Shown piece after piece: positions 1 to 64,000 of a stretch of 64,000 nucleotides of DNA. The DNA is from Chthonobacter albigriseus (GTDB taxonomy: Bacteria; Pseudomonadota; Alphaproteobacteria; Rhizobiales; Pleomorphomonadaceae). Both the position numbers and the translations under genes were made by a program. Positions within the stretch are counted from its first letter, which is position 1. Every line of letters starts with the position of its first letter. The notes beneath the pieces were generated by a model. It ran no database searches. It was not told the origin of the DNA and was given only the letters and a program-made list of their open reading frames with translations. The stretch spans positions 860,658 through 924,657 of the forward strand of contig NZ_JACDIT010000001.1 of NCBI RefSeq assembly GCF_013839445.1. Direction: 5' to 3'.

Positions 1-11
1 GCCGTCCGCGT

Positions 12-1616
12 TCAAGTGTCGGCTGGCGGCTGTTCCGCCGCAGGCTTCGTCTTGCGGCTCCGGCGCTCCAGAAGCGCGCGGCCGTATCGCCGGATGTCAA
101 CCGCGCCGGTGAGCACCGCTGCCAGACCATAGATCGCCATGCCGCCGGCACAGAGCGCCAGGAGCGCGAGGCCGGAAACGATCTCGCTGTCGTCGGAAAG
201 CCACGGCGACAGCCAGTCCACGCCCGCCACCAGGCCCCCGCCCATCAGCAGGCTGGCCACCGCGAGCAGGACGAGACGGCGGACGAGGAGACGGTCGGCG
301 GCGAAATGGCCGCGGCGGACCAGCACGACCCACAGCATCACCGCGTTCACCCAGGCCGCGACGGCCGTCGCCAGGGCAATCCCGACATGGCCGAAGGTTG
401 GGAACAGGGCGAGCGACATGCCGACGTTGACGGCCACCGAGATGCCACCCTGGACCGTCGGCGTGCGGGTATCCTCGCGGGCGAAGTAGCTCGGCTGGAA
501 AACCTTGATGGCGACAAAGGCGGGCAGCCCGAAGGCAAAGGCCATCACTGCCCAGCCGGTGGCGTTGGTGTCGGCCGAAGTGAAAGCGCCACGCTCGAAC
601 AGCACGCGCATGATGGTGAAGGGGATCGCCACCAGGGCCACGGTCGCCGGCAGGGTCAGCGCCATCGCGAACTCGAGCGCGCGGTTCTGCGTGTGGAGCG
701 CGGTTTCCGGCGTCTCGGAGCGCACGCGGCGCGTGAGGTCGGGAAGCAGCACGACGCCGATCGCCACGCCGATGACGCCGAGCGGCAGCTGGTAGATGCG
801 GTCGGCGTAGTAGAGCCAACTCGCCGCGCTCGCCTGCAGGGAGGCGATGATGGTGCCGATGACGATGTTGATCTGGGTGATGCCGCCCGAGATCACGCCG
901 GGGATGCCGAGCGAGACGAGCCGCCGGACGTTGGCGGTGACCTTCGGCCGGCGCAGAGACACGGGGAAACCGATGAACCAGAGCGCGCCGGCGACTGCCA
1001 GGAGCTGGGCGAAGCCGGCGATGAAGACGGCCCAGGAGAGCGTGTAGGCGGCGTCGGGCGTTCCCGCCCAGCCTTGCGACCAGATCAGCGCCAGCGCGGC
1101 GACGAGCACCACGTTCAGCAGCGAAGGCGCGAAGGCGGCGACAGCGAAGCGGCCGAAGGACTGCAGCATCCCCGCGGCCATCGCCGTCAGCGACATGCAG
1201 GCGAGATAGGGGAACATGATGCGCGTCATCAGTTCCGCGTCGGTGAACTTCTGGGGGTCGGAGGCAAAGCCTGGCGCCAGGGCGTAGACCAGCAGCGGCG
1301 CCGCGAGTTCGGCGATAATGGTGATCAGGGTCAGCGCCAGCAGGAAGACCGAAAGGATCTCCTCGGCAAGCACGCGGGCGCGCGGCGGGCCACCCTCCTC
1401 CAAGGCTCTCGCGAACAGCGGCACGAAGGCGGCGGAGAAGGCGCCCTCGGCGAAGAGGCGGCGGAAAAGATTGGGCAGTCGGAAGGCGACGATGAAGGCG
1501 TCGGCCACCGGTCCGGTGCCCAGCATGTTCGCCATGAACACGTCGCGGATGAAGCCGAGCACGCGGGACGTGAGCGTCGCCATGCCGACGGTCGCGAAGT
1601 TCTTCAAAAGGTTCAT
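12..1616 (-). CDS. murJ: Lipid II flippase MurJ (MviN)
   Basis: Polytopic membrane protein matching MurJ/MviN along the full length (N-term MNLLKNFATVGMATLTSRVLGFIRDV...). Internal Met chosen as start; upstream in-frame extension is GC-driven. Confidence 0.85.
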   Translation of the reverse strand: MNLLKNFATVGMATLTSRVLGFIRDVFMANMLGTGPVADAFIVAFRLPNLFRRLFAEGAFSAAFVPLFARALEEGGPPRARVLAEEILSVFLLALTLITIIAELAAPLLVYALAPGFASDPQKFTDAELMTRIMFPYLACMSLTAMAAGMLQSFGRFAVAAFAPSLLNVVLVAALALIWSQGWAGTPDAAYTLSWAVFIAGFAQLLAVAGALWFIGFPVSLRRPKVTANVRRLVSLGIPGVISGGITQINIVIGTIIASLQASAASWLYYADRIYQLPLGVIGVAIGVVLLPDLTRRVRSETPETALHTQNRALEFAMALTLPATVALVAIPFTIMRVLFERGAFTSADTNATGWAVMAFAFGLPAFVAIKVFQPSYFAREDTRTPTVQGGISVAVNVGMSLALFPTFGHVGIALATAVAAWVNAVMLWVVLVRRGHFAADRLLVRRLVLLAVASLLMGGGLVAGVDWLSPWLSDDSEIVSGLALLALCAGGMAIYGLAAVLTGAVDIRRYGRALLERRSRKTKPAAEQPPADT

Positions 1617-1794
1617 CGGCGAATGCGGCTCCTGCCTTGAGGTGGGCAAGAGATACAGGCAAGCCGGACTAGATGCCAAGGGGCGCGGCACTCATCGGAG
1701 GCCGTATCCCGCCTTCCGGCTAGTTGGCACCACCCCTGCCCTGAACTATGGTCCGCCACCCCGCGACAGGACGCGGCGGCGGAGGGGTTGTGTC

Positions 1795-4071
1795 ATGGCC
1801 GAGAATACCAAATCCGGGCTGTCGTTCACGGAGCAGGAGGCGCTGCTGTTCCACGCGCAAGGTCGGCCGGGCAAGCTGGAGATCATGCCGACCAAACCGA
1901 TGGCGACGCAGCGGGACCTGTCGCTCGCCTATTCGCCCGGCGTCGCCGTGCCGGTGCGCAAGATCGCCGAGGACCCCTCGCTCGCCTTCGACTACACCGC
2001 CCGCGGCAACATGGTGGCGGTGATCTCCAACGGCACCGCGATCCTGGGGCTCGGCAACCTCGGCCCGCTCGCCTCCAAGCCGGTGATGGAGGGCAAGGCC
2101 GTGCTCTTCAAGCGCTTCGCGGATGTGGATTCGATCGACTTGGAAGTCGACACGGAGGATCCGGACACCTTCATCAACTGCGTGCGCTACCTCGGGCCAT
2201 CCTTCGGCGGGATCAACCTGGAGGACATCAAGGCGCCGGAGTGCTTCATCATCGAGAGCCGCCTGCGCGAACTGATGGACATTCCGGTGTTCCACGACGA
2301 CCAGCACGGCACGGCCATCATCTCCACCGCCGGGCTGATCAACGCGCTGCACCTGACCGGACGCGACATCAGGACGACGAAGCTCGTCTGCAACGGCGCG
2401 GGGGCCGCCGGGATCGCCTGCATCGAGCTCGTCAAGGCGCTCGGCATGCCGCACCAGAACGTCATCCTCTGCGACACCAAGGGCGTGGTCTACAAGGGCC
2501 GCACCGAGGGCATGAACCAGTGGAAGTCCGCCCACGCGGTGGAAACCTCGGCCCGAAGCCTCGCCGAAGCGATGGACGGGGCGGACGTGGTGTTCGGCCT
2601 CTCGGCGAAGGGCGCGCTCTCCAAGGAGATGATCCTCTCGATGGCGAAGGACCCTATCATCTTCGCCATGGCAAATCCGGATCCGGAGATCACGCCGGAG
2701 GAGGCGCACGCCATCCGCGGCGACGCTATCGTGGCCACCGGACGGTCGGACTATCCCAACCAGGTCAACAACGTACTCGGTTTCCCCTACATCTTCCGCG
2801 GGGCGCTGGACGTGCGGGCGACAACCATCAACGACCGTATGAAGATCGCCGCGGCCGAGGCGCTGGCGCTGCTGGCGCGCGAGGACGTGCCGGACGAGGT
2901 GGCGGCGGCCTACCGGGGCCAGCGTCCCCGGTTCGGGCGTGACTACATCATCCCGGTGCCGTTCGATCCCCGGCTGATCTCCACGATCCCCGAGGCGGTC
3001 GCCCGGGCCGCCATCGACAGCGGCGTCGCCCGCAAGCCGATCGTCGACTGGGAACAGTACCGGCACCAGCTCTCCGCGCGCCGGGATCCGGCGGCCGGAA
3101 CGCTGCAGCGCATCTTCTCCAAGGTGAAGCAGAAGCCGCGGCGGATCGTGTTCGCCGAAGGCGAGGAGGAGCAGGTGATCCGTGCCGCGGCGAGCTTCGC
3201 CACACAGGGCCTCGGCACCGCGATCCTGGTCGGCCGCGAAGACCAGATCCGCGCGACCGCGGCGGCGGCCGGCATCGACCTCAACCGCGAGGGCATGCAG
3301 ATCGCCAACGCCCGGCTGTCCGCCCGCACCAAGGACTATGCCGACACCCTCTACGCCCGGCTGCAGCGCAAGGGCTTCCTGCACCGCGACTGCGTCCGGC
3401 TGGTCAACACCGACCGCAACTACTTCGGCGCGCTGATGGTGGCGCTCGGCGACGCCGACGCCATGGTGTCGGGGGTGACGCGGAACTACTCGGTGGTTCT
3501 GGAAGAGGTCTGCCAGGTGATCGATCCGAAGCCCGGGCAAAAGGTGATCGGCGTCTCGATCGCGCTCTGCCGCGGCCGGACCGTGCTGATCGCCGATACG
3601 GCGGTGCACGACATGCCGACGGCTGAGGAACTGGCGCATATCGCGGTTCAAGCGGCCCGGTTCGCCCGGCGGCTCGGCTACGATCCGCGGGTTGCGATGC
3701 TGGCCTACTCGACCTTCGGGCATCCGGAGGGCGAACGGTCGGCGCGGGTGCGGGAGGCGGTGCAGATCCTCGACCGGCAGCGGGTGGATTTCGAGTACGA
3801 CGGCGAGATGGCGGCCGATGTCGCCCTCAATCCGGACCGGATGGCGCTCTATCCGTTCTGCCGGCTGACGGGCCCGGCGAACGTGCTGGTGATGCCGGCG
3901 TTCCACTCTGCCTCGATCGCGACCAAGATGCTGCAGGAGCTCGGCGGATCGACCGTGATCGGGCCGCTGCTGGTCGGCTTGGATAAGCCGGTCCAGATCA
4001 TGCCGCTCGGAAGCCAGGACAGTGACATCGTCAACATGGCCGCTTTTGCGGCTTTCGACACCGTGGGATGA
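1795..4071 (+). CDS. maeB: NADP-dependent malic enzyme (malic enzyme domain fused to phosphotransacetylase-like domain)
   Basis: 758 aa. N-terminal malic enzyme motifs (VYTPGVA-like [19 protein letters not shown]) and C-terminal PTA-like domain. ATG at 1795 is in frame with the long ORF 1318..4071. Confidence 0.9.
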
Positions 4072-4094
4072 CCGGTTCCACCCGGAGACATGAA

Positions 4095-4122
4095 AAATGC
4101 CGCCCCAGTTTCCCGGGGCGGC
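4095..4122. terminator. GC-rich hairpin (GCCGCCCC-N8-GGGGCGGC) between convergent maeB and nth
   Basis: Perfect 8-bp stem 24 bp after the maeB stop. On the minus strand it is followed by ATTTTT, so it is a possible bidirectional intrinsic terminator. Confidence 0.45.
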
Positions 4123-4407
4123 AAGTGGATCGACAGAGAGGCTGCCGATCGTAAAACCTGATCGCCGGCAGGACGTGGCTGGTGCTCCTGCCCGTGCGAC
4201 AACTGGAGAATTGCGCGGAGTTGCTGAATCAAGGCTTAACAAGTTGGGCCGGATTCGATTTTTATAGGTTGGTCTGACGAGGCCATTGGCCCGCCGCTGA
4301 CGCTAACCGCCCCGACTGACGCATCACAGTGCAGTGTCTATTTTTTGGGGTGATATTTTCTATCCAAGCATAAGTCGCCGTGGCCTGCGCCACTTGGAAT
4401 CCGCCGT

Positions 4408-5175
4408 TCAGGTCGGGACCGATTCGGCCGGCGGCAGGTCGGACGGCGGCGACACCGGGCGCTTCTCCGGGCTCTTGCAGAGATCGTAGATCAGGCAGCG
4501 CTCGCATTCGGGCCGGCGGGCCTTGCAGATGTAGCGACCATGCAGAATGAGCCAGTGGTGGGCATGGAGCTTGTAGGGCTCCGGGACGATCCGCTCGAAG
4601 GCGAGTTCCACCTCCAACGGGTTCTTGCCGGGGGCGAGGAGCAACCGGTTGCCCAGCCGGAAGATGTGGGTGTCGACGGCGAAGGTGGGCTGGCCGAACG
4701 CCATGTTGAGGACGACGTTGGCGGTCTTTCGGCCGACTCCGGGCAGTTGCTCCAGGGCCGCGCGGTCGGCCGGAACCTCGCCGCCGTAGCCGTCGACGAG
4801 AGCCTTGGAAAGCGCGATGACGTTTTTCGCCTTGTTGCGGAAGAGGCCGATGGTCTTGATAGCCTCGCGCACCGCATCCTCCCCCAGTTCCAGCATTTTC
4901 TGAGGCGTGTCAGCCACTTGGAAGAGGTGGCGAGTCGCCTTGTTGACGCCGGCGTCGGTCGCCTGGGCCGACAGGACCACTGCCACGAGCAGCGTGAAGG
5001 CGTTGACGTGCTCCAGCTCGCCCTTCGGTTCCGGGTTGGCGGCGCGGAAGCGGGCGAAGATCGCCTCGACCTCATCCGGCGTGTAGACCGACTTCGGCCG
5101 GCGCTTGCGGGCGGCCGGCTTGGGCTTGGGCGTTGCAACGGCGGAGGCGGGGACGGAGGGCTTTGCGCGGGTCAT
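4408..5175 (-). CDS. nth: Endonuclease III (DNA glycosylase/AP lyase)
   Basis: HhH-GPD motif (LPGVGRKTANVVL) and C-terminal 4Fe-4S Cys cluster (CKARRPECERCLIYDLC). Start at MTRAKPS. Confidence 0.9.
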   Translation of the reverse strand: MTRAKPSVPASAVATPKPKPAARKRRPKSVYTPDEVEAIFARFRAANPEPKGELEHVNAFTLLVAVVLSAQATDAGVNKATRHLFQVADTPQKMLELGEDAVREAIKTIGLFRNKAKNVIALSKALVDGYGGEVPADRAALEQLPGVGRKTANVVLNMAFGQPTFAVDTHIFRLGNRLLLAPGKNPLEVELAFERIVPEPYKLHAHHWLILHGRYICKARRPECERCLIYDLCKSPEKRPVSPPSDLPPAESVPT

Positions 5176-5197
5176 GGCTCCTCTATAATGAGCTGAG

Positions 5198-5734
5198 ATG
5201 ACGACAGGCAATCCACCCGTTTCGCCCGCCGGGTCAGAAGCGGCGCAACCCTTCTTCTCGGCGCGGTTGACGCCCTACCGATCGCTCGGGCCGAGCGGCT
5301 TCGTGGCGCTGATGGCGATCGTCAGCGCGCTCTGCTTCGGGTCGGGGGTGATGTTCCTGGTGGTGGGCGCCTGGCCGGTGTTCTGGTTCATGGGGCTCGA
5401 CGTCCTGATCGTCTATGTCGCGTTCCGGCTAAGCTATGACAAGGCAAGGGAATTCGAGGAGATCCACGTTTCCGCGGAAGACGTGCACATCATCCGGGTG
5501 TCGCACCGCGGAGAGATCCGGGAGCATCATCTCAACCCGTTCTGGGTCCGGTTGAACGTGGTGCGGTTGGAGGACGAGGGCGTGGTGCAGGTCAGCCTGG
5601 TCAGTCACGGCAAATCACAACCTGTCGGCGCTTTCCTCAACCCGGCGGATCGGGAGAGCTTCGCGCAGGCACTCGGAAATGCGCTGGTTACGGCCAGACG
5701 CGGCGGACCTGCCCTGGCCGACGGCACAATCTGA
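5198..5734 (+). CDS. Small membrane protein, two TM helices (DUF2244-like)
   Basis: 178 aa with two hydrophobic helices near the N-terminus then a soluble domain. Conserved neighbour of nth in Rhizobiales by recollection. No catalytic motifs. Confidence 0.6.
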   Translation: MTTGNPPVSPAGSEAAQPFFSARLTPYRSLGPSGFVALMAIVSALCFGSGVMFLVVGAWPVFWFMGLDVLIVYVAFRLSYDKAREFEEIHVSAEDVHIIRVSHRGEIREHHLNPFWVRLNVVRLEDEGVVQVSLVSHGKSQPVGAFLNPADRESFAQALGNALVTARRGGPALADGTI

Positions 5735-5832
5735 CACCAGTTCGAAGGGTATCGGCGGCGGTTGCGAGAAACGGGTGGTGGCGCGGAAAAGCTCCCACTA
5801 CCGTCTCAGCATCGATACGACGGAGATATGTT

Positions 5833-6789
5833 ATGGATTCCGTGTTCACGCCCCATTCCGAAGGCTCGACATCCCGGACCGACGGCAGCTATCTTCACAA
5901 GGAGTTCCGGATGGCGGAGCCTGTCGTTCTGGATCGTCAGGCGGCCGATTACACGCTGGTGCGCGATACCATACAGTATATCTCCGAACGGTGGAGAGAT
6001 CAGCCCGAGCTCGAGACCATCGCTGCGGCGGTCGGTACTGATGCAAACCATCTGCACCGGGTGTTCACACGTTGGGCTGGACTGACGCCGAAGGCGTTCG
6101 TCCAGGCGTTGACGCTGGATCAGGCGCGCCGGATGCTCAACGACAGCGCCTCGATTCTCGACACCGCCTACGAGGTGGGCCTGTCAGGACCGGGCCGGCT
6201 GCACGACCTTTTCGTCACCCACGAGGCCATGAGCCCGGGCGCCTACAAGGCAAGAGGTGGTGGAGTTACAATAGCTTACGGGTTCCATTCGTCGCCGTTC
6301 GGGACGGCGGTGGTGATGGCGACCGATCGCGGCCTGGCCGGTCTGGCCTTCGCCGACCCGGGCGAGGAGCAGCGGTCGTTCGAGGACATGGCCACCCGCT
6401 GGCCGGCGGCAGCCTTCGTCCACGACCCGGAGGTGACCGCACCCTATGCCCGGCAGGTGTTCGATCCGGGCTTCTGGAGCCACGACCGGCCGCTGCGCCT
6501 GGTGTTCATCGGATCGGACTTCGAGGTTCGGGTATGGGAGACGCTGCTGCGGATTCCTCTTGGAAAAGCAACGACTTACAGCGACATCGCCCGGCATATC
6601 GGGAACCCGAAGGCGGTGCGCGCGGTGGGCTCCGCGGTGGGCCGCAACCCCATTTCGTTCGTGGTTCCTTGCCATCGCGTGCTCGGCCGACAGGGCGATC
6701 TCTGCGGCTATCACTGGGGCTTGACGCGCAAGAAGGCGATCCTCGGCTGGGAGACCGGGCTGGTGAACAAGCTGTCCGGCACGGAATGA
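5833..6789 (+). CDS. ada: AraC-family HTH fused to methylated-DNA-protein-cysteine methyltransferase (Ada/Ogt-like)
   Basis: N-terminal AraC-type HTH and C-terminal MGMT domain with the PCHRV active-site motif. No N-terminal Ada zinc domain. Start could instead be the internal Met at 5911. Confidence 0.8.
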   Translation: MDSVFTPHSEGSTSRTDGSYLHKEFRMAEPVVLDRQAADYTLVRDTIQYISERWRDQPELETIAAAVGTDANHLHRVFTRWAGLTPKAFVQALTLDQARRMLNDSASILDTAYEVGLSGPGRLHDLFVTHEAMSPGAYKARGGGVTIAYGFHSSPFGTAVVMATDRGLAGLAFADPGEEQRSFEDMATRWPAAAFVHDPEVTAPYARQVFDPGFWSHDRPLRLVFIGSDFEVRVWETLLRIPLGKATTYSDIARHIGNPKAVRAVGSAVGRNPISFVVPCHRVLGRQGDLCGYHWGLTRKKAILGWETGLVNKLSGTE

Positions 6790-6805
6790 GACGACCTTGC
6801 GGACA

Positions 6806-6840
6806 CGGCGCGGAGGGTGATCTTCCGCGCCGTTTTTCGG
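6806..6840 (+). terminator. Intrinsic terminator after ada
   Basis: GGCGCGGA-loop-TCCGCGCC stem followed by GTTTTTCGGGG, about 15 bp after the ada stop. Confidence 0.6.
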
Positions 6841-6894
6841 GGGTGTGTAGTCGCCTTTATCGTGGCAAGTCGCGGCTACGTAGCGCCCAAAGGC

Positions 6895-7431
6895 TCAATG
6901 TAGCGGCTTGTAGTAGATGACGGCGTCGGTGGGGGCGCCGTCGGGGTCGAGGGCGTAGCCGGGGATTGTTCCGGCCTCCAGGAAGCCGACCCGCCGATAG
7001 AGTCGCTCGCCGGGTCCGCCTGGCGCCGCATCGGCGGTGAGGAGGGTTATCCCCATCACCCGCGCGCTGGTTTCAAGCTCCTGCATCAATTCCTGTCCGA
7101 CGCCCCTGCCCCGACCGCGACGGTGGACGAGCAGTCGGTCCACACTGGCCCGGTGGGGCTGGTTGGCGGCGGAGGCGCGGACCAGTTGGGCCGCGCCGAC
7201 GATACCCTCGGCGTCCTCGGCGATGAACAGGTGGGTGGAGCGCTTCATCGCATCGGCAACGTCGAGCACGAAGCGGACCGCCGACAGCGGCGCGAGCGGC
7301 CTCATGAGAGACACCTGCGCGCCGGCATCGACAGCGTCGATCAGCATGTCCGCGAGTTCGTGAGCCCGGTTGCGGACCTCTTCCGGGGTCAGCCTTCGGA
7401 TGGAGACCTGCCGTGCCACATCAACCGTCAT
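6895..7431 (-). CDS. GNAT family N-acetyltransferase
   Basis: 178 aa; acetyl-CoA binding motif region (RRGRGRGVGQELM) typical of GNAT motif A. Confidence 0.75.
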   Translation of the reverse strand: MTVDVARQVSIRRLTPEEVRNRAHELADMLIDAVDAGAQVSLMRPLAPLSAVRFVLDVADAMKRSTHLFIAEDAEGIVGAAQLVRASAANQPHRASVDRLLVHRRGRGRGVGQELMQELETSARVMGITLLTADAAPGGPGERLYRRVGFLEAGTIPGYALDPDGAPTDAVIYYKPLH

Positions 7432-7508
7432 GTCCGCCTCCCCAGGTGGATAAGGGCGGTCGTTCGCTGGCGGTTGATGCCCGCTCGTCGGCAGGTCGGC
7501 CTGGAGGA

Positions 7509-8129
7509 TCAGCCCTTCAGGACTTCCTTGCTTGCGATGCTTCCGTCCTCGTTCAGACGATATACGATCGGAACGCCCGTATCGAGTTCCCGGGCGACAA
7601 TCTCTTCGCCCGTCAACCCTTCCAACTGCATAATGAGCGCCCGCAGCGAATTGCCGTGCGCGGCAACGAGGACCCGTTCGCCCGCCATCACGCGAGGAAG
7701 TATTTCACGATCGAAATAAGGCAAGACCCGCTCGGCCGTGTTCTTCAGACTTTCGCCGCCGGGCGGGGGCACGTCGAAGGAGCGGCGCCAGACGTGGACC
7801 TGCTCTTCGCCCCAGCGGGCGCGGGCGTCGTCCTTGTTGAGGCCGGTCAACTCGCCGTAGTCGCGCTCGTTGAGGGCCTGGTCCCTGACCGTCGGCAAGT
7901 CGGTCTGGCCGATCTCCTCCAGGATGAGGCGGAGCGTGTGCTGTGCGCGCGTCAGCACGGAGGTATAGGCGACGTCGAAGCCGAGCTTCAGGTCGCGGAG
8001 CTTGCGGCCGGCGGCCTTGGCCTCCTCGATGCCCTGGGGCGTCAAGTCGGGGTCCTTCCAGCCGGTGAAGAGGTTCTTCAGGTTCCAGTCGCTCTGGCCA
8101 TGGCGGACGAGGACGAGCAGGCGGTTCAT
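7509..8129 (-). CDS. gpmA: 2,3-bisphosphoglycerate-dependent phosphoglycerate mutase
   Basis: N-terminal [12 protein letters not shown] catalytic His motif; 206 aa short-form alpha-proteobacterial GpmA. Confidence 0.9.
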
Positions 8130-8238
8130 GCGGGGGGAACTCCCTTCTGATGGAAGCGCCTGCCGGCTGCCGGCCGACGCCCTTTCCTGACACTCTCCGG
8201 CTGCCGCGTTTACCGCGTGTCAGCCGGACGGGACGCAA

Positions 8239-9048
8239 TCAATCGAGGCCGAGCACGTCGGCCATGGAGTAGCGGCCGGGCTTGCGGCCGCGGCCCCACA
8301 GCGCCGCCCGGAGGGCGCCGGTGGCGAACAAGGCGCGATCCTCGGCACGGTGGGTGAGTTCGATCCGCTCGCCGGCACCGGCGAAGATGACGGCGTGGTC
8401 GCCGACCACGGTGCCGCCGCGCAGGGCCGCGAAACCGATCGCGCCCTGCGGGCGGACGCCGGTCTGGCCGTCGCGGCCGCGGACGGCAGCGTCCTCGAGG
8501 CGGATCGCCCTGCCCTCGGCCGCGGCCCCGCCCAGCAGCAGCGCGGTGCCGGAGGGCGCATCCACCTTCATGCGGTGATGCATCTCGACGATCTCGATAT
8601 CCCACTCCGGACCCAGCGACTTCGCGGCGCGGCGAACGAGGCTGGCGAGCAGATTGACCCCGAGGCTCATGTTGCCGGACTTGACGACCACGGCGTGGCG
8701 CGCGGCGGCGTCGAACTTCGCCTCGTCCTCGGCCGAGCAACCGGTGGTGCCGACGACGTGGACGATACGGGCTTGGGCGGCGAGTTCGGCGAAGGCGACG
8801 CTGGCGGCCGGCGTGGTGAAGTCGAGGACACCCTCCGCCGCCGCGAAGGCGGGCAAGGGATCGTCGGTGACGGGCACGCCCAGTTCGCCGACGCCGGCGA
8901 GAAGGCCGGCGTCCCTGCCGAGATCGGCAGCGCCCTCCCGCTCGATCGCGCCGGAGAGGACGACGCCGGGGGTGGTGGCGACGGCGCGGATCAGCGTGCG
9001 GCCCATCCGGCCCGCTGCGCCCACCACGACGAGCTTCATGTCAGTCAT
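8239..9048 (-). CDS. dapB: 4-hydroxy-tetrahydrodipicolinate reductase
   Basis: 270 aa from [16 protein letters not shown] (NAD(P)-binding GxxGxxG). The [15 protein letters not shown] motif is characteristic of DapB. The upstream 159-codon ORF extension is GC-driven junk. Confidence 0.9.
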
Positions 9049-9214
9049 CCCAGCCGTTCCTCGCGAAAATCCCGAGCGGCCTCGCCTATAGCAGGCGGGC
9101 GCGGCGGGTGGAAAGGGCGAGGACGGCCTCTGCCGGCGATTCCGACCATGGTCGCATCCGGAGCGGCGGATGCCGCCTGCGGCCTCCCACCGGACACAGC
9201 GGCCGCATCGGCGC

Positions 9215-9991
9215 TCAGCGTTGCCCCATCTCGGCGACGGCGGCGAGGATGCGGGCGATGTCCTCGGGGCGTGAGAGGCGGTGGTCGCCGTCCTTGACGA
9301 GGGTGACGACCACGTCGTCGTGGACGAGGCGGTCGACGAGGAGAAGGGCGTGGGCGTAGGGGACGTCGGGATCCTGCATGCCCTGGACGATGTGGACGGG
9401 CGCGCCGATCCGGATGTCGTCGTCGAGGACGGTGTTGCGGGCACCGTCGTCCAGGAAGGCGCGGGTGATGACGGTGGGCTCGTCGGCGTAGGCGCTGGGA
9501 AGGCGCACGGAGCCGGTTGCGGCAAGCTCGCGACGCATGGCCTCGGTGAAGGCGGGCTCCATGAGGCGGGTGGCGAAATCCGGCGCCGGCGCGATCAGGA
9601 CGAGGCCGGCGAGCCGGTCGGCCCGATCGGCCGCCTGAAGCCGGCGGGCGAGGAGGAGTGCGATCCAGCCGCCCATGGAGGAGCCGACGAGGACGACCGG
9701 GCCTTCTGTGAAGCGATCGAGGACGGCCTCGGCCTCCTCCGCCCAGCGGCTGATGGTGCCGTCGGTGAAGAGGCCGCCGGAGGCGCCGTGGCCGGAATAG
9801 TCGAAGCGGACGACGCGGCGCCCGTTCCGCCGGCCCCACTCGGCCAGCGCCTCTGCCTTGGAGCCGGTCATGTCGGAGCGGAAGCCGCCGAGCCAGAGGA
9901 GCGCCGGTCCGACGCCTTCGTCGACGAGGAGGGCGATGGAGCGGGCGTCCGGGCCGGAGCCGACGACGAGCGTTTCGGGGGCGGACGGCAT
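9215..9991 (-). CDS. Alpha/beta hydrolase fold protein
   Basis: GSSMGG nucleophile elbow (GxSxG). Start at the internal Met [10 protein letters not shown]. Function not assignable from sequence. Confidence 0.7.
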
Positions 9992-10149
9992 GGGCGGACC
10001 TCGGGATGGGGTGCGGCGGGTGCGGGTTTGACGTTTGCCATGGTGGGCGGGTGTTGTGAATGGGCGGCGTGGGAAAACGGGGCTGTTCACGGCGCGCGCG
10101 GGAAAGGCGGGAGATCGGGGAAGGATCGCCGGCGCCGAGCGGGAGGGAA

Positions 10150-10217
10150 AAAAGCGTGGGTGGTCCGCCTGCGCGGACCATGACGGCGGGAAGGGGAGAG
10201 CGGGAGCGAGGGATAGG
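10150..10217. repeat. REP-like palindromic element copy A1 (core GGTCCGC-CTGC-GCGGACC plus ATGACGGCGGGAAGG flank)
   Basis: Same ~40-bp element recurs at 10290-10359, at 28757-28833 (reverse complement) and at 28827-28884. Confidence 0.7.
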
Positions 10218-10289
10218 TAGGACGATCAAGGGGGCAGGAGGAAATGTTGCAAAGTGGTGAGCCGGTGCCGAGCGGGCGCTTTCTGCTTT

Positions 10290-10359
10290 CATACCCGTCA
10301 TGGTCCGCGCAGGCGGACCATGAAGGCGGGAAGGGAGGAGGACGGAGCGAGCGAGACGG
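10290..10359. repeat. REP-like palindromic element copy A2 (TCATGGTCCGC-GCAG-GCGGACCATGA, 11-bp stem)
   Basis: Direct repeat of A1 including ~35 bp of downstream flank, with the 4-nt loop inverted. Confidence 0.7.
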
Positions 10360-10898
10360 CGCGACAGGGCGGGACGGCGGGGATATGCGGAGTGGGCAGC
10401 CGGGCGACCGAGTACCTTCGGCGTTCTCAACCGGCGTGGTCCGACTGCACGGGGGCGGGACAGTGGGAACGGTGAGGGAAGGGTTCATGGAAAGGAAGCG
10501 ATGACGGCGGAATCCCGCCGGGGTTGCCCAATCAGTATCCAGCCGAGGATTGACTTTTCGGCAGATAAGCACGACTTTGAGGCCCGTTGCTCCATGCGAT
10601 GGGCAGCCGTATCGATTCCTTGGATCCAGTGGCTCCTGCCGACGGCAGCGCACGGACCCAGGCTCCGGGGTGACCGGCGGGCGTTCCAGCGTTCCCCTGC
10701 AGGCACCACATCTCCCAGGGAGACCCGGATACCGAGCGGCGGCCCGCTTCGTGCGGGAAACCGGCGCCCCGGTCCTTCGTTTTCATCGAGGCTTTGTCCG
10801 GCAGCGATGCTTCCATGGCGAAGCGCTCGTCTGCGGCAAATGCCTTGGCGCTTCGAAGCCGATCGCCGTTCGTTGAAACAATAGAGGAGACACGAGCC

Positions 10899-11435
10899 AT
10901 TCGTCGCCCGTTCCGAGCCACTGCGCCGATCAAGGAAGGTCCGCGCGTCAACCGTGAAATCCGAGTTCCGCAGGTCCAGCTGATCGACGAGAACGGCGAG
11001 AACCGTGGGGTCGTCGCGATCCTGGACGCCCTTGCCGCCGCCAACGAGGCCGGGCTCGATCTCGTGGAGATCTCGCCGAACTCTACGCCGCCGGTCTGCA
11101 AGATTCTCGACGTGGGCAAGTTCAAGTACCAGTCGCAGAAGAAGGCCGCCGAAGCGCGCAAGAACCAGAAGACGGTTGAGATCAAAGAGATCAAGATGCG
11201 TCCGAACATCGACACCCACGACTACGAGGTGAAGATGAAGAGCATGCATCGGTTCTTCGAGGAAGGCGACAAGGTCAAGGTGACGCTGCGGTTCCGTGGC
11301 CGCGAGATGGCGCACCAGGACCTGGGCGTGAAGCTTCTGCTGCAAGTGCGCGACGAGACTGCGACCATCGCCAAGGTGGAGAGCGAGCCGCGCCTTGAAG
11401 GCCGCCAGATGGTGATGGTGCTCGCCCCGCGCTGA
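10899..11435 (+). CDS. infC: Translation initiation factor IF-3 with non-canonical ATT start
   Basis: Full-length IF-3 (…[20 protein letters not shown]… through …[12 protein letters not shown]). SD GAGGAGA at 10884-10890, then ATT at 10899 eight nt downstream, matching the conserved AUU autoregulatory start. The ORF track's ATG at 10794 adds a non-homologous 35-aa extension. Confidence 0.85.
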
Positions 11436-11462
11436 GCGAACGTCGCCCAGTCGAATTTCTGC

Positions 11463-11498
11463 AACGGCGTCGGGCCAACCGGCGCCGTTTCGCTTTTC
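11463..11498 (+). terminator. Putative intrinsic terminator after infC
   Basis: AACGGCG-loop-CGCCGTT stem followed by TCGCTTTTCGG. Confidence 0.4.
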
Positions 11499-11522
11499 GG
11501 GGACAGCGACGGGTCATTTTCG

Positions 11523-11798
11523 CTGTCATACCGACCTCACGAAGTCCTGACCCCTCTGCGTTTGCCAGGTTCGCCGATCGGGGCAGGAGCTGGTCGCAGC
11601 TCGACCGTCCGGTCGAGCAAGAACAGCGACGAACCCGGGCGGATGAACCTGACAAACCCTTCGGGCTCCCCGCTTTTGGCCGACTGCGGCGTCGCGCTCG
11701 GGGCATGGACGGACGTCCATGTCCCCTCCCGCTCCTGGCATTCGGCCAAAATCGGGGAGCGCAGACGGGTCAGGACTTCGTGAGGTCGGTATCAGTAG
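11523..11798. repeat. ~270-bp composite palindromic (MITE-like) element with 33-bp terminal inverted repeats
   Basis: ATACCGACCTCACGAAGTCCTGACCC(C/G)TCTGCG at 11527-11559 matches its reverse complement at 11758-11790 (32/33). The interior holds further hairpins (GCTCGACC-gtcc-GGTCGAGC; GGGGCATGGAC-g-GACGTCCATGTCCCC). The two short six-frame ORFs inside mirror each other (both end ...VRTS). Confidence 0.65.
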
Positions 11799-12469
11799 GG
11801 CGGGTAGCCGAAGATGTCGGTGAAGGCTGCGCGGGCCCGGGCCTCGGCGATCTCGGCCTCCCGAGCGGCCCTCGCCGCATCCATGCGGGCGGAGAAACCA
11901 TCGTCGAAGCCAAAGCGGCGGCTTTGGAGATTGGCGATGCGGTCGCGGATGTCGTCCCGCTCGTCGTCGCTGGCGTCGCGCATGCGGCGGCGCAGGTCGC
12001 GGATCTCGTCGGCGATGCGATCCTCCTCGTTCTCGGCCCGTCTGGCCTCGTCGGCGAGTTCGCGGGCTTCGCTGCGGGCCTGGTAGACGTCGGTGCCGAG
12101 GCCATAGGCGGTGAGGAAGTCGGCGCCGGCGCGGCCGGTACAGACGTTCTCGTAGCTCTTGCCCGCCGACCCGTTGGCAAAGCCGGAGACGGGCGTGCAA
12201 TAATCCTTCAATCCCTCAGACCGGCCGCGCTGCCAGGTGATGGCATCGACGCCGATCTTGTAGCGGGCGCAGGCCTTCTCGTGCTCGGCGAGGATGGCGG
12301 AGGACTTGCCGTTGCGGCCGTCGACGACGCCGATCTGGTACCAGTCGCCGGACTGGCACTGCTCCTTGGAGAGCGTGGAGCAGCCGGCAAGGACGAGGAA
12401 AAGGCCGACCAGCGCGCCCGCACCCGAAAGGGGCGCGGAGCGGCGCGGGCGGGCAACGGGAAAAGACAT
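11792..12469 (-). CDS. Putative lipoprotein with coiled-coil/charged C-terminal region
   Basis: Signal peptide with lipobox LAGC (MSFPVARPRRSAPLSGAGALVGLFLVLAGCS), conserved Cys pairs, and a C-terminal Arg/Asp/Glu-rich repeat region. No enzymatic motif. Confidence 0.65.
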   Translation of the reverse strand: MSFPVARPRRSAPLSGAGALVGLFLVLAGCSTLSKEQCQSGDWYQIGVVDGRNGKSSAILAEHEKACARYKIGVDAITWQRGRSEGLKDYCTPVSGFANGSAGKSYENVCTGRAGADFLTAYGLGTDVYQARSEARELADEARRAENEEDRIADEIRDLRRRMRDASDDERDDIRDRIANLQSRRFGFDDGFSARMDAARAAREAEIAEARARAAFTDIFGYPPY

Positions 12470-12585
12470 GGACGAGCTTTCGGTGACGGTGGGACTTTCG
12501 CGCACCGTCGGCCAAGGTTAACCGGATGTCAACGAGGGCGGAGGAGCCTTCCAAGGGGGCCGGCAGCAGGAGCGGGACGACGGCG

Positions 12586-13467
12586 ATGAGGCAGACGACG
12601 AGACGGGTGCTGGCGCTTGTCGCCGTTGCGGTAGCCATGCTGCCGGGACCGGCGGGCGCGGTGGACGAACGGCCGGCCAAGGAGCTGTTCGGCGCAGCGC
12701 GGACGCCCGCCGTGCTGGAAGCGCGGTCGATCGGCAGCTATGCCCGCGGGTGCCTGGCCGGCGCGCAGGCGCTGCCGGTGAACGGGGCGCGATGGCAGGT
12801 GATGCGCTTGTCGCGCAACCGCAACTGGGGCCACCCGGCGCTGGTGGCATACCTGGAGACTCTCGCCGGCAAGGCGCCCTCGGTCGGCTGGCGCGGGCTC
12901 CTGGTGGGCGACATGGCGCAGCCGCGCGGCGGGCCGATGCTGACCGGACACGCCAGCCACCAGATCGGGCTCGACGCGGACATCTGGCTGACGCCGATGC
13001 CGGACCGGGAGCTGACCCGGCAGGAGCGCGAAACGATCTCGGCGACGTCGATGCTGAGCGGCAAGGGCAAGGGGCCCTACGTGGACCCCGCGGTGTGGAC
13101 GGCGGCGCATGCGGCGATCATCCGCGCGGCGGCAAGCGACCGGGCGGTGGCGCGGGTGTTCGTCAACCCGGGGATCAAGAAGGCGCTCTGCGAGGGGGCG
13201 AGCGGCAACCGGAGCTGGCTGCGCAAGGTGCGGCCCTGGTGGGGGCACGACTACCACTTCCACGTCCGGCTCGCCTGCCCGTCGGGTGCGGTGGGCTGCA
13301 AAGACCAGGACGCCCCGCCGCCGGGAGACGGCTGCGGGGACGAACTGGCGGAGTGGTTCAAGCCGCCGGAGCCGGCGAAGAAGCCGGAGAAGCCGGCCAG
13401 GAAGCCGCGTCCGGTGACGCTGAAAGACCTGCCGCCGGCCTGCAGCCAGGTGCTCGTCTCCAATTGA
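12586..13467 (+). CDS. mepA: Penicillin-insensitive murein endopeptidase (LAS metallopeptidase)
   Basis: Signal peptide, then MepA-like motifs (GHASHQIGLDADIW; WGHDYHFHVRL with the His zinc ligands). Confidence 0.8.
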   Translation: MRQTTRRVLALVAVAVAMLPGPAGAVDERPAKELFGAARTPAVLEARSIGSYARGCLAGAQALPVNGARWQVMRLSRNRNWGHPALVAYLETLAGKAPSVGWRGLLVGDMAQPRGGPMLTGHASHQIGLDADIWLTPMPDRELTRQERETISATSMLSGKGKGPYVDPAVWTAAHAAIIRAAASDRAVARVFVNPGIKKALCEGASGNRSWLRKVRPWWGHDYHFHVRLACPSGAVGCKDQDAPPPGDGCGDELAEWFKPPEPAKKPEKPARKPRPVTLKDLPPACSQVLVSN

Positions 13468-13473
13468 CCCGGG

Positions 13474-13653
13474 TCAGTTGCCGTGGCTGCGGCGGTTCTC
13501 CGCCTCGTAGACCTCGTGCGAGCCGATCTCGCCGGCTCGCTTCTCGCCCACTGTGCGATGGCGGTTGCGCATGATGCCGTAGACGAACCCGGCGCCGAGC
13601 AGCGCCGCGCCGCCGGCAGTGACGATCAGCCAAAGAAAGGAATATCCGTCCAT
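13474..13653 (-). CDS. Small (59 aa) single-TM membrane protein, not in the ORF track (below 60-aa cutoff)
   Basis: ATG preceded by GGAGAC SD. Product is MDGYSFLWLIVTAGGAALLGAGFVYGIMRNRHRTVGEKRAGEIGSHEVYEAENRRSHGN, one TM helix plus a charged tail. It lies convergent to mepA, immediately downstream of pheT, with its SD inside an 11-bp hairpin. Confidence 0.5.
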   Translation of the reverse strand: MDGYSFLWLIVTAGGAALLGAGFVYGIMRNRHRTVGEKRAGEIGSHEVYEAENRRSHGN

Positions 13654-13719
13654 GATCGAGTCTCCGTTCTCCCTCGTTGAAGGGAGAACGGTCTCGGACG
13701 GGCGCTGTTCCCTTCAGCT

Positions 13720-16143
13720 TCAGCCGCGCAGCGTCGCACCCGTCGCCTTGGAGACCGCGGCGACGATCGCCTGGGAAGCCGCCTCGATCTCCTCCTCCGT
13801 CAGCGTCTTCTCCGACGGGACGAGGGTGACTTCGATGGCGACGGACTTGCGGCCTTCGCCAACGTGCTCGCCGCGGAAGACGTCGAACACCTGGACACCG
13901 CCGACGAGGCCCTTGCGGGCGCCCTCGGCCGCCTTGAGGATGCGGGCGGCTTCCACGTCGTCGGCGACAATGAAGGCAAAGTCGCGCCGGACGGGCATCA
14001 GGTCGGAGGCGGCGAGGACCGGCTTGGCCTTGCTCGCCTTGGCCTTCGGCTGCGGGATCTTCTCCAGGATGATCTCGGCGGCGACGATCGGCCCGGCGAC
14101 GTCGAGCGCCTCCAGGACGGCGGGGTGCAGTTCGCCGAAGTGGCCGATCACCGTTTGCGGGCCGAGCTGGATCGTGCCGGACCGGCCGGGGTGGAACCAG
14201 GACGGGGCGGTGCGGACGACCTGCGCCTTGGAAACGTCGAAGCCGAGGGCGTCCAGGAGCGCGAAAGCGTCGGCCTTGGCATCGTAGACGGTGACGGGAC
14301 CGGACGCGCCGCTCCAGTGGCGGCCGCTGCCGATAAGGCGGGCAGTGCCGCGGCGGATGGCGGTGGCGGCGGTGGACTGGTCCTCCGGACGGTCGCCGGC
14401 GAAGATCTGGCCCACCTCGAAGAGGGCGAGGTCGCCGAAGCCGCGGTCGGCGTTGCGGCGGGCCGCGGCGACGAGACCGGGGATCAGGCTCGGGCGCATG
14501 TCGCTCATGTCGGCGGAGATCGGGTTGGCAAGCTTCAGCGCCGGCGCGCCGCCGCCGAACAGCGTCGCCTGGGCCTCCGAGACGAAGGACCAGGTCACCG
14601 CCTCCACGAGACCTTCGGCGGCCAGCACGCGCTTGGCGCGGCGGGTGCGGATCTGGATCGGGGTCAACACCTTGGCGGAGACGCTGGCGAGACGCGGCAG
14701 GGGCGTGGAGCGGACCGCGTCGAGGCCGATGATGCGGACCACCTCCTCGACGAGATCGGCCTTGCCCTCGATGTCCGGGCGCCAGGACGGCACGGTAACT
14801 GCGAGGTCGTGGCCGAAGCCGGCGACGCCGAAGCCGAGTGCCTCCAGGACGGCGCGGACCTCGGCGATCGGCAGGTCGAGGCCGGAGAGACGCTTGACCT
14901 CGGAAACTGGGAAGTCGACGACCTTGACCACGACGGGCGGCTGGCCGGCCATCACGGCCTCGGACGGCTCGCCGCCGCAGAGCTCGATGACCATCATGGT
15001 CGCAAGCTCCAGGCCGGCGAGGACGAAGGCCGGGTCGACCCCGCGCTCGAAGCGGTAGCGCGCGTCGGAGTTGATACCGAGCTTGCGGCCGGTTCGGGCG
15101 GTGCGGTTCGGGTCGAAGTAGGCGCTCTCGATGAAGACGTCGGTGGTTGCCTCGGTGGAGCCGGAGGCCTCGCCGCCGATGATGCCGCCGAGGCCGAGGA
15201 CACCGGCGTCGTCGGCGATCACCGTCATCGTCTCGTCGACGGCGTAGGTCTTGCCGTCGAGCGCGAGGAAGCTCTCGCCGGCGCGGCCGAGGCGGGCGTG
15301 GACGGTGCCGGTGAGCCTGGCGGCATCGTAGACGTGCAGCGGACGGCCGCGGTCGTAGGAGACATAGTTGGTGATGTCGACGAGCGCGGATATCGGGCGG
15401 AGGCCGACGGCCTTCAGGCGGTCCTGCAGCCACTTGGGCGAGGGGCCGTTGCGGACCCCGCGAACGAGGCGGCCGGCGAACACCGGGCAGGCATTCTCCG
15501 CCGTCTCCGGGAAGCGCAGCGCGACCGGCACCGGGCACGGATAGGCGCCGCGGACCATCTCCACGGTGTCGGGCTTCAGCCGGCCAAGGCCGCGGGCGGC
15601 GAGATCGCGGGCGATGCCGCGCACGCCGAGGCAGTCGGGCCGGTTCGGGGTGATGGCGATCTCGATGACGGGATCGCCGAGGCCGAGGTAGTCGGCGAAG
15701 GAGGTGCCGACGGGGGCGTCCGCGGGCAGCTCGATGATGCCGTCGTGGGCCTCCGACATCAGGAGCTCGCGCTCGGAGCACATCATGCCGCGGGATTCGA
15801 AGCCGCGGATAGTGCCGACGGCAAGGTCGATGCCGGTGCCGGGAATATGAGTTCCCGGCGCGGCGAAGACGCCGACGAGGCCGGCGCGGGCGTTGGGAGC
15901 GCCGCAGACCACCTGGACGGGCTCGCCGCCGCGGCCGTCGTCGACGGTGAGGACGCGCAGCTTGTCGGCGTTGGGGTGCTTGTCGGCGGTGAGCACCCTG
16001 GCGATCGTGAAGGGCTTGATGGCGGCCGAGGGGTCGGAGACGCCCTCCACCTCCAGGCCGATCATCGTCAGCGCCTCGACGACGTCATTGAGGGAGGCCT
16101 CGGTGTCGAGGTGATCCTTGAGCCAGGAAAGGGTGAATTTCAT
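13720..16143 (-). CDS. pheT: Phenylalanine--tRNA ligase beta subunit
   Basis: 807 aa starting [14 protein letters not shown]; tRNA-binding, B3/B4 and B5 domains; full-length PheT. Confidence 0.95.
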
Positions 16144-16168
16144 CGGTCGGTCGTCCGGTTCGGTTCGA

Positions 16169-17251
16169 TCAGCTCGTCAGCCCGCCGAGGAGGTTCGGCA
16201 GGTCAAGGGGGCGGAAGCCGTAGTGCTTCAGCCAGCGGACGTCGGCGTCGAAGAAGGCGCGCAGGTCAGGCATGCCGTATTTCAGCATGGCGATGCGGTC
16301 GATCCCCATGCCCCAGGCGAAGCCCTGGACCTCGTCGGGATCGAGGCCGCAGTTGCGGATCACGTTGGGGTGGACCATGCCGCAGCCGAGGATCTCCAGC
16401 CAGTCGTCGCCCTCGCCGATGCGGATCTCCGAGCCGGAGCGACGGCAGCCGACGTCGACCTCCATGGACGGTTCCGTGAAGGGGAAGAAGGACGGGCGGA
16501 AGCGCGTCTTGACGTGGTCGACCTCGAAGAAGGCCTTGAGGAACTCCTCCAGGATCCATTTGAGGTGGCCGAAGTGGCTGGAGCGGTCGATCACCAGACC
16601 TTCGACCTGGTGGAACATCGGCGTGTGAGTCGCGTCGCTGTCGCAGCGGTAGGTGCGGCCGGGGATGACGACGCGGATCGGCGGCGGCTGGCTGATCATC
16701 GTGCGAATCTGCACCGGGGACGTGTGCGTGCGCAGCAGGAGACGCGAGCCGTCCTCCTTCGGGTTGAAGAAGAAGGTGTCGTGCATCTCCCGCGCCGGAT
16801 GATCGGCCGGGAAGTTGAGGGCGGTGAAGTTGTAGTGGTCGGTCTCGATGTCCGGGCCTTCGGCGACGGAAAAGCCCATGTCGGCGAAGATGGCGGTGAT
16901 CTCGTCGATGACCTGACTGATGGGGTGGATGCGACCCTCCGACAGCGGGCCGGGCCGGACGGGCAGCGTGACGTCCACCGTCTCGCGGGACAGGCGGGCC
17001 TCGATGGCGGCCCGCCTCAGCACGCCGCGGCGGTCGGCGATGGCGGCGGCGACGCGATCCTTGGCCTCGTTGATGGCGGCGCCGCGCGTGCGACGCTCGT
17101 CCGGCGACATGGCGCCGAGGGTCTTCAGGAGTTCTGAGATCGAGCCCTTCTTGCCGAGGGCAGCGACGCGCACGCCCTCCAGCGCCGCTTCGTCGGCGGC
17201 GCCGTCGACGGCGGCAAGAATTTCGGTTTCCAGGCTGGCGAGATCGGACAT
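16169..17251 (-). CDS. pheS: Phenylalanine--tRNA ligase alpha subunit
   Basis: 360 aa from [12 protein letters not shown] with class II aaRS motifs. The upstream 29 codons of the ORF are not conserved. Confidence 0.92.
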
Positions 17252-17420
17252 GACGGATGCTGGCTTTCGTGTTGGTCGGGCGGGTTCTATCGCGGAAAAC
17301 ACGACCCTGCCACTTCGTTCTTCGATCGACCGGGACAAGAAAAAGGCGGCGCACCGACCGGTACGCCGCCCTTGATCTCCAGCGACCGGTCTTCAGACCG
17401 GCCCGTCCTCATCACGACGG

Positions 17421-17786
17421 TCAGACCGCCGCGGCACGGGCCTTTTCGACCAGCGCCTTAAAGCTTTCCGGCTCGCGGATCGCGATGTCGGAGAGCACCT
17501 TGCGGTCCACCGCGATGCCCGCCTTGGCGAGCAGGTCGATGAAGCGGGCATAGGTGAGCTCGCCGCCGGTCACGTCACGGACGGCCGCGTTGATGCGCTG
17601 GATCCAGAGAGCGCGGAAGTTGCGCTTCTTGGCCCGGCGGTCCCGGGTGGCATACTGCATCGCGCGATCGACGGCCGCCTTGGCGGTACGGATCGTGTTC
17701 TTGCGACGGCCACGGAAGCCCTTCGCCTGAGCGAGGACCTTCTTGTGCTTGGCATGGGCTGTGACGCCCCGCTTAACGCGCGCCAT
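17421..17786 (-). CDS. rplT: 50S ribosomal protein L20
   Basis: [18 protein letters not shown]… canonical L20. Confidence 0.97.
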
Positions 17787-17825
17787 GGTTCAGATCTCCT
17801 GATTGGTGTCCGATAGCGCGAGGGG

Positions 17826-18026
17826 TCAGCCGTTGCGCAGGAAGTTCTTCTTGATGATCTTGGCGTCGGCGTCGCTGAGCACCGTGGTGCCGCGCGCCTG
17901 GCGGATGAACTTGGTCGTCCGCTTGATCATCCCGTGACGCTTGCCGGCCTGGGCGGATTTCACCCGGCCGTTGGCGGTGATCTTGAAGCGCTTCTTGGCG
18001 CCGGACTTGGTCTTCAACTTGGGCAT
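17826..18026 (-). CDS. rpmI: 50S ribosomal protein L35
   Basis: [23 protein letters not shown]… canonical L35. Confidence 0.97.
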
Positions 18027-18638
18027 TTTGCTCGTTTCCGAGTGCTATCGGGATCGGCCGAAGCCGTCACCGGTTGTCCTTTGTCCGAACCCATGGGCGC
18101 GTTCCGGCCACGGCCTTGCCGAGGCTGAAACCGACCGGTCGTCCGGGGTTGAGCGTTCGAGGCCGCCACGGCATGCCCTTGGGAACGGAGAACCGCCCCC
18201 GAGCCGGTCGACCCGAAGTGCGCGCGTTCTAGCGGAACACGGGGAAAAGTGCAAGTCGCCGGTGATCATGGCAGCAGCGCCGAGGACGGACCATCGGATA
18301 TCGATCCGCATATTTGACGATGTTCCGGCCTTCCATCAGCTTTGACGCCGAGGGAGGCGGAAGCAGCAGCGCCGATCCAGCGGCGCGCCCGGGGAGGATG
18401 GGCCACCCCGGCCGTGGCGACGGCCTCGCCCTCCGTGGAGGAGTCCGGCCATGTCGCGAAGGCGATGGAAGCTGGAGGTTCACCTGGCCAGAGATGCGGA
18501 CCGCTGGATTGTAACGGTCCGCATCACACTGGTGAGATGAGCATAGGGGCGGGGAGTTCGCAGCTTCCCGTCCCACTCCTGCAGTTTAGCAGAAAATGAC
18601 GAGGGATCAACGCTGGGCACTGCTCCGCCAAGGCTGAC

Positions 18639-20531
18639 CTAGAGGGATGGGCGCAATCCCAGCCGGCCAGGCGTGCCGGTGACGGAGAGCGCGTCGATGC
18701 GTACGGACGGATCGGCGCCGTCGATGCGGTAGACGAGAATGCTGTCGGTCACGCGGAGGGGTAGCAGCCAAGCGGGCGCGGCTCCGTTCAGGACGCGGGC
18801 GAGAAGGCCGTCCGGCGCCTTCTTTGTCACCGGCGGGTTGGCGCGATCGGCTCTGCAGACGGCAAGGTAGGTGGCACCGAGGCGGGACAGCAGCGTTCGA
18901 TCCGGCCCCGCCGGGGCGGTGAGGATCTCCTCCATGGCGATGATGCCCTCGCCGCCGCGATGGTAGGGCGCGGCGTAAACGCTGTGCTCGGTGCGGAAGA
19001 GGAGAAAAGCGCCGAGCATGACGGTGGCTGCGACCTTGCCGGGCGGCTCGGCGGAGAGGGTTTCGCCGAGTTCGACGCGGCAGGTGCCGAAATCGGCGTA
19101 TTCGGCGGTGCGCCGGTCCGCGGTTTCGTCGATCCACGGCAACAGCAGGAAGAACCAAGCGATCGGCGCCAGAGGAAGCCAGATGGATCGCTTCAGCACC
19201 GCCAGGAGGCCGGTTTCGCCGCGGTGGCGCTGCCAGACGAGGCCTACGGCCGCGGCACCAAGGGCGACGGCGAGCGACTGGGCAGGGACGGTACCGCGGA
19301 TCTGAAAGGTTCCGACCGCGAGGCAGGCGGCGATCAGGCCGATAAGGCAGGCGAAGCCGATCCGGTCGGACCGGGCGAGTTTGCGGCCGACAACAGCGGC
19401 AACCACGCAGGCAAGGACCGGAGGGCCGAAGAGGATGGGAACCGTCGTCGGGTCGTTGCTCCAGACGATGAAGATGTTCTGCGCCTCGGTGGTGAGATCC
19501 AGCCAGATCGGCTGGAGCGCCGGATCGACGCCGGCATACGGGCCGCCAAGACAGAGCGGGAAATAGAGCGCGGCAATCCAGATCACGAAGGCGCCGACGG
19601 CCGCCAGCGCGCCGCCGCGGATGAGCATGCCGGCACGACCGTCGCCCGGTTCGCCGCGCAGCAGCGAAGCGACCGCGGCCAGACCGAGGCCGCTGATGCC
19701 GGCCGAGACCAGGTAGACGGGCGAGAGGGCGTCGCAGGCAAGGGCCGACCAGCGGTCCGGCCCGACCGTGGCGAAGAAGAGTGCGGCTGTGGAAAGCGCG
19801 AAGGCAACGCCGAAGCCGGTCGCAGCGCTGCGGTAGCGCCGTCCGTCGAACACCCAGGCGAGGCTGAGGCCGGCGGCGGCTATGGCAACGGCGTGGATCA
19901 CCTCCATGCCGATGGCGAGGCTGAGTCCGGCCATAAACCCTGCCAGCGCGCCGGCGCGCCAGCCGCCTGCGGCGCGGACGAGGCCGGCGACCATCCAGGC
20001 GATCAGGATGGCCTGGACGTTGTGGTGGTCGACGCGGCCGGGCAGGAAGATGCCGCCCACGGACGGGGAAACCAGGAACAGCGGGATGACCCAGAACGCG
20101 CCCGTCCAACCGGCGAAGCGGTGGGCGATGGCGGCGAGGCCGGCCAGGAAGGGCACGACGAGCAGCGGCGGCCAGAGGTTGACGGCGAGGCGTTCGGCCT
20201 CGGCGGGGCCAAGAGTCGGCTCCAAGGCGAGGATCAGGCCGGCGATGGGGGCATCGACCAGGCGCGACCAGTGCATGAAGACGCCATCGGGCGGGAAGAG
20301 GCGCGGCTGGAGGAGATCGTACCAGCCCTGGCCAGCGAGGAAGTCGCGGACCTCCACGATCCGCATCAGGCTGTCGGGATCGTCGAAACCATTCGCAATG
20401 GTTGCGTGCCAGCCGTGGAGGGCCAGGAGAAGCGCCGTCGCGAGACTGGCGAGCGCGAACAGGACAGGGGACGAGGGGCGCGCGGCCATTGGCAAGGCAT
20501 CCGCGGAGAGGGCGCCGGGTTTGAAGACCAT
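18639..20531 (-). CDS. Large polytopic membrane protein (>=12 TM), possible lipid-linked glycosyltransferase/ArnT-PMT-like
   Basis: 631 aa from MVFKPGALSADALPMAARPSSPVLFALASL. Many TM helices. Divergent from a GtrA-like gene. No soluble catalytic domain recognised, so function is inferred from topology and context only. Confidence 0.55.
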   Translation of the reverse strand: MVFKPGALSADALPMAARPSSPVLFALASLATALLLALHGWHATIANGFDDPDSLMRIVEVRDFLAGQGWYDLLQPRLFPPDGVFMHWSRLVDAPIAGLILALEPTLGPAEAERLAVNLWPPLLVVPFLAGLAAIAHRFAGWTGAFWVIPLFLVSPSVGGIFLPGRVDHHNVQAILIAWMVAGLVRAAGGWRAGALAGFMAGLSLAIGMEVIHAVAIAAAGLSLAWVFDGRRYRSAATGFGVAFALSTAALFFATVGPDRWSALACDALSPVYLVSAGISGLGLAAVASLLRGEPGDGRAGMLIRGGALAAVGAFVIWIAALYFPLCLGGPYAGVDPALQPIWLDLTTEAQNIFIVWSNDPTTVPILFGPPVLACVVAAVVGRKLARSDRIGFACLIGLIAACLAVGTFQIRGTVPAQSLAVALGAAAVGLVWQRHRGETGLLAVLKRSIWLPLAPIAWFFLLLPWIDETADRRTAEYADFGTCRVELGETLSAEPPGKVAATVMLGAFLLFRTEHSVYAAPYHRGGEGIIAMEEILTAPAGPDRTLLSRLGATYLAVCRADRANPPVTKKAPDGLLARVLNGAAPAWLLPLRVTDSILVYRIDGADPSVRIDALSVTGTPGRLGLRPSL

Positions 20532-20662
20532 TGACCAAGAACCGAGCTTCGGGAGAAGGAGGAGGGCTTCCTCGCGTCCGGTTAGCCTGCCCTTAACAGG
20601 ATGGAGAAAGGGTAAAGGCGCGCCGCGATCGTGCGGCCTTCTTGAAAAGGAACGGGCAAGGA

Positions 20663-21061
20663 ATGGCCGACCGGCTCGTCCGCTTCGTTTTCGTCGGTGC
20701 GACCGGCTTTGCGGTGGACGCCGGGCTGACCGAGGCCCTGGTGGCTGCGGGCTCATCGCCGCTGGTGGCGCGCGTGTTCGCGTTCGCGGTGGCGATCGGC
20801 GTGACCTACGGCCTGAACCGGGCGATCACCTTCGCCGACCGGAAAAGCGCGCGGGAGGCCGGCGGCCGGGTGGCCGAGGGCGGGCGGTACCTGGCCGTGA
20901 ACCTCGCCGCGATGGCGGTCAACTATGCGGTGTTCGCGGCGGTGCTGACAGCCGCGCCGGGACTGCGGCCGATGCTGGCGGTGGCCGCAGGATCGGGCGT
21001 GGCGATGGTGGTCAGCTACCTCGGGTATTCGCGCTTCGTGTTTCGGCAGATGCCGCGTTAG
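20663..21061 (+). CDS. GtrA-family small membrane protein (polysaccharide/lipid-linked sugar translocation associated)
   Basis: ~130 aa with 4 TM and a GtrA-like N-terminus (RFVFVGATGFAVDAGL). Confidence 0.7.
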   Translation: MADRLVRFVFVGATGFAVDAGLTEALVAAGSSPLVARVFAFAVAIGVTYGLNRAITFADRKSAREAGGRVAEGGRYLAVNLAAMAVNYAVFAAVLTAAPGLRPMLAVAAGSGVAMVVSYLGYSRFVFRQMPR

Positions 21062-21121
21062 AGCATCGCCTCCTGAGCGGTTTCCTGACGACGGGACGAA
21101 CCCGACAGGTCGGAACGCGTT

Positions 21122-22003
21122 CTAGGCGGCGTGACGGCTGGCGTCGGTGCCGTAGTAGTTGACGTAGCGCGCAGCGATCGCCGAAACGGGCAGGACGATA
21201 AGGACGTCGGTGGTGCCGAACTGGCGGTCCACCACGGCGCCGTCCCCTACGCTGGCGCCGACGCGCAGGTAGCCCTTGATGAGCGGCGGCAGGGCGTGGA
21301 GCGCCGCCTTCGCATCAACGGCGTCTCTCGGCAGGCGATCCATCTCCACCCGGCGCTCGGGAAGCGCACCGACGCGCCACGGCTCCGGCGCGCGGGCGTG
21401 GTGGTGGAGGAAGGAGAGCGGCAGGGCGAGGCGATCCGGGTCGGTGCCCTCCAGCGAGGCGCAGCCGATCATCACGTCCATGCCGTGCTGGAGCACATAG
21501 GACCAGATGCCGTGCCAGAGCAGTTCGACGGTGCGCTTGTTGCGGTAGGGCTTGAGCACGCAGGAGCGGCCGAGCTCCAGGAAGCGAGCGCCGCGGTGGC
21601 GGGCAAGCAGCGTGGCGATGTCGAACTCGCCGGCGGTGTAGAAGCCGCCGTGAGCCTCTGCGACGTCCTGGCGCAGCAGGCGGTAGGTGCCGACGATGCG
21701 CGGACGCGGGCGCCCGAAGCGGGACGGCTCGGGCGCATCGTGGTCGAGCACGAGCAGGTGGTCGCAGATGCGGTCGAAGGCATCGCGGTCACGCCGGCTG
21801 ACGAGGGTGGCGGGGTCGGCGACCGCGGCCATCTCCTCGTAGAAGACGCGGTAGCGGAGGGCCTGCGCCTGGCGAACCTCGCCGGCGGAACGGGCGAGGC
21901 GAACCTCCAGCGGCCCGATGCGGCCTAAGGTCTCGACAGGGCGGCGGGCGATCGGATTCGGGACGGAGAGCCCCGGCAGGAGGTTGATCGGCGTGGAGCC
22001 CAT
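21122..22003 (-). CDS. olsB: GNAT-fold N-acyltransferase, OlsB-like (ornithine lipid N-acyltransferase) / hemolysin-like
   Basis: 294 aa from MGSTPINLL. The RVFYEEM…YRLLRQD…ELGRSCV motif pattern is typical of OlsB acyl-ACP dependent N-acyltransferases. Confidence 0.65.
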   Translation of the reverse strand: MGSTPINLLPGLSVPNPIARRPVETLGRIGPLEVRLARSAGEVRQAQALRYRVFYEEMAAVADPATLVSRRDRDAFDRICDHLLVLDHDAPEPSRFGRPRPRIVGTYRLLRQDVAEAHGGFYTAGEFDIATLLARHRGARFLELGRSCVLKPYRNKRTVELLWHGIWSYVLQHGMDVMIGCASLEGTDPDRLALPLSFLHHHARAPEPWRVGALPERRVEMDRLPRDAVDAKAALHALPPLIKGYLRVGASVGDGAVVDRQFGTTDVLIVLPVSAIAARYVNYYGTDASRHAA

Positions 22004-22326
22004 GCCAGGCGGCGGGAAATCGCGGTGGAAGGGCGACCGGAGGAGTGGGCCGACCTTTTCCACCAGACGACGAGGCGACAGGCCCCGGCCGCGCACGCTA
22101 TCGGATGGCGCATTCTGTGACACGTGCAAGTTCCCCTGCCCCATCGTCGGACCGCCCGGCGGACCCGACCGAAACCGGCGCCCATCCGCCGGCATCGCTG
22201 TTTCAAAACATAGTTTCCGGACGGACGTATGACAAACAGGGCGGCATGGAAAAGCCCGGCCTTCGAGGGGCCGGGCTGATGCGGATGGCGGTGGCCGCCC
22301 GGCCTTTGCGGCCGGGCGGGCGGGGG

Positions 22327-23331
22327 TCAGTGGCCGCGGGCCGGCTCGGCGTCCGGCGGCAGGGGATCCTGGCCGCGCGTCTTCCAGAGCGAGGCGCCGA
22401 TGCCGACAGCCAGGATCAGGAAGGTGACGCCGAGCGACACGGCCGGCGGGATCTTGGCCAGGCCGAGCATGTCGGCAAGGAAGATCTTGGAGCCGATGAA
22501 GATCAGCAGCGAGGCCAGCGCGTACTTCAGGTAGACGAAGCGGTGCATCAGCGCCGCCAGGGCGAAGTAGAGGGCGCGCAGGCCGAGGATGGCGAAGATG
22601 TTGGAGGTGTAGACGATGTAGGGGTCGGTGGTGATGGCGAAGATCGCCGGCACGCTGTCGACCGCGAAGATCACGTCGGCGAACTCGACGAGAAGCAGCG
22701 CGAGGAGAAGCGGCGTGACGAAGGTCTTCAGCTTGCCGGTCGTCGGATCGGGAAGCTTCACCAGGAAGCGATCGCCGTGCAGCTCGTCGGTGACGGGCAG
22801 GTACTTGCGGGCGAGCCTGAGGACCGGGTTGTTGCCGACGTCCTGCTCCTTGTCGGCCATCATGATCATCTTGATGCCGGTGAGGATGAGGAAGGCGGCG
22901 AAGATGTAGAGGACCCAGCTGAACTCCGAGACGATGGCCGCACCGGCGGCGATCATGATGCCGCGCAGGACCAGCACGCCGATGATGCCCCAGACGAGCA
23001 CGCGATGCTGATGAATCCGCGGGATGTGGAAGTAGGCGAAGATCATCGCGATGACAAAGATGTTGTCCATCGCGAGCGACTTCTCGATGACGAAGCCGGT
23101 GATGTAGGCAAGGCCCAGTTCAGGCCCGAGGGACCACCAGACCCAGGCGCCGAAGGCGAGGCCGAGGGCGATGTAGAAGCCGGAGAGCAGGAAGCTTTCG
23201 CGGATGCCGATCTCGTGCGGCTTGCGATGCAGCACGCCGAGGTCGAAGACGAGAAGGACGAGGACGACCGAAACAAAGGCCAGCCACATCCAGCCCGGCT
23301 TTCCAAGGAAGTCGAGGTACAGGAATTCCAT
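22327..23331 (-). CDS. terC: TerC family integral membrane protein (Alx/TerC)
   Basis: Multiple TM helices with conserved TerC motifs (ALEKSLAMDNIFVIAMIF; FAVDSVPAIFAITTDPYIVYTSNIFAILGLRALYF). Confidence 0.85.
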   Translation of the reverse strand: MEFLYLDFLGKPGWMWLAFVSVVLVLLVFDLGVLHRKPHEIGIRESFLLSGFYIALGLAFGAWVWWSLGPELGLAYITGFVIEKSLAMDNIFVIAMIFAYFHIPRIHQHRVLVWGIIGVLVLRGIMIAAGAAIVSEFSWVLYIFAAFLILTGIKMIMMADKEQDVGNNPVLRLARKYLPVTDELHGDRFLVKLPDPTTGKLKTFVTPLLLALLLVEFADVIFAVDSVPAIFAITTDPYIVYTSNIFAILGLRALYFALAALMHRFVYLKYALASLLIFIGSKIFLADMLGLAKIPPAVSLGVTFLILAVGIGASLWKTRGQDPLPPDAEPARGH

Positions 23332-23569
23332 TTGGGTGAACACGCGGACGTCGGCTCGTTTCCGCCTGCGGATCCGACATCACGAAACGCCGACCAGTTT
23401 CGCCAGAGGGGCCCGGATCCGCCTGAGATGGACCGTATATGGCGAAGCCAAGGCGACGTTCAAGAGGCGCTCTAAGGGATAATGCTTATGGTGTATTGAA
23501 TGTATCAGGCCTGTCCAGCGCGCCGGGAGGGAGCGACGGCGCAGACCGATCGTTCCGAGGAGAAGCGGC

Positions 23570-25375
23570 TCAGTCTTCCATCTTCAGGGCGGCGATGAAG
23601 GCTTCCTGGGGGATCTCCACCTTGCCGAACTGGCGCATGCGCTTCTTGCCTTCCTTCTGCTTTTCCAGAAGCTTGCGCTTGCGGGTGACGTCGCCGCCGT
23701 AGCACTTGGCGAGGACGTCCTTGCGCAGGGCGCGGATGGTCTCGCGGGCGATGATGCGGCCGCCGATCGCGGCCTGGACCGGGATCTGGAACATGTGCTG
23801 CGGGATCAGGTCCTTCAGCTTCTCGCACATGCCGCGGCCGCGGCGCTCCGCCTGGCTGCGGTGGACCAGGATGGAGAGCGCGTCGACCGGCTCGGCGTTG
23901 ACCAGGATCTGCATCTTCACGAGATCGCCGGGCTTGTAGTCGGTGAGCTGGTAGTCGAAGGAGGCGTAGCCCTTGGAGATCGACTTCAGGCGATCGTAGA
24001 AGTCGAAGACGACCTCGTTGAGCGGCAGGTCGTAGGTGACCATGGCCCGGTTGCCGACATAGGAGAGGTCGACTTGGACGCCGCGGCGTTCCTGGCAGAG
24101 CTTCAGGATGGAGCCGAGGTAGTCGTCCGGCGTCATGATATTGGCGCGGATCCAGGGCTCGCGGATCTCCTCGATCTTCATCGGGTCCGGCATGTCGGCC
24201 GGATTGTGGAGCTCGATCTCGGTGCCGTCGGTGAGGAGCATCTTGTAGACGACCGACGGCGCGGTGGCGATCAGGTCAAGGTTGAACTCGCGCTCCAGGC
24301 GTTCCTGGATGATCTCCAGGTGCAGGAGGCCGAGGAAGCCGCAGCGGAAGCCGAAGCCGAGGGCGGCGGAGCTTTCCATCTCGTAGGAGAAGCTTGCATC
24401 GTTGAGGCGCAGCCGGCCGACGGCGGCGCGCAGGTCCTCGAACTCGGCGGCGTCGACCGGGAAGAGCCCGCAGAAGACGACGGGCTGGGCCGGGCGGAAG
24501 CCGGGCAGCGGCTCGGCGGTCTGGCGGCGCTCGTCGGTAATGGTGTCGCCGACGGCGGTGTCGGCCACCTCCTTGATGGAGGCGGTGAGCACGCCGACCT
24601 CGCCGGTGTTGAGCCTGTCGGTGAGGACGAGCTTGGGCGTGGTGTAGCCGACCCGGTCCACCTCGTAGACGGCGCCGGTGCGCATCATGCGGATCTTCTG
24701 GCCCTTCTGCAGGGAGCCGTCGATGACGCGCACGAGCACGACGACGCCGAGGTAGGCGTCGTACCAGCTGTCGACGAGGAGCGCCTTCAGCGGGGCGTCC
24801 GGATCGCCCTTGGGCGGCGGCAGGCGGGTGACGATCGCCTCCAGGACGCCCTCGATGTTGAGGCCCGTCTTGGCGGAGATCTGCACGGCGTCGGAGGCGT
24901 CGAGGCCGATGACGTCCTCGATCTGCTGCTTGACGCGCTCCGGCTCGGCGGCGGGCAGGTCGACCTTGTTGAGGATCGGAACGATCTCGTGGTTGTTGTC
25001 GATGGCCTGGTAGACGTTGGCGAGCGTCTGCGCCTCGACACCTTGCGAGGCGTCGACGACGAGGAGCGAGCCTTCGCAGGCGGCGAGCGAGCGGGACACC
25101 TCGTAGGCGAAGTCGACGTGGCCCGGGGTGTCCATCAGGTTCAGGGTGTAGGTCTCGCCGTCCTTGGCCTTGTAGGAGAGACGGACAGTCTGCGCCTTGA
25201 TGGTGATCCCGCGCTCGCGCTCGATGTCCATGCTGTCGAGGATCTGTTCCTTCATCTCGCGATCGCTGACGGCGCCGGTGGACTGAATCAGCCGGTCGGC
25301 GAGCGTGGACTTGCCATGGTCGATGTGGGCGATGATGGCGAAGTTGCGGATGTGGGAAATCGGGGTCGTGGTCAT
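23570..25375 (-). CDS. lepA: Elongation factor 4 (LepA)
   Basis: [22 protein letters not shown]1 motif, [12 protein letters not shown], and the C-terminal LepA-specific domain. Confidence 0.97.
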
Positions 25376-25528
25376 GGGCGCTCAAATAGCACCCGCACCG
25401 GGGATCGCCAAGCTTGGTTGATGCGGCGCGGCGGTTTTGCAAGGGCGGGAGCGCCGGGCCGTTTGAACCCTCCGAGGGCCGGCGATACGATCGACGCCCC
25501 GCCGCCGCCGTCGCAAGGACCGTCTCCT

Positions 25529-26029
25529 ATGCCCACCACACCCACCATCCGCGAGGGGCGGGAAAGCGACCTGCCCGCCATCATGGCGATCTACAACGAC
25601 GCCGTGGCGAACACGACGGCGATCTGGAACGACGCGCTGGTCGACCTCCCCGACCGAGAGCGCTGGTTCCAGACGCGGACGGGCGGCGGTTTCCCCGTGC
25701 TCGTGGCGGAGCGCGAGGGCGCGGTTGCAGGGTACGCATCCTATGGTCCGTTCCGCCCTTTCGATGGCTACCGCTTCACGGCCGAGCTCTCGGTCTACGT
25801 GGACGGACGGTTCCGAGGAGAAGGAATCGGGAACGGGCTTCTGCAGGCTCTCATGGCCGCGGCGCGGGCCCGTGGAGTCCATGTGCTTGTAGCAGGCATT
25901 GAAGCCAGTAATACCGCATCGCTAAATCTGCACAAACGCAATGGATTTGTCGAAGTAGGACGCATGCCGGAGGTCGGATTCAAGTTCGGACGCTGGCTTG
26001 ATCTGGTGTTATTGCAATCCGTCCTGTAA
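25529..26029 (+). CDS. GNAT N-acetyltransferase, phosphinothricin/L-amino acid N-acetyltransferase (Pat/MnaT)-like
   Basis: 166 aa starting MPTTPTIREGRESDLPAIMAIYNDAV, typical of the PAT subfamily. The ORF-track 744-aa frame is a GC artefact antisense to lepA. Confidence 0.8.
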   Translation: MPTTPTIREGRESDLPAIMAIYNDAVANTTAIWNDALVDLPDRERWFQTRTGGGFPVLVAEREGAVAGYASYGPFRPFDGYRFTAELSVYVDGRFRGEGIGNGLLQALMAAARARGVHVLVAGIEASNTASLNLHKRNGFVEVGRMPEVGFKFGRWLDLVLLQSVL

Positions 26030-26238
26030 CAATTGCTAGAGAGGTCTCGCCTTTTGAGGGCGGCCATCGACCGAGCCGAAGGAAGCGTGCGACGGGCGCG
26101 CCGAGGACGGCATGGCGCTCGCCAGCCGGCGGCGTCGCGGTCATGCCGTGTTCAGACGACGCGGGCCTTGAACGCGACCTGCGGCGGGGCGGCCGGGGTG
26201 GCGGACGGGTGGGGTGCCCGCCTCCTAGGGCTCAGGCG

Positions 26239-26739
26239 ATGGATGACTCGCCGCTTTCCAACAAGGTCGCCGCACTGTCGCTGGCGATCGCAGATGCCAC
26301 ATTGGCTCAGTCGGACGATCTGGCCCCGACGGCCGTCGCCGCACTGATCACCATCCGCGACCAGGAGCCGCTTTCGATCGGCGACATCGCTCGGGTGGTC
26401 GGGCTGACGCATTCGGCTGCCGTTCGGCTGGTGGACCGGCTGGAGAAGGATTGGCTCGTCCGTCGGCAGCGGCGGGTCGGACGCGAAGTGATGGTGGAGA
26501 TCACCTCGCGGGGGCGCCGGCGCGCCCAGCAGCTGCAGGAGCTGCGGCTGGCGGCGGTGACGGGTTTCCTTTCAGGGCTCGACCCGGACGAGCAGGACGA
26601 ATTGAACCGTCTTGTGGACAAGATGATCCGCGTGCACGGGCGGGGCGAGGTGGACCCGGACAAGTTCTGCCGCATGTGCCGACGCGGCGCGTGCGATTGC
26701 GGCCTGCACGAGGCCGTCCCGGAAGCGGTGGACGCCTGA
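26239..26739 (+). CDS. MarR family transcriptional regulator with C-terminal Cys-rich tail
   Basis: Winged-helix MarR core (LSIGDIARVVGLTHSAAVRLVDRLEKDWLVRR), then CRMCRRGACDCGLHE at the C-terminus. Confidence 0.75.
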   Translation: MDDSPLSNKVAALSLAIADATLAQSDDLAPTAVAALITIRDQEPLSIGDIARVVGLTHSAAVRLVDRLEKDWLVRRQRRVGREVMVEITSRGRRRAQQLQELRLAAVTGFLSGLDPDEQDELNRLVDKMIRVHGRGEVDPDKFCRMCRRGACDCGLHEAVPEAVDA

Positions 26740-26766
26740 ACGAACCGGCTGAAGGCGGCCCGCCGG

Positions 26767-27396
26767 TCAGGCGTGGCCGCTGCGGTTGGTGTAGGTCCAG
26801 ACACGCGCGGGGGGCAGGTTCCGGAGGATCCAATCGCTGGATTCCAGGGTCCAGGCGCCGGCGCTCGCCGGAACCGGGGGAACGAGCGCGTAGGAGAACT
26901 GCACGACAGGCCGGCCGTCCGGAATGATCTCCATCGCCTGCTGCATCAACAGCGTGCGCTGGAGCGGCGGCCGGGTGAACAGCGGCAGGCTGGAGATCAC
27001 CGACGACACGTTGGTGATGCCGTGCAGGGCGAGCGTGGTCTTCAGGGCGTAGGCGTCCCCGACGATCACGTGGATGCCGGGAAAGCGATCGCGCAGGTGG
27101 GCCGCGAAATCCGGATTGTACTCGATGGCGACCAGCCGATCCGGTGCGATGCCGTGCTCCAGCAGCGCGGCGGTCACCGCGCCGGTGCCCGGTCCCAGCT
27201 CGACGACGTGGCCGGGCCAATCGGGCTCGATGCGGGCGGCCATGGCGCGAGCGAGGCCGCGACCGGAAGGCGAGACGGCGCCGGTGGTGAGCGGCTTTCC
27301 CATCCAGGTCCGGAGGAAGCGCACCTCGTCAGCCATCAGGGCCTTGAATCGCTTGATGTCCGACTTCGAAAAGCGCTCGCTCCGCTGTTGCCGCAT
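26767..27396 (-). CDS. Class I SAM-dependent methyltransferase (phospholipid N-methyltransferase PmtA-like)
   Basis: SAM-binding motif I VVELGPGTGAVT; ~200 aa like rhizobial PmtA/rRNA-adenine-dimethylase-fold enzymes. Substrate not inferable. Confidence 0.6.
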   Translation of the reverse strand: MRQQRSERFSKSDIKRFKALMADEVRFLRTWMGKPLTTGAVSPSGRGLARAMAARIEPDWPGHVVELGPGTGAVTAALLEHGIAPDRLVAIEYNPDFAAHLRDRFPGIHVIVGDAYALKTTLALHGITNVSSVISSLPLFTRPPLQRTLLMQQAMEIIPDGRPVVQFSYALVPPVPASAGAWTLESSDWILRNLPPARVWTYTNRSGHA

Positions 27397-27532
27397 CCGC
27401 CCACTTCCTTCCCGAGGAATGATCGAGACTGATCCTAATCAGCTCCGGTCGGCTAATCTACCGACCGGGCTGGGGTATCCGGCACTTGGGCCGCGGGCGA
27501 AGCGCCGCGGCAGCTGGCGGATCACCGGCACG

Positions 27533-28678
27533 TCACGTGCCGAGACCGTCGAAGAAATCGCGCATCCGGGCGAAGAAGCCGGTGGATTCCGGGTGGTTTT
27601 CGCCGGAGGAGCCGCGCTCGAACTCCTCCAGGAGCTCGCGCTGACGGCGGGTGAGGCTCTGGGGCGTTTCGACCACCACCGTGATGTACATGTCGCCAGT
27701 GTCGCGGGAGCGGAGCACCGGCATGCCCTTCTGGCGCAGACGGAACTGCTTGCCGGTCTGGGTGCCCTCGGGGACCTTCACGCGGGTCTTGCCACCGTCG
27801 ATCGTCGGCACATCGAAGCCCCCGCCGAGGGCAGCCGTGGTCATGGAGATCGGAACGCGGCAGTAGAGATCCGCTCCGTCGCGCTGGAAGAACTCGTGCG
27901 GCTTCAACGAGAGGAAGATGTAGAGGTCGCCGGAGGGACCGCCGCGGAGGCCGGCTTCGCCCTCGCCGGCGAGGCGGATGCGGGTGCCGTCCTCGATGCC
28001 GGCCGGGATGTTGACGGAAAGGGTGCGCTCCTGGGTCTGGCGGCCGGTGCCGGCGCAGGCGTCGCAGGGGTCGGCGATGGTCTCGCCGCGGCCCTGGCAG
28101 GTGGGGCAGGTGCGCTCGATGGTGAAGAAGCCCTGGGTGGCGCGGACTTTTCCGGCGCCGCCGCAGGTGCGGCAAGGAACCGGGCTGGTGCCGGGCTTGG
28201 CGCCGGTGCCGGAGCACTTGGTGCAGGTGATGGAGGTCGGGACCTCGATCTCGACGGTCTTGCCGGAGAAGGCCTCCTCCAGGCTGATCTCCAGGTTGTA
28301 GCGCAGGTCCGCGCCGCGCTCGCGCCCGCCGGAGCGCCCGCCGCCGCGGCGGCCGCCGCCCATGAACTCGCCGAAGATGTCGTCGAAGATGTCGGCCATC
28401 GACGAGGAGAAGCCCTCGCCGCCGCCGAAGGGGCCGCGTCCGCCCATGCCGTTCTCGAAGGCGGCATGGCCGAAGCGGTCGTAGGCGGCGCGCTTCTGCG
28501 GGTCCTTCAGAACTTCATAGGCCTCGTTGGCCTCCTTGAAGCGCGCCTCGGCGGTGGTGTCGCCCGGGTTCTTGTCGGGGTGGAGCTGCATGGCGAGCTT
28601 GCGGAAGGCGCCCTTCAGCTCCTTCTCGTCGGCCGTCTTGCCGACGCCGAGAACCTCGTAGTAGTCGCGCTTGGCCAT
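27533..28678 (-). CDS. dnaJ: Molecular chaperone DnaJ
   Basis: J domain (DYYEVLGV…HPDKN), G/F-rich region, four CxxCxGxG zinc-finger repeats. Confidence 0.97.
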
Positions 28679-28756
28679 GTCTGGCGTGGTCCCTCAGTAA
28701 CGGTCGCTCATCCGCTCCGTGCCGGACGCGGGCAGACTTCCAACGTGGTGCGGCAC

Positions 28757-28833
28757 TCTCAATCGTCATGGTCCGCGCAGGCGGACCACCCACGCATTTC
28801 TCGTCAACCCGCCGACCACGGCAAGGAAAAAGT
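28757..28833. repeat. REP-like palindromic element copy B1 (reverse complement of A1)
   Basis: GTCATGGTCCGCGCAGGCGGACCACCCACGC equals the reverse complement of the A1 core and flank; located in the dnaK-dnaJ intergenic region. Confidence 0.7.
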
Positions 28834-28884
28834 CGTGGGCGGTCCGTCTTCGCGGACCATGACGGGGAAACGGGCACACCACAG
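28827..28884. repeat. REP-like palindromic element copy B2 (same orientation as A1; loop variant TCTTC)
   Basis: AAAAGTCGTGGGCGGTCCGTCTTCGCGGACCATGACGGGGAAACGG. Forms an inverted pair with B1 (BIME-like). Confidence 0.7.
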
Positions 28885-28913
28885 AAAACACCCGGTGCGT
28901 TTCCGCACCGGGT
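28881..28913 (-). terminator. Intrinsic terminator/attenuator between dnaK and dnaJ
   Basis: On the minus strand ACCCGGTGCG-GAAA-CGCACCGGGT followed by GTTTTCTGTGG, ~25 nt after the dnaK stop. Confidence 0.6.
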
Positions 28914-28937
28914 TATGCTCGTCCTGCAAGAAGAGTG

Positions 28938-30836
<1,899 letters not shown>

Positions 30837-30963
30837 TCTCTCTCTCCTTTCGGCAGGCCGTCCGGACCCTCGGAGAGGCGTCCGGCAAGCCGGGATCCCC
30901 GGCCGGCCCCCATCGAAACACTGGGATTTCCGGGTGACCCGCACCCGGTTCGAGTTTCATCGG

Positions 30964-30997
30964 CTATATAAGTGGGGTGCGAATTCCCTGCAAGGCG
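30964..30997 (-). promoter_or_regulatory. Putative RpoH (sigma32) heat-shock promoter for dnaK
   Basis: Minus strand reads CTTG-N18-CTTATAT, matching the alpha-proteobacterial sigma32 consensus CTTG-N17-18-CYTATNT; ~130 nt upstream of the dnaK ATG. Confidence 0.5.
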
Positions 30998-31114
30998 GCG
31001 GCCTCACGCCGGCGTGAAACGTTGGCCGTCATCGCGCATTTCAGCCGCGCCGTTGATGGTCTCTACAGGAACGGCGCGTATCCTGCGGTCGGTTAAACCA
31101 GCAGGACGGGCACC

Positions 31115-32887
31115 ATGGGCTGGATTATCGTCGGTTTCGTTCTCATCGTCGGCGGCATCGGCTACTTTCTGCGAGCCGGCGTGGGCGGGACGCAGGACCT
31201 GAAGGGTGCCGCGATGGCGCTCGGCAAGCGGCTGATCGGCCTAGGTGTTGCGGCCGTGGGCGTGATCATGGTGGCGAACACGTCGTTCGTGTTCGTGGCG
31301 GCCGACCAGGTGGGGCACCTGAAGCGGATCTACGGCTTCGAGGAACTGCCGCCCGGCCACGTGGTGGCACTGTCCGGCCAGAAGGGTCCGCAGGCGGCGG
31401 TGCTCGGGCCCGGCTTCCACTTCATTCCGTTCGTGCGCGTGCTCTACGACTACGAGGAGTTTCCGCTCGTCACGGTGCCGGAAGGCTTCTACGGGCAGAT
31501 CACCGCGCTGGACGGCGCGGCGATGCCGTCGGGCATGTTCATGGCGCCGGCGATCCCGGACGACCGGATCGACCAGATGATGGACGCGTCGGCGTTTCTT
31601 TCCACGGGCGGCTACCGGGGGCCACAGGAGACGGTGCTGAAGCCGGGCTCCTACCGGCTGAACCGATATCTGTTCGATGTGACCATCAACGAGGCGACCA
31701 CCGCGACGGTGGTGCCGGCCGGCCAGGTGGGCGTGGTCAAGTCCAACGTGGCGACGCCGGGGCTCGCCTGCCGCGAGGAGGTGGTGGCGGCGGAGGGCAG
31801 CCGGGACAGCGATTCGCTGTCGGTGCCGCTGGTGCCGCGCGGCTGCGTCGGCATCTGGAAGGAACCGCTGCTGCCGGGCGCCTACTACCTCAACCGGCGC
31901 GCCTACGAGGTGGAGCTGGTGGACACGCGGGTGCAGACCTGGGAGTTCAAGGGCGGCTACACCAAGCGGATCGTGGACCTTTCCGTGGACCAGCAGGGCA
32001 AGCTGCAGCAGGACACGCGGTCGGTGGTCGAGGAGGTTCCGAGCACGGCGGCAGACCGCGCGGTGTTTGTGAAGATCGAGGGCTGGGACATCCCGGTGGA
32101 ACTGCGCGTGCTGGTGCAGGTGGATCCCGCGGACGCACCGATCGTGGTGGGCTCGGTGGGCGGGCTAAAGGAGGTGGAGGACCGCATCCTGGTGCCGGCG
32201 ATCCGCTCGATCGTGCGCAACGTGGCGGGCTCCAACATCCGCGTTCCGGTGCGCGACGCGGACGGGACGCTGATTTCGCCGGCGCAGTTCGAGACGCGGC
32301 CGTCGCGGGTGCTGGACCTGATCGAGAACCGCGAGGCGCTTGAGCAGACCATCGAGACGATCATCCAGGTGGAAGGCCGCAAGGCGGGCGTGGACGTCCG
32401 CGAGATCCGGCTCGGCGAGCCGGCGATCCCGCCGGAGATCCTGATCACGCGGCTCCGCCAGCAGCTGGCGGACCAGTTGAGCAACGCCTACGCCCGCGAG
32501 ACCGCGGCGCAGAATGAGCGCATCAAGACCGAGCAGGCGCGGGCCACCGCCGACGAGCAACCGCGGCTGGTGGAAAGCCAGATCGCCGTGCAGGTCGCCC
32601 AGCAGCGCGAGCAGGAGCGCGAGGCGCTGGGCCGCGCCGAGCGCAAGTTCCTGGAGGAGCTGGCGAAAGGCCAGTCAGCCCAGGCCGGGGTGCTCGGCCA
32701 GGACCGCGTGGCGATGCTGCAGGCGCTCGAAAAGGTGCTGGCGACACTGGAGAAGCGGCCGGACATCATCCAGCTCGTCGGGCGGCTGGTGCCGCAGACG
32801 CTGGTGACCTCCGGCGGCGGGGGCGTGGAAGGCGCCGCCGCCGTGATCGGCCAGGCGATCCAGGAGGCAGTGCGCCCGCAGCCCTGA
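31115..32887 (+). CDS. SPFH/Band 7 (flotillin-like) membrane protein
   Basis: N-terminal TM helix, SPFH domain, then a long Ala/Glu/Gln-rich coiled-coil (flotillin-like) C-terminal half. Confidence 0.75.
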   Translation: MGWIIVGFVLIVGGIGYFLRAGVGGTQDLKGAAMALGKRLIGLGVAAVGVIMVANTSFVFVAADQVGHLKRIYGFEELPPGHVVALSGQKGPQAAVLGPGFHFIPFVRVLYDYEEFPLVTVPEGFYGQITALDGAAMPSGMFMAPAIPDDRIDQMMDASAFLSTGGYRGPQETVLKPGSYRLNRYLFDVTINEATTATVVPAGQVGVVKSNVATPGLACREEVVAAEGSRDSDSLSVPLVPRGCVGIWKEPLLPGAYYLNRRAYEVELVDTRVQTWEFKGGYTKRIVDLSVDQQGKLQQDTRSVVEEVPSTAADRAVFVKIEGWDIPVELRVLVQVDPADAPIVVGSVGGLKEVEDRILVPAIRSIVRNVAGSNIRVPVRDADGTLISPAQFETRPSRVLDLIENREALEQTIETIIQVEGRKAGVDVREIRLGEPAIPPEILITRLRQQLADQLSNAYARETAAQNERIKTEQARATADEQPRLVESQIAVQVAQQREQEREALGRAERKFLEELAKGQSAQAGVLGQDRVAMLQALEKVLATLEKRPDIIQLVGRLVPQTLVTSGGGGVEGAAAVIGQAIQEAVRPQP

Positions 32888-32896
32888 CGCCGAGCC

Positions 32897-33277
32897 TTAC
32901 ATCGCCGCGGGCGTCATCCAGCCGAGGACCGCGCCGACGGCGTCCTTGACGATGGCGATGCGGCCGACGCCGGGTACCTCCCAGGCGGGGCGCAGGACCG
33001 AGCCGCCGGCCGCCGCTACGCCGGCGAGCGCGTCGTCGAGATCGTCGACGTGGACGTAGGCGAACCAGTAGTTGGTCGGCATGCCGTTCTGGGCCGGCCA
33101 GTTCATGATGCCGCCGACGGGGCCCTCGACGCCCTCCTGGCGGATCAGCCAGTAGTTCCCCTCCGACATCGGCATGACGTCGAAGGTCCAGCCGAGCCGG
33201 TCGCCGTAGAAGGCCTTGGCCTTTTCCACGTCGTCGGTCATCAGCTCGTTCCAGTAGAAGGTTCCGTGCCCGGGCAT
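32897..33277 (-). CDS. VOC (glyoxalase/bleomycin-resistance fold) family protein
   Basis: ~126 aa from MPGHGTFYWNELMTDDVEKAKAFY, typical of the VOC fold. Confidence 0.7.
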   Translation of the reverse strand: MPGHGTFYWNELMTDDVEKAKAFYGDRLGWTFDVMPMSEGNYWLIRQEGVEGPVGGIMNWPAQNGMPTNYWFAYVHVDDLDDALAGVAAAGGSVLRPAWEVPGVGRIAIVKDAVGAVLGWMTPAAM

Positions 33278-33444
33278 GTCCGCCTCCCCGTCAGGTTGGA
33301 CGCTGGCAAGACTAGCACCGACGAGCGACGGATGCATGACCCGCTCAGCGCAGGACCAGCCGACAGCGCACTTCGCCGATCGGGGATCTGGACAAGCCGG
33401 GGCCGCTCGTGCCTCTTGTTGTGATCACAAATCGCAAGACGATC

Positions 33445-34803
33445 ATGCCGCATCCCGTTCCGAACGACCGTATCGAGCGCCTGCTTGCAGCCGAGCGCCA
33501 ACTCTACCGCGACCGCAACCCCGTTTCCGCCGGTCTGGCGGAGAAGGCTTCCCGGCACTTTCCGGGCGGCGTGCCGCTGCACTGGATGAAGGACTGGGGC
33601 ACGCCGTTCCCGCTTGCGGTGAAACGCGCTGCGGGCGCCGAGGTGACCGACGCGGACGGCCACGTGATGGCGGACTTCTGCCTGGGCGACACTGGCGCGA
33701 TGTTCGGCCATGCGCCGGGGCCGGTGGTGGACGCGATCACCGCCGCGGCGCCCCGGGGCCTGACCGCGATGATGCCGTCGGAAGATGCCGGCGCGGTGGG
33801 GGCGCTGCTGGCCGACATCTTCGCCCTGCCCTTCTGGCAGGTAACTCAAACCGCCTCGGACGCCAACCGGGCGGTGATCCGCTGGGCGCGGGCGATCACC
33901 GGGCGGGCGAAGATCCTGGTGTTCCAGGGCTGCTACCACGGGCAGGTGGACGACACCTTCGTGACGATCGGCGCGGACGGGCAGACGACCGTACGGCCGG
34001 GGCTGCTGGGACAGGCGGTCGACCTTGCGGCGACCAGCGTCTGCGTGCCGTTCAACGATATCGACGCGGCGCTCGCGGCGCTGGCGGGCGGCGACGTGGC
34101 GCTGGTGCTGACGGAGCCGGCGCTGACCAACACGGCGATGGTGCTGCCGAAGGAAGGGTACCTGGACGCGCTGGCGGCGGCCTGCCGGGCGGCGGGTACG
34201 CTCCTCTGCATCGACGAGACGCACACGATCTCCACGGCGCGCGGCGGCTACGCCAAGGCGCATGGGCTTGCGCCGGACTTCCTGGTGGTGGGCAAGCCGA
34301 TCGCCGGCGGGCTGCCGGCGGCGGTGTTCGGCTTCACCGACGCGATCGAGGCGCGGATGAGGGCGGTGGACGCTGAGCGGCCGGCCGGGTACTCCGGCAT
34401 CGGCACGACGCTGTCGGGCAACATGCTGCAGCTGGCCGCGATGCGCGCGACGCTGGAGGCGGTGATGACCGAGGCGGCCTATGTGCACATGCTGGCGCTC
34501 TCGACGGAGGTGGCGGACGGGCTGTCCGCGTCGATCGCTGCGTACGGGCTGCCGTGGTCGGTGACGCGGCTCGGGGCGCGGGCGGAGATCGTCCACTCGC
34601 CGACACCGCTGACGGACGGTGCACACGCCTACCGGACCGTCGACCACGACCTTGAAGGGGCGATCCACCTCTTTCTTCTCAACCGCGACGTGATCGTCAC
34701 GCCGTTCCACAACATGACGCTCGTCTCGCCCGCCACCACGCCGGACCACGTGGCCCGGCTGGTGACGGCCTTCGACCAGGCGCTCGACGCGCTCTCCGGG
34801 TGA
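33445..34803 (+). CDS. Class III (PLP-dependent) aminotransferase, GSA-aminomutase-like
   Basis: Fold type I class III aminotransferase features including the conserved PLP-Lys context (FLVVGKPIAGGLP). Confidence 0.75.
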   Translation: MPHPVPNDRIERLLAAERQLYRDRNPVSAGLAEKASRHFPGGVPLHWMKDWGTPFPLAVKRAAGAEVTDADGHVMADFCLGDTGAMFGHAPGPVVDAITAAAPRGLTAMMPSEDAGAVGALLADIFALPFWQVTQTASDANRAVIRWARAITGRAKILVFQGCYHGQVDDTFVTIGADGQTTVRPGLLGQAVDLAATSVCVPFNDIDAALAALAGGDVALVLTEPALTNTAMVLPKEGYLDALAAACRAAGTLLCIDETHTISTARGGYAKAHGLAPDFLVVGKPIAGGLPAAVFGFTDAIEARMRAVDAERPAGYSGIGTTLSGNMLQLAAMRATLEAVMTEAAYVHMLALSTEVADGLSASIAAYGLPWSVTRLGARAEIVHSPTPLTDGAHAYRTVDHDLEGAIHLFLLNRDVIVTPFHNMTLVSPATTPDHVARLVTAFDQALDALSG

Positions 34804-34809
34804 TCCGAA

Positions 34810-36186
34810 TTGACCGACAACAGCTTCATCGCCGACCTCTCCGAAGCCGAGGATTTCCTCAAGGCCAACCCTGACGTGGTGCAGTTCGAGACCTTCCTGA
34901 CGGACTCGTCCGGGGTGCAGCGGGGCAAGATCCTGCGCCGTTCGGAGCTTCCCGGCGCCTACAAGCACGGGCGGCCCCTGCCCTGCTCCATCCTGTCGCT
35001 CGACATCAAGGGCGCCGACGTGGAGGAGACGGGGCTGGTCTGGGACGAAGGCGACAGCGACCGGATGTGCCGGCCGGTGAAGGGCACGCTGACCCGCGCA
35101 CCGTGGAAGGCGACGCCGACCGGGCAGTTCATCCTGACCTCCTACGAGAAGGACGGGTCGGGGTCGCTGGCCGATCCGCGGCACGCGCTGGCGCGGGTGG
35201 TGGCGGACTGCCACGCGGCGGGACTCTACCCGGCTGCGGCGGTGGAGCTGGAGTTCTACCTCCTCGACGGCAAGGCGGCCGCGGAGGGTCGGGCCGTGCC
35301 GCCGACGGCGCCGAACGGCTTCGCGCAGAGCGAGTTCCAGGCGTACCTGCTGCAGGACCTTTCCGACTTCGCGCCGTTCCTCGACGACGTCTACCGGGCG
35401 GCGGACGGGGCGGGGCTACCGGCGCGCACGCTGATCTCGGAGTATTCGCCGGGACAGTTGGAGATCGTGCTGGAGCACCGGACGGATCCGCTCAGGGCCT
35501 GCGACGACGCGATCCTCTGGAAGCGGCTGGTGAAGGGCGTGGCGGAAAAGCACGGCTACGCCGCGACCTTCATGGCCAAGCCCTTCGCGGAGTTCGCCGG
35601 GTCGGGCACGCACCTCCACGTCAGCTTCTGCGATGCGGACGGCCGGAACCTCTTCGCCGGGGAAGAGCCGGACGGCAACCTGCTGCTCCGCCACGCAATT
35701 GCCGGGCTGGAGGCGACGATGGCGGAATCGATGGCCATGTTCGCGCCGAACGCCAACAGCTACCGCCGGTTCAAGCCGAACTCCTACGCGCCGGTGGGGC
35801 CGGCCTGGGCCATCGACAACCGCTCGGTGCCGATCCGCGTGACCGCCGGCCCGCCGCAGACGCGGCACTTGGAACACCGGGTGTGCGGGGCGGACGCCAA
35901 TCCCTATGTGGCGATGGCGACGGTGCTCGCCGGCATGCTGGAAGGGGTGGAGCAGAAGCTGGAGCCCTCCAAGCCGATCGTCGGCAACGGCTACGCGCAG
36001 ATCGCGCCGAGCCTGCCGCGGTTCTGGCCGGACGCGCTGCGGCGCGCGCGGGCGTCGGAGTTCCTGAAGCGGCGGCTCGGGGAGCGCTACGCCGACGTGT
36101 TCCTCACCATCAAGGAGGCGGAATGCGACCGCTTTTTCGCCGAGGTGAGCGACCGCGACTTCCACTGGTATCTCAGGCTGGCCTGA
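34810..36186 (+). CDS. Glutamine synthetase family protein (GlnA type III-like / gamma-glutamyl-amine synthetase PuuA-like), TTG start
   Basis: GS catalytic-domain motifs (GSGTHLHVSF; NPYVAMATVLAGMLEGV). TTG start overlaps/abuts the upstream aminotransferase stop. Confidence 0.75.
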   Translation: MTDNSFIADLSEAEDFLKANPDVVQFETFLTDSSGVQRGKILRRSELPGAYKHGRPLPCSILSLDIKGADVEETGLVWDEGDSDRMCRPVKGTLTRAPWKATPTGQFILTSYEKDGSGSLADPRHALARVVADCHAAGLYPAAAVELEFYLLDGKAAAEGRAVPPTAPNGFAQSEFQAYLLQDLSDFAPFLDDVYRAADGAGLPARTLISEYSPGQLEIVLEHRTDPLRACDDAILWKRLVKGVAEKHGYAATFMAKPFAEFAGSGTHLHVSFCDADGRNLFAGEEPDGNLLLRHAIAGLEATMAESMAMFAPNANSYRRFKPNSYAPVGPAWAIDNRSVPIRVTAGPPQTRHLEHRVCGADANPYVAMATVLAGMLEGVEQKLEPSKPIVGNGYAQIAPSLPRFWPDALRRARASEFLKRRLGERYADVFLTIKEAECDRFFAEVSDRDFHWYLRLA

Positions 36187-36193
36187 TCGCCCC

Positions 36194-36799
36194 TCAGAAA
36201 GGCGTGCGGGAGCGGATGGCGGCGGCGAGGGTGCCCTCGTCCAGATAGTCCAGCTCGCCGCCGACGGGCACGCCGTGGGCGAGCCGCGAGACCCTGACGT
36301 CGAGGCCCTGCAGGCGGTCGGTGACGTAGTGGGCGGTGGTCTGGCCGTCGACCGTGGCGTTGACGGCGAGGATGACCTCGCGGACGGCCGGGTCGCGGGC
36401 GCGCTCGATCAGGCCGGCGATCGTCAGGTCGTCCGGGCCGATGCCGTTGAGCGGGGAGAGCACGCCGCCGAGCACGTGGTAACGGGCGTCGATGGCGCCG
36501 GCGCGCTCCAGGGCCCAGAGGTCGGACACGTCCTCCACCACAACGATGACGGAGGCGTCGCGACGCGGGTCGGTGCAGACGATACACGGGTCCGCCGTGT
36601 CGACGTTGCCGCAGACGGAGCAGACCTTCACGGTGTCGCGGACGCGAACGAGCGCCTCGGCAAGCGGCTCCAGCAGCTGGTCCTTCTTCTTGACGAGCTG
36701 CAACGCCGCGCGCCGGGCCGACCGCGGCCCGAGGCCGGGAAGGCGGGCGAGCAGCTGGATGAGGCGTTCGATCTCGGGTCCGGTGACGCGGCGCGACAT
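36194..36799 (-). CDS. recR: Recombination protein RecR
   Basis: HhH N-terminus ([20 protein letters not shown]), C4 zinc finger (CSVCGNV…CIVC), Toprim domain. Confidence 0.95.
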
Positions 36800-36853
36800 G
36801 GGATGGGGACTGGCCTCAACGGTTCGCGCCGGGGGCGGGCGCGGGGCGCCCGG

Positions 36854-37180
36854 TCAGAAGGGGAGCTTCAGGCCCGCCGGCAGGTTGAGGCCGCCGGTGA
36901 CGGCCTGCATGCGCTCGGCGACCGCCGTCTCCAGCTTGACGCGTGCATCGGCGTGGGCGGCGAGGATCAGGTCCTCCAGGATCTCCGCCTCGTCCTCCTT
37001 GAGGAGCGACGGGTCGATCTTGATACCGCGCAGGTCGCCCTTGCCGGAGAGCGCGACGGTGACGAGGCCGGCGCCGGATGCGCCGGTGATCTCCAGCCGG
37101 GCGATCTCGTCCTGCGCCGCGGCCATGCGGCCCTGCAGCTCCTGCGCCTGCTTCATCATCTTGCCGAGGTCGCCGAACAT
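36854..37180 (-). CDS. ybaB: Nucleoid-associated protein YbaB/EbfC
   Basis: [33 protein letters not shown]… canonical YbaB. Confidence 0.92.
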
Positions 37181-37196
37181 GGGGGTGCTCCTTCAG

Positions 37197-39041
37197 TCAG
37201 TCGTCGTCGAAATCGGACGGCACCCAGTCGGGTTCGAGCCAGTCCGCGGAGGGGTCGAGGGGGTAGTCGCCGGAGGGCGGCAGATCGCCGGTCGCGTCGG
37301 CGGTCATCGGGAGGGCGGGATCGCCGGGCATGCGGACGTCGACGATCTCGGCGCCGGGGAAGCGGCGGAGAATGGCGGAGACCACCGGGTCGGCGCGGGC
37401 GTCGTCGACCAGCGTGCGGCGCGCCGCGTCGCGGCGGGCCTGGACGGTTTCCTCGCCGGCGTCGCGAGAGACGGCGACGATCCAGCGGCGGCCGGTCCAC
37501 TGGGTGAGCTTGCGGCCAAGGTCGCCGGCGAGCGTGGGGCTGGCCGTCGGCGCCGGGTTGAACTCGATGCGGCCATCCTCGAAGCGGACGAGGTGGACGT
37601 CGCGTTCGAGCGCGATCTTCAGGCCGATCTCGCGGCGTTCGGCACAGAGGCCGATGACGTCCGCGAAGGAGGCGAGCGCCATGGTGGGCGCTTCGGCGGG
37701 CTGCTGCTGGGCCCGGGGGGCTTCGGTGCGGACAGGCCGGTCGAAACCGCCGCCGCGGGCGGCTCCTTGCGCGCCGCCGCTACCGCCGCCGCTTCCGCCG
37801 CCGGATGGGCCGGGTGCGGGCGCGCCGCTGCCGCCGATGCCTTCGCGGAGCTGGCGGAGCGCCTCGTCGGGGGTGGGCAAGTCGGCGGCGTAGGCGAGGC
37901 GGACGAGGACCATCTCGGCGGCCGGAAGCGCGCGCGGGGCGGCCTGGACCTCGGCGATGCCCTTGAGGAGGATTTGCCAGGCGCGGCTGAGGACGCGGAC
38001 GGAGAGGGCGTCGGCGAAGGCGCGGCCGCGGACCCGCTCGCCCTCGGTGAGGGCGGGATCCTCGCTCATCGCCGGCACATGCTTGAGGCGGGTGACGAGG
38101 TGGACGAAGGCGGCGAGGTCGGAGAGCACGACGGCCGGATCGGCGCCGGTGTCGTACTGGTCCGACAGTTCGGCGAGCGCGGCGGCGACGTCGCCCTTCA
38201 TGATAGATTCGAAAAGGTCGATGACGCGCCCGCGGTCGGCAAGGCCGAGCATGGAGCGGACGCTCTCGGCAGTGACGGCGCCGTCGCCGTAGGCGATCGC
38301 CTGGTCCAGGATGGTGAGGGCGTCGCGGGCGGAGCCCTCCGCGGCGCGGGCGACGAGAGCGATCGCTTCGGGCTCGACCTCGACCTTCTCGGCCTCGGCG
38401 ATGTGCTTCAGGTGGGCGCCGAGCAGGCCGGTGTCGATGCGGCGCAGATCGAAGCGCTGGCAGCGCGACAGCACCGTGATCGGCACCTTGCGGATCTCGG
38501 TGGTGGCGAAGACGAACTTCACGTGCTCCGGCGGCTCCTCCAGCGTCTTCAGGAGGGCGTTGAACGCCTGGGTGGAGAGCATGTGCACTTCGTCGATGAT
38601 GTAGACCTTGTAGCGGGCGGTCGCCGGCTTGTAGCGGGCCGCCTCGATGATCTCGCGTACGTCGCCGACGCCGGTGTGGGAGGCGGCGTCCATCTCGATG
38701 ACGTCGACGTGCCGGCCTTCCATGATGGCGCGGCAGTGGACGCCCTCCTCGCGGAGGTCGACGGTGGGGCGTTCCACCTTGCCGGGGAGCTCGTAGTTGA
38801 GGGCGCGGGCGAGGATGCGGGCGGTGGTGGTCTTGCCCACGCCGCGGACGCCGGTGAGCATCCAGCCCTGGGCGATGCGGCCGCTCTCGAAGGCGTTGGA
38901 GAGCGTGCGAACCATGGCGCCATGGCCGATCAGGTCGTCGAAGGAAGATGGCCTGTACTTGCGGGCGAGCACGCGATAGGGGCTGCCGGGCGCGGGCGCT
39001 TCGGCGGGCAACAGGGCCGGGGTTTCGGAAATGTCGTCCAT
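37197..39041 (-). CDS. dnaX: DNA polymerase III subunits gamma/tau
   Basis: 615 aa from MDDISETPALL; Walker A GVRGVGKTT, clamp-loader SRC motif, Pro/Gly-rich tau linker and C-terminal tau domains. The 84 upstream codons in the ORF overlap the SRP RNA and are non-coding. Confidence 0.93.
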   Translation of the reverse strand: MDDISETPALLPAEAPAPGSPYRVLARKYRPSSFDDLIGHGAMVRTLSNAFESGRIAQGWMLTGVRGVGKTTTARILARALNYELPGKVERPTVDLREEGVHCRAIMEGRHVDVIEMDAASHTGVGDVREIIEAARYKPATARYKVYIIDEVHMLSTQAFNALLKTLEEPPEHVKFVFATTEIRKVPITVLSRCQRFDLRRIDTGLLGAHLKHIAEAEKVEVEPEAIALVARAAEGSARDALTILDQAIAYGDGAVTAESVRSMLGLADRGRVIDLFESIMKGDVAAALAELSDQYDTGADPAVVLSDLAAFVHLVTRLKHVPAMSEDPALTEGERVRGRAFADALSVRVLSRAWQILLKGIAEVQAAPRALPAAEMVLVRLAYAADLPTPDEALRQLREGIGGSGAPAPGPSGGGSGGGSGGAQGAARGGGFDRPVRTEAPRAQQQPAEAPTMALASFADVIGLCAERREIGLKIALERDVHLVRFEDGRIEFNPAPTASPTLAGDLGRKLTQWTGRRWIVAVSRDAGEETVQARRDAARRTLVDDARADPVVSAILRRFPGAEIVDVRMPGDPALPMTADATGDLPPSGDYPLDPSADWLEPDWVPSDFDDD

Positions 39042-39140
39042 CGTCCTCGTCCGCCGCTCGCCCCGTTCGTCAGGCCGGCGCTCCGGGACCCGCTTCGGCG
39101 CCGGTGCATCATCCGCGGAGCTCAGGGAGTGACGGACCCG

Positions 39141-39250
39141 GAGAAAAGGGTGGGAGGCCGACGAGTGACCCGAGCCGAAGCTCGTTGGGGCTGCTTCCTT
39201 CCGGACCTGACCCGGTTGGCGAGTGGCACGTCCACCGCCAACCTCCCGGC
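39141..39250 (-). ncRNA. ffs: Signal recognition particle RNA (4.5S/ffs, small bacterial type)
   Basis: Minus strand contains GGUCAGGUCCGGAAGGAAGCAGCC, identical to the E. coli 4.5S domain IV core. 5' GGGAGG pairs with 3' CCUCCC and it ends CACCCUUUUCUC. Sits ~100 nt upstream of dnaX as in the conserved ffs-dnaX-ybaB-recR cluster. Confidence 0.85.
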
Positions 39251-39383
39251 GACACATATCGCGGCTCGGCGGCCAAAACGCAAGAGCGGCCATGGCGCGA
39301 CCACAAGGGACCTCGCCAGCAAGCCGGCCACCATGAAATTTTCGTCATTGTGGCGGAGGTCCCTGTTTCGGCGCCTTTGTCGG

Positions 39384-41363
39384 GCTAGGTTCATGACGAG
39401 AACGGAACAGGTGCGGCCCAGGCGGGGTTTGCAAACCCTTGCGGTTGATGGAAACCTGTCGGCTGCTGTCATTCCTCTGGAGGGTAGATTGACGATCGTC
39501 CGGTCCGGGTTCTTGTCTCGCCTTGCCGCCGCGGTCGCGGTGGCCGTGTCGCTCGCCGCCCCGCCCGCGCTGGCGCAAGCCGATCCGCCCTGGCGGCATG
39601 CGACGGCACTGACCGGCGATCCGCGCCACCCGGCGGACTTCAAGCACTTCGACTACGTGAACCCGGACGCGCCGAAGGGCGGGCGGGTGCGGCTGGGCGT
39701 GCAGGGCGGATTCGACAGCACGAACGTCCACCTCGGACTGAAGGGCGAACCAGCTCCGGGCGTCGGGCTCGTCTACGAGACGTTGATGACCTCGTCGCTC
39801 GACGAACTCGACATCTCGTCGATGTATGGCCTGCTGGCGGACGGCCTGAAGTATCCGGACGACTATTCCTGGGTGATCTACCGGCTGAACCCGAACGCCC
39901 GCTGGCAGGACGGCCAGCCGGTGACGCCGGAGGACGTGATCTGGAGCATGGAGACGCTGAAGGAGATCAATCCCAACGACGGGTTCTACTTCAGCCACGT
40001 GACGAAGGCGGAGAAGGTGGGCGAGCGGGAGGTGAAATTCACCTTCGATGCGCCCGGCAACCGCGAACTGCCGCATATCGTGGGGCAGCTGACCGTGCTG
40101 CCGAAGCACTGGTGGGAAGGCACCGACGCCAGCGGCCAGAAGCGCAACATCCGCAACACCACGCTGGAATTCCCCATGGGATCGGGGCCCTACAAGGTGA
40201 AAGCGATCGACCCCGGCCGGCGGGTGGTGATGGAGCGTGATCCCAACCACTGGGGCAAGGACCTGCCGACCCAGGTCGGCCAGAACAATTTCGACGAGAT
40301 CATCTACGAGACCTACAAGGATGCGGTTGTGCTCTTGGAGGCGTTCAAGGGCGACCGGTTCGATTTCCGGGTGGAGAACTCGGCCAAGAACTGGGCGACG
40401 GGCTACGACTTTCCGGCCAAGAACGATGGCCGGGTGGTTCTGGCCACCTATCCGGACAAGGCGTCCGGCGTGATGCAGGCCTTCGTGCCGAACCTTCGCC
40501 GGGAGAAGTTCAAGGACACCAAGGTGCGGCAGGCCCTGAACCTGGCGTTCGACTACGAATCGCTGAACCGCACCGTGTTCTTCGGGCAGTACAAGCGCGT
40601 GGCGAGCTTCTTCGAAAACACCGAGCTGGCGGCGCGCGGCTTGCCCTCGCCGGAGGAGCTGGCGATCCTGGAGCCGCTGAAGGACCAGGTCCCGCCGGCG
40701 GTGTTCACCACGCCCTACGAGAACCCGGTGAACGGCTCTCCAGAGAAGCTCCGGGAAAACCTGCGCACGGCGGTGAAGCTTCTGGGCGAAGCAGGCTGGA
40801 CCTTCAAGGGCAGCCAGCTGGTGAACGCCAAGGGCGAGCCATTCACGATCGAGTACCTCACCCAGTCGCAGAACGACGAGCGCTTCGTCACGCCCTATGC
40901 CCAGGTGTTGAAGCGGATCGGCATCACCATGACCGTGCGGATCGTGGAGTCCGCGCAGTTCGTGAACCGCGTGCGCGATTTCGACTACGACATGATCATG
41001 GTGCCCTGGGGCCAGTCGCTTTCGCCAGGCAACGAGCAGCGTCGATACTGGGGCTCCAAGGCGGCGGACACGCCGGACTCCCAGAACTATGCGGGCATCA
41101 AGGACCCGGCGGTGGACGCCCTGATCGAACGGGTGATCTTCGCTAAGGATCGGGCGGACCTGGTGGCGGCGACCAAAGCACTGGACCGGGTGCTCTTAGC
41201 CAACCACTTCGTGATCCCGCAGTGGACGCTGGACTACGACCGCTACGCCTACTGGAACCGCTTCTCGCATCCGGAAAAGCTGCCGGAATACTCGTTCGGC
41301 TTCCCGACCGTGTGGTGGTGGGACGCGGAGAAGGCCAAGGCGACAGGCGGAGGGGCCAACTGA
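39384..41363 (+). CDS. yejA: ABC transporter substrate-binding protein, family 5 (YejA-like peptide/microcin C binding protein), copy 1
   Basis: SBP_bac_5 features throughout; signal peptide …LAAAVAVAVSLAAPPALA. Alternative TTG start at 39489 with GGAGGG SD gives a cleaner 27-aa signal peptide. Carried inside the artefactual 1623-aa six-frame ORF. Confidence 0.8.
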   Translation, partial: ARFMTRTEQVRPRRGLQTLAVDGNLSAAVIPLEGRLTIVRSGFLSRLAAAVAVAVSLAAPPALAQADPPWRHATALTGDPRHPADFKHFDYVNPDAPKGGRVRLGVQGGFDSTNVHLGLKGEPAPGVGLVYETLMTSSLDELDISSMYGLLADGLKYPDDYSWVIYRLNPNARWQDGQPVTPEDVIWSMETLKEINPNDGFYFSHVTKAEKVGEREVKFTFDAPGNRELPHIVGQLTVLPKHWWEGTDASGQKRNIRNTTLEFPMGSGPYKVKAIDPGRRVVMERDPNHWGKDLPTQVGQNNFDEIIYETYKDAVVLLEAFKGDRFDFRVENSAKNWATGYDFPAKNDGRVVLATYPDKASGVMQAFVPNLRREKFKDTKVRQALNLAFDYESLNRTVFFGQYKRVASFFENTELAARGLPSPEELAILEPLKDQVPPAVFTTPYENPVNGSPEKLRENLRTAVKLLGEAGWTFKGSQLVNAKGEPFTIEYLTQSQNDERFVTPYAQVLKRIGITMTVRIVESAQFVNRVRDFDYDMIMVPWGQSLSPGNEQRRYWGSKAADTPDSQNYAGIKDPAVDALIERVIFAKDRADLVAATKALDRVLLANHFVIPQWTLDYDRYAYWNRFSHPEKLPEYSFGFPTVWWWDAEKAKATGGGAN

Positions 41364-43243
41364 TGCACCCGGCCGGTCTGTTCGGCGCGGCGATCGGTCG
41401 CCGCAGTTTCCTGCAACTGGCCGGAGCGGGGGCGCTTGCCGTCGCCCTTCCGCACAGTCCGGCCCAGGCGGGGCGCGGACGCAGCCACGGGCTGTCGGTG
41501 TTCGGGGAGCTCAGGTATGCCGCCGACTTCAAGCACTTCGGCTATGTGAATCCGGCGGCACCGAAGGGCGGAACATTCCGCTTCTCGCCGTCCTACTGGT
41601 ACTTCAACCAGTCGACGCAGACCTTCAACACGCTGAACGGGCTGGTGCTTTCCGGCGATGCGCCGCCGCGGACGGAGTACACCTTCGACACGCTGATGTC
41701 GTCGGCACTGGACGAGCCGGACTCGGTCTACGGGCGCGTCGCGGCGTGGGTGGAGGTTTCGGAGGACGGCAACACCTACCGCTTCGGGCTGCGGCCGGAG
41801 GCACGTTTCCACGACGGGTCGCCGCTGACAGCGGAGGACGTGGCGTTCAGCTACGGGCTCCTGAAGGAGAAGGCGCATCCGCAGATCCGGGAAAGCCTGA
41901 GCGAGCTGGTCTCCGCGACGGCGGAGGGGGCCGAGGTGGTGCTCGTGTTCTCCGGCAAGCAGAACGCCTCGGTGCCGATCGCGGCAACGGGGATGCCGAT
42001 CCTCTCCAAGGCCTTCTATGCGGGCGAGGACTTTACCGCTTCCACGCTGAAGCCGCCGCTCGGGTCCGGGCCCTACCGGATCGGACGGTTCGAGACCGGA
42101 CGGTTCATCGAGTACGACCGGGTGGCGGACTATTGGGGCAAGGACCTGCCGGTGTCGGTGGGGCATGCCAACTTCGACACGCTCCGGATCGTGTTCTTCC
42201 AGGACCGGGAGCCGGAATTCCAGGCGTTCACCAAGGGCGAGATCGAGTGGCGGACGGAGCCGACGTCGCGGCTCTGGGCGACCGGCTACGATTTTCCGGC
42301 GGTGGGCGAAGGCAAGGTGAAGAAGGCGGAGTTCCCCGCCAACCTGCGCCCCACCATGCAGGGCTGGTTCATCAACATGCGCCGGCCGAAGTTCGCGGAC
42401 CCGCGGACGCGCGAGGCGCTCGGCTATTGCTTCGACTTCGAATGGACGCGGGCGAACCTTTTCTACGGCTCCTACGACCGGCAGATCTCGATGTTCGAGC
42501 AATCGGATTTCGAGGCCTCCGGCAAGCCCGGGCCGGACGAGCTGGCGATCATGGAGCCGCTGCGCGACCGGTTGCCACCGGAGGCGTTCGGGGAGGCGAT
42601 CGTGCCGCCGGTGTCGGACGGGTCCGGCCGCGATCGGGCGATGCTGCGGCGGGCGAACGAGCTCTTGACGCAAGCCGGCTGGACGCGCGGGCCGCAGGGG
42701 CTGGTCGACAAAGCCGGCGAGCGGCTGACCGTGGAGTTCCTGATCGAGGCGCAGGTGTTCGAAAAGGTGATGGCGCCCGTGGTGCAGGCGCTGAAGACGC
42801 TTGGGGCGGAGGCGACGATCCGCCTTGTCGATGCGACGCAGTACCAGCGGAGGGTGGAGGAGCGCGAGTTCGACATCATCGGGCGGGCGACGTCGCTGTC
42901 GTCCACGCCGCTCGACGATGTGGAGCAGCTGTTTTCCTCGCGCAACGCGGACGTTCCCGGCGGGTCGAATCTCTCCGGCCTCAAGGACCCGGTGGTGGAC
43001 GAGCTGACGGCACGGGTGCGGGCCGTCAGGACGCGCGAGGAGATGGTGACGCTGCTGAAGGTGATCGACCGCGTGGTCCGGACACACTACATCTGGATCC
43101 CGAACTGGTATTCAGGCCGAATCAGGGCCGCCTTCTGGGACAAGTTCGGCTGGCCGGAAAGGAAGCCGGACTACTTCTTCCCGGTGGAGACGACCTGGTG
43201 GGTCGACGCCGCCAAGGCAGAGGCGATCGGCCGACCGCTCTGA
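41363..43243 (+). CDS. yejA: ABC transporter substrate-binding protein, family 5 (YejA-like), copy 2, Tat-type signal
   Basis: Paralogous to copy 1 (DFKHFxYVNPxAPKGG, WATGYDFPA, etc.). N-terminus MHPAGLFGAAIGRRSFLQLAGAGALA carries a twin-arginine motif. The ATG overlaps the copy 1 stop (ATGA). Confidence 0.85.
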   Translation: MHPAGLFGAAIGRRSFLQLAGAGALAVALPHSPAQAGRGRSHGLSVFGELRYAADFKHFGYVNPAAPKGGTFRFSPSYWYFNQSTQTFNTLNGLVLSGDAPPRTEYTFDTLMSSALDEPDSVYGRVAAWVEVSEDGNTYRFGLRPEARFHDGSPLTAEDVAFSYGLLKEKAHPQIRESLSELVSATAEGAEVVLVFSGKQNASVPIAATGMPILSKAFYAGEDFTASTLKPPLGSGPYRIGRFETGRFIEYDRVADYWGKDLPVSVGHANFDTLRIVFFQDREPEFQAFTKGEIEWRTEPTSRLWATGYDFPAVGEGKVKKAEFPANLRPTMQGWFINMRRPKFADPRTREALGYCFDFEWTRANLFYGSYDRQISMFEQSDFEASGKPGPDELAIMEPLRDRLPPEAFGEAIVPPVSDGSGRDRAMLRRANELLTQAGWTRGPQGLVDKAGERLTVEFLIEAQVFEKVMAPVVQALKTLGAEATIRLVDATQYQRRVEEREFDIIGRATSLSSTPLDDVEQLFSSRNADVPGGSNLSGLKDPVVDELTARVRAVRTREEMVTLLKVIDRVVRTHYIWIPNWYSGRIRAAFWDKFGWPERKPDYFFPVETTWWVDAAKAEAIGRPL

Positions 43244-43270
43244 CCGAGATCGAAGGACCACCGCCCGTCC

Positions 43271-44374
43271 ATGGCAGCCTACATCCTCCGACGCATCCTC
43301 CTGATGATCCCGACGCTGATCGGCATCATGGCGATCAGCTTCATCGTGGTGCAGTTCGCGCCGGGCGGGCCGGTTGAGCGGATCCTGGCGCAGCTGCAGG
43401 GCACCGACGTGTCGGCGACCGACCGGATCACCGGCGGGAGCGGCGACTTCGCCGCGGGGGCAGAGCCGGGCGGCGGTGGCGGAACCACCTCGAACTACCG
43501 GGGTGCGCAGGGGCTCGACCCGGAGTTCATCAAGGAGCTTGAGGTACAGTTCGGCTTCGACAAGCCGCCGCTGGAACGCTTCGGGCTGATGCTGTGGAAC
43601 TACGCGCGGTTCGACTTCGGGACCAGCTACTTCCGCGACACGGCGGTGGTGGACCTCATTCTGGAAAAGATGCCGGTCTCCATCTCGCTTGGGCTTTGGC
43701 TGACGCTGATCTCCTACGCGATCTCGATCCCGCTCGGGATCCGCAAGGCGGTGCAAGACGGTTCGCGCTTCGACACCTGGACCTCGACGGTGATCGTGAT
43801 CGGCTACGCGGTGCCAGGTTTCCTGTTCGCGGTGCTGCTGATCGTGCTGTTCGCGGGCGGCAGCTTCTTCGACTGGTTCCCGCTGCGCGGGCTCACGTCG
43901 GAGAATTGGGAGCAGCTGTCGTGGCCGGCGCGGATCGTCGACTACTTCTGGCACCTGGCGCTGCCGCTGACGGCGATGGCGCTGTCCGCCTTCGCGACGA
44001 CGACGCTCCTGACCAAGAACGCCTTCCTGGACGAGATCCGCAAGCAATACGTGCTGACGGCGCGGATGAAGGGGCTGAACGACCGGCAGGTGCTCTACGG
44101 GCACGTGTTCCGCAACGCGATGCTCCTGATCATCGCGGGGTTTCCGGGGGCGTTCATTTCGGCCTTCTTCACGGGATCGCTGCTGATCGAGACGATCTTT
44201 TCGCTGGACGGGCTCGGGCTCCTGGGCTTCGAGAGCGTGATCAACCGCGACTATCCCGTGGTGTTCGGGACGCTCTACATCTTCTCGCTGATCGGGCTGG
44301 TGACGAACCTTCTCTCCGACCTCACCTACACCTGGATCGATCCACGGATCGATTTCGAGGCGCGGGAGGTCTGA
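43271..44374 (+). CDS. yejB: ABC transporter permease YejB (BPD_transp_1)
   Basis: 6-TM permease with an EAA-like loop; standard OppB/YejB-like N-terminus [29 protein letters not shown]. Confidence 0.9.
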
Positions 44375-44378
44375 GCCG

Positions 44379-45551
44379 ATGGAGATGACCGTCCCGCCCC
44401 CGCCGCCGACCACGCAGGCGCCGCCCGCCCAACCGCTCGTGGCCAAGCGCAGCCGGTTCCAGCTGTCGCCGATCAACCGGCGCAGGCTCGACAACTTCAA
44501 GGCCAACCGTCGGGGGGTGTGGTCTTTCTGGATCTTCCTGGCGCTGTTCGTCCTGTCGCTGTTCGCCGAAGTGATCGCCAACGACAAGCCGCTGCTCGTC
44601 TCCTACAAGGGGGAGACGCTCTATCCGGTGCTGGTGGACTATCCGGAGGAGAAGTTCGGCGGCTTCCTGGCGATCACCAACTTCCGCGACCCCTTCATCC
44701 AGGACGAGATCAACGCCAACGGCTGGATGGTCTGGCCGCCGATCCGCTATTCCTACTCCACGGTGAACACGGAAATGCCGCGGCCGGCGCCGTCGCCGCC
44801 GTGGTGGATGATGGAGCGGGAGGAGCTCTGCTCGCGCTACCCGATGGGGGTGGACGACCCCAACTGCACGCTCGGCAACTTCAACTGGATCGGCACCGAC
44901 GACCAGGGCCGCGACGTGGTGGCGCGACTGATCTACGGGTTCCGGATCTCCGTGCTGTTCGGGATGATCCTGGCCGTGATCTCGTCCGTGGTCGGCGTTG
45001 CGGCGGGCGCGGTGCAGGGCTATTTCGGCGGTTGGGTGGACCTGGTGTTCCAGCGCTTCATCGAGATCTGGACGTCGATCCCGACGCTCTACCTGCTCCT
45101 GATCCTGGCGGCGGTGATGACGCCGTCATTCTTCATCCTGCTCGGCATCATGCTGCTGTTCTCGTGGGTGGCGCTGGTGGGCGTGGTGCGGGCCGAGTTC
45201 CTGCGGGCGCGAAACTTTGAATACGTGCGGGCGGCCAAGGCGCTCGGCGTCTCCAACGGGACGATCATGTGGCGGCACATGCTGCCGAACGCGATGGTGG
45301 CGACGCTGACGTTCCTGCCGTTCATCCTCAACGGCTCGATCACCACGCTGACTTCGCTGGACTTCCTGGGGTTCGGCCTGCCGCCGGGATCGCCCTCGCT
45401 CGGGGAACTGCTGGCGCAGGGCAAGAACAACATCCAGGCGCCATGGCTGGGCTTCTCCGGGTTCATCGTGATCTCGGTCATGCTAAGCTTGCTGGTGTTC
45501 GTCGGCGAGGCCGTGCGCGATGCGTTCGACCCGCGCAAGACGTTCCGGTGA
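44379..45551 (+). CDS. yejE: ABC transporter permease YejE
   Basis: OppC/YejE-like permease with a long N-terminal periplasmic segment and an EAA motif region. Confidence 0.9.
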   Translation: MEMTVPPPPPTTQAPPAQPLVAKRSRFQLSPINRRRLDNFKANRRGVWSFWIFLALFVLSLFAEVIANDKPLLVSYKGETLYPVLVDYPEEKFGGFLAITNFRDPFIQDEINANGWMVWPPIRYSYSTVNTEMPRPAPSPPWWMMEREELCSRYPMGVDDPNCTLGNFNWIGTDDQGRDVVARLIYGFRISVLFGMILAVISSVVGVAAGAVQGYFGGWVDLVFQRFIEIWTSIPTLYLLLILAAVMTPSFFILLGIMLLFSWVALVGVVRAEFLRARNFEYVRAAKALGVSNGTIMWRHMLPNAMVATLTFLPFILNGSITTLTSLDFLGFGLPPGSPSLGELLAQGKNNIQAPWLGFSGFIVISVMLSLLVFVGEAVRDAFDPRKTFR

Positions 45552-45561
45552 GGATGAGGCG

Positions 45562-45801
45562 ATGAACAAGGTGGTGACGCGACAACACGTCCGGGCTTCC
45601 GAACTGCCCGCCGATCTCCGCGGGGAGATCCCGCCATCAGCGCTTGTGACGGTCACGGTCTCGGAAGAGGTCACGCACGATGACCGTAAAGATCCGATCC
45701 AGCTTCTCAAAGAGTACCACCAGATTTCCGACAAGCCTGGAGTGACCAGCGAGGAAGCCGTACAGCGGGTCCGCGCGCTTCGAGACGAATGGGACGACTG
45801 A
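45562..45801 (+). CDS. Small acidic protein, candidate antitoxin (VapB-like) of a type II TA pair
   Basis: 79 aa, SD GAGGATGAGG upstream. N-terminal segment RQHVRASELPADLRGEIPPSALVTVTVSEEV could fit a swapped-hairpin (AbrB/MazE-like) fold. Stop overlaps the downstream PIN gene start (ATGA). Local GC clearly below flanking genes. Confidence 0.5.
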   Translation: MNKVVTRQHVRASELPADLRGEIPPSALVTVTVSEEVTHDDRKDPIQLLKEYHQISDKPGVTSEEAVQRVRALRDEWDD

Positions 45802-46301
45802 TGGAGGCCGTCGGTCGCCTGTACCTCGACACCAACATCTTCATACGTGCGTTCGAAGGAACCGACGAACTGGCCGCCCGGATCAGACGTTTGTTCTACG
45901 GTGTCGAAGGGCGTCCGCTCCTGGTGACCAGCCAACTCACCTACGCTGAGGCGATCCAAAAGCCCTATGCGGAACGAAACGATCGGCTCATCGACCTCTA
46001 TTCAAACTGGCTTCGAACCGGCAACAATGTCCTGGACGTGTGTCCATTGGATCCTGATTGTCTGTATTACGCGGCGGTTTTGCGGAGTACCTACAAGTCG
46101 CTGAAACTTCCCGACGCGATCCACCTTTCGACGGCCTTCGGATCACAATGCACTCATTTTCTGTCAGACGATCAGCGACTTCCGAATGATGTTGCGATGT
46201 CGCACCATCCCCACGGCCTCGTCCGAGGACCGATGAACCTGATCATGCTTCGGCCTGACAGGAAAACTGTCGACACGCTTCTGGAGATGCTGTCGCCATG
46301 A
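45801..46301 (+). CDS. vapC: PIN-domain ribonuclease, VapC-like toxin
   Basis: PIN signature: beta1 LYLDTNIFI (Asp), LVTSQLTYAEAIQ (Glu), LPDAIHLSTAFGSQCTHFLSDDQRL (Asp…T.D). Alternative ATG at 45789. Stop overlaps the yejF ATG (ATGA). Has a ~40-aa C-terminal extension. Confidence 0.7.
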   Translation: MEAVGRLYLDTNIFIRAFEGTDELAARIRRLFYGVEGRPLLVTSQLTYAEAIQKPYAERNDRLIDLYSNWLRTGNNVLDVCPLDPDCLYYAAVLRSTYKSLKLPDAIHLSTAFGSQCTHFLSDDQRLPNDVAMSHHPHGLVRGPMNLIMLRPDRKTVDTLLEMLSP

Positions 46302-47929
46302 TACCCAAACCCCTTCTCGTGGTGGATGATCTCAGCGTGGCGTTCGCGCAGGGTGGCGGGACGTCGCTGGCGGTGGACCGGATCTCGTTCACCGTGGAGG
46401 CGGGCGAGACGGTGGCGATCGTTGGCGAGTCCGGGTCGGGCAAGTCGGTGACCGCGCTATCGGTGGTCAAGCTGCTGCCCTATCCGGCGGCGTCGCATCC
46501 GAGCGGTCGGATCCTGTTCAAGGGCGAGGACCTGCTGGCCGCGTCGGACGCGGCGCTCCGGCAGGTGCGCGGCAACGCGATCACCATGGTGTTCCAGGAG
46601 CCGATGACATCGCTCAACCCGCTGCACACGATCGAGCGGCAGATCGGCGAGATCCTGAAGGTACACAAGGGGCTGTCGGACGGCGAGGCACGGGTGCGGA
46701 CGCTCGAGCTTTTGCGCGAGGTGGGCATCCCGTCGCCGGAGTCGCGGCTCGGGGCCTATCCGCACCAGCTTTCCGGCGGGCAGCGGCAGCGGGTGATGAT
46801 CGCCATGGCGCTCGCCAACGAGCCGGACCTCCTGATCGCGGACGAGCCGACGACGGCGCTCGACGTCACCGTGCAGGCGCAGATCCTGAGGCTTCTGAAG
46901 GACCTGCAGGCCAGGCGCGGGATGGCCATCCTGTTCATCACGCACGACCTCGGGATCGTGGAACGCTTCGCCGACAAGGTCTGCGTAATGACCAGGGGCA
47001 AGATCGTGGAGGCGGGGCCGACCAAGGCGGTGTTCGCCGACCCGCAGCACGCCTATACCCGGCACCTGCTCTCCGCGGCGCCCAATGGCGAACCGCCGCC
47101 GGCGGATGCGTCAGCACCGGTGGTGATGGAGGCGAGCGACCTGAAGGTGTGGTTCCCGATCCGGCGGGGGTTCCTGCGCCGGACGGTGGGCCACGTGAAG
47201 GCCGTGGACGGCGTCTCGGTAAGGGTTCGGGCGGGGCAGACGCTAGGCATCGTTGGCGAATCCGGGTCGGGAAAGACCACGCTCGGACTTGCGCTGCTGC
47301 GGCTGATCGGCAGCGAGGGGCGGATCGCCTTTCTCGGGCGATCGATCGAGACGCTGCGATCTGCAGAGATCCGGCCGCTCCGGCGCGACATCCAGATCGT
47401 GTTCCAGGATCCGTTCGGCTCGCTCAGCCCACGCATGTCGGTGGGCGACATCGTCGGCGAGGGGCTCCTGGTGCACGAGCCGGATATGCGAGCGGAGGAG
47501 CGCGAGGCGCGGGTGGTCAACGCGCTTACGGAAGTGGGACTCGATCCGGAGACGCGTTTCCGCTATCCGCACGAATTCTCCGGCGGGCAGCGGCAGCGCA
47601 TCGCGATCGCGCGTGCGATGGCGCTCAATCCGAAGTTCGTGATGCTGGACGAGCCGACGTCGGCGCTGGACATGAGCGTGCAGGCGCAGGTGGTGGACCT
47701 GCTGCGGGATCTGCAGCGGCGGCATGGGCTCGCCTACCTCTTCATCAGCCACGACCTGAAGGTGGTGAAGGCGCTGGCCAACGACCTCGTGGTGATGAAG
47801 GACGGCAAGGTGGTGGAGGCTGGGCCTGCCGCCGAGGTGTTCGCCCGGCCGCAGGCGCCCTATACGCAGGCGCTGCTCGCGGCCGCCTTCAAGCTGGAAA
47901 CGGCGGCCATCGGAGCAGTGCGGGAGTAG
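46298..47929 (+). CDS. yejF: ABC transporter ATP-binding protein YejF (two fused ABC domains)
   Basis: Two Walker A ([16 protein letters not shown]), two LSGGQRQR signatures, two Walker B; 543 aa. Confidence 0.95.
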
Positions 47930-47957
47930 CGCTCCCGCCGCCGGTCCGCCTCGCCGA

Positions 47958-49559
47958 TCAGGCTGCGACGTCGCGGGTGAACTTGCGGATCCGCTCGTCC
48001 AGGGCTGCCGCCGCCTGGGACAGATCGTCGGCAATCGTGGAGACCGTATCGGCTACCCGGGCCGTATCCACCGCCGCACCGGAAACGCCGGAAATAGTCG
48101 CTCCCAGTTCGGCCGTGCCGCGGGAAACCTCTCCTGCCCTGAGGGATATGCCGGAGGTGGTCGCGGACTGCTGCTCCATGGCGGCGGCGATGCTGCCGCT
48201 GGAGTGCTCGATCGTGTCAAGCGTGGTCGTCAGTGAGCCGATCTGATCGACGACTGCCGCCGTTGCTGCCTGGATGGCACCGATCTGGCCGGTGATCTCG
48301 TCGGTGGCCTTTGCGGTCTGGGCGGCGAGCACCTTGACCTCGTTGGCGACAACGGCGAAGCCACGGCCCATCTCGCCGGCGCGGGCCGCCTCAATGGTGG
48401 CGTTGAGGGCGAGGAGATTGGTCTGGTCGGCGATGCCGCGGATGAGATCGACCACCGTGCCGATCCGCTCGGTGTTGGCGGCAAGCGATTCCACCTGGCG
48501 GCGGGCCTCGCGACCCTTGACGGCGCCGTCGGCGGTGACCCGGTTGGCGGCTTCGATCTGGCGGCCGACGTCGCGGACGGTTTCGGAGAGCTGGCGGGTG
48601 GCGTCTGCGACGGCTCCGACGTGTTCGCTGTCGCGCCCGGCCGCGCCCGCGGCGGCAGCGGCGGAGGTGCGGGTCAGCGAGGCGACGCGGGTCAACTCGC
48701 CGGCGGTGCTGGTCATGGTCTCGGCGCTGGACTTGACGAAGCCGACTATCTGGCCAGCCTCCTCGCGGAACGCGCCGACCACCTCCTCCAGGAGAGCGGC
48801 CCGGCGTTGGCGCTCGGCCACGCGGACGGCCTCCTCCTGCTTCAGCCGATCGTTCTCGATCATCGACAGGCGGAAGACCTCGACGGCGCCGGCAATGCGG
48901 CCGACCTCGTCGGCGCGATCCTGGCCATCGACGACGATACCGGTGTCTCCGCCGGCAAGGCGGCCGACGGCATCGGCGATAGATCCGAGCGAGCGGCTGA
49001 CACCACTGCCCAGGCGCCACGCATAGAAGACGAAGCCGAGAAGAAGCGGGGCGCAAAGCGCGCCGATGGTGACGGCGATGCGAAGAAGCACGATGTCGAC
49101 GCCGGCAACCGGCGACGCCGCAACGATCACCGTGTCCGCACCCGCCACGGGAAGCGCATAGGCCATCATCTCCACGGGACCAGACGTGGAGGGCGAGGTG
49201 CCGGTGTAGCGAACGAGCGAGCCGCCGGCGCGGGCGGCCGCCAACCAGTCCTCGACCGGACCTGCGATCGTCCCGGCGACGAGCTTTCCGCTGCGATCCA
49301 GGACGGCCACCTGCGTGTCGCCGGCCACATTGGACGCTCCGGGTCCGGCGCCGGCCGACGCTGCGGCGACTTCGGCAGCACTCCGAACGGCAAGCCCGCG
49401 GGCCTCGAAGAGGCTTTCGCGGAACTGATAGAGCGCCAAACCCGTCCCGACGCCCATGATCAGGACAGCGACGCAGATGACGACGAGGAACCTGACACCC
49501 AAGGTCAGTCGGGAGGTTCCGGGCTGGGACGGAAGGAGGGGTTCGCGACGGTAAATCAT
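47958..49559 (-). CDS. Methyl-accepting chemotaxis protein
   Basis: N-terminal TM, periplasmic segment, second TM, HAMP, and MA signalling domain ([31 protein letters not shown]). The upstream 239 codons of the ORF are GC artefact. Confidence 0.85.
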
Positions 49560-49659
49560 GCCGTCGACACTATGTCTTTTGCTGATGAAGAGGTCGTTAA
49601 GTCCCCCACCCGGAAAAACCCCTAGGGCCGTTTGGCCGCACCTCCCCCGGCAGGCGCGC

Positions 49660-50151
49660 TCAAGGCGCCGCGAGCGACCACCGCGCGGGCTCGGTGGCGG
49701 CAAAGGCGGCGACGTCGGTCTCCACGATCGCCAGTCGAACTTCCTCGCCGTCGAAGCCGGCGGTATCGACGGGGAGACGGACGGGCGTACCGCCAACACC
49801 CAGAAAACCGCCAACCGTGGTGGTGATCGACATCGGCAGGCCGTCGGCATCGAGCTGGACGTCGGATACCTCGCCGACCTCGACACCATCAGCGCTGAGC
49901 ACTGGCTTGCCGATCCAGAGGTCCGGGTCGGCGTCGTTGCCGGCGACAACCGGCGCTTCGGCAACGGAACCGGTGCTGTCCGGAGCGGTCGGCACAGGGG
50001 CGTCGCCCGCGTCGATCCCAGCCGGCGCCTCGTCGACGACCGGAGCGGCAAGCGCCATCGGCGACTCGTCGCGCGGTTCGACCAGGACGATGCCGGCGAC
50101 GAGTGCGCCGATCGCTGCCACAAGGGCCGGGGCGACCCATACCACCCGCAT
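49660..50151 (-). CDS. PRC-barrel domain protein with N-terminal TM/signal anchor
   Basis: [24 protein letters not shown] anchor. PRC-barrel-like segment [27 protein letters not shown]. Confidence 0.55.
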
Positions 50152-50337
50152 GATGTTCTCCTGAACCCAACGACTACGCTGAACTGTTGAAGCCGGTTCG
50201 CCTCGCGGAACGGTAATGTTCCGGTTAAAGATCGGTTCCACGGCGGTGCACAAAACTTCGCGATCCGCCGGCCCAACCGGCGAAGGCGTCGGCTCGCGAG
50301 CGGACAACGTCGGGAGAATCACGCGGTCGGGTGCGGT

Positions 50338-50994
50338 TCAGCGGCGAAGGTCGGGGTCCCGCCCCGGCGGATTGCGATATGCCGGCAAGGTCCAGCCGTA
50401 GGCCAGCGCGCCGCCGCGGATCAGGAAGGCGATGACGGCCCCGGTGACGGCGGAGACCCAGAAGGGCACCTGGACCGCGAGTAGCGCCAGATGCACGGCC
50501 GCGCCGACCATGGCCGCGGTGATGTAGATCTCGCGGCGGATGATGATCGACGGCTCGCCGGCGAGGATGTCACGGATCACGCCGCCGAAGGCCGCGGTCA
50601 TGCCGCCCATGATCACGGCGGGCACGAAGGGAGCGCCCGCCGCATGCGCCTTGGATGCGCCCATCACCGCGTAGGCGGACATGCCGACGGCGTCGAGCCA
50701 GAGCAGCAGGCGGTAGCGGGACCAGTTCTCGTAGAAATAATGGGCAACGAAGAAGACCGCGACCGAGACGGCGATGGCCACCACCACATAGGTCGGGTTG
50801 CGGATCCAGAAGACCGGGACGGTGCCGAGCAGCAGATCGCGCAGGGTGCCGCCACCGACCCCCGCCGCGACGCCGAAGAAGCAGAAGGCGATGATGTCGA
50901 GCTGCTTGCGCGAGGCCGCGAGCGCGCCCGTGACGGCGAACACCGCCACGCCGAGATAGTCCAGGAGCGACAGGAATGCCGGTGCTTCGACCAT
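50338..50994 (-). CDS. TRIC/UPF0126 family membrane protein (trimeric intracellular cation channel-like; YadS family)
   Basis: Two UPF0126 repeats, each with Gly-rich helices (GVAAGVGGGTLRDLL; MTAAFGGVIRDIL). Confidence 0.75.
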   Translation of the reverse strand: MVEAPAFLSLLDYLGVAVFAVTGALAASRKQLDIIAFCFFGVAAGVGGGTLRDLLLGTVPVFWIRNPTYVVVAIAVSVAVFFVAHYFYENWSRYRLLLWLDAVGMSAYAVMGASKAHAAGAPFVPAVIMGGMTAAFGGVIRDILAGEPSIIIRREIYITAAMVGAAVHLALLAVQVPFWVSAVTGAVIAFLIRGGALAYGWTLPAYRNPPGRDPDLRR

Positions 50995-51114
50995 GCGGCG
51001 CAGCCTAGCGGACGTCCGGCACGGACGGAAGGTGGAGAGGGCGCGGGCCCGACCGGGACGGCACCTCTCCCCGGGACGGAGGGCGGTGCGCTTCCGCCCT
51101 AGCCGAGAGGCGGC

Positions 51115-51702
51115 TCACGCCGTCTTGTCGACCCGTACGCCCTCGCCTTCCGGACGGGCCGACGGCTTGGGGCCGCCGCGGCCGACGCCGACGAGGGCGG
51201 GACGGAGGACGCGGTCGCCGATGACGAAACCGGCCTGCACGACCTGAACGACGGTGCCGGAGGGAACGTCGGGGTTGGGGACCTCGAACATGGCCTGGTG
51301 GAAGTTCGGGTCGAACTTCTCGCCGGTGGGGTCGATCTTGCGGACGCCCTGCTTCTCCAGCGCCTTGAGAAGCTCGCGCTCGGTCATCTCGACGCCGTCG
51401 AGGAGGGCGACGATCGCGGGCGAGGCGCCTTCGCGGACGTCGGCAGGCACAGCGGAAAGGGCGCGGGCGAGGTTATCGCCGACGGAGACGACATCGCGGG
51501 CAAAGCCGGTAACGGCGTAGGCGCGGGTGTCGGCGATCTCGCGTTCGGTGCGGCGGCGCAGGTTCTCCATCTCGGCCAGCGTGCGCAGGAGTTGGTCCTT
51601 GAGCTCGGCGACCTGGGTCTCGAGGGCGAGGAGGCGCGGATCGGCCGCGCCGTCGGCGCCGGCTTCCGGATCCGGAGCGGCGTTGGATGTCTCTTCGGTC
51701 AT
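51115..51702 (-). CDS. grpE: Nucleotide exchange factor GrpE
   Basis: 195 aa from [15 protein letters not shown]…[22 protein letters not shown]… The 592-aa ORF in the track fuses this to a wrong-frame region antisense to hrcA. Confidence 0.9.
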
Positions 51703-51815
51703 TCCGGTCTCTCTTTCGAGGGCGGGCGTGGGCAGCCCCACGTGTCGGCCCCGGATTTGAGGGTTTGCGGCTGGAAAATCAAGGCGGGTGTTGCCGGATC
51801 GACCCCCGGGGCCGC

Positions 51816-52886
51816 TCAGCCGAGGATCTTGCCGACGACCTTGGCTGTGTAGTCCACCATCGGCACCACGCGGGCGTAGTTGAGCCGCGTCGGGCCGATG
51901 ACGCCGACGACACCGATGACGCGGGCATCCTGGTCGCGGTAGGGGGAGACCACAAGCGAGGATCCGGAAAGCGAGAAGAGCTTGTTCTCCGAACCGATGA
52001 AGATGCGGACGCCGTCGCCACTGTCGGCAAGGCCGAGCAGCTGGATCAGGTCGCGCTGGGTTTCCAGGTCGTCGAAGAGCAGGCGGATCCGCTCCAGGTC
52101 CTCCTGGGCGCGGAGATCGTCGAGAAGGTTGGCGCGACCGCGGACGATGAGGGTGCCCGGCCGCTCGCCGGGCAGTTGGCCCCAGGAGGCGAGGCCGGCC
52201 TCGACAAGGCGGTGGGTGAGCGCGTCGAGCTCCGCCCGGGCTGCCTCCGACCGCTTCTCCATCTCGCCGCGGACCTCGGCGATGGTGCGGCCGCGGATAT
52301 GGGCATTCAGGTAGTTCGCGGCCTCGGTGAGGACCGAGGCCGGCAGGCCGGGCGGCAGGTCGATCAGCCGGTTCTCCACGATGCCGTTCTCGCCGACGAG
52401 GACGACGAGGCCGCGGGTGGGCTCGATGCGGACGAACTCGATGTGCTTGAGGCGGAGGTCGGACTTGGCGGTGACCACCACGCCGGCGCCGCGGGAGAGG
52501 CCGGAGAGGAGCTCGGTCGCCTCGTTGAGGACGTTCTCCACGGTCTTGCCGGCGCCGCCGGTCTTGACCTTGGCCTCGATGGCGGTGCGCTCGTCGCTGG
52601 TGAGATCGCCGATCTCCAGGAGGGCGTCGACGAAGAAGCGCAGGCCGAGGTCGGTGGGCAGGCGGCCGGCGGAGGTGTGCGGGGCGTAGATGAGGCCGGC
52701 GCGCTCCAAATCGGCCATGACGTTGCGCACCGAGGCCGGCGACAGCGGCGACGGCAGAAGACGGGCGATGTTGCGGCTGCCGGCGGGTTCGCCGGTCTCC
52801 AGATAGCTGTCCACGATCCGGCGGAAGATCTCCCGGGACCGTTGGTCGAGGTCGCGGAGGCTGCCGGACCAGCTTTCGAACGTCAC
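51816..52886 (-). CDS. hrcA: Heat-inducible transcription repressor HrcA
   Basis: N-terminal winged helix ([29 protein letters not shown]) and HrcA C-domain; 356 aa. Confidence 0.92.
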
Positions 52887-53055
52887 GTCCCACCTGTCAT
52901 CAAGGCACCCGTCATCAAACGGGAAATGTGGTCGGAAAAGGAGGCCAGGACAAGTCGGCCTTTACGCCGTCTGCGAGCGGGCGCTAAAAGGGCTCGCGCC
53001 GGCCCGGGAAACGGGCCGTGCCATCGTTTTCGCCAGACAGGACAAGGACCCCGCC

Positions 53056-53775
53056 ATGCGCCCATCGCGCCGTGCCCCCGACGAGCTTCGCGCCGTCTCC
53101 CTGACGCGGGGCTTCTCCAAGCACGCGGAGGGCTCCTGCCTCGTCAAGTTCGGCGACACGCACGTGCTGGTCACCGCGTCGGTGGAGGAGAAGGTGCCGT
53201 CCTGGCTGCGCGGCGGCGGCAAGGGCTGGGTGACCGCCGAATACGGCATGCTGCCGCGCGCGACCGGCGACCGGATGCGCCGCGAGGCGGCCGCGGGCAA
53301 GCAGTCGGGCCGGACACTGGAGATCCAGCGGCTGATCGGCCGGTCGCTTCGTGCGGTGATCGACCCGATCGCCCTCGGCGAGAAGCAGATCGTGATCGAC
53401 TGCGACGTGCTGCAGGCGGACGGCGGGACGCGGACCGCCTCGATCACCGGCGCCTTCGTGGCGCTGCACGACTGCATCGAGTGGATGCGCGCGCGCAACA
53501 TGATCCCGGCGGCCGCCAAGGTCCTGAAGGACCACGTGGCGGCGGTGTCGTGCGGGATCCATGGCGGCAAGCCGGTGCTCGACCTCGACTACGCCGAGGA
53601 TTCCACCGCCGAGACGGACGCCAACTTCGTGATCACCGGCAAGGGCGGGATCGTGGAGATCCAGGGCACCGCGGAAGGCACGCCGTTCACCGAGGAGGAG
53701 TTCGCCGCGCTGCTGGCCCTCGCCAAGGGCGGCATCGAGACGCTGGTGGCGCTGCAGAAGCAGGCGATCGCCTGA
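53056..53775 (+). CDS. rph: Ribonuclease PH
   Basis: [38 protein letters not shown]… and the TRT motif ([13 protein letters not shown]). Confidence 0.95.
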
Positions 53776-53789
53776 GAAGGACATCGGCC

Positions 53790-54437
53790 ATGACCCGCAC
53801 GCTGCCGGACAAGAATCTGCTGGTCGCCAGCCACAACAAGGGCAAGATCCGCGAACTGGAGTTCCTGTTCGAGGGCTACGACCTTGCCATGGTGACGGCG
53901 GGCGAACTCGGCCTGCCGGAGCCGGAGGAGACCGGCACCACCTTCGTGGAGAACGCGCGAATCAAGGCGCTGGCCGCCGCAAAGGCTTCGGGCCGGGTGG
54001 CGCTGGCCGACGACAGCGGGCTCTGCGTGGAGGCGCTCGGCGGCGCGCCCGGCGTCTACACCGCGGACTGGGCGGGCGTGCCCCGCGACTGGGACCGGGC
54101 GATGCGGCTCGTGGAGGAGGAACTCCACAAGGTGGGCGCCGTGGCGCCGGAGCAGCGCAAGGCGAAGTTCGTGTCGCTGCTCTGCCTGGCCTGGCCGGAC
54201 GGCCATACGCAGGAGTATCTCGGCGAGGTGAACGGCACACTGGTCTGGCCGCCGCGGCGCGGGCCGATCGCCTACGGCTACGATCCCGTGTTCATGCCGG
54301 AGGGAGAAACGCGGACGTTCGGCGAGATGACGGCCGAAGAAAAGCACGGCTCGATCAAGGGGACGCCGCGCTCGCACCGGGCACGCTCGGCCGCCCTGTT
54401 CGCTGCCGACGTGCTGGACCCGGCGGACGGGCGATGA
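53790..54437 (+). CDS. rdgB: Non-canonical purine NTP pyrophosphatase (RdgB/HAM1)
   Basis: LVASHNKGKIRELEFLF…DDSGL…FGYDPVF motifs. In frame within the long artefactual ORF 51687..54437. Confidence 0.9.
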   Translation: MTRTLPDKNLLVASHNKGKIRELEFLFEGYDLAMVTAGELGLPEPEETGTTFVENARIKALAAAKASGRVALADDSGLCVEALGGAPGVYTADWAGVPRDWDRAMRLVEEELHKVGAVAPEQRKAKFVSLLCLAWPDGHTQEYLGEVNGTLVWPPRRGPIAYGYDPVFMPEGETRTFGEMTAEEKHGSIKGTPRSHRARSAALFAADVLDPADGR

Positions 54438-55639
54438 CCGCCCGGGGCGATCTCCTCTCCGGCCTCGCGCCGCACCCGGCGGGAACTCCGGCCGAGGGCT
54501 TCGGTGTCTATGTGCACTGGCCCTTCTGTGCCGCCAAGTGCCCCTATTGCGACTTCAACAGCCACGTCCGGCACGGCGGGGTGGACCAGGAGCGGTTCGC
54601 CGCCGGGCTCGTCGCCGAACTGACAACGATGGCGCGGCTGGCGCCCGGGCGGACGGTGACCAGCGTGTTCCTCGGCGGGGGCACGCCGTCGCTGATGGAC
54701 CCGGCGGTGGTCGGCCGGGTGCTGGACGCCGTGGGGCGGCTGTGGACGGTTTCCGGCGATGCCGAGATCACGATGGAGGCGAACCCGTCGAGCGTGGAGG
54801 CGGAGCGGTTCCGCGGCTATCGCGCGGCGGGGGTGAACCGCGTGTCGCTGGGCGTGCAAGCGCTCAACGACGAGGACCTGCGCTTCCTTGGCCGGCTGCA
54901 CGACGTCGACCAGGCGCTGGTGGCGATCGAGACGGCGCGGGCGACCTTCCCGCGGTTGTCGTTCGACCTGATCTACGCCCGGCCGGGGCAGACGGTTGAG
55001 GCCTGGGAGGCGGAGCTCGCCCGCGCGATCGGGCTGGCGGCGGACCACCTGTCGCTCTACCAGCTGACGATCGAGCCGGACACGCGCTTCGAGGCGCTCT
55101 TCAACGCCGGCAAGCTGCAGATCCCGGACCCGGATCTCGCCGCCGACCTCTACGAGGCGACGCAGCGGGTGACGGAAGCCGCCGGGCTGCCGGCCTACGA
55201 GATCTCCAACCACGCCGTTCCGGGCGCGGAGAGCCGGCACAATCTGGTCTACTGGCGCTACGGCGAGTACATCGGCGTCGGCGCCGGGGCGCACGGGCGC
55301 GTGGTGCTGCCGGACGGCGATGGACGGTTCGCCACGATGACCGAGCGGAACCCGGAAGCCTGGCTGCAGCGGGTGGAAGCGGGCGGCCACGGGGTGATCG
55401 AGACGGAGACGATCGTCGGCGAGAGCGCGGGCGACGAGATGCTCCTGATGGGCCTCCGGCTGCGCGAGGGCATCGACCCGGCCCGCTACGAGCGGCTTGC
55501 CGGCCGCTCGTTCGACGAGAAGCGGATCGCCGACCTGCTCCAACACGAGATGGTGGAGATCCTGCCCGACGGGCGGATCCGCGCCTCACACGGGGGATGG
55601 TTCGTGCTCGACGCGGTGGTGGCGGACCTCGCCGCCTAA
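54434..55639 (+). CDS. hemW: Radical SAM family heme chaperone HemW (HemN-like, oxygen-independent coproporphyrinogen oxidase family)
   Basis: CxxxCxYC radical SAM motif (CAAKCPYCDF), HemN C-domain. Start overlaps the rdgB stop. Confidence 0.88.
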   Translation: MTARGDLLSGLAPHPAGTPAEGFGVYVHWPFCAAKCPYCDFNSHVRHGGVDQERFAAGLVAELTTMARLAPGRTVTSVFLGGGTPSLMDPAVVGRVLDAVGRLWTVSGDAEITMEANPSSVEAERFRGYRAAGVNRVSLGVQALNDEDLRFLGRLHDVDQALVAIETARATFPRLSFDLIYARPGQTVEAWEAELARAIGLAADHLSLYQLTIEPDTRFEALFNAGKLQIPDPDLAADLYEATQRVTEAAGLPAYEISNHAVPGAESRHNLVYWRYGEYIGVGAGAHGRVVLPDGDGRFATMTERNPEAWLQRVEAGGHGVIETETIVGESAGDEMLLMGLRLREGIDPARYERLAGRSFDEKRIADLLQHEMVEILPDGRIRASHGGWFVLDAVVADLAA

Positions 55640-55715
55640 GATAAGCTGCCAACCGGCAGGCGCTGCCGCCACCGAGGTCGCGGACCTCGCCGCCTGAGCG
55701 GCGGGGCCGGGTGGA

Positions 55716-56933
55716 TCAGAAGCCGGTGAAGGCGCGCGGCGCGGGCTGGACCAGCCGTGGTGCGCCGCCGGTGGCCTCGTAGATGGCGAGGCCGCGATCG
55801 TTGGTGCCGTCCGCGTTGAAGCGGAACAGGCCGTTCACGCCCGAAATGAAGCCCTGCGGATCGGCGAGGACGGAGCGCTGGAATCGCTGGGTTCCAGCCT
55901 GCTTGACAAGGCTCGCCGCCAGCACCACCGCGTCGTAGGCGAGTGTGGCGGTCAGTTGCGGCTCGCTGCCGTAGGCGGCGCGGTAGCGGCCCGTGAAGGT
56001 CTGGAAGCCTGAGATCTCGGGGGCCGGGAACCACGCGCCGACGAGCGCCGGATTGGCGTAGACCGCCGGATTGTTCCAGGTGCCTGAGCCGAGCACGCGG
56101 ACGCGACGGGTGTCGACACCCGCGCTCACGAGTTGCTGGACGACGGCCGCCGCGCGATCGTCCGGGATGAAGATGCCGTCGATCTGGGCGGCATTGGCAG
56201 CGACTGCCGCCACCTTCTGCGGCAGATCCTGGCCGGAGTACTGCTCGACCTGGACGAGGCGGATGCCGTAGCGCGGCGCCATCTGACGGAGCGCGGCCTC
56301 GGCGAGGGTGCCGAAGGCGCCGGTGGAGATCAGGGCCGCCATCGAGCGGAGACCGCCGGTGGAGGCCTGGGCCAGCAACTGGCGGACCTGGTCGTCGACC
56401 AGGAAGCCCATGATGTAGATGCCGGGCTGGGCGACGCCGGGATCGGAGGAGAAGGAGAGCACCGGAACCCCCGCCGCGCCGGCGATCGGGGCGACCTGGC
56501 GCACCTCGTCGGCGAAGACCGGGCCGAGGATGATCTCGGCGCCCTCGGCGATGGCCTGCTGGGCGGCGGCGGCGGCCACCGGCCCGGTGCCGCCGGAATC
56601 CTTGACGAGGATGGTGATGTCGGCGCCCACGAAATCGCGCAGGCCGAGTTCGGCCGCGTTGCGCATGGCCGTGGCCAGAGCCGCGGCGTTGCCCTGCGCC
56701 GTGCGCGGCAACAGCAGGCCGACGCGCACATTGCCGGTGCCGATCGTCTCGCCGGTGGGCACCGGCAAGGTGCTCTGCATCGGTGCGATGGGCTGATAGG
56801 TCATGCCGCCGCCGGTGGGGGCGCAGCCGGCCAGAGCCGCCGCCGAACCACCGAGAAGGAAGAGTGCCTGCCGCCTGGAGAAATGACGCCGTCCTTGTTC
56901 GGACGCGCGTTCGTCGTCGCCGACCCTGTTCAT
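55716..56933 (-). CDS. Periplasmic-binding-fold lipoprotein, LpoA/YraM-like (penicillin-binding protein activator family) or Leu/Ile/Val-binding type
   Basis: Lipobox (LLGGSAAALAGCA). Type 1 periplasmic binding fold. Divergent from rsmI-yraN exactly as E. coli yraM(lpoA)/yraL/yraN, supporting an LpoA-like assignment. Confidence 0.6.
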   Translation of the reverse strand: MNRVGDDERASEQGRRHFSRRQALFLLGGSAAALAGCAPTGGGMTYQPIAPMQSTLPVPTGETIGTGNVRVGLLLPRTAQGNAAALATAMRNAAELGLRDFVGADITILVKDSGGTGPVAAAAAQQAIAEGAEIILGPVFADEVRQVAPIAGAAGVPVLSFSSDPGVAQPGIYIMGFLVDDQVRQLLAQASTGGLRSMAALISTGAFGTLAEAALRQMAPRYGIRLVQVEQYSGQDLPQKVAAVAANAAQIDGIFIPDDRAAAVVQQLVSAGVDTRRVRVLGSGTWNNPAVYANPALVGAWFPAPEISGFQTFTGRYRAAYGSEPQLTATLAYDAVVLAASLVKQAGTQRFQRSVLADPQGFISGVNGLFRFNADGTNDRGLAIYEATGGAPRLVQPAPRAFTGF

Positions 56934-57132
56934 GACTTCACCTGCCCGTGCCGCTCGGGGTGATCGACTTCTACGTCTGTCATCGCGTACATATCAAAGT
57001 GCAACGTGGCGTGCAGGCAACATTTTCGTGGACAATGCGATCCCCCTGCCCCCTTGTTCGCCGCGCCTGTGTGGCCGCACGGCAACGTCGGCCCCGCCCA
57101 GCCCCTCCTCACCTTATGCGACCGGCTCGACC

Positions 57133-58077
57133 ATGAGTTCTCCAGACAGCGCCGCGCCAACGAACGGCTACTCGATCGACGGCGTCGGCTTCCGCGCCAA
57201 GCCGATCGCGCCCGGCCTCTACGCCGTGGCGACCCCGATCGGCAACCTTTCCGACATCTCGATTCGGGCGCTGGAGACGCTGGCCGCCGCCGACCTGATC
57301 GTGTGCGAGGACACGCGGGTGACGCGCACGCTGCTCGACCGCTACGGCATCAAGAAGCCGATGGCGGCCTATCACGAACACAACGCCGCACGCGAACGGC
57401 CCCGGTTGCTGGCGATCCTGAAAGGCGACAAGACGATCGCGCTCGTCTCCGACGCCGGCACGCCGCTGGTGTCCGACCCCGGCTACAAGCTGGTGGAGGA
57501 GGCGATCGAGGCCGGCGTCACCGTGGTGCCGATCCCGGGCCCGTCGGCTATCCTCGCGGCGCTGGTGGCGGCCGGGCTGCCGACCGACGCTTTCCTTTTC
57601 GTGGGCTTCCTGCCGCCGAAATCCGGCGCGCGGCGCAATCGGCTGGCCGAATTCAAGAGCGTGCCGGCGACGCTGGTGCTTTACGAGGCGCCGCACCGGG
57701 CCGCCGAGACGCTGGCCGACATGGCGCAGGTGCTGGGACCGGAGCGGCCGGGCGTGCTGGCGCGGGAGATCACCAAGAAGTTCGAGGAGGTGCGCCGTGG
57801 TACGCTGCAGAGCCTCGCCGACGGAGCGGTGAGCGATCCGCCGCGCGGGGAGATCGTGCTGCTCGCCGGTCCACCGGCACGGGCGGAGGCTTCGGCCGAC
57901 GACCTCGACGCGCTCCTGAAGGCGGCGCTTTCCGGCAGCGGGCCCGGCCAGGCGGCCGCGGAGGTGGCGAAGGCGACCGGCCGGCCGCGCCGGGAGGTCT
58001 ACCAGCGGGCCCTGGCGCTCCGCGCCACGCTCGACGCCGCCGGCGACGACGCGGACGGCCAGGACGACGGGGCATGA
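57133..58077 (+). CDS. rsmI: 16S rRNA (cytidine1402-2'-O)-methyltransferase
   Basis: Tetrapyrrole-methylase fold with RsmI motifs (LYAVATPIGNLSDIS…EDTR…). Start at the internal Met MSSPDSAAP. Confidence 0.9.
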   Translation: MSSPDSAAPTNGYSIDGVGFRAKPIAPGLYAVATPIGNLSDISIRALETLAAADLIVCEDTRVTRTLLDRYGIKKPMAAYHEHNAARERPRLLAILKGDKTIALVSDAGTPLVSDPGYKLVEEAIEAGVTVVPIPGPSAILAALVAAGLPTDAFLFVGFLPPKSGARRNRLAEFKSVPATLVLYEAPHRAAETLADMAQVLGPERPGVLAREITKKFEEVRRGTLQSLADGAVSDPPRGEIVLLAGPPARAEASADDLDALLKAALSGSGPGQAAAEVAKATGRPRREVYQRALALRATLDAAGDDADGQDDGA

Positions 58078-58451
58078 CACGCGACCGGGACGCCCGCCAC
58101 GCGGCGTACCGGAAGGGCCTCAGGGCCGAGTGGGTCGCCGCTTGGCTGCTGCGGCTGAAGGGCTTCCGCGTGCTTGCCGCCCGATTCAAGACGCCTGCCG
58201 GCGAGATCGACCTGATCGCGCGGCGCGGCCAGCTGATCGTGTTCGTGGAGGTGAAGGCACGCGGCGACGAGGCGCGCGCGGTGGAGGCGGTGACACCGGC
58301 CGCCAAGGCGCGGATCGCCCGGGCGGCCTCGCTCTACCTCAACCGCCATCCACGGCTGGCGACGCTCGACCGGCGCTTCGACATCGTGTTCGTGGCACCG
58401 GGCCGGCTGCCCGTTCACCGGCCCGGCGCCTTCGAAAGTCCGCTAGATTGA
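58074..58451 (+). CDS. yraN: YraN family (UPF0102) predicted endonuclease
   Basis: ~125 aa; conserved …GEIDLIARRGQLIVFVEVKAR… motif. ATG overlaps the rsmI stop. Confidence 0.85.
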   Translation: MTRDRDARHAAYRKGLRAEWVAAWLLRLKGFRVLAARFKTPAGEIDLIARRGQLIVFVEVKARGDEARAVEAVTPAAKARIARAASLYLNRHPRLATLDRRFDIVFVAPGRLPVHRPGAFESPLD

Positions 58452-58555
58452 GACCGGATGCCCTGCGCGATGTCAGGCGGGCGGTGGACAAGGGGGAGCG
58501 GCTCGGACCATAACTTCCGCCGACGCCCTGCCCTTCTCGCCGGAGCCCCGCTTCC

Positions 58556-59497
58556 ATGTCGCTGACCGTCGCCGTCCAGATGGACCACATCGCCTCGATC
58601 CGTGTGGCGGGAGATTCCACCTTCGCGCTGATGCTGGAGGCGGAGCGGCGCGGCCACCGGCTGCTGCACTACACGCCCGACCGGCTGGCGCTGCGCCGCA
58701 ACCGGGTGACCGCCCAGGTGGAGCCGGTGCGCGTGCGCGACGAGCCGGGCAGCCACTTCAGCTTCGGAGCGGCGGAGACGATCGATCTCGCCGGCGTGGA
58801 CGTGGTGCTGCTGCGGCAGGACCCGCCCTTCGACATGGCCTACGTGACGACCACCCATTTCCTGGAGCGGATCCACCCTGAGACGCTGGTGGTGAACAAC
58901 CCGGCGGAGGTGCGCAACGCGCCGGAGAAGCTGTTCGTGATGGACTTTCCGGACCTGATGCCGGAGACGCTGATCACGCGCTACGGGGCCGAGATCCGCG
59001 CCTTCCGCAAGGAGTTCGGCGACATCGTGATGAAGCCGCTCTACGGCAACGGCGGCCAGGGCGTGTTCCGCGTGAAGCCGGAGGACGAGAACTTCGGCTC
59101 GCTGATGGACCTGTTCACCAGCCAGTTCCGCGAGCCGTGGGTGGTGCAGCGCTACCTGCCGGCCGTGCGGGCGGGCGACAAGCGGATCATCCTCGTGGAC
59201 GGGGTGTTCGCCGGAGCGGTGAACCGGGTGCCGGCGCCGGACGACCTCAGGTCCAACATGGTGCGCGGCGGGGCGGCGGAGACGACCGAACTCACCGAGC
59301 GCGAGCGCGAGATCTGCGAGACGATCGGGCCGGAGCTGAAGCGCCGCGGGCTGATCTTCGTGGGCATCGACGTGATCGGCGGCAACCTGACCGAGATCAA
59401 CGTGACCTCGCCGACCGGGCTGCGCGCGATCAAGCGGCTCGGCGGACCGGATGTGGCGGCGATGATCTGGGACGCCATCGAGGCCAAGCGCGGCTGA
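58556..59497 (+). CDS. gshB: Glutathione synthetase
   Basis: ATP-grasp GshB; the loop motif [13 protein letters not shown] is diagnostic. Confidence 0.93.
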
Positions 59498-59594
59498 CGG
59501 ATCAGGAACATACGATCCTTTTTTGTTCTTCTCCCGTTCTTGACTTTCAACCCTGCATAACGCAAGGTTGCAGAAGAACTCGGGAGAATTCGGC

Positions 59595-61136
59595 ATGGTG
59601 GCCCACGTCAGGACCGTGTGTTTCCAGGGGATCGAAGCGGTGCCGGTGGACGTGCAGGTCCACATGGGCCCGGGTGATCCCAAGCTCATCATCGTCGGGC
59701 TCGGCGACAAGGCGGTGGCGGAGAGCAAGGAGCGCATCCGCGCCGCGCTGACGGCCTCGGGCCTTGCGCTGCCGCTCCGGCGGATCACCGTCAACCTCGC
59801 GCCGGCCGACCTGCCGAAGGAAGGCAGCCACTACGACCTGCCGATCGCGCTCGGGATCATGGCGGTGATGGGCGCCGTGCCGGCCGACGCGCTGGACGGT
59901 CTGGTGGTGCTCGGCGAGCTTTCCCTCGACGGGACGCTGACACCGGTGGCCGGATCCCTGCCGGCGGCGATCGCGGCGAATGCGGAGGGACGCGGCATCC
60001 TGTGCCCGAAGGGCTGCGGTGCGGAGGCGGCATGGGCGGATCCGTCGATGCCGGTGCTTGCGCCGATGAGCCTGATCGCCATCGCCAACCATTTCAAGGG
60101 CACGCAGGTGCTGTCGCGGCCCGAGCCGCGGACGGCGGAGACTTCCGGCGCGCTGCCCGACCTGGCGGATGTGAAGGGGCAGGAGAGCGCCAAGCGCGCT
60201 CTGGAGATCGCGGCAGCGGGCGGCCACACGCTGCTGATGGTCGGGCCGCCGGGGTCCGGCAAGTCGATGCTCGCCGCGCGGCTACCGTCGCTGCTGCCGC
60301 CGCTCGGGCCGCGTGAACTGTTGGAGATCTCCATGGTGGCCTCGATCGCCGGAACGCTGGCGGACGGGCGGCTCACCGACCGGCGGCCTTTCCGCGCGCC
60401 CCACCACTCCGCTTCGATGGCCGCGCTGGTGGGCGGCGGGCTGCGGGCCAGGCCCGGGGAGATCTCGCTTGCGCACCACGGCGTGCTGTTCCTTGACGAA
60501 CTGCCGGAGTTCCAACCGGCGGTGCTGGACAGCCTGCGCCAGCCGCTGGAGAGCGGCGACGTGGTGATCGCACGCGCGAACTCGCGGGTCACCTACCCCG
60601 CCCGGTTCCAGCTGGTGGCGGCGATGAATCCGTGCCGCTGCGGGATGGCGGGCACGCCAGGCTTCAGCTGCCGGCGCGGACAGCGCTGCGCCGCGGACTA
60701 TCAGGCGCGGATCTCAGGCCCGCTGCTCGACCGCTTCGACCTGAAGCTGGAGGTGCCCGCCGTCTCGGCGGCGGACCTCCTCATGCCGGGCCGGCGGTCC
60801 GGGGAGCCGTCGGCGGTGGTCGCCGCCCGCGTCGCGGCGGCGCGGCGGATCCAGGCGGAGCGCTTCGCCGCGCTTGGCCGGCCGGATGTTCTCACCAACA
60901 CCGCCACGCCGGCCGATATGGTGGAGGCGATCGCTGCGCTGGACGGCGCCGCCCTGCGGCTTCTGAAGGACGCGACGGAGAAGCTGCGGCTGTCCGCCCG
61001 CGGGTACCACCGGGTGCTGAAGGTCGCGCGGACCCTGGCCGACCTGGACGCGGTCGAGGGCGTCGGCCGGATCCACGTGGCGGAGGCGCTCGCCTACCGG
61101 CAGACCATGGAGGCGGCGCCCATGCTGGCGGCCTGA
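59595..61136 (+). CDS. comM: YifB/ComM family Mg-chelatase-like AAA+ ATPase
   Basis: N-terminal Lon-like domain, Walker A GPPGSGKS, ChlI-type AAA+, and C-terminal Mg_chelatase_C. Start at MVAHVRTV. Confidence 0.9.
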   Translation: MVAHVRTVCFQGIEAVPVDVQVHMGPGDPKLIIVGLGDKAVAESKERIRAALTASGLALPLRRITVNLAPADLPKEGSHYDLPIALGIMAVMGAVPADALDGLVVLGELSLDGTLTPVAGSLPAAIAANAEGRGILCPKGCGAEAAWADPSMPVLAPMSLIAIANHFKGTQVLSRPEPRTAETSGALPDLADVKGQESAKRALEIAAAGGHTLLMVGPPGSGKSMLAARLPSLLPPLGPRELLEISMVASIAGTLADGRLTDRRPFRAPHHSASMAALVGGGLRARPGEISLAHHGVLFLDELPEFQPAVLDSLRQPLESGDVVIARANSRVTYPARFQLVAAMNPCRCGMAGTPGFSCRRGQRCAADYQARISGPLLDRFDLKLEVPAVSAADLLMPGRRSGEPSAVVAARVAAARRIQAERFAALGRPDVLTNTATPADMVEAIAALDGAALRLLKDATEKLRLSARGYHRVLKVARTLADLDAVEGVGRIHVAEALAYRQTMEAAPMLAA

Positions 61137-61453
61137 CGGAGATCCGCGATCCCGCCGTTCGGGCGGGCCTGCGGACGGACGAGCGAGGATCCCGGGGTTT
61201 GACAAGCGATCCGGCGGGGGAGGCGGCGATGGACGAAGTTCGGAGGGGTGAGCACTGCGAGCGGCCGGCGGGCGGGCGGCATCGCCCGTCACCGCGGCCG
61301 GGAGCATCGGCGAGCGCCGGCGGGGGGCAAGCTCCCTCCGGGCCGTCCGGGCAACGGATTGGAAACCGGCGGCGGCGTAGGGTTCCCGAACCTGCGGGTG
61401 GCGGCGGTGACGCGCGCGCAATCCCGTTCGCCAGGAACCGAACCGGATCGACG

Positions 61454-64000
61454 ATGACCCCTGCCGCTCCGCCCGGACCCGATCGAATGACCGGCGCCGC
61501 TCCGGCCGATGACCGGAAACCGCCTTCCGGGCTGATCGGCTCCGTGGAGGCTGCCGTGCATGGCCGGGAGGAGACGCGCTCCGGCCGGGCCATCCCGTTC
61601 GCCTTCGGCGCCGCATCGGCGATGGTGATGCTGTCACTGGCGATCGAGATCGCGCGCAGCGGCTCGGCGGACGTGGCGCTCGTCGCCGGGGCCGCATTCG
61701 CTGCGGCGCTTGCGGCAACGGCGGCGTTGATCCTGCGCTCGGATGCCGGCAAGCGGATCGGCGCGGCCGGCGGGAGGCGGCCCGTGTCCGCGGCCGTATC
61801 GCCGCTGGTGGAGACCGCCGAGGACGCCCGCTGGGAAGCGCATGCGTCCATGGACCATTCGGGCCCCGGTCCACACACCGACCGGGACGCCGAGCACGAG
61901 ACCGACTTGGACCATGCAGGCGACCTGGTGCTCGGGGTGGCCAGCGACGGGCGCGTCTTCGAAGCGAGCCCGGCGGTCGCCGCCCTGTTGGGATCGCCGC
62001 TGTCGGCCATCGTCGGCACCCCCTACGCGGCCATCGCAGGCAGGATCGCGGCCCTCAACGGCGATGCCGACCCGTCCGCCACCACCGTTCCGGACGCGGC
62101 GGTCGGGGCCCCCGCGGTCGCGCAGGCGTCGGACCCTGCCCACGGCACGGACCCCTGGACGGCGCTCCGCGCCCGGCTCGGCCCGACGCCCGAGCACACG
62201 CCGCAGGATCTCGAGGAAATCGGTGGATCGGCCGCGCCGCGGCTGGCAGGGGACATGCCGCTCCGGACCCCCGAGGGGGTCCGCTGGTTCGCCTGGAGCG
62301 AAACGCCGGTCATCCGCAACGGCGCCGTGGTCGGCTTCCGGGTGATCGGCCGCAACATCACGGACCGGAAGGCGATCGAGGAGGCTCTTTCGGTCGCACG
62401 CGACCAGGCGGAGGCCGCCAGCGCCGCCAAGTCGCGCTTCGTTGCCATGGTCAGCCACGAGATCCGGACACCGCTCAACGGCATCCTGGGAATGACCGGA
62501 CTGTTGCTGCAGACCCCGCTCACGGCCGAGCAGCGCACCTACGCGCGCGCCGTGGAGACCTCGGGAGAAGCGCTGCTGCTGCTGATCGAGGATCTCTTGG
62601 ACTTCGCCAAGATCGAGGCAGGCCGGCTCGACCTGGCGCCGCGACCGGTGGCACTTGCCGAGACGATCGAGGAACTGGTCGAGTTGATGGCCCCGCGCGC
62701 CCACGCCAAAGGAATCGAGCTCGCAGCCTATGTGGACCCGCGCCTTCCGCGGGAGGTGGTCGCCGACCCGGTGCGGCTTAAGCAGATCCTGTTCAATCTC
62801 GCCGGCAACGGCATCAAGTTCACGGCGGAGGGCGGCGTTGCGATCGAAGTGACGCCCGCCGACGACGGTGAGGTGGACGGCGCGGTGCGGATCCAGTTCC
62901 AGGTGCGCGACACGGGGATCGGGATCAGTTCCGACGACGCGGAGCGGGTGTTCGGCGAGTTCGAGCAGGCCGATCCGGGGCCGGCCCGCAGCTACGGGGG
63001 CACCGGGCTGGGCCTTGCGATCGCGCGCCGCCTCGTTCGCCTGATGGGAGGCGACATCCGGCTCGATTCGGCACCGGGCGCGGGCGCCTGCTTTTCCTTC
63101 ACGGTCGCGTTCGCCGTTCGTGCGCACGGCATCGCGCCGGCGGAACCCACCGTCGACTTCGCCTCCGCCGGGCTCGGTGCGCGGGCCGCGCAGGCCGCGC
63201 TCGCCGCGACGTTCGGGCGCGACCTGCTCTCCATCGCGCCAACATCCCGCGCCGATCCAGCGGGCGATGCCCTCGCCGGCCGGCGCATCCTGGTGGTGTC
63301 GCATGCCCTGGTGGAAGGGCCGCTGGTGCTCCGCCGCCTGTTCGACTACGGCGCCGACGTTGAGCTGGTCCTGCAGAAGGACCTCGAATCCGTTCTGGCC
63401 CGGATCGGAACGCCCGACGTGATCCTGGTGGACGCCACGGCGCTGGACCCGTTGCCGGTGATCGACCGGATCCGTGCGATGTGCGAAGCGCCGGCGGGCG
63501 TGCTGGTCGATCCGCGGCAGCGCCCGCTGCTGCCGGACCTGCAGGCGTCCGGCTACGGCGCCTATCTGGTCAAGCCGGTGCGCGCGCGCTCGCTGATCCT
63601 GGCGGTACAGGCGCTGCTGGGTGAGGCGCGCTTCGGCTCCGGCGACGTCGAACCGCCTGACGCTGCGGGTGGGGTCGTCCTGCCGGTGCGCCGTTTGCGC
63701 GTGCTGGTGTGCGACGACAACGAGATCAACGTGCTGCTCGGCCGCGGCATGGTGGAGAAATTCGGCCACGAGGTGGTGACGGCGGCGGACGGGAGGCGTG
63801 CGATCGTCCAGATGGAGGAAGCGGCCGCCGGCCGGGCGCTACCGCTCGACCTGGTCCTGATGGACCTCCACATGCCCGAAATGGACGGCATCGAGGCCGC
63901 TCGCGGCATCCGAGCCATCGCCAACCGCGCCGGTGTCACGCCGCCCCGGATCGTGGCGCTGACCGCCGACATGATGCCGGAGACCCGGGAGGCCTGCGAG
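61454..64000 (+). CDS. Hybrid sensor histidine kinase/response regulator (5' partial; continues beyond window)
   Basis: Absent from the ORF track because the frame stays open to the window end. By manual translation: H-box [14 protein letters not shown] (~62450), N-box GNGIKFT (~62805), G1 DTGIGI, G2 GGTGLGLAI, then a REC domain ([12 protein letters not shown]…[11 protein letters not shown], ~63700-63900). The ATG at 61454 is the first in-frame Met found; the true start is uncertain. Confidence 0.7.

Follow-up and report, generated by a model that had tools for sequence, protein, structure and literature searches.

The closest described system is the class of CGTC-tagged REPs of Di Nocera, De Gregorio & Rocco 2013 (BMC Genomics 14:522; PMC3733652). 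According to the accessible parts of that paper, these units start with the tag CGTC or TGTC (variant CCTC) and have stems of 8–9 bp beginning with an A-T and then a T-A pair, loops of 4–5 nt of a few major types and a tail CCA. They are predominantly alphaproteobacterial, dispersed and essentially intergenic, with many copies per genome, and most REPs are argued to be transcribed. Dimers mostly have their tags outside ('HH') and lie 20–100 bp apart; tandem dimers are rare. Stem and loop lengths are 8+4 in family 1, 8+5 in family 2 and 9+5 in families 3 and 4. The superfamily includes Neisseria dRS3 and Rickettsia RPE-6. In the same parts of the paper, no CGTC unit flanks a RAYT or other transposase gene, and many of the host genomes encode such enzymes.

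Four copies of such a repeat, c1 to c4, are present in the window, that is, the whole stretch of 64,000 nucleotides that was analysed. The best explanation as a whole, with a probability of about 0.8, is that they are copies of a CGTC-tagged REP, a short, non-coding and non-autonomous repeat. The features of the CGTC superfamily that were found here are the tag, the stem of 8–9 bp with A-T/T-A, the 4-nt loop, the CCA tail, the intergenic dispersal, the pairs with tags outside and the lack of a transposase gene nearby (window and 0.89 Mb of REP-flanking DNA). Judged by its sequence, the repeat belongs to this already described, predominantly alphaproteobacterial class and is, as repeat families go, an ordinary one. 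The following features were recorded (window coordinates):

10128–10143, plus strand: left-flank direct repeat GCCGGCGCCGAGCGGG, 94% identity to its partner at 10261–10276
10155–10185 (10148–10185 with T-tract), minus strand: REP copy c1, complete unit, full match to the 31-nt family consensus
10261–10276, plus strand: second copy of the left-flank repeat, GCCGGTGCCGAGCGGG, partner of 10128–10143
10296–10326, plus strand: REP copy c2, symmetric tag-hairpin-tag variant, 3 consensus mismatches, all in the tail
10436–10452, plus strand: putative remnant of a third unit, GTGGTCCGACTGCACGG, 17-nt match of 88%, at the expected ~135-nt period
28764–28794 (28764–28799 with CATTT), plus strand: REP copy c3, complete unit, 0 consensus mismatches
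28834–28864 (28827–28864 with ACTTTTT), minus strand: REP copy c4, 2 consensus mismatches
28764–28864, no strand: inverted pair c3 + c4 in the dnaK-dnaJ spacer, tags outside (REPIN-like, an 'HH dimer' in the terms of Di Nocera 2013)
28880–28913, minus strand: intrinsic terminator/attenuator after dnaK, ACCCGGTGCG-GAAA-CGCACCGGGT + GTTTTCTGTG, canonical, not part of the repeat

The exact core GGTCCGC-N4-GCGGACC occurs at 10162–10179, 10302–10319 and 28770–28787 of the 64-kb window, and a fourth core with one mismatch at 28841–28858. In 100 dinucleotide-preserving shuffles, the mean number of exact matches was 0.01, and three matches were never reached (0/100). When the 64 kb were scanned with the 31-nt consensus (≤7 mismatches), c1 to c4 were the sole copies; the null was 0.1 hits, every one of them at 7 mismatches. 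Further CGTC-type hairpin families were not found in the window. Rfam gave no match at the repeats at gathering thresholds. In E-value mode, only sub-threshold CRISPR-DR28, miRNA and Caulobacter sRNA matches appeared there, and these were treated as chance. A CRISPR array was rejected, as CRISPR-DR28 only reached 24 and 23 bits (gathering score: 35), orientations are mixed and the spacing is irregular. Plasmid BLAST had no match for either a 206-nt region or a 38-nt consensus. In viral contigs, the motif was found in only four stretches.

The unit is asymmetric, about 36 nt long and can be written as YGTC-A-TGGTCCGC-GMAG-GCGGACCA-Y-CCA-CG-NN-TT. It consists of an unpaired 5' tag (C/T)GTC, a GC-rich stem (A)TGGTCCGC / GCGGACCA(T) of 8–9 bp, a 4-nt loop GMAG and an unpaired tail CCA(CG) followed by NN-TT. 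A G-poor pyrimidine tract usually precedes the tag. The genome scan returned at least 116 loci with the core. Of the 147 exact core matches listed, 115 have the flanks GTCA and CCA(CG). The 32 matches without these flanks come from Streptomyces, Nocardia, Acidobacteria and similar genomes and look like chance hits.

In the 115 copies among the matches listed, GTC follows a C in 65% and a T in 32% of cases; GTC itself was part of the orientation criterion for copies (115 of the 147 pattern matches listed carry it). All four window copies start with CGTC. The loop of the same 115 copies is GAAG in 58, GCAG in 28, GGAG in 7 and CTTC/CTGC in 3, and the window has three loops GCAG and one GAAG. Among the matches listed, 71 copies have A-T and 63 have A.C as the first pair of the stem ATGGTCCGC/GCGGACCAT, and the second pair is always T-A. 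About half of the copies listed, window copies included, thus have a stem of 8 bp, as seen in c1 and c3. The tail of the copies listed shows CCA at +21 to +23 in 87–92%, then CG in 80–89%, and TT at +28/+29 in 70%. The CCA tail is present in c1, c3 and c4, and c2 carries an inverted tag instead.

Changes of stem pairs were counted in those partner copies that were unconstrained by the search pattern: 20 were double-compensatory, 5 kept a wobble and 6 broke the pair. At the level of sequence, the stem changes are mostly compensatory, and the tag YGTCA, the loop GMAG and the tail YCCACG are almost unchanged across at least four orders.

The asymmetry of the unit bears on the first-pass annotation, which had described a CATG-flanked palindrome. 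This holds only for c2, with CATG on both sides. The left side of c1 is GTGG and the right side of c3 is CCAC because the unit runs CGTCA...CCCACG. The loops CTGC and GCAG of two copies 140 nt apart were confirmed. Their inversion had been read as a hallmark of REP/BIME elements; it mostly reflects opposite orientation of the units, and c2 is a symmetric derivative. In the tag-to-tail direction, the loop is GMAG in 93 of the 115 copies among the matches listed vs CTTC/CTGC in 3.

A dispersed REP-type family had also been proposed, and this reading stands: besides the second locus in the window, the unit was found at upwards of 80 loci in the genomes of other alphaproteobacteria, from at least four orders, and the motif is thus clearly present elsewhere. 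It is abundant in Mongoliimonas (21 copies in eight 8-kb loci), Dongia, Micropepsaceae and Acetobacteraceae. Among the matches listed, 141 of 142 copies are intergenic (midpoint compared with predicted genes; predicted coding fraction: 0.80). The 45 singletons listed lie between unidirectional (27), convergent (13) and divergent (5) genes, and the tag side is often 4–40 nt from a stop codon. With respect to the replication strand, singletons were split 7 vs 15, without a demonstrated bias (p = 0.13). The pairs listed comprise 29 with tags outside (spacers mostly 19–32 nt), 7 with tags inside and 7 in tandem. In two loci of an Acetobacteraceae MAG, the pair spacers are conserved in either orientation, which makes the whole pair a repeated unit.

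c1 and c2 are located in the divergent region between the hydrolase (start 9991, minus strand) and infC (start ~10898, plus strand). A look-up of proteins identical to the hydrolase gave no match. The gene calls, a crude GC3-based heuristic, gave no credible gene between these starts, in agreement with the earlier statement that there is no credible ORF. In c1, the tag CGTC is at 10185–10182, the stem arms TGGTCCGC/GCGGACCA are at 10180–10173 and 10168–10161, the loop GCAG is at 10172–10169 and the tail CCCACG at 10160–10155, followed by CTTTTTT at 10154–10148. As A 10181 is opposite C 10160, there is no ninth pair and the stem is 8 bp. In the predicted fold (−17.5 kcal/mol, z = −3.5), the hairpin is closed by a CG/CG helix. 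The T6 run directly follows the extended stem, and an upstream gene on the strand of c1 is absent. The sequence of c1 is identical to Mongoliimonas copies.

The sequence of c2 is CCGTCA-TGGTCCGC-GCAG-GCGGACCA-TGAAGG, with 14-nt arms that are 93% complementary (predicted fold: −32.5 kcal/mol, z = −4.8). Among the matches listed, four further symmetric copies of this kind were seen in other genomes. When the hairpin was excluded from the local alignment, none of 500 shuffles scored as well as the left-flank match GCCGGYGCCGAGCGGG. The left-flank repeat at 10128/10261, which the first-pass annotation does not mention, places c1 and c2 in a local duplication of ~135–140 bp. A shared right flank of ~35 bp had been noted before, and only its beginning was retained: TGA(C/A)G belongs to the element itself as its tag, about 11 further bases are shared (GCGGGAAGGG), and the purine-rich similarity past ~16 nt does not exceed chance (an equal score is reached by 97 of 500 shuffles). 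The candidate for a third tandem unit at 10436 was rejected, with flanks not above chance and more than 7 consensus mismatches; from its sequence, 10436–10452 is weakly supported as a decayed unit. Comparable tandem arrays were found in Mongoliimonas, with periods of 165–226 bp. The divergent promoter region that holds c1 and c2 is the rarest context of the family among the singletons listed, and the two copies probably have no dedicated function there.

The recurrence reported at 28757–28884 is real; its exact form is the inverted pair at 28764–28864. c3 is CGTCA-TGGTCCGC-GCAG-GCGGACCA-CCCACG-CATTT and c4 is CGTCA-TGGTCCGC-GAAG-ACGGACCG-CCCACG-ACTTTTT. c4 has two substitutions in the stem, of which one leaves a T-G wobble and the other breaks the pair. 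The arms of the pair are 39 nt long, 85% complementary and 23 nt apart. RNA of the minus strand is predicted to form one long hairpin (−75 kcal/mol, z = −8.4). The dnaK terminator at 28880–28913 is upstream of both copies on the transcribed strand.

The dnaK-dnaJ spacer measures 259 nt in the window vs a median of ~80 nt in 67 relatives. The element was found in none of the spacers of these 67 relatives and in none of 80 related loci (280 kb). The closest metagenomic DnaJ is 76% identical. The absence from the 67 related spacers indicates that c3/c4 is an insertion and, as far as the compared sequences go, a lineage-specific one. An independent 2.7-kb short-read Logan contig, the only one found to encode an identical DnaJ, breaks inside c3, and we counted this as support for a multi-copy element in the source organism. 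The pair would be co-transcribed only on read-through of the dnaK terminator. Its transcript would then form a very stable hairpin, which could further damp dnaJ or protect the upstream message.

New copies of the REP may arise by insertion of single units or of whole inverted pairs. The mover would be a trans-acting protein that reads the hairpin together with the single-stranded tag and tail, rather than a neighbouring RAYT. Once inserted, copies could be multiplied and remodelled on the spot, through tandem duplication as well as through recombination or template switching that involves their identical stems. The best reading of c2 is an inverted pair that collapsed by a deletion between identical 3' stem arms or, alternatively, a quasi-palindrome 'corrected' through template switching. 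A widely conserved protein that binds or cleaves the hairpin, either a new REP-mobilising enzyme or a domesticating host factor, would explain the fixed unpaired parts and the covarying stem without a RAYT; we regard this as speculative and on balance unlikely. If it is true, the family offers a handle for finding the protein by phylogenetic profiling.

A different explanation is that the hairpins are mainly RNA elements, i.e. terminators or mRNA-stabilising 3' stem-loops that set operon ratios, and that the repetition is a by-product of selection. In the E. coli malE-malF case, REPs act as RNA elements within an operon. The hairpins studied here are GC-rich and stable, and among the singletons listed they concentrate in unidirectional and convergent contexts, with only 5 of 45 in divergent ones. 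The short distance of the tag side to the stop codon points in the same direction, as do the TT after the tail in ~70% of the matches listed, the T6 run of c1, the position of c3/c4 inside the dnaK-dnaJ operon and the transcription of most REPs argued for in the accessible text of Di Nocera 2013 (PMC3733652). Nevertheless, the T-run is short and begins ~8 nt past the main stem in most copies, and a terminator needs no identity of tag, loop and tail across orders. c1 and c2 are upstream of both neighbouring genes, c3/c4 already have the canonical dnaK terminator upstream, and the element is missing from the 67 related dnaK-dnaJ spacers. The unidirectional singletons, with 15 in the same and 12 in the opposite orientation to transcription, show no clear bias; this can be held against the explanation, but as the hairpin forms on both strands, the split itself is neither for nor against an RNA function. 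Taken as the main explanation, RNA function is somewhat unlikely. For c1 to c4 themselves, a role as mRNA-stabilising stem-loop or putative binding site is possible.

The classic REP/REPIN model, in which a RAYT (an IS200/IS605-like Y1 HUH transposase) with its gene elsewhere in the genome mobilises the units, fits the layout of tagged hairpins, inverted pairs and pairs repeated with their spacer, which resembles GTAG REPs and REPINs. The tag, however, is CGTC and not GTAG, and tblastn with six RAYT/TIRYT sequences found no match with E < 0.2 in the window and 0.89 Mb of REP-flanking DNA, where the search of the source genome spans 64 kb. Clustering of the proteins next to the repeats gave no recurrent family. 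RAYT-linked REPs are reportedly lineage-specific as a rule, whereas the sequence of this repeat is nearly identical across orders. CGTC units flank no RAYT or transposase gene in the accessible text of PMC3733652, which describes the class without a transposase. The IS200-like RAYT partner suggested by the first-pass annotation is thus unsupported, and the model as a whole is very unlikely. Operator sites of a dimeric transcription factor at the hydrolase/infC and dnaJ promoters would account for palindromic cores upstream of the hydrolase, infC and dnaJ. This is highly improbable: the unit occurs in dozens of contexts unrelated to each other, most of them 3' of genes, related dnaK-dnaJ spacers do not have it, and an asymmetric unit with a covarying stem and fixed unpaired parts is the opposite of what is expected of a duplex operator. 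The chance of a purely local duplication or a random palindrome with no family behind it is negligible. c1 and c2 do lie in a duplication of ~140 bp, but the chance level of the core is 0.01, a second locus is 18 kb away and 115 flank-matched copies are among the matches listed.

For annotation, the CGTC-tagged REP accounts for two oddly long intergenic regions and for a break point of short-read assembly. It can be searched for by the definition YGTCATGGTCCGC-GMAG-GCGGACCAYCCACG, which is common to many soil and freshwater alphaproteobacteria. Beyond membership in the family, only the dnaK-dnaJ insertion and the symmetric derivative c2 add anything among the elements of the window. To our knowledge, CGTC-type REPs are a REP class without a known mobilising enzyme. 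With its covarying stem, near-fixed unpaired bases and conserved whole pairs, the sub-family is a clean test case for the mobilisation of CGTC REPs.

The GTAG REPs of E. coli and Pseudomonas have been proposed to influence mRNA stability and termination. Like these REPs, BIMEs and REPINs, the repeat forms short tagged hairpins in many intergenic copies, and like REPINs, its inverted pairs fold as one long hairpin and behave as a repeated unit. Unlike GTAG REPs, its tag is CGTC or TGTC instead of GTAG/GGAG, no RAYT was found in the window and the 0.89 Mb, and its sequence is conserved across orders and not lineage-specific. An alternation of the BIME type, with IHF or gyrase motifs, was not observed.

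The covarying stem and the fixed single-stranded flanking bases are shared with the subterminal hairpins of IS200/IS605 elements (IS608, ISDra2). Such a pattern would be expected of single-stranded DNA that a protein recognises in its folded form. Unlike in IS200/IS605, there is no TnpA/TnpB nearby, and the units are 36 nt long and not the ends of a 1–2-kb element. A GC-rich hairpin, often just past stop codons, and the T6 run of c1 are reminiscent of Rho-independent terminators. In most copies, however, the T-run is weak or displaced, both orientations are used, and termination does not require the conserved tag, loop and tail. A terminator consensus scan reported none of c1 to c4 as a terminator.

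The unit sequence was not found in the text of the literature searched, and the RepRanger 2025 paper contains nothing specific to the repeat. Within the CGTC class, CGTC-1 is the closest family. Back-translation of VIPAKAGI and SFPRKRES, two intragenic peptides in Additional file 3 of PMC3733652, gave its layout; none of the intragenic peptides in the accessible material of that paper corresponds to the window stem. The two layouts are CGTC-AT-TCCCGC-GAAA-GCGGGA-AT-CCA in CGTC-1 and CGTC-AT-GGTCCGC-GAAG-GCGGACC-AT-CCA here. Both have a GC-rich stem with CCGC at its end, and in both the loop is 4 nt long (GAAR/GMAG). As described for CGTC REPs in the accessible text, the repeat is found mainly between unidirectional and convergent genes and forms heterodimers with different stems or loops. 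Unlike CGTC-1 as given there, it has the stem GGTCCGC instead of TCCCGC, one pair longer, a longer tail, CCACG-NN-TT, and, preceding the tag, a G-poor pyrimidine tract. The combination of stem and loop is 9+4, which differs from CGTC-1 to -4 as the text of the paper describes them, or 8+4 where the first pair is A.C. Measured against that description in the accessible parts of PMC3733652, the sequence, with its 9-bp stem and 4-nt loop, counts as a new member of the CGTC class.

The exact core GGTCCGC-N4-GCGGACC was present three times in the window (10162-10179, 10302-10319 and 28770-28787), against a mean of 0.01 chance matches in dinucleotide-preserving shuffles. A fourth copy, at 28841-28858, had a single mismatch in the core. 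A consensus scan of the 64 kb (31 nt, ≤7 mismatches) found these four copies and nothing further. The copies (c1 to c4) and their neighbours are:

9215-9991, minus strand: alpha/beta-hydrolase gene
10155-10185, minus strand: c1
10296-10326, plus strand: c2
start ~10898, plus strand: infC
27533-28678, minus strand: dnaJ
28764-28794, plus strand: c3
28834-28864, minus strand: c4
28880-28913, minus strand: canonical intrinsic terminator/attenuator hairpin, ACCCGGTGCG-GAAA-CGCACCGGGT then GTTTTCTGTG
28938-30836, minus strand: dnaK

In common orientation, c1, c3 and c4 read CGTCA-TGGTCCGC-G(C/A)AG-GCGGACCA-CCCACG-(C/A)NTTT. As the three share one tag-to-tail layout, the element is asymmetric. The first-pass annotation had correctly placed c1 and c2 140 nt apart with inverted loops (CTGC vs GCAG) and noted a recurrence near 28757-28884, which is the pair c3 and c4 (28764-28864). 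The loop inversion, which it took as a REP/BIME hallmark, is explained by the orientation of asymmetric units. The CATG-flanked symmetric palindrome it proposed as the motif exists in c2 only, which has a tag at both ends (CCGTCA...TGAAGG) and no CCA tail.

The pattern TGGTCCGC-N4-GCGGACCA was scanned against 185,579 species genomes and gave at least 116 loci. The motif occurs elsewhere too: among the matches listed, the asymmetric flanks were shared by at least 115 copies (115 of 147 exact matches). The remaining 32 listed matches (Streptomyces, Nocardia, Acidobacteria and similar) lacked them and look like chance occurrences in GC-rich DNA. Carriers among the matches listed were Hyphomicrobiales (Mongoliimonas terrestris with many copies, Methylobrevis, Pleomorphomonas, Oryzibacter, Chthonobacter, and MAGs labelled Devosia, Xanthobacteraceae, Pseudolabrys and Beijerinckiaceae), Rhodospirillales (Dongia of the Dongiaceae, Ferrovibrio), Acetobacteraceae (Rhodopila, Acidisphaera, others), Micropepsaceae and one Rhodobacterales MAG. 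The window copies were identical or nearly identical to those of Mongoliimonas. Typical copies also occurred in MAGs labelled Flavobacteriaceae or Candidatus Saccharibacteria (loci L017, L029, L035, L044 and L060, contigs of 63-65% GC), which are probably mis-binned alphaproteobacterial DNA.

In the 115 copies among the matches listed, the base preceding GTC was C (65%) or T (32%), and the loop was mostly GAAG (58), GCAG (28) or GGAG (7), with three in reverse sense. The stem was followed by Y, CCA (87-92%), CG (80-89%), NN and TT (~70%), and G made up only 7-12% at positions -12 to -9. A G-depleted, pyrimidine-rich tract was seen at -15 to -5 before the CGTC tag, e.g. at window 10186-10200 (minus strand) and in L032, L057 and L114. 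It had 80-96% pyrimidines in Mongoliimonas and window copies. This tract is a compositional feature rather than a conserved sequence, and may either belong to the unit or reflect a target preference.

Stem covariation was counted on partner copies from a mismatch-tolerant scan, which were not forced to fit the search pattern. Changes in stem pairs were two-sided with pairing kept in 20 cases (e.g. GGTCGGC/GCCGACC, CCTCCGC/GCGGAGG and GGTACGC/GCGTACC), kept a wobble in five and broke the pair in six. The tag, loop and tail of these copies stayed constant while the stems varied. This indicates that the structure is under selection and that the unpaired parts are constrained in sequence. A variable paired stem with fixed unpaired bases is the signature expected of a single strand that folds and is recognised by a protein, and not of a duplex operator. 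Partners of inverted pairs often had differing, compensated stems, e.g. GGTCCGC with GGTCGGC or CCTCCGC (L056, L066, L028, L113, L041, L088), which would speak for two independent hairpins rather than a single long cruciform.

Placement was analysed on 142 copies (≤5 mismatches) among the carrier loci listed, 0.70 Mb in all. The midpoint of only one copy fell inside a predicted gene, at a predicted coding fraction of 0.80. Singletons lay between unidirectional (27), convergent (13) or divergent (5) genes, and between unidirectional genes 15 had the same and 12 the opposite orientation. Singletons showed no demonstrable replication-strand bias (7 vs 15, p = 0.13); such a bias would have suggested a mechanism acting on single-stranded DNA. 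Pairs within 250 nt were mostly inverted with tags outside (29, spacers mostly 19-32 nt), followed by tags inside (7) and tandem (7). In an Acetobacteraceae MAG, different pairs carried one spacer sequence in either orientation (L102, L111); therefore, whole pairs are repeated units, as in REPINs. The tags-inside pairs at L058 1817-1885, L079 3692-3761 and L091 5851-5919 (Pleomorphomonas koreensis and, twice, a Rhodobacterales MAG) were spaced by 29-30 nt of AT-rich sequence, had inverted flanks on the outside (CCGAGA ... TCTCGG) where the CCACG tail would stand, and are a distinct sub-type.

Tandem arrays in Mongoliimonas had periods of 165-226 bp, flanking DNA included. Four nearly identical 226-bp repeats of unit and flanks were seen in M. 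terrestris (L116 3049-3760), and further arrays at L078 1023-1505 and L032 6549-6930 had periods of ~195 and 165-185 bp. Window 48249-48472, within the predicted gene 47958-49502 (minus strand), was ~78% similar in nucleotides to L116 4235-4432 (plus) and 2228-2396 (minus), which may represent a conserved domain or a further repeat.

The setting of c1 and c2, a divergent intergenic region, is the rarest context for the family. The GC3-based gene call found no credible gene between the hydrolase gene and infC, in agreement with the earlier reading. A left-flank repeat, GCCGGYGCCGAGCGGG, occurred at 10128-10143 and 10261-10276 (0 of 500 shuffles scored as well), and the right flank common to both copies was the tag plus GCGGGAAGGG. 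Of the ~35 bp of shared right flank originally described, this part stood; the purine-rich similarity past GCGGGAAGGG was not above chance. c1 and c2 therefore represent a local duplication of ~140 bp. Tag-hairpin-tag forms like c2 were found in four other genomes among the matches listed. Such a form may derive from a tags-outside pair whose identical 3' stem arms served as end points of a deletion or, alternatively, from template-switch "correction" of a quasi-palindrome. A putative decayed third unit at 10436-10452 had no statistical support.

On the transcribed strand, the dnaK stop codon is directly followed by the terminator-like hairpin with its T-run, then c4, spacer, c3 and, 85 nt on, dnaJ. 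The c3/c4 pair folded as one hairpin (-75 kcal/mol, z = -8.4) and is possibly an extra read-through barrier or a 3'-end protection. The dnaK-dnaJ spacer was 259 nt, vs a median of ~80 nt (range 28-350) in 67 metagenomic loci with DnaJ 50-76% identical, and 0 of 80 related dnaJ loci (280 kb) had the element. Thus, c3/c4 is a lineage-specific insertion rather than a conserved operon part. The sole public contig with an identical DnaJ (short-read Logan contig SRR3597124_8535, L117 1-30) ended inside c3, as expected of a multi-copy repeat. The nearest metagenomic DnaJ was 76% identical, so the collections searched held no close sequenced relative. In R. palustris, a CGTC-3 REP overlaps the annotated DnaJ start (PMC3733652), so REPs have arrived independently in this spacer.

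Two Rfam RNA motifs were also seen in the window. A terC motif (RF03067, 59.3 bits vs a gathering score of 39.9) lay at 23365-23424 (minus), upstream of a predicted gene (22327-23343, minus). A bacterial small SRP RNA (RF00169, 54.2 bits) at 39150-39246 (minus) fell within the long ORF 36492-41363 (plus) of a crude gene finder, so this ORF call is probably wrong there.

Neither the window nor 0.89 Mb of loci gave a tblastn match at E < 0.2 to six RAYT/TIRYT sequences (Additional file 5 of PMC3733652), and all-against-all clustering of predicted neighbour proteins found no family recurring beside the repeats. The proposed RAYT partner is therefore unsupported, in agreement with the accessible text of PMC3733652. 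The REP-like reading was right in kind; in detail, its motif definition needed correction and its RAYT link lacks support. The hairpin family is dispersed, intergenic and structure-constrained. Its unpaired bases are fixed, inverted pairs are frequent, tandem amplification occurs locally and no transposase is linked to it. A protein acting in trans, through recognition of the folded strand, may insert units or pairs, and inserted copies may later be remodelled through recombination between stems. The family bears on what mobilises or maintains CGTC REPs.

In the accessible text of Di Nocera, De Gregorio & Rocco (2013, PMC3733652), CGTC-tagged REPs carry CGTC, or often TGTC, at one end. Their stems span 8-9 bp and have complementary A-T residues at the first two positions, the loop is 4-5 nt long and the tail is CCA. 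Their dimers have tags mostly outside ("HH") and 20-100 bp between partners. They lie mainly between unidirectional and convergent ORFs, predominate in alphaproteobacteria and are not associated with RAYT or other transposase genes. The family agrees with this description in tag, stem, loop, tail, dimers, location, host range and transposase absence. The stem and loop geometries in that text are 8+4, 8+5 and 9+5; here it is 9+4, or 8+4 where A.C is the first pair, and the stem is GGTCCGC. None of the intragenic peptides listed there corresponds to this unit, and the sequence was absent from the text of the literature searched. We therefore class the family as a new member of the CGTC-REP class, with a stem type undescribed in the accessible text that may already stand in the consensus figure of PMC3733652. 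CGTC-1, back-translated from VIPAKAGI and SFPRKRES, intragenic peptides in Additional file 3 of PMC3733652, reads CGTC-ATTCCCGC-GAAA-GCGGGAAT-CCA. Its layout matches that of CGTC-ATGGTCCGC-GAAG-GCGGACCAT-CCA here, but the CGTC-1 stem differs in sequence and has one pair fewer.

Follow-up and report, generated by a model that had tools for sequence, protein, structure and literature searches.

A palindromic element of 265 bp (11528-11792) lies between infC and a DUF2799 lipoprotein gene in the 64-kb window, i.e. the whole stretch of DNA that was analysed. It starts at the stop codon of the lipoprotein gene and is placed on a junction of a lineage-specific inversion, a point absent from the earlier note on this DNA. 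We tentatively favour the view that it is a MITE-like insertion at the DUF2799 stop, within a newly formed convergent junction, and that it acts at most as a passive 3′ RNA structure. On this best reading, the element is specific to the lineage of the soil bacterium Chthonobacter albigriseus, and would be an orphan or else an old and diverged representative of some small family.

A three-armed palindrome at a stop codon

The element is bounded by two terminal inverted repeats (TIRs) of 33 nt each, the left one (ATACCGACCTCACGAAGTCCTGACCCCTCTGCG) at 11528..11560 and the right one at 11760..11792, with 199 nt of spacer between them. Both were obtained by an inverted-repeat search combined with shuffling. 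The two arms are complementary at 32 of 33 positions (97%), the sole mismatch being C11554 against C11766, and such a match arose in 0 of 100 dinucleotide-preserving shuffles of the window; the near-perfect 33-bp repeats described from the sequence alone are therefore borne out. The arm sequence occurs at these two sites only, and the entire 64-kb window holds a total of 4 inverted repeats of at least 20 nt within 600 nt. The element had been described as a 270-bp unit spanning 11523-11798, which is here corrected to the 265 bp given above, or to 263 bp (11529-11791) should the flanking TCA prove to be a target duplication.

The interior had been thought to consist of further perfect hairpins. 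Instead, it comprises two imperfect hairpins with numerous internal loops, which are perfect at their apical stems. The left inner hairpin (11560..11657, from minimum-free-energy helices) has the apex GCTCGACC-GTCC-GGTCGAGC at 11599-11618, with a perfect apical stem of 8 bp. The right inner hairpin (11665..11760), seen in both the inverted-repeat search and the predicted fold, has arms of 23 nt (11665-11687 and 11738-11760) that are 91% complementary, and its apex is a perfect 11-bp stem (11700-11710 paired with 11715-11725). Between the two lies a junction mini-hairpin, CCCTTCGGG (11657..11665, from the predicted fold and the sequence), at the centre of a three-way junction. Thus, rather than the single hairpin of about 130 bp proposed earlier, folding of RNA and DNA on both strands gives a Y shape, i.e. 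a three-way junction, both as RNA of either strand and with DNA parameters. The outer stem is made of 26 + 5 bp, split by the lone C/C mismatch. The predicted free energy is -188.7 kcal/mol, as compared to -116.9 +/- 5.2 kcal/mol for the shuffles (z = -13.7).

The left and right halves of the interior show marginal complementarity to one another (z about 2). The test was not significant, and we rejected the ideas that the interior is a decayed long palindrome and that the two inner hairpins are copies of each other.

On the left, the element is neighboured by infC (10899..11435, + strand; Pfam IF3_N and IF3_C), which encodes translation initiation factor IF-3. Its product is 100% identical to IF-3 of C. 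albigriseus (family Pleomorphomonadaceae), while its start codon is uncertain, the database versions being 178 and 206 aa long. infC has its own intrinsic terminator outside the element (11463..11499, + strand; terminator scan and conservation), which consists of an 11-bp GC-rich stem at 11463-11489 followed by the tail TCGCTTTTCG at 11490-11499. It is the only terminator-like site found by a consensus scan of 11300-12700. Its hairpin and T-run are conserved in three related loci (L008, L009 and L010), in which homology to the window ends at about 11495, before the element.

On the right lies the DUF2799 lipoprotein gene (11795..12469, - strand; Pfam PF10973, E = 5e-20), to whose product a 225-aa homologue, P0001, shows 98% identity; mepA (peptidase M74) lies beyond the gene. 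The TGA stop codon of this gene occupies 11792..11794 (- strand), as read from the sequence and the list of open reading frames, so that T11792, the final base of the right arm, is also the third base of the TGA on the minus strand. Hence, the earlier observation that the right repeat ends at the stop codon holds. The element does not, as had been stated, fill the whole gap between the two genes, since infC ends at 11435 and its own terminator occupies 11463-11499. Because the element starts at the stop codon, the DUF2799 transcript must read into it, and no terminator-like structure was found downstream of DUF2799 on the minus strand in the 11300-12700 scan.

The symmetry of the element produces the two mirror-image pseudo-ORFs that had been noticed earlier: 11562-11783 (+ strand), of 73 aa, and 11537-11749 (- strand), of 70 aa. 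These are not coding-like. Both have TTG starts, no ribosome-binding site is evident by eye in the 20 nt upstream, and their GC content by codon position is 0.57/0.66/0.77, as compared to a GC3 of 0.85-0.92 in the real neighbouring genes. When the translations of the element in all six frames were concatenated and searched against 5.8 billion proteins, no homologue was found; as a test for other copies of the element this search is weak, given that gene callers called no ORF in the element even in a contig that carries it (L002, see below).

Ends, copy number and a hint of a second context

The termini of the element read TCA-[TACCGACC...GGTCGGTA]-TCA. The left copy of the candidate TCA target-site duplication was read from the sequence at 11526..11528, and the right copy is the DUF2799 stop codon itself. 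The ends are of the form TA...TA, and TA is the alternative duplication. A T-N-A duplication would account for the repeat seeming to run one base into the flank on either side (A11528 and T11792), and duplication of TCA would explain the regenerated stop codon. The candidate duplication is only 3 bp long, there is no second copy for comparison, and a rough estimate places its probability by chance at 0.01-0.05.

Searches for other copies returned the known one only. There is no second copy in the 64-kb window; an exact scan with the 22-nt TIR core matched none of 185,579 species-representative genomes and nothing in JGI metagenomes; a 19-mer of the repeat was not found in viral contigs; and blastn of the element against plasmid and phage collections gave no match. 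A gapped pattern of the two 11-nt termini had 11 matches in metagenomes, none of which is related to the element (9 share just the queried 11-12 nt). On copy number and target duplication, the check suggested earlier, these searches yield no copy beyond the known one, and the flanks a possible 3-bp TCA duplication. As a side observation, the gapped pattern hit by chance two large perfect palindromes, at 1948-2203 of L016 (inverted repeat of 117 + 29 nt, perfect) and at 3043-3306 of L021 (whose centre looks like tRNA-type sequence), both of which are probably assembly fold-back chimeras.

A scan of 34 large ORFs in the 64 kb turned up no transposase or recombinase, and no cognate IS with matching ends was found in the window. 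The surroundings are of a housekeeping character and include murJ, maeB, nth, lepA, dnaKJ, recR, dnaX and hrcA. Two further RNA features were found among them, both ordinary and expected: a terC RNA motif that precedes the TerC gene, at 23365-23424 (- strand), and, adjoining dnaX, the bacterial small SRP RNA at 39150-39246 (- strand).

Contig ends in Logan assemblies gave a hint of a second context for one end of the element. Two contigs, L006 (SRR3597124) and L007 (SRR4342127), both end at 11557, while L002 (SRR3597124) begins at 11528. The overlap is exactly 30 nt, which we take to be k-1 for Logan's k = 31, and it equals the outer 30 nt of the left TIR (11528-11557; ATACCGACCTCACGAAGTCCTGACCCCTCT). 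When a k = 31 graph is made from the sequence of the window only, it does not branch at this break, the two arms sharing just 26 exact bases; thus, the 30-mer must have another context in both read sets. A diverged second copy, a solo end or the end of a parent IS would fit such a break. L002 spans 11528 to 12750 without a break, crossing the interior and the right arm; these therefore have no 31-mer in common with the rest of its genome, and a recent identical copy is ruled out.

L006 and L007 begin at a REP-like repeat near 10160-10320, indicating that Logan breaks in this region track repeats. The repeat (CCGTCATGGTCCGCGCAGGCGGACCA) is a small hairpin itself and occurs as inverted pairs at 10161-10186 / 10295-10320 and 28764-28802 / 28826-28864, i.e. 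in the abhydrolase-infC and dnaJ-dnaK intergenic regions. It has sub-threshold matches to the Rfam model CRISPR-DR28, and the breaking of Logan contigs at it suggests many copies in the genome. With respect to membership in a REP, BIME or RIME family, the element is unrelated to this REP-like family of the window (10161-10320 and 28764-28864).

The element in a sister strain and its absence from relatives

The Logan contig L002 carries the whole element with 2 substitutions relative to the window, both in the left inner hairpin: G>C at 11580 disrupts a predicted G-C pair, and the other, at 11593, falls on an unpaired base. The flanks are identical between the two strains over 744 nt on the DUF2799 side and 1,398 nt on the infC side (L006), giving 2 substitutions in the 265 nt of the element versus 0 in about 2.1 kb of flanking DNA. 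Judging from these sequences, the element is stably inherited within the species, and nothing suggests selection on pairing. Further along, a tract at 12338-12660 is hypervariable between these two near-identical strains, with about 50 differences in about 320 nt. It takes in the ends of DUF2799 and mepA that encode the signal peptides, together with their divergent promoter, and could be a recombination patch or the result of diversifying selection.

On the DUF2799 side, homologues of more than 33% identity were found by protein search on short Logan contigs only, and a search for a related locus with the DUF2799 protein gave only a 40%-identical Pelagibacterium gene, which was uninformative. 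Three of the homologues (L003-L005, 62-48% identical) have no element after the stop codon, with 92-555 nt available. In these, the C-terminus ...FGYPPx-stop falls at the same position, meaning that the end of the protein is unchanged in the window. On the infC side, the closest relatives are L010, Mongoliimonas terrestris (GCA_001927285.1; PMC8026895) and GCA_013839525.1, in which the sequence past the infC terminator is unrelated to the window. The element is absent downstream of infC in 65 nt available in L010 and in several kb in L008 and L009. As to the earlier question of whether infC 3′ regions of relatives lack the element, they do so in the sequence available; none of them is a clean empty site, as the same relatives also lack the inversion described below.

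A 6.8-kb inversion with the element on one junction

In relatives, the order of genes is infC(+), one or more copies of a non-coding unit of about 260 nt, rpmI-rplT-pheS-pheT(+), a small ORF, mepA(-) and DUF2799(+), with DUF2799(+) converging on the gene of a membrane protein of about 640 aa (-). This order was taken from a JGI 40-kb contig and, as far as mepA, from M. terrestris and GCA_013839525.1. In the window, infC(+) and the element are followed by DUF2799(-), mepA(+), a 59-aa ORF(-), pheT(-), pheS(-), rplT(-), rpmI(-) and the non-coding unit(-), and then by a 705-aa gene(-). Gene order and BLAST orientation delimit an inverted block of about 6.8 kb (11792..18613), extending from DUF2799 through the rpmI-upstream unit. 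The first junction comprises 11496-11527 and the element. The second, placed by comparison with relatives, is 25 nt long (18614..18638), has no copy of the element, and is bordered by the rpmI-upstream unit on one side and, on the other, by the stop codon of the 705-aa membrane-protein gene (18639-20756, - strand), whose conserved C-terminus is kept. As judged from these alignments, the rearrangement is a simple inversion of about 6.8 kb with the element on one of its junctions. GC skew was considered as a clock for the inversion and proved uninformative, the skews being small and tracking the gene strand.

Other rearrangements occur nearby. Ahead of infC, the region at about 7500-10100 likewise differs in arrangement from M. 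terrestris (L023 3600-9500): dapB and a histidine phosphatase gene are on the minus strand and adjoin the abhydrolase gene, and mutS and an acetyltransferase gene are missing from between them. In L010 (SRR21979499), an uncultured relative with infC DNA 89% identical to that of the window, infC is directly preceded on its strand by the 3′ end of mepA (5-248 and 667-1291). This is a third arrangement of the same genes, which suggests that the neighbourhood is a rearrangement hotspot in the family.

The non-coding unit directly upstream of rpmI (18357-18613 in the window, - strand) is conserved, and in relatives it is always found between infC and rpmI (L023 about 10670-11320; L024 about 10735-11790). 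It is present in one copy in the window, in two tandem copies in M. terrestris and in three in GCA_013839525.1. The unit begins with promoter-like sequence, GCGTTGAAG...CTGCTAT, and contains a hairpin of 13 perfect base pairs (GATGCGGACCGTT/AGCGGTCCGCATC), after which comes TCTTTCG; 7 of the 80 predicted pairs of its consensus fold show compensatory changes. Rfam gave no match to it at E up to 1, and on its antisense strand gene callers put an ORF of 29 aa. The unit may represent a leader of rpmI-rplT or a family of small RNAs, and is possibly more interesting than the palindrome.

The location of the element exactly on one inversion junction raises the alternative that it was never mobile, i.e. 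that fold-back, template switching or break repair during the inversion made an inverted duplication with filler, the interior of which then drifted into two local hairpins. We consider this unlikely, though it is the strongest of the competing accounts. In its favour, the element is single-copy wherever this could be searched, other rearrangements and local palindromic repeats are found nearby, and the interior retains the weak trace of two-fold symmetry noted above (z about 2). Against this, neither the arms nor the interior resemble the flanking DNA or the spacers of relatives, no local origin being found there at word size 7 and E up to 1, and the other junction is clean. Moreover, the arms end at TCA/TCA with the stop codon preserved, which is predicted by insertion and not by a repair scar, and, judging by the contig break, the outer 30 nt of the TIR occur in a second context as well.

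Weighing the MITE-like reading on the same evidence, the small size, the 33-bp TIRs, the lack of coding capacity, the intergenic position, the possible TCA or TA duplication and the absence from the flanks of relatives speak for it, while neither dispersed copies nor a clean empty site were found.

A possible selected function of the structure

A second alternative is that the shape itself is under selection, whatever its origin: as a U-tract-independent terminator or insulator between infC and DUF2799, as a 3′-UTR stabiliser, or as the precursor of a 3′-derived small RNA. The extreme predicted stability is in line with this, as is the start of the element at the stop codon, by which it is necessarily transcribed with DUF2799. 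The inversion deprived the DUF2799 gene of its ancestral 3′ region, no further terminator-like site is found for it, and MITE-borne structures that act on mRNA are known (PMC10969869).

Several results weigh against such a function and make it, in our view, rather improbable. No T-run follows the element on either strand, as it would in an intrinsic terminator; together with the conserved terminator that infC has upstream, this leaves the large bidirectional terminator suggested earlier unsupported in its canonical form. A search of the element against Rfam 15 gave as best overlap an 18-bit Plant_SRP fragment, with a gathering score of 105 bits for that model, and a scan of the whole window gave nothing at gathering score in the element region. 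The proposal of a structured RNA also loses ground in that the lone strain substitution within a predicted pair breaks that pair and is uncompensated, with the element carrying both of the differences found between the strains and the flanks none. In addition, no homologue was found outside one species, and long near-perfect helices typify DNA-level palindromes and not evolved RNAs.

Possible recombination at the element

There is a slight chance that the palindrome is an agent or scar of the inversion that separated infC from rpmI-rplT-pheST, and not a bystander. In that event, the ends of the element would have been used in an aberrant transposition or recombination that left one element at one junction, and the second context of the outer 30 nt would be an alternative junction that is still forming.

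Least probable is an inverton, in which a recombinase would act on the 33-bp repeats and switch the 199-bp interior from one orientation to the other: repeats of 20-35 bp around an intergenic segment of about 200 bp match known invertible promoters, and the TIR contig break in two read sets indicates an alternative junction of some kind, but a simple flip predicts branches at 11553/11554 or 11560/11561 and a matching break in the right arm, whereas the break is observed at 11557/11528 only and L002 crosses the right arm unbroken. Furthermore, a consensus scan found no promoter-like (sigma-70-like) site inside the element, the 3′ ends of both neighbours face it so that a flip has nothing obvious to switch, and the 34 large ORFs scanned in the 64 kb include no tyrosine or serine recombinase. 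Retrons, integron attC sites, CRISPR and dif were dropped as candidates, with no reverse transcriptase, integrase, cas gene, array or matching model found.

Discussion

Published MITEs are under 500-800 bp in size, with repeats of at least 10-15 bp and duplications of 2-10 bp; copies of MITEAba12 number 1-22 per genome (PMC10969869, PMC11602168). The size and TIR length of the element are inside these ranges. It resembles the MITEs Correia/NEMIS of Neisseria, Chunjie of Geobacter, MITEAba12 of Acinetobacter and QMITE of Coxiella in being small and non-coding, with long TIRs and possibly short direct repeats (TCA or TA), in its intergenic position abutting a gene end, and in having a transcript that is predicted to be very stable. 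It differs from them in that no dispersed copies, cognate IS or clean empty site were found. In addition, its GC content is 65%, while many MITEs are AT-rich, and its interior forms two further hairpins, giving a Y, while most MITEs form a single hairpin.

RIMEs are reportedly composites of side-by-side palindromes found in intergenic regions of Hyphomicrobiales genomes, as Osteras et al. are said to have described in 1995, and RIME-type elements are cited in the Sinorhizobium literature. RIME1 and RIME2 of rhizobia and BIME/REP clusters are multi-palindrome composites like the element, but they form multi-copy families. Invertons such as fimS likewise have inverted repeats around a short intergenic segment; the element differs from these in having no internal promoter match and no nearby recombinase, in lying 3′ of both genes, and in a break pattern that misfits a flip.

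For an element that starts at a stop codon, the best functional analogy is with the ERIC/IRU sequences of enterobacteria. ERIC elements are imperfect palindromes of 100-plus bp found at gene 3′ ends, where they are co-transcribed and affect mRNA decay (PMC10969869). They belong, however, to a conserved family that has a recognisable consensus and numbers 30-700 copies, whereas the element is an orphan without sequence similarity. Action of MITE-borne structures on mRNA has been described for Correia with RNase III, for ERIC with RNase E and for the terminator-like SPRITE, and for Correia cleavage by RNase III has been shown (PMC10969869); by analogy, the duplex of the element could be cut likewise.

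We propose the following course of events under the favoured reading of a MITE-like insertion. A core of 263 bp (11529-11791), with TIRs of 32-33 bp, would have inserted most likely at a T-C-A that is the DUF2799 stop (TGA on the minus strand), and duplication of the triplet would have left the end of the DUF2799 protein intact. The insertion site would be the convergent junction made by inverting rpmI-rplT-pheS-pheT...mepA-DUF2799 relative to infC. The present effect of the element would be passive: it would be transcribed as the 3′ end of the DUF2799 mRNA, and the transcript is predicted to fold into a very stable Y with an outer stem of about 31 bp and two inner hairpins. Such a structure could hinder 3′-to-5′ exonucleases, and its long near-perfect duplex is a plausible substrate for RNase III, like that of Correia and ERIC elements. 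The element would also separate DUF2799 transcription from that of infC, which probably stops at its own terminator before the element.

If this reading is true, the element is one more small defective transposon at the 3′ end of a gene, and an insertion that seems to have targeted and regenerated the stop codon explains the abutting geometry. For annotation, neither of its mirror-image ORFs should be called as a gene, and synteny is broken at the element. Were the element instead an agent or scar of the rearrangement, it would act as a recombination site that is still active, within a core housekeeping region. No other terminator is recognisable for the DUF2799 gene, and its mRNA may thus have co-opted the element as a 3′ end; the element also marks the seam of an inversion that uncouples infC from the normally adjacent rpmI-rplT-pheST in C. 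albigriseus.

Follow-up and report, generated by a model that had tools for sequence, protein, structure and literature searches.

Type II toxin–antitoxin (TA) modules are usually described as autonomous, self-regulated and mobile bicistrons, and classic modules carry an auto-regulated promoter of their own. TA genes co-transcribed with housekeeping genes include relA-mazEF of E. coli and, in Sinorhizobium meliloti, the VapBC-type ntrPR by ntrBC; such pairs are placed next to the core genes or after the last of them, and each has retained a promoter. Solved VapBC modules come from Klebsiella pneumoniae (7BY2/7BY3), Shigella flexneri (3TND/5ECW), Rickettsia felis (VapBC2, 3ZVK) and M. tuberculosis (VapC20, 5WZF). 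The YejABEF importer of E. coli, Salmonella, Brucella and Sinorhizobium is encoded in the order A-B-E-F.

In the window analysed here (the whole stretch of 64,000 nucleotides), these two worlds meet: the gap between yejE and yejF of a peptide-uptake (yejABEF-like) operon is occupied by an acidic ORF of 79 aa and a PIN-domain ORF of 166 aa (Table 1), giving the plus-strand sequence yejE, 10 nt, small gene, TGATG, PIN gene, ATGA, yejF. ORFs and profile matches confirm this arrangement, which the initial annotation had reported; its start for the small gene, 45520, proved to be the ATG of an extended, 93-aa reading frame running into yejE, whereas the 79-aa protein itself begins at 45562. As in the described importers, the binding proteins, yejB, yejE and yejF follow one another on one strand in the ORF map and Pfam assignments, the same order is found in relatives, and YejE and YejF give the best family matches. 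Unlike them, the operon has two binding-protein genes and a two-gene cassette in the junction, and its YejF scores 749 bits against NF011713, under the equivalog cut-off of 834. Loci L001 and L011 likewise have two SBP_bac_5 genes at this operon position, and PF00496 (SBP_bac_5) was found in the orthologous upstream genes of related loci. The listed ORF at 36492–41363 is an over-long open frame, as is usual for high-GC DNA. The gene after yejF (47958–50276) lies on the opposite strand in the ORF map. Because the gene-level features are backed by HMM E-values, chance is not a concern.

Table 1 Features of the yej operon and its two-gene cassette (positions in the window).
Feature	Position	Strand	Basis or remark
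yejA1-like periplasmic peptide-binding protein, first gene of the operon	39333..41363	+	ORF translation; start uncertain (ATG 39333 or 39393)
yejA2-like second binding protein	41363..43243	+	ORF translation; start overlaps yejA1 stop as TGATG
yejB-like permease	43271..44374	+	PF00528 BPD_transp_1, E = 2.4e-33
yejE-like permease	44379..45551	+	PF00528; NCBIfam NF011596 'microcin C ABC transporter permease', 463 bits (cut-off 439)
Spacer 45552–45561 (10 nt) with Shine-Dalgarno-like GAGGA 45550–45554 overlapping the yejE stop	45550..45561	+	
Candidate antitoxin, 79 aa	45562..45801	+	ORF; pI 5.1
TGATG overlap of small gene and PIN gene, 1 base in common	45799..45803	+	stop 45799–45801, ATG 45801–45803
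VapC-type PIN-domain protein, 166 aa	45801..46301	+	PF01850
ATGA overlap of PIN stop and yejF start	46298..46301	+	sequence
yejF-like double ATPase, last gene of the operon	46298..47929	+	two PF00005 domains; best family match NF011713 (YejF)

The PIN protein matches PF01850 (E = 2.7e-12; 47.8 bits, cut-off 23.6) and the PDB profile 7by2_B (E = 3e-8), with no match among the NCBIfam VapC models. All four acidic residues of the D-E-D-D set are present (D10, E50, D105 and D124). D10 and D124 are invariant both in an alignment of 18 locus sequences and in one of 50 sequences; E50 is invariant in the former and at least 90% conserved in the latter, and D105 is invariant among the 50 and replaced by N in one of the 18 (L030). 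The AlphaFold model (pLDDT 92, pTM 0.88) finds VapC structures 7by3, 5ecw, 3zvk and 5wzf among its best Foldseek matches in the PDB (probability 1.0; TM-score about 0.65–0.70, normalised to target). The protein is accordingly classed as a putative VapC-type toxin with a confidently predicted VapC-like fold, in line with the family expected by the initial annotation and with the acidic tetrad it had named for checking. It shares the PIN fold, the D-E-D-D residues and a small upstream partner gene overlapping the toxin gene with the solved modules. It differs from them in being 14–24% identical and in carrying about 40 more C-terminal residues (strand-strand-helix) past the VapC core, an extension that is conserved in the family and uncovered by the solved VapCs. 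An exact-protein look-up of the 170-aa and 166-aa versions returned no record, and the nearest homologue is 47–50% identical.

The partner (16 D+E, 11 K+R) gave no match in Pfam, NCBIfam or PADLOC and no relative in the PDB; unlike the partners in solved modules, it has no detectable AbrB, RHH, Phd or HTH domain. PF04014 was touched by just 2 of 61 family members, at E = 0.03, and hhalign against MazE and AbrB, with approximate query sequences, gave a probability of 0.4%. The AlphaFold model (pLDDT 73) is ordered strand-helix-strand-helix-helix, with pLDDT of about 80 in the N-terminal strand-helix-strand. The family comprises more than 2036 homologous clusters, all labelled 'hypothetical', and a C-terminal motif R-x-L-R-D-E-W (R71, L73–W77) is invariant. 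The suggestion that this partner may be an unclassified antitoxin type is thus upheld, as no described antitoxin family in the three resources matched. TA pairs usually diversify at their interface, so an invariant antitoxin C-terminus is unusual and counts against the TA reading.

Both junctions of the PIN gene are tight. An in-frame ATG at 45789 would give the PIN gene a 13-base overlap with the small gene, and the start at 45801 is favoured by the 166-aa NCBI protein and by homologues. ATGA had been claimed for both junctions; it stands at PIN/yejF, whereas the small gene and the PIN gene share one base. The 1-base overlap and a 4-base NTGA overlap with yejF are each found in 13 of 18 sequence-distinct lineages. 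The overlapping stops and starts therefore support the proposed co-transcription and translational coupling of the pair with yejF. This coupling looks selected, to judge from the TTGA ends of unrelated VapBC pairs in the same place and from inferred non-ATG yejF starts, which occur at 10 of 20 TA-occupied junctions versus 5 of 55 empty ones.

Signals for independent expression were sought around the cassette. The GAGGA motif lies 7 nt before the ATG of the small gene, in a spacer too short for a separate promoter. A crude scan found no sigma-70-like site in 38500–48500, which leaves room for a promoter inside yejE, and there is no inverted repeat upstream of 45562. No promoter, operator or terminator belonging to the pair was found in the window or in loci L058 and L064, terminator-like matches being at chance level. 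The pair thus departs from solved VapBC modules in having no promoter or operator of its own found in a crude scan, in being essentially off plasmids, and in being embedded in a transporter operon and, by its overlaps, apparently translationally coupled to a transporter gene. Like relA-mazEF and ntrPR, it is chromosomal, has a fixed conserved neighbourhood and would be transcribed by read-through from a core gene; unlike them, it sits between two subunit genes of one transporter, with the downstream start overlapping the toxin stop.

The cassette is widespread and patchy. The same slot and overlaps occur in 18 sequence-distinct lineages (a raw lineage count that ignores kinship; homologues 30–50% identical) and recur across several families of Hyphomicrobiales. 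All nine PIN look-ups fell at the yejE/yejF slot, of 84 loci gathered with the small protein as seed, 66 show the full order yejE-small-PIN-yejF, and about 88% of sampled family members occupy this slot. Sampling through YejE found the cassette in 12 of 80 species; 55 of the 80 have cassette-free operons, and in most Hyphomicrobiales relatives yejE and yejF are joined directly by ATGA. The YejE C-terminus of the window (...DAFDPRKTFR followed by TGA) is identical to that of cassette-free operons in a C-terminus comparison. Presence differs even between Mesorhizobium sisters with 95–97% identical flanks. Small-protein and PIN identities co-vary across lineages (rho 0.45, Mantel p = 0.003), and PIN similarity correlates weakly with YejF similarity (rho 0.19, Mantel p = 0.08); because the latter co-divergence is weakly supported, we do not claim strict vertical descent. 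The Bosea PIN (L082) is nearest to that of Aurantimonas (L017), which hints at some lateral exchange of alleles. No near-identical cassettes were found in distant hosts, and the pair was absent from 72,556 plasmids save one distant match. In one closely related species pair, dN/dS was 0.09 for the small gene and 0.07 for the PIN gene, versus 0.12–0.13 for yejE/yejF, values that indicate purifying selection on both cassette genes. Antitoxin-only loci were seen (L016 and L115), as was a small-gene relic (L034), whereas none of about 100 loci was PIN-only; this asymmetric decay fits the expectation for a real toxin.

Base composition had been read as a sign of insertion. The pair is indeed lower in GC than its surroundings (0.54–0.60 across 45600–46300 against 0.64–0.69 in the flanks), as it is in GC3 (0.65–0.70 against 0.89–0.94). 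The offset recurs in 18 of 18 lineages, yet cassette GC correlates with flank and host GC (r = 0.83). Low GC is for that reason no sign of recent arrival, and this part of the initial annotation is not sustained.

The yejE/yejF junction elsewhere holds an unrelated VapBC, a cation-efflux (CDF) gene or a small exported protein, and on comparative grounds it is best described as a cargo slot. VapBC pairs of the PF07704 (Rv0623-like, PSK_trans_fac) plus PF01850 type occupy it in Pseudaminobacter (L048), Aquamicrobium (L067), Aminobacter (L077) and Propylenella (L016). They resemble the window pair in slot, orientation and 4-base overlap with yejF (TTGA in L048, L067 and L077), and their antitoxin and toxin genes overlap by 4 bases. 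They differ from it in their unrelated antitoxin family and short, canonical PIN of 129 aa, and represent an independent colonisation of the junction. A side branch of the window pair sits in an amine-oxidase/DUF1365 operon with the same coupling. Separately, a yejE–yejF stretch of ~316 nt in L014, L020, L042, L043 and L064 was considered as a conserved non-coding element and rejected as protein-coding: Rfam was negative, the RNAalifold covariation term was positive (unfavourable) with four compensatory pairs only, and codon-like conservation and tblastn with the 104-aa ORF of L105 identify a small exported-protein gene.

We favour, with somewhat better than even confidence, a reading of the pair as a promoter-less VapBC-type type II TA-like module, long resident in the yejE/yejF junction of yejABEF-like operons of Hyphomicrobiales. 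Under this reading the yej promoter alone would drive transcription of the pair. Ribosomes would start on the small gene at a binding site of its own, make PIN by termination-reinitiation, and reinitiate once more beyond PIN to make YejF. The invariant RxLRDEW segment would cover the invariant acidic active site of PIN and so neutralise it, while the N-terminal strand-helix-strand would dimerise and may bind DNA. A stop in yej transcription or translation, loss of the cassette or its replacement by an empty allele would let the antitoxin, the less stable of the two proteins, decay; free PIN would then cut RNA, at a tRNA or rRNA loop like other VapCs, and halt growth. Addiction, together with allele exchange by homologous recombination in yejE and yejF, whose sequences are very conserved, could then maintain the cassette as a long-lived presence/absence polymorphism, and selection to keep YejF translated would leave slot occupants ending in an NTGA overlap with yejF.

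The tie to one operon in about 88% of loci could instead mean a yej-specific function and not selfish addiction. The pair might be a domesticated accessory of the transporter, serving yej expression or function and no longer a TA module; it could provide an RNase whose processing or destabilisation of the polycistronic yej mRNA sets the ratio of permease to ATPase, or a factor that works together with YejF. We regard this as unlikely, though it would account for the concentration of family members and of all nine PIN look-ups at one slot, for purifying selection as strong as on yejE and yejF, for the failure of a crude scan to find a promoter of the pair's own, for the physical coupling of YejF translation to PIN, and for both the invariant partner motif and the conserved PIN extension missing from solved VapCs. 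It fits poorly with the yej operons of 55 of the 80 sampled species, which work without the pair, with the differences between close sister species, with the unrelated cargo in the same slot (another VapBC, the CDF gene, the small exported protein), with the branch of the same pair in an unrelated amine-oxidase/DUF1365 operon, and with remnants that are antitoxin-only and never toxin-only. Less probable again is that the pair is a true TA module whose placement in yej is adaptive: imported translation-blocking peptides (microcin-C-like compounds, phazolicin, plant NCR peptides) would halt resupply of the antitoxin, and PIN would arrest growth or cut yej mRNA, giving tolerance. One paper describes import of the ribosome-targeting peptide phazolicin by YejABEF in Sinorhizobium meliloti (PMC10128002), and YejABEF figures in a review of Trojan-horse aminoacyl-tRNA-synthetase inhibitors (PMC8323819); the convergence of two unrelated VapBC families on one yej junction, with conserved coupling to yejF, points the same way. 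Such a role is purely inferential, however, the junction also takes non-TA cargo, the pair is present in a non-transport operon too, and no link was found in the literature, where no paper retrieved paired yejABEF with the term 'PIN domain' or mentioned VapC alongside yejE and yejF. A co-mention of yejF and toxin-antitoxin was unrelated in subject.

The initial annotation had also raised a recent horizontal insertion that borrowed the operon promoter. GC and GC3 under the flanks, the patchy species distribution, the weak PIN/YejF correlation and the closeness of the Bosea and Aurantimonas PINs would agree with it, but counterparts of the two ORFs occupy precisely this position in many related genomes, though not in all, which is largely the pattern that the initial annotation had named as refuting an insertion. 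The divergence of the nearest PIN homologue, the recurrence of slot and overlaps across several families, the universal GC offset and the lack of plasmid carriage argue against it, as does the window, where no integrase, transposase or repeats flank the pair. Moreover, between two Mesorhizobium species the cassette (79–89% nt identity) has diverged to an extent similar to or above its flanks. Recent insertion is therefore highly improbable, and the comparative evidence marks the pair as an old, selected passenger of the slot in many Hyphomicrobiales, not a recent arrival. A decaying, non-functional remnant carried by the operon seems just as remote: decay is visible in some lineages (the L034 relic, the orphan small genes of L016 and L115, D105 changed to N in L030, and PINs shortened in L017, L029 and L082), but in the window neither ORF is disrupted and no catalytic or motif residue is missing, and dN/dS is 0.07–0.09 in one species pair.

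The favoured module contrasts with type II expectations in several respects at once: no promoter found, absence from plasmids, fixation in one intra-operon slot across an order of bacteria, purifying selection and coupling to an ATPase gene. The more than 2000 clusters of 'hypothetical' partner proteins are a candidate new antitoxin type. A bolder proposition, to which we give a low probability, would unite importer and toxin in a single functional unit, the module reporting on the cargo or expression of the importer; translation-blocking Trojan-horse peptides or plant NCR peptides entering through Yej, or a shut-off of yej, would then release the PIN nuclease, with growth arrest, tolerance or bacteroid-like differentiation as the outcome. 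In more general terms, the partner family would on this proposition define a class of promoter-less TA cassettes specialised for intra-operon stop/start overlaps, which the amine-oxidase/DUF1365 branch fits. The family offers a natural system for studying how chromosomal TA modules persist, with addiction, recombination through conserved flanks and function as the candidate causes. It raises the questions of whether toxin activity may serve as a readout of host-operon expression and whether it modulates the entry of peptide antibiotics and legume NCR peptides into rhizobia through Yej.

The yejABEF-like peptide ABC-importer operon of Chthonobacter albigriseus occupies 39.3-47.9 kb of the window on the + strand, with genes for a small acidic protein and a PIN-domain protein lying between yejE and yejF. 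The initial annotation described this pair as a VapBC-like cassette of lower GC, with ATGA overlaps at both of its junctions, and the description stands except at one of them. PIN and yejF do overlap as ATGA (46298-46301), and the GC of the pair is lower (0.54-0.60 vs 0.64-0.69 in the flanks; GC3 0.65-0.70 vs 0.89-0.94), but the small and PIN genes share a single base, as TGATG rather than ATGA. Upstream, a GAGGA motif overlaps the yejE stop codon (45549-45551), and the ATG of the small gene follows 7 nt further on. Identical proteins at NCBI, from C. albigriseus (Pleomorphomonadaceae, Hyphomicrobiales), are named 'VapC family toxin' (PIN) and 'hypothetical protein' (small). The yejA1/yejA2 junction (41361-41365) has the same TGATG stop/start overlap as small/PIN, and a further entry on the ORF list (36492-41363) is an overextended reading frame of the kind common in GC-rich DNA. 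Two RNA elements lie upstream of the operon on the opposite strand, a signal-recognition-particle RNA gene immediately before it and a terC motif further away.

Features of the yej operon in the window, and of small+PIN pairs, remnants and other genes in numbered homologous loci (L) from relatives' genomes and metagenomes; positions are within the window or within each locus
Feature	Sequence	Position	Strand	Characteristics
yejA1 (binding-protein gene 1)	Window	39333 or 39393 to 41363	+	ORF map
yejA2 (binding-protein gene 2)	Window	41363-43243	+	ORF map
yejB	Window	43271-44374	+	PF00528
yejE	Window	44379-45551	+	NF011596 'microcin C ABC transporter permease', 463 bits vs cut-off 439
Small ORF	Window	45562-45801	+	79 aa, pI 5.1
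PIN ORF	Window	45801-46301	+	166 aa, PF01850, E = 2.7e-12
yejF	Window	46298-47929	+	Best match NF011713 YejF, 749 bits, below the 834 equivalog cut-off; two ABC_tran domains
Signal-recognition-particle RNA	Window	39150-39246	-	RF00169, 54 bits
terC RNA motif	Window	23365-23424	-	RF03067, 59 bits
Canonical VapBC	L048, L067, L077, L016	5127-5773, 5163-5812, 5124-5785, 5151-5890		PF07704 antitoxin
Cation-diffusion-facilitator gene	L019, L059, L091, L029, L133, L160	5133-6134, 5119-6210, about 5150-6150, after 5787, 2-709, 857-1600		PF01545+PF16916
Exported-protein gene	L042, L020, L014, L043, L064, L105	5144-5460, 5147-5466, 5156-5471, 2608-2901, 5144-5460, 375-689		~100 aa
Side-branch small+PIN pair	L141, L175, L147	1252-2054, 1252-2030, 994-1790		PIN 177-178 aa
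Relic of small gene	L034	5147-5354		208-nt gap
Small gene intact, PIN absent	L016, L115	5969-6199, 3001-4037
BrnT/BrnA pair	L002-L007	about 11170-11950	-	PF04365/PF14384

By every feature testable in silico, the predicted toxin is a clear VapC-type PIN protein. Two alignments, of 18 and of 50 family members, show no change at D10 and D124 and little or none at E50 and D105; at least 90% of the 50 also have T43-S44, a pair typical of VapCs. Its AlphaFold model is confident (pLDDT 92, pTM 0.88), and solved VapC toxins are among its best PDB structure matches (Klebsiella, Shigella, Rickettsia and M. tuberculosis; probability 1.0); a profile search of PDB sequences matched K. pneumoniae VapC 7by2_B (E = 3e-8). 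Some 40 C-terminal residues (strand-strand-helix) fall outside the VapC core and are absent from some family members of 143-146 aa.

The small partner is, as judged from sequence, an undescribed family. It had no Pfam, NCBIfam or PADLOC match, and a profile search returned >2036 homologous clusters at E ≤ 0.001; among the matches listed, all clusters were 'hypothetical' or unnamed, save two evidently spurious names, and none held a Pfam domain. Eight residues are invariant in 61 sequences: L15, P16 and, at the C terminus, R71, L73, R74, D75, E76 and W77. The N-terminal segment 'LPxDLR...V.VTIE' recalls AbrB/MazE antitoxins, a likeness without statistical support.

Comparison with relatives speaks against the recent insertion that had been suggested for this pair. 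The nearest PIN homologue outside C. albigriseus is no more than 47-50% identical, and homologues occupy the same slot across relatives. Exact-protein look-ups placed every PIN homologue queried between yejE and yejF, after a 75-97-aa ORF (Microbaculum, Rhizobium leguminosarum, Devosia geojensis, Breoghania, Rhizobium sp. AQ_MP, a Beijerinckiaceae MAG, a metagenomic lineage on >100 contigs and another metagenomic lineage). Scanning one genome per species with the window YejE yielded 80 Hyphomicrobiales loci (YejE 66-78% identical). yejE directly adjoins yejF in 55 of them, mostly with an ATGA overlap; 12 carry the small+PIN pair (Aurantimonas, Aureimonas, Aquibium, two Mesorhizobium, Chelatococcus, Bosea and several MAGs), and in 13 there is different cargo, a remnant or a gap with few ORFs. 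With the small protein as query, a metagenome scan recovered the full yejE-small-PIN-yejF order in 66 of 84 loci, with 8 more compatible with it on truncated contigs. Carriers that should be tractable in the laboratory include Rhizobium leguminosarum GCA_019799295, R. etli IE4803, Mesorhizobium sp. STM 4661 and Aquibium carbonis. Across 18 sequence-distinct carrier lineages, the 1-base small/PIN overlap and the 4-base NTGA PIN/yejF overlap each occur in 13. The YejE C-terminus (...DAFDPRKTFR, then TGA) is identical in empty and occupied operons, and the cassette is placed exactly after the yejE stop and brings its own NTGA overlap with yejF.

Cassette GC is below that of the flanks in 18/18 lineages (mean offset -8 GC points; PIN GC3 ~23 points lower) and tracks host GC (r = 0.83), ranging from 0.40 where the host flanks are at 0.55 to 0.68 where they are at 0.68. 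Composition that is low yet tracks the host agrees with a long stay under weaker selection on codons or GC rather than with recent arrival. In the sole closely related carrier pair, Mesorhizobium L044 and L058, dN/dS was 0.09 for the small gene, 0.07 for PIN, 0.13 for yejE and 0.12 for yejF, and cassette dS (0.6-1.1) exceeded flank dS (0.34-0.39). Searching 72,556 plasmids with PIN (tblastn) gave a single distant cyanobacterial match. Neither the window nor two relatives whose spacers are longer yielded a promoter-like site or an inverted repeat upstream.

Carriers are scattered on a YejE+YejF neighbour-joining tree, and both L044 and L058 are paired with an 'empty' sister species whose flanks are 95-97% identical. 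The similarity of PINs mirrors that of YejFs only weakly (rho 0.19, Mantel p = 0.08), and small-protein similarity rises with PIN similarity (rho 0.45, p = 0.003). One relic retains the N-terminal half of the small gene alone, matched by 17/18 family members (best E 5e-7), and two loci have an intact small gene and no PIN: in L016 it comes after a different VapBC, and in L115 a repeat-rich ORF and then a GIY-YIG nuclease gene take the place of PIN. No PIN locus without a small gene was found among the loci examined; antitoxin-only remnants without toxin-only loci are what a real toxin predicts. We read the cassette as old and maintained as a presence/absence polymorphism, shaped by descent, by loss and probably by exchange of alleles across the highly conserved flanks. 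Between carrier and empty Mesorhizobium sisters (L044/L050, L058/L063), the first 200 nt of yejF show nucleotide identity of 0.88-0.90 vs 0.91-0.99 elsewhere, a dip that may mark a recombination breakpoint left when one allele replaced another. The short Bosea PIN (L082, 146 aa) is closest to that of Aurantimonas (L017), and its YejEF groups with Chelatococcus, a hint that cassette alleles have passed laterally from one family to another.

The yejE/yejF junction is a cargo slot. An unrelated canonical VapBC (Rv0623-like antitoxin and a 129-135-aa PIN) sits there in Pseudaminobacter, Aquamicrobium, Aminobacter and Propylenella, its stop overlapping the yejF start as TTGA in three of the four loci (L048, L067, L077). 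A His-rich cation-diffusion-facilitator gene occurs alone or beside the small+PIN pair, downstream of it in L029 and L160 and upstream in L133. Other junctions hold a gene for an exported protein with a signal-peptide-like N-terminus, the motifs GVWG...SWPDGRQA...FARCFDYFD and no Pfam match; a candidate 316-nt conserved non-coding element proved to be this gene. The small+PIN pair has a side branch flanked by genes for an amine-oxidase-type flavoprotein and a DUF1365 protein; there, too, the PIN stop and the downstream start share 4 bases. Residence in yej is thus not a strict rule for the family. The metagenomic lineage carrying P0007 has a BrnT/BrnA toxin-antitoxin pair ~5 kb downstream of the yej operon.

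Non-ATG (TTG/GTG) yejF starts were counted, from inferred starts in non-independent lineages, at 10/20 TA-occupied vs 5/55 empty junctions (L001-L093; Fisher p = 3e-4), a hint that YejF translation relies on ribosomes reinitiating behind the cassette. We lean, somewhat beyond even, towards a yej-transcribed, translationally coupled VapBC-type pair retained through dependence on antitoxin supply. Gene order, overlaps, catalytic residues, fold, conservation, selection and distribution are observed; the mechanism that we propose is as follows. The yej promoter would transcribe the pair, the small protein would be translated from its own ribosome-binding site, and PIN and YejF would be made by termination-reinitiation at UGAUG and by reinitiation at AUGA, respectively. 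The small protein would neutralise PIN, probably by covering its invariant acidic pocket with the invariant RxLRDEW tail. If supply failed, through yej shut-off, a translation block, deletion or allele replacement, the nuclease would be freed and growth arrested, which would explain why the cassette is retained.

The main rival, a domesticated, yej-specific role of the pair, appears rather unlikely, given the many yej operons that lack it, the unrelated cargo in the same slot and the occurrence of the pair in a second host operon. Less probable still is a sentinel for peptides imported by Yej, an attractive and purely inferential idea; Yej imports phazolicin in S. meliloti (PMC10128002). Compared with textbook VapBC, the whole module differs in four respects: its candidate antitoxin belongs to an undescribed family, it has no autonomous promoter that we could find and no plasmid association, and it is fixed, coupled and embedded between two transporter subunit genes. 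Our literature search found no paper linking yejABEF with PIN or VapC. The module would be of greater interest if it proved to be tied to what Yej does, or if life inside operons proved to be a general habit of toxin-antitoxin pairs.
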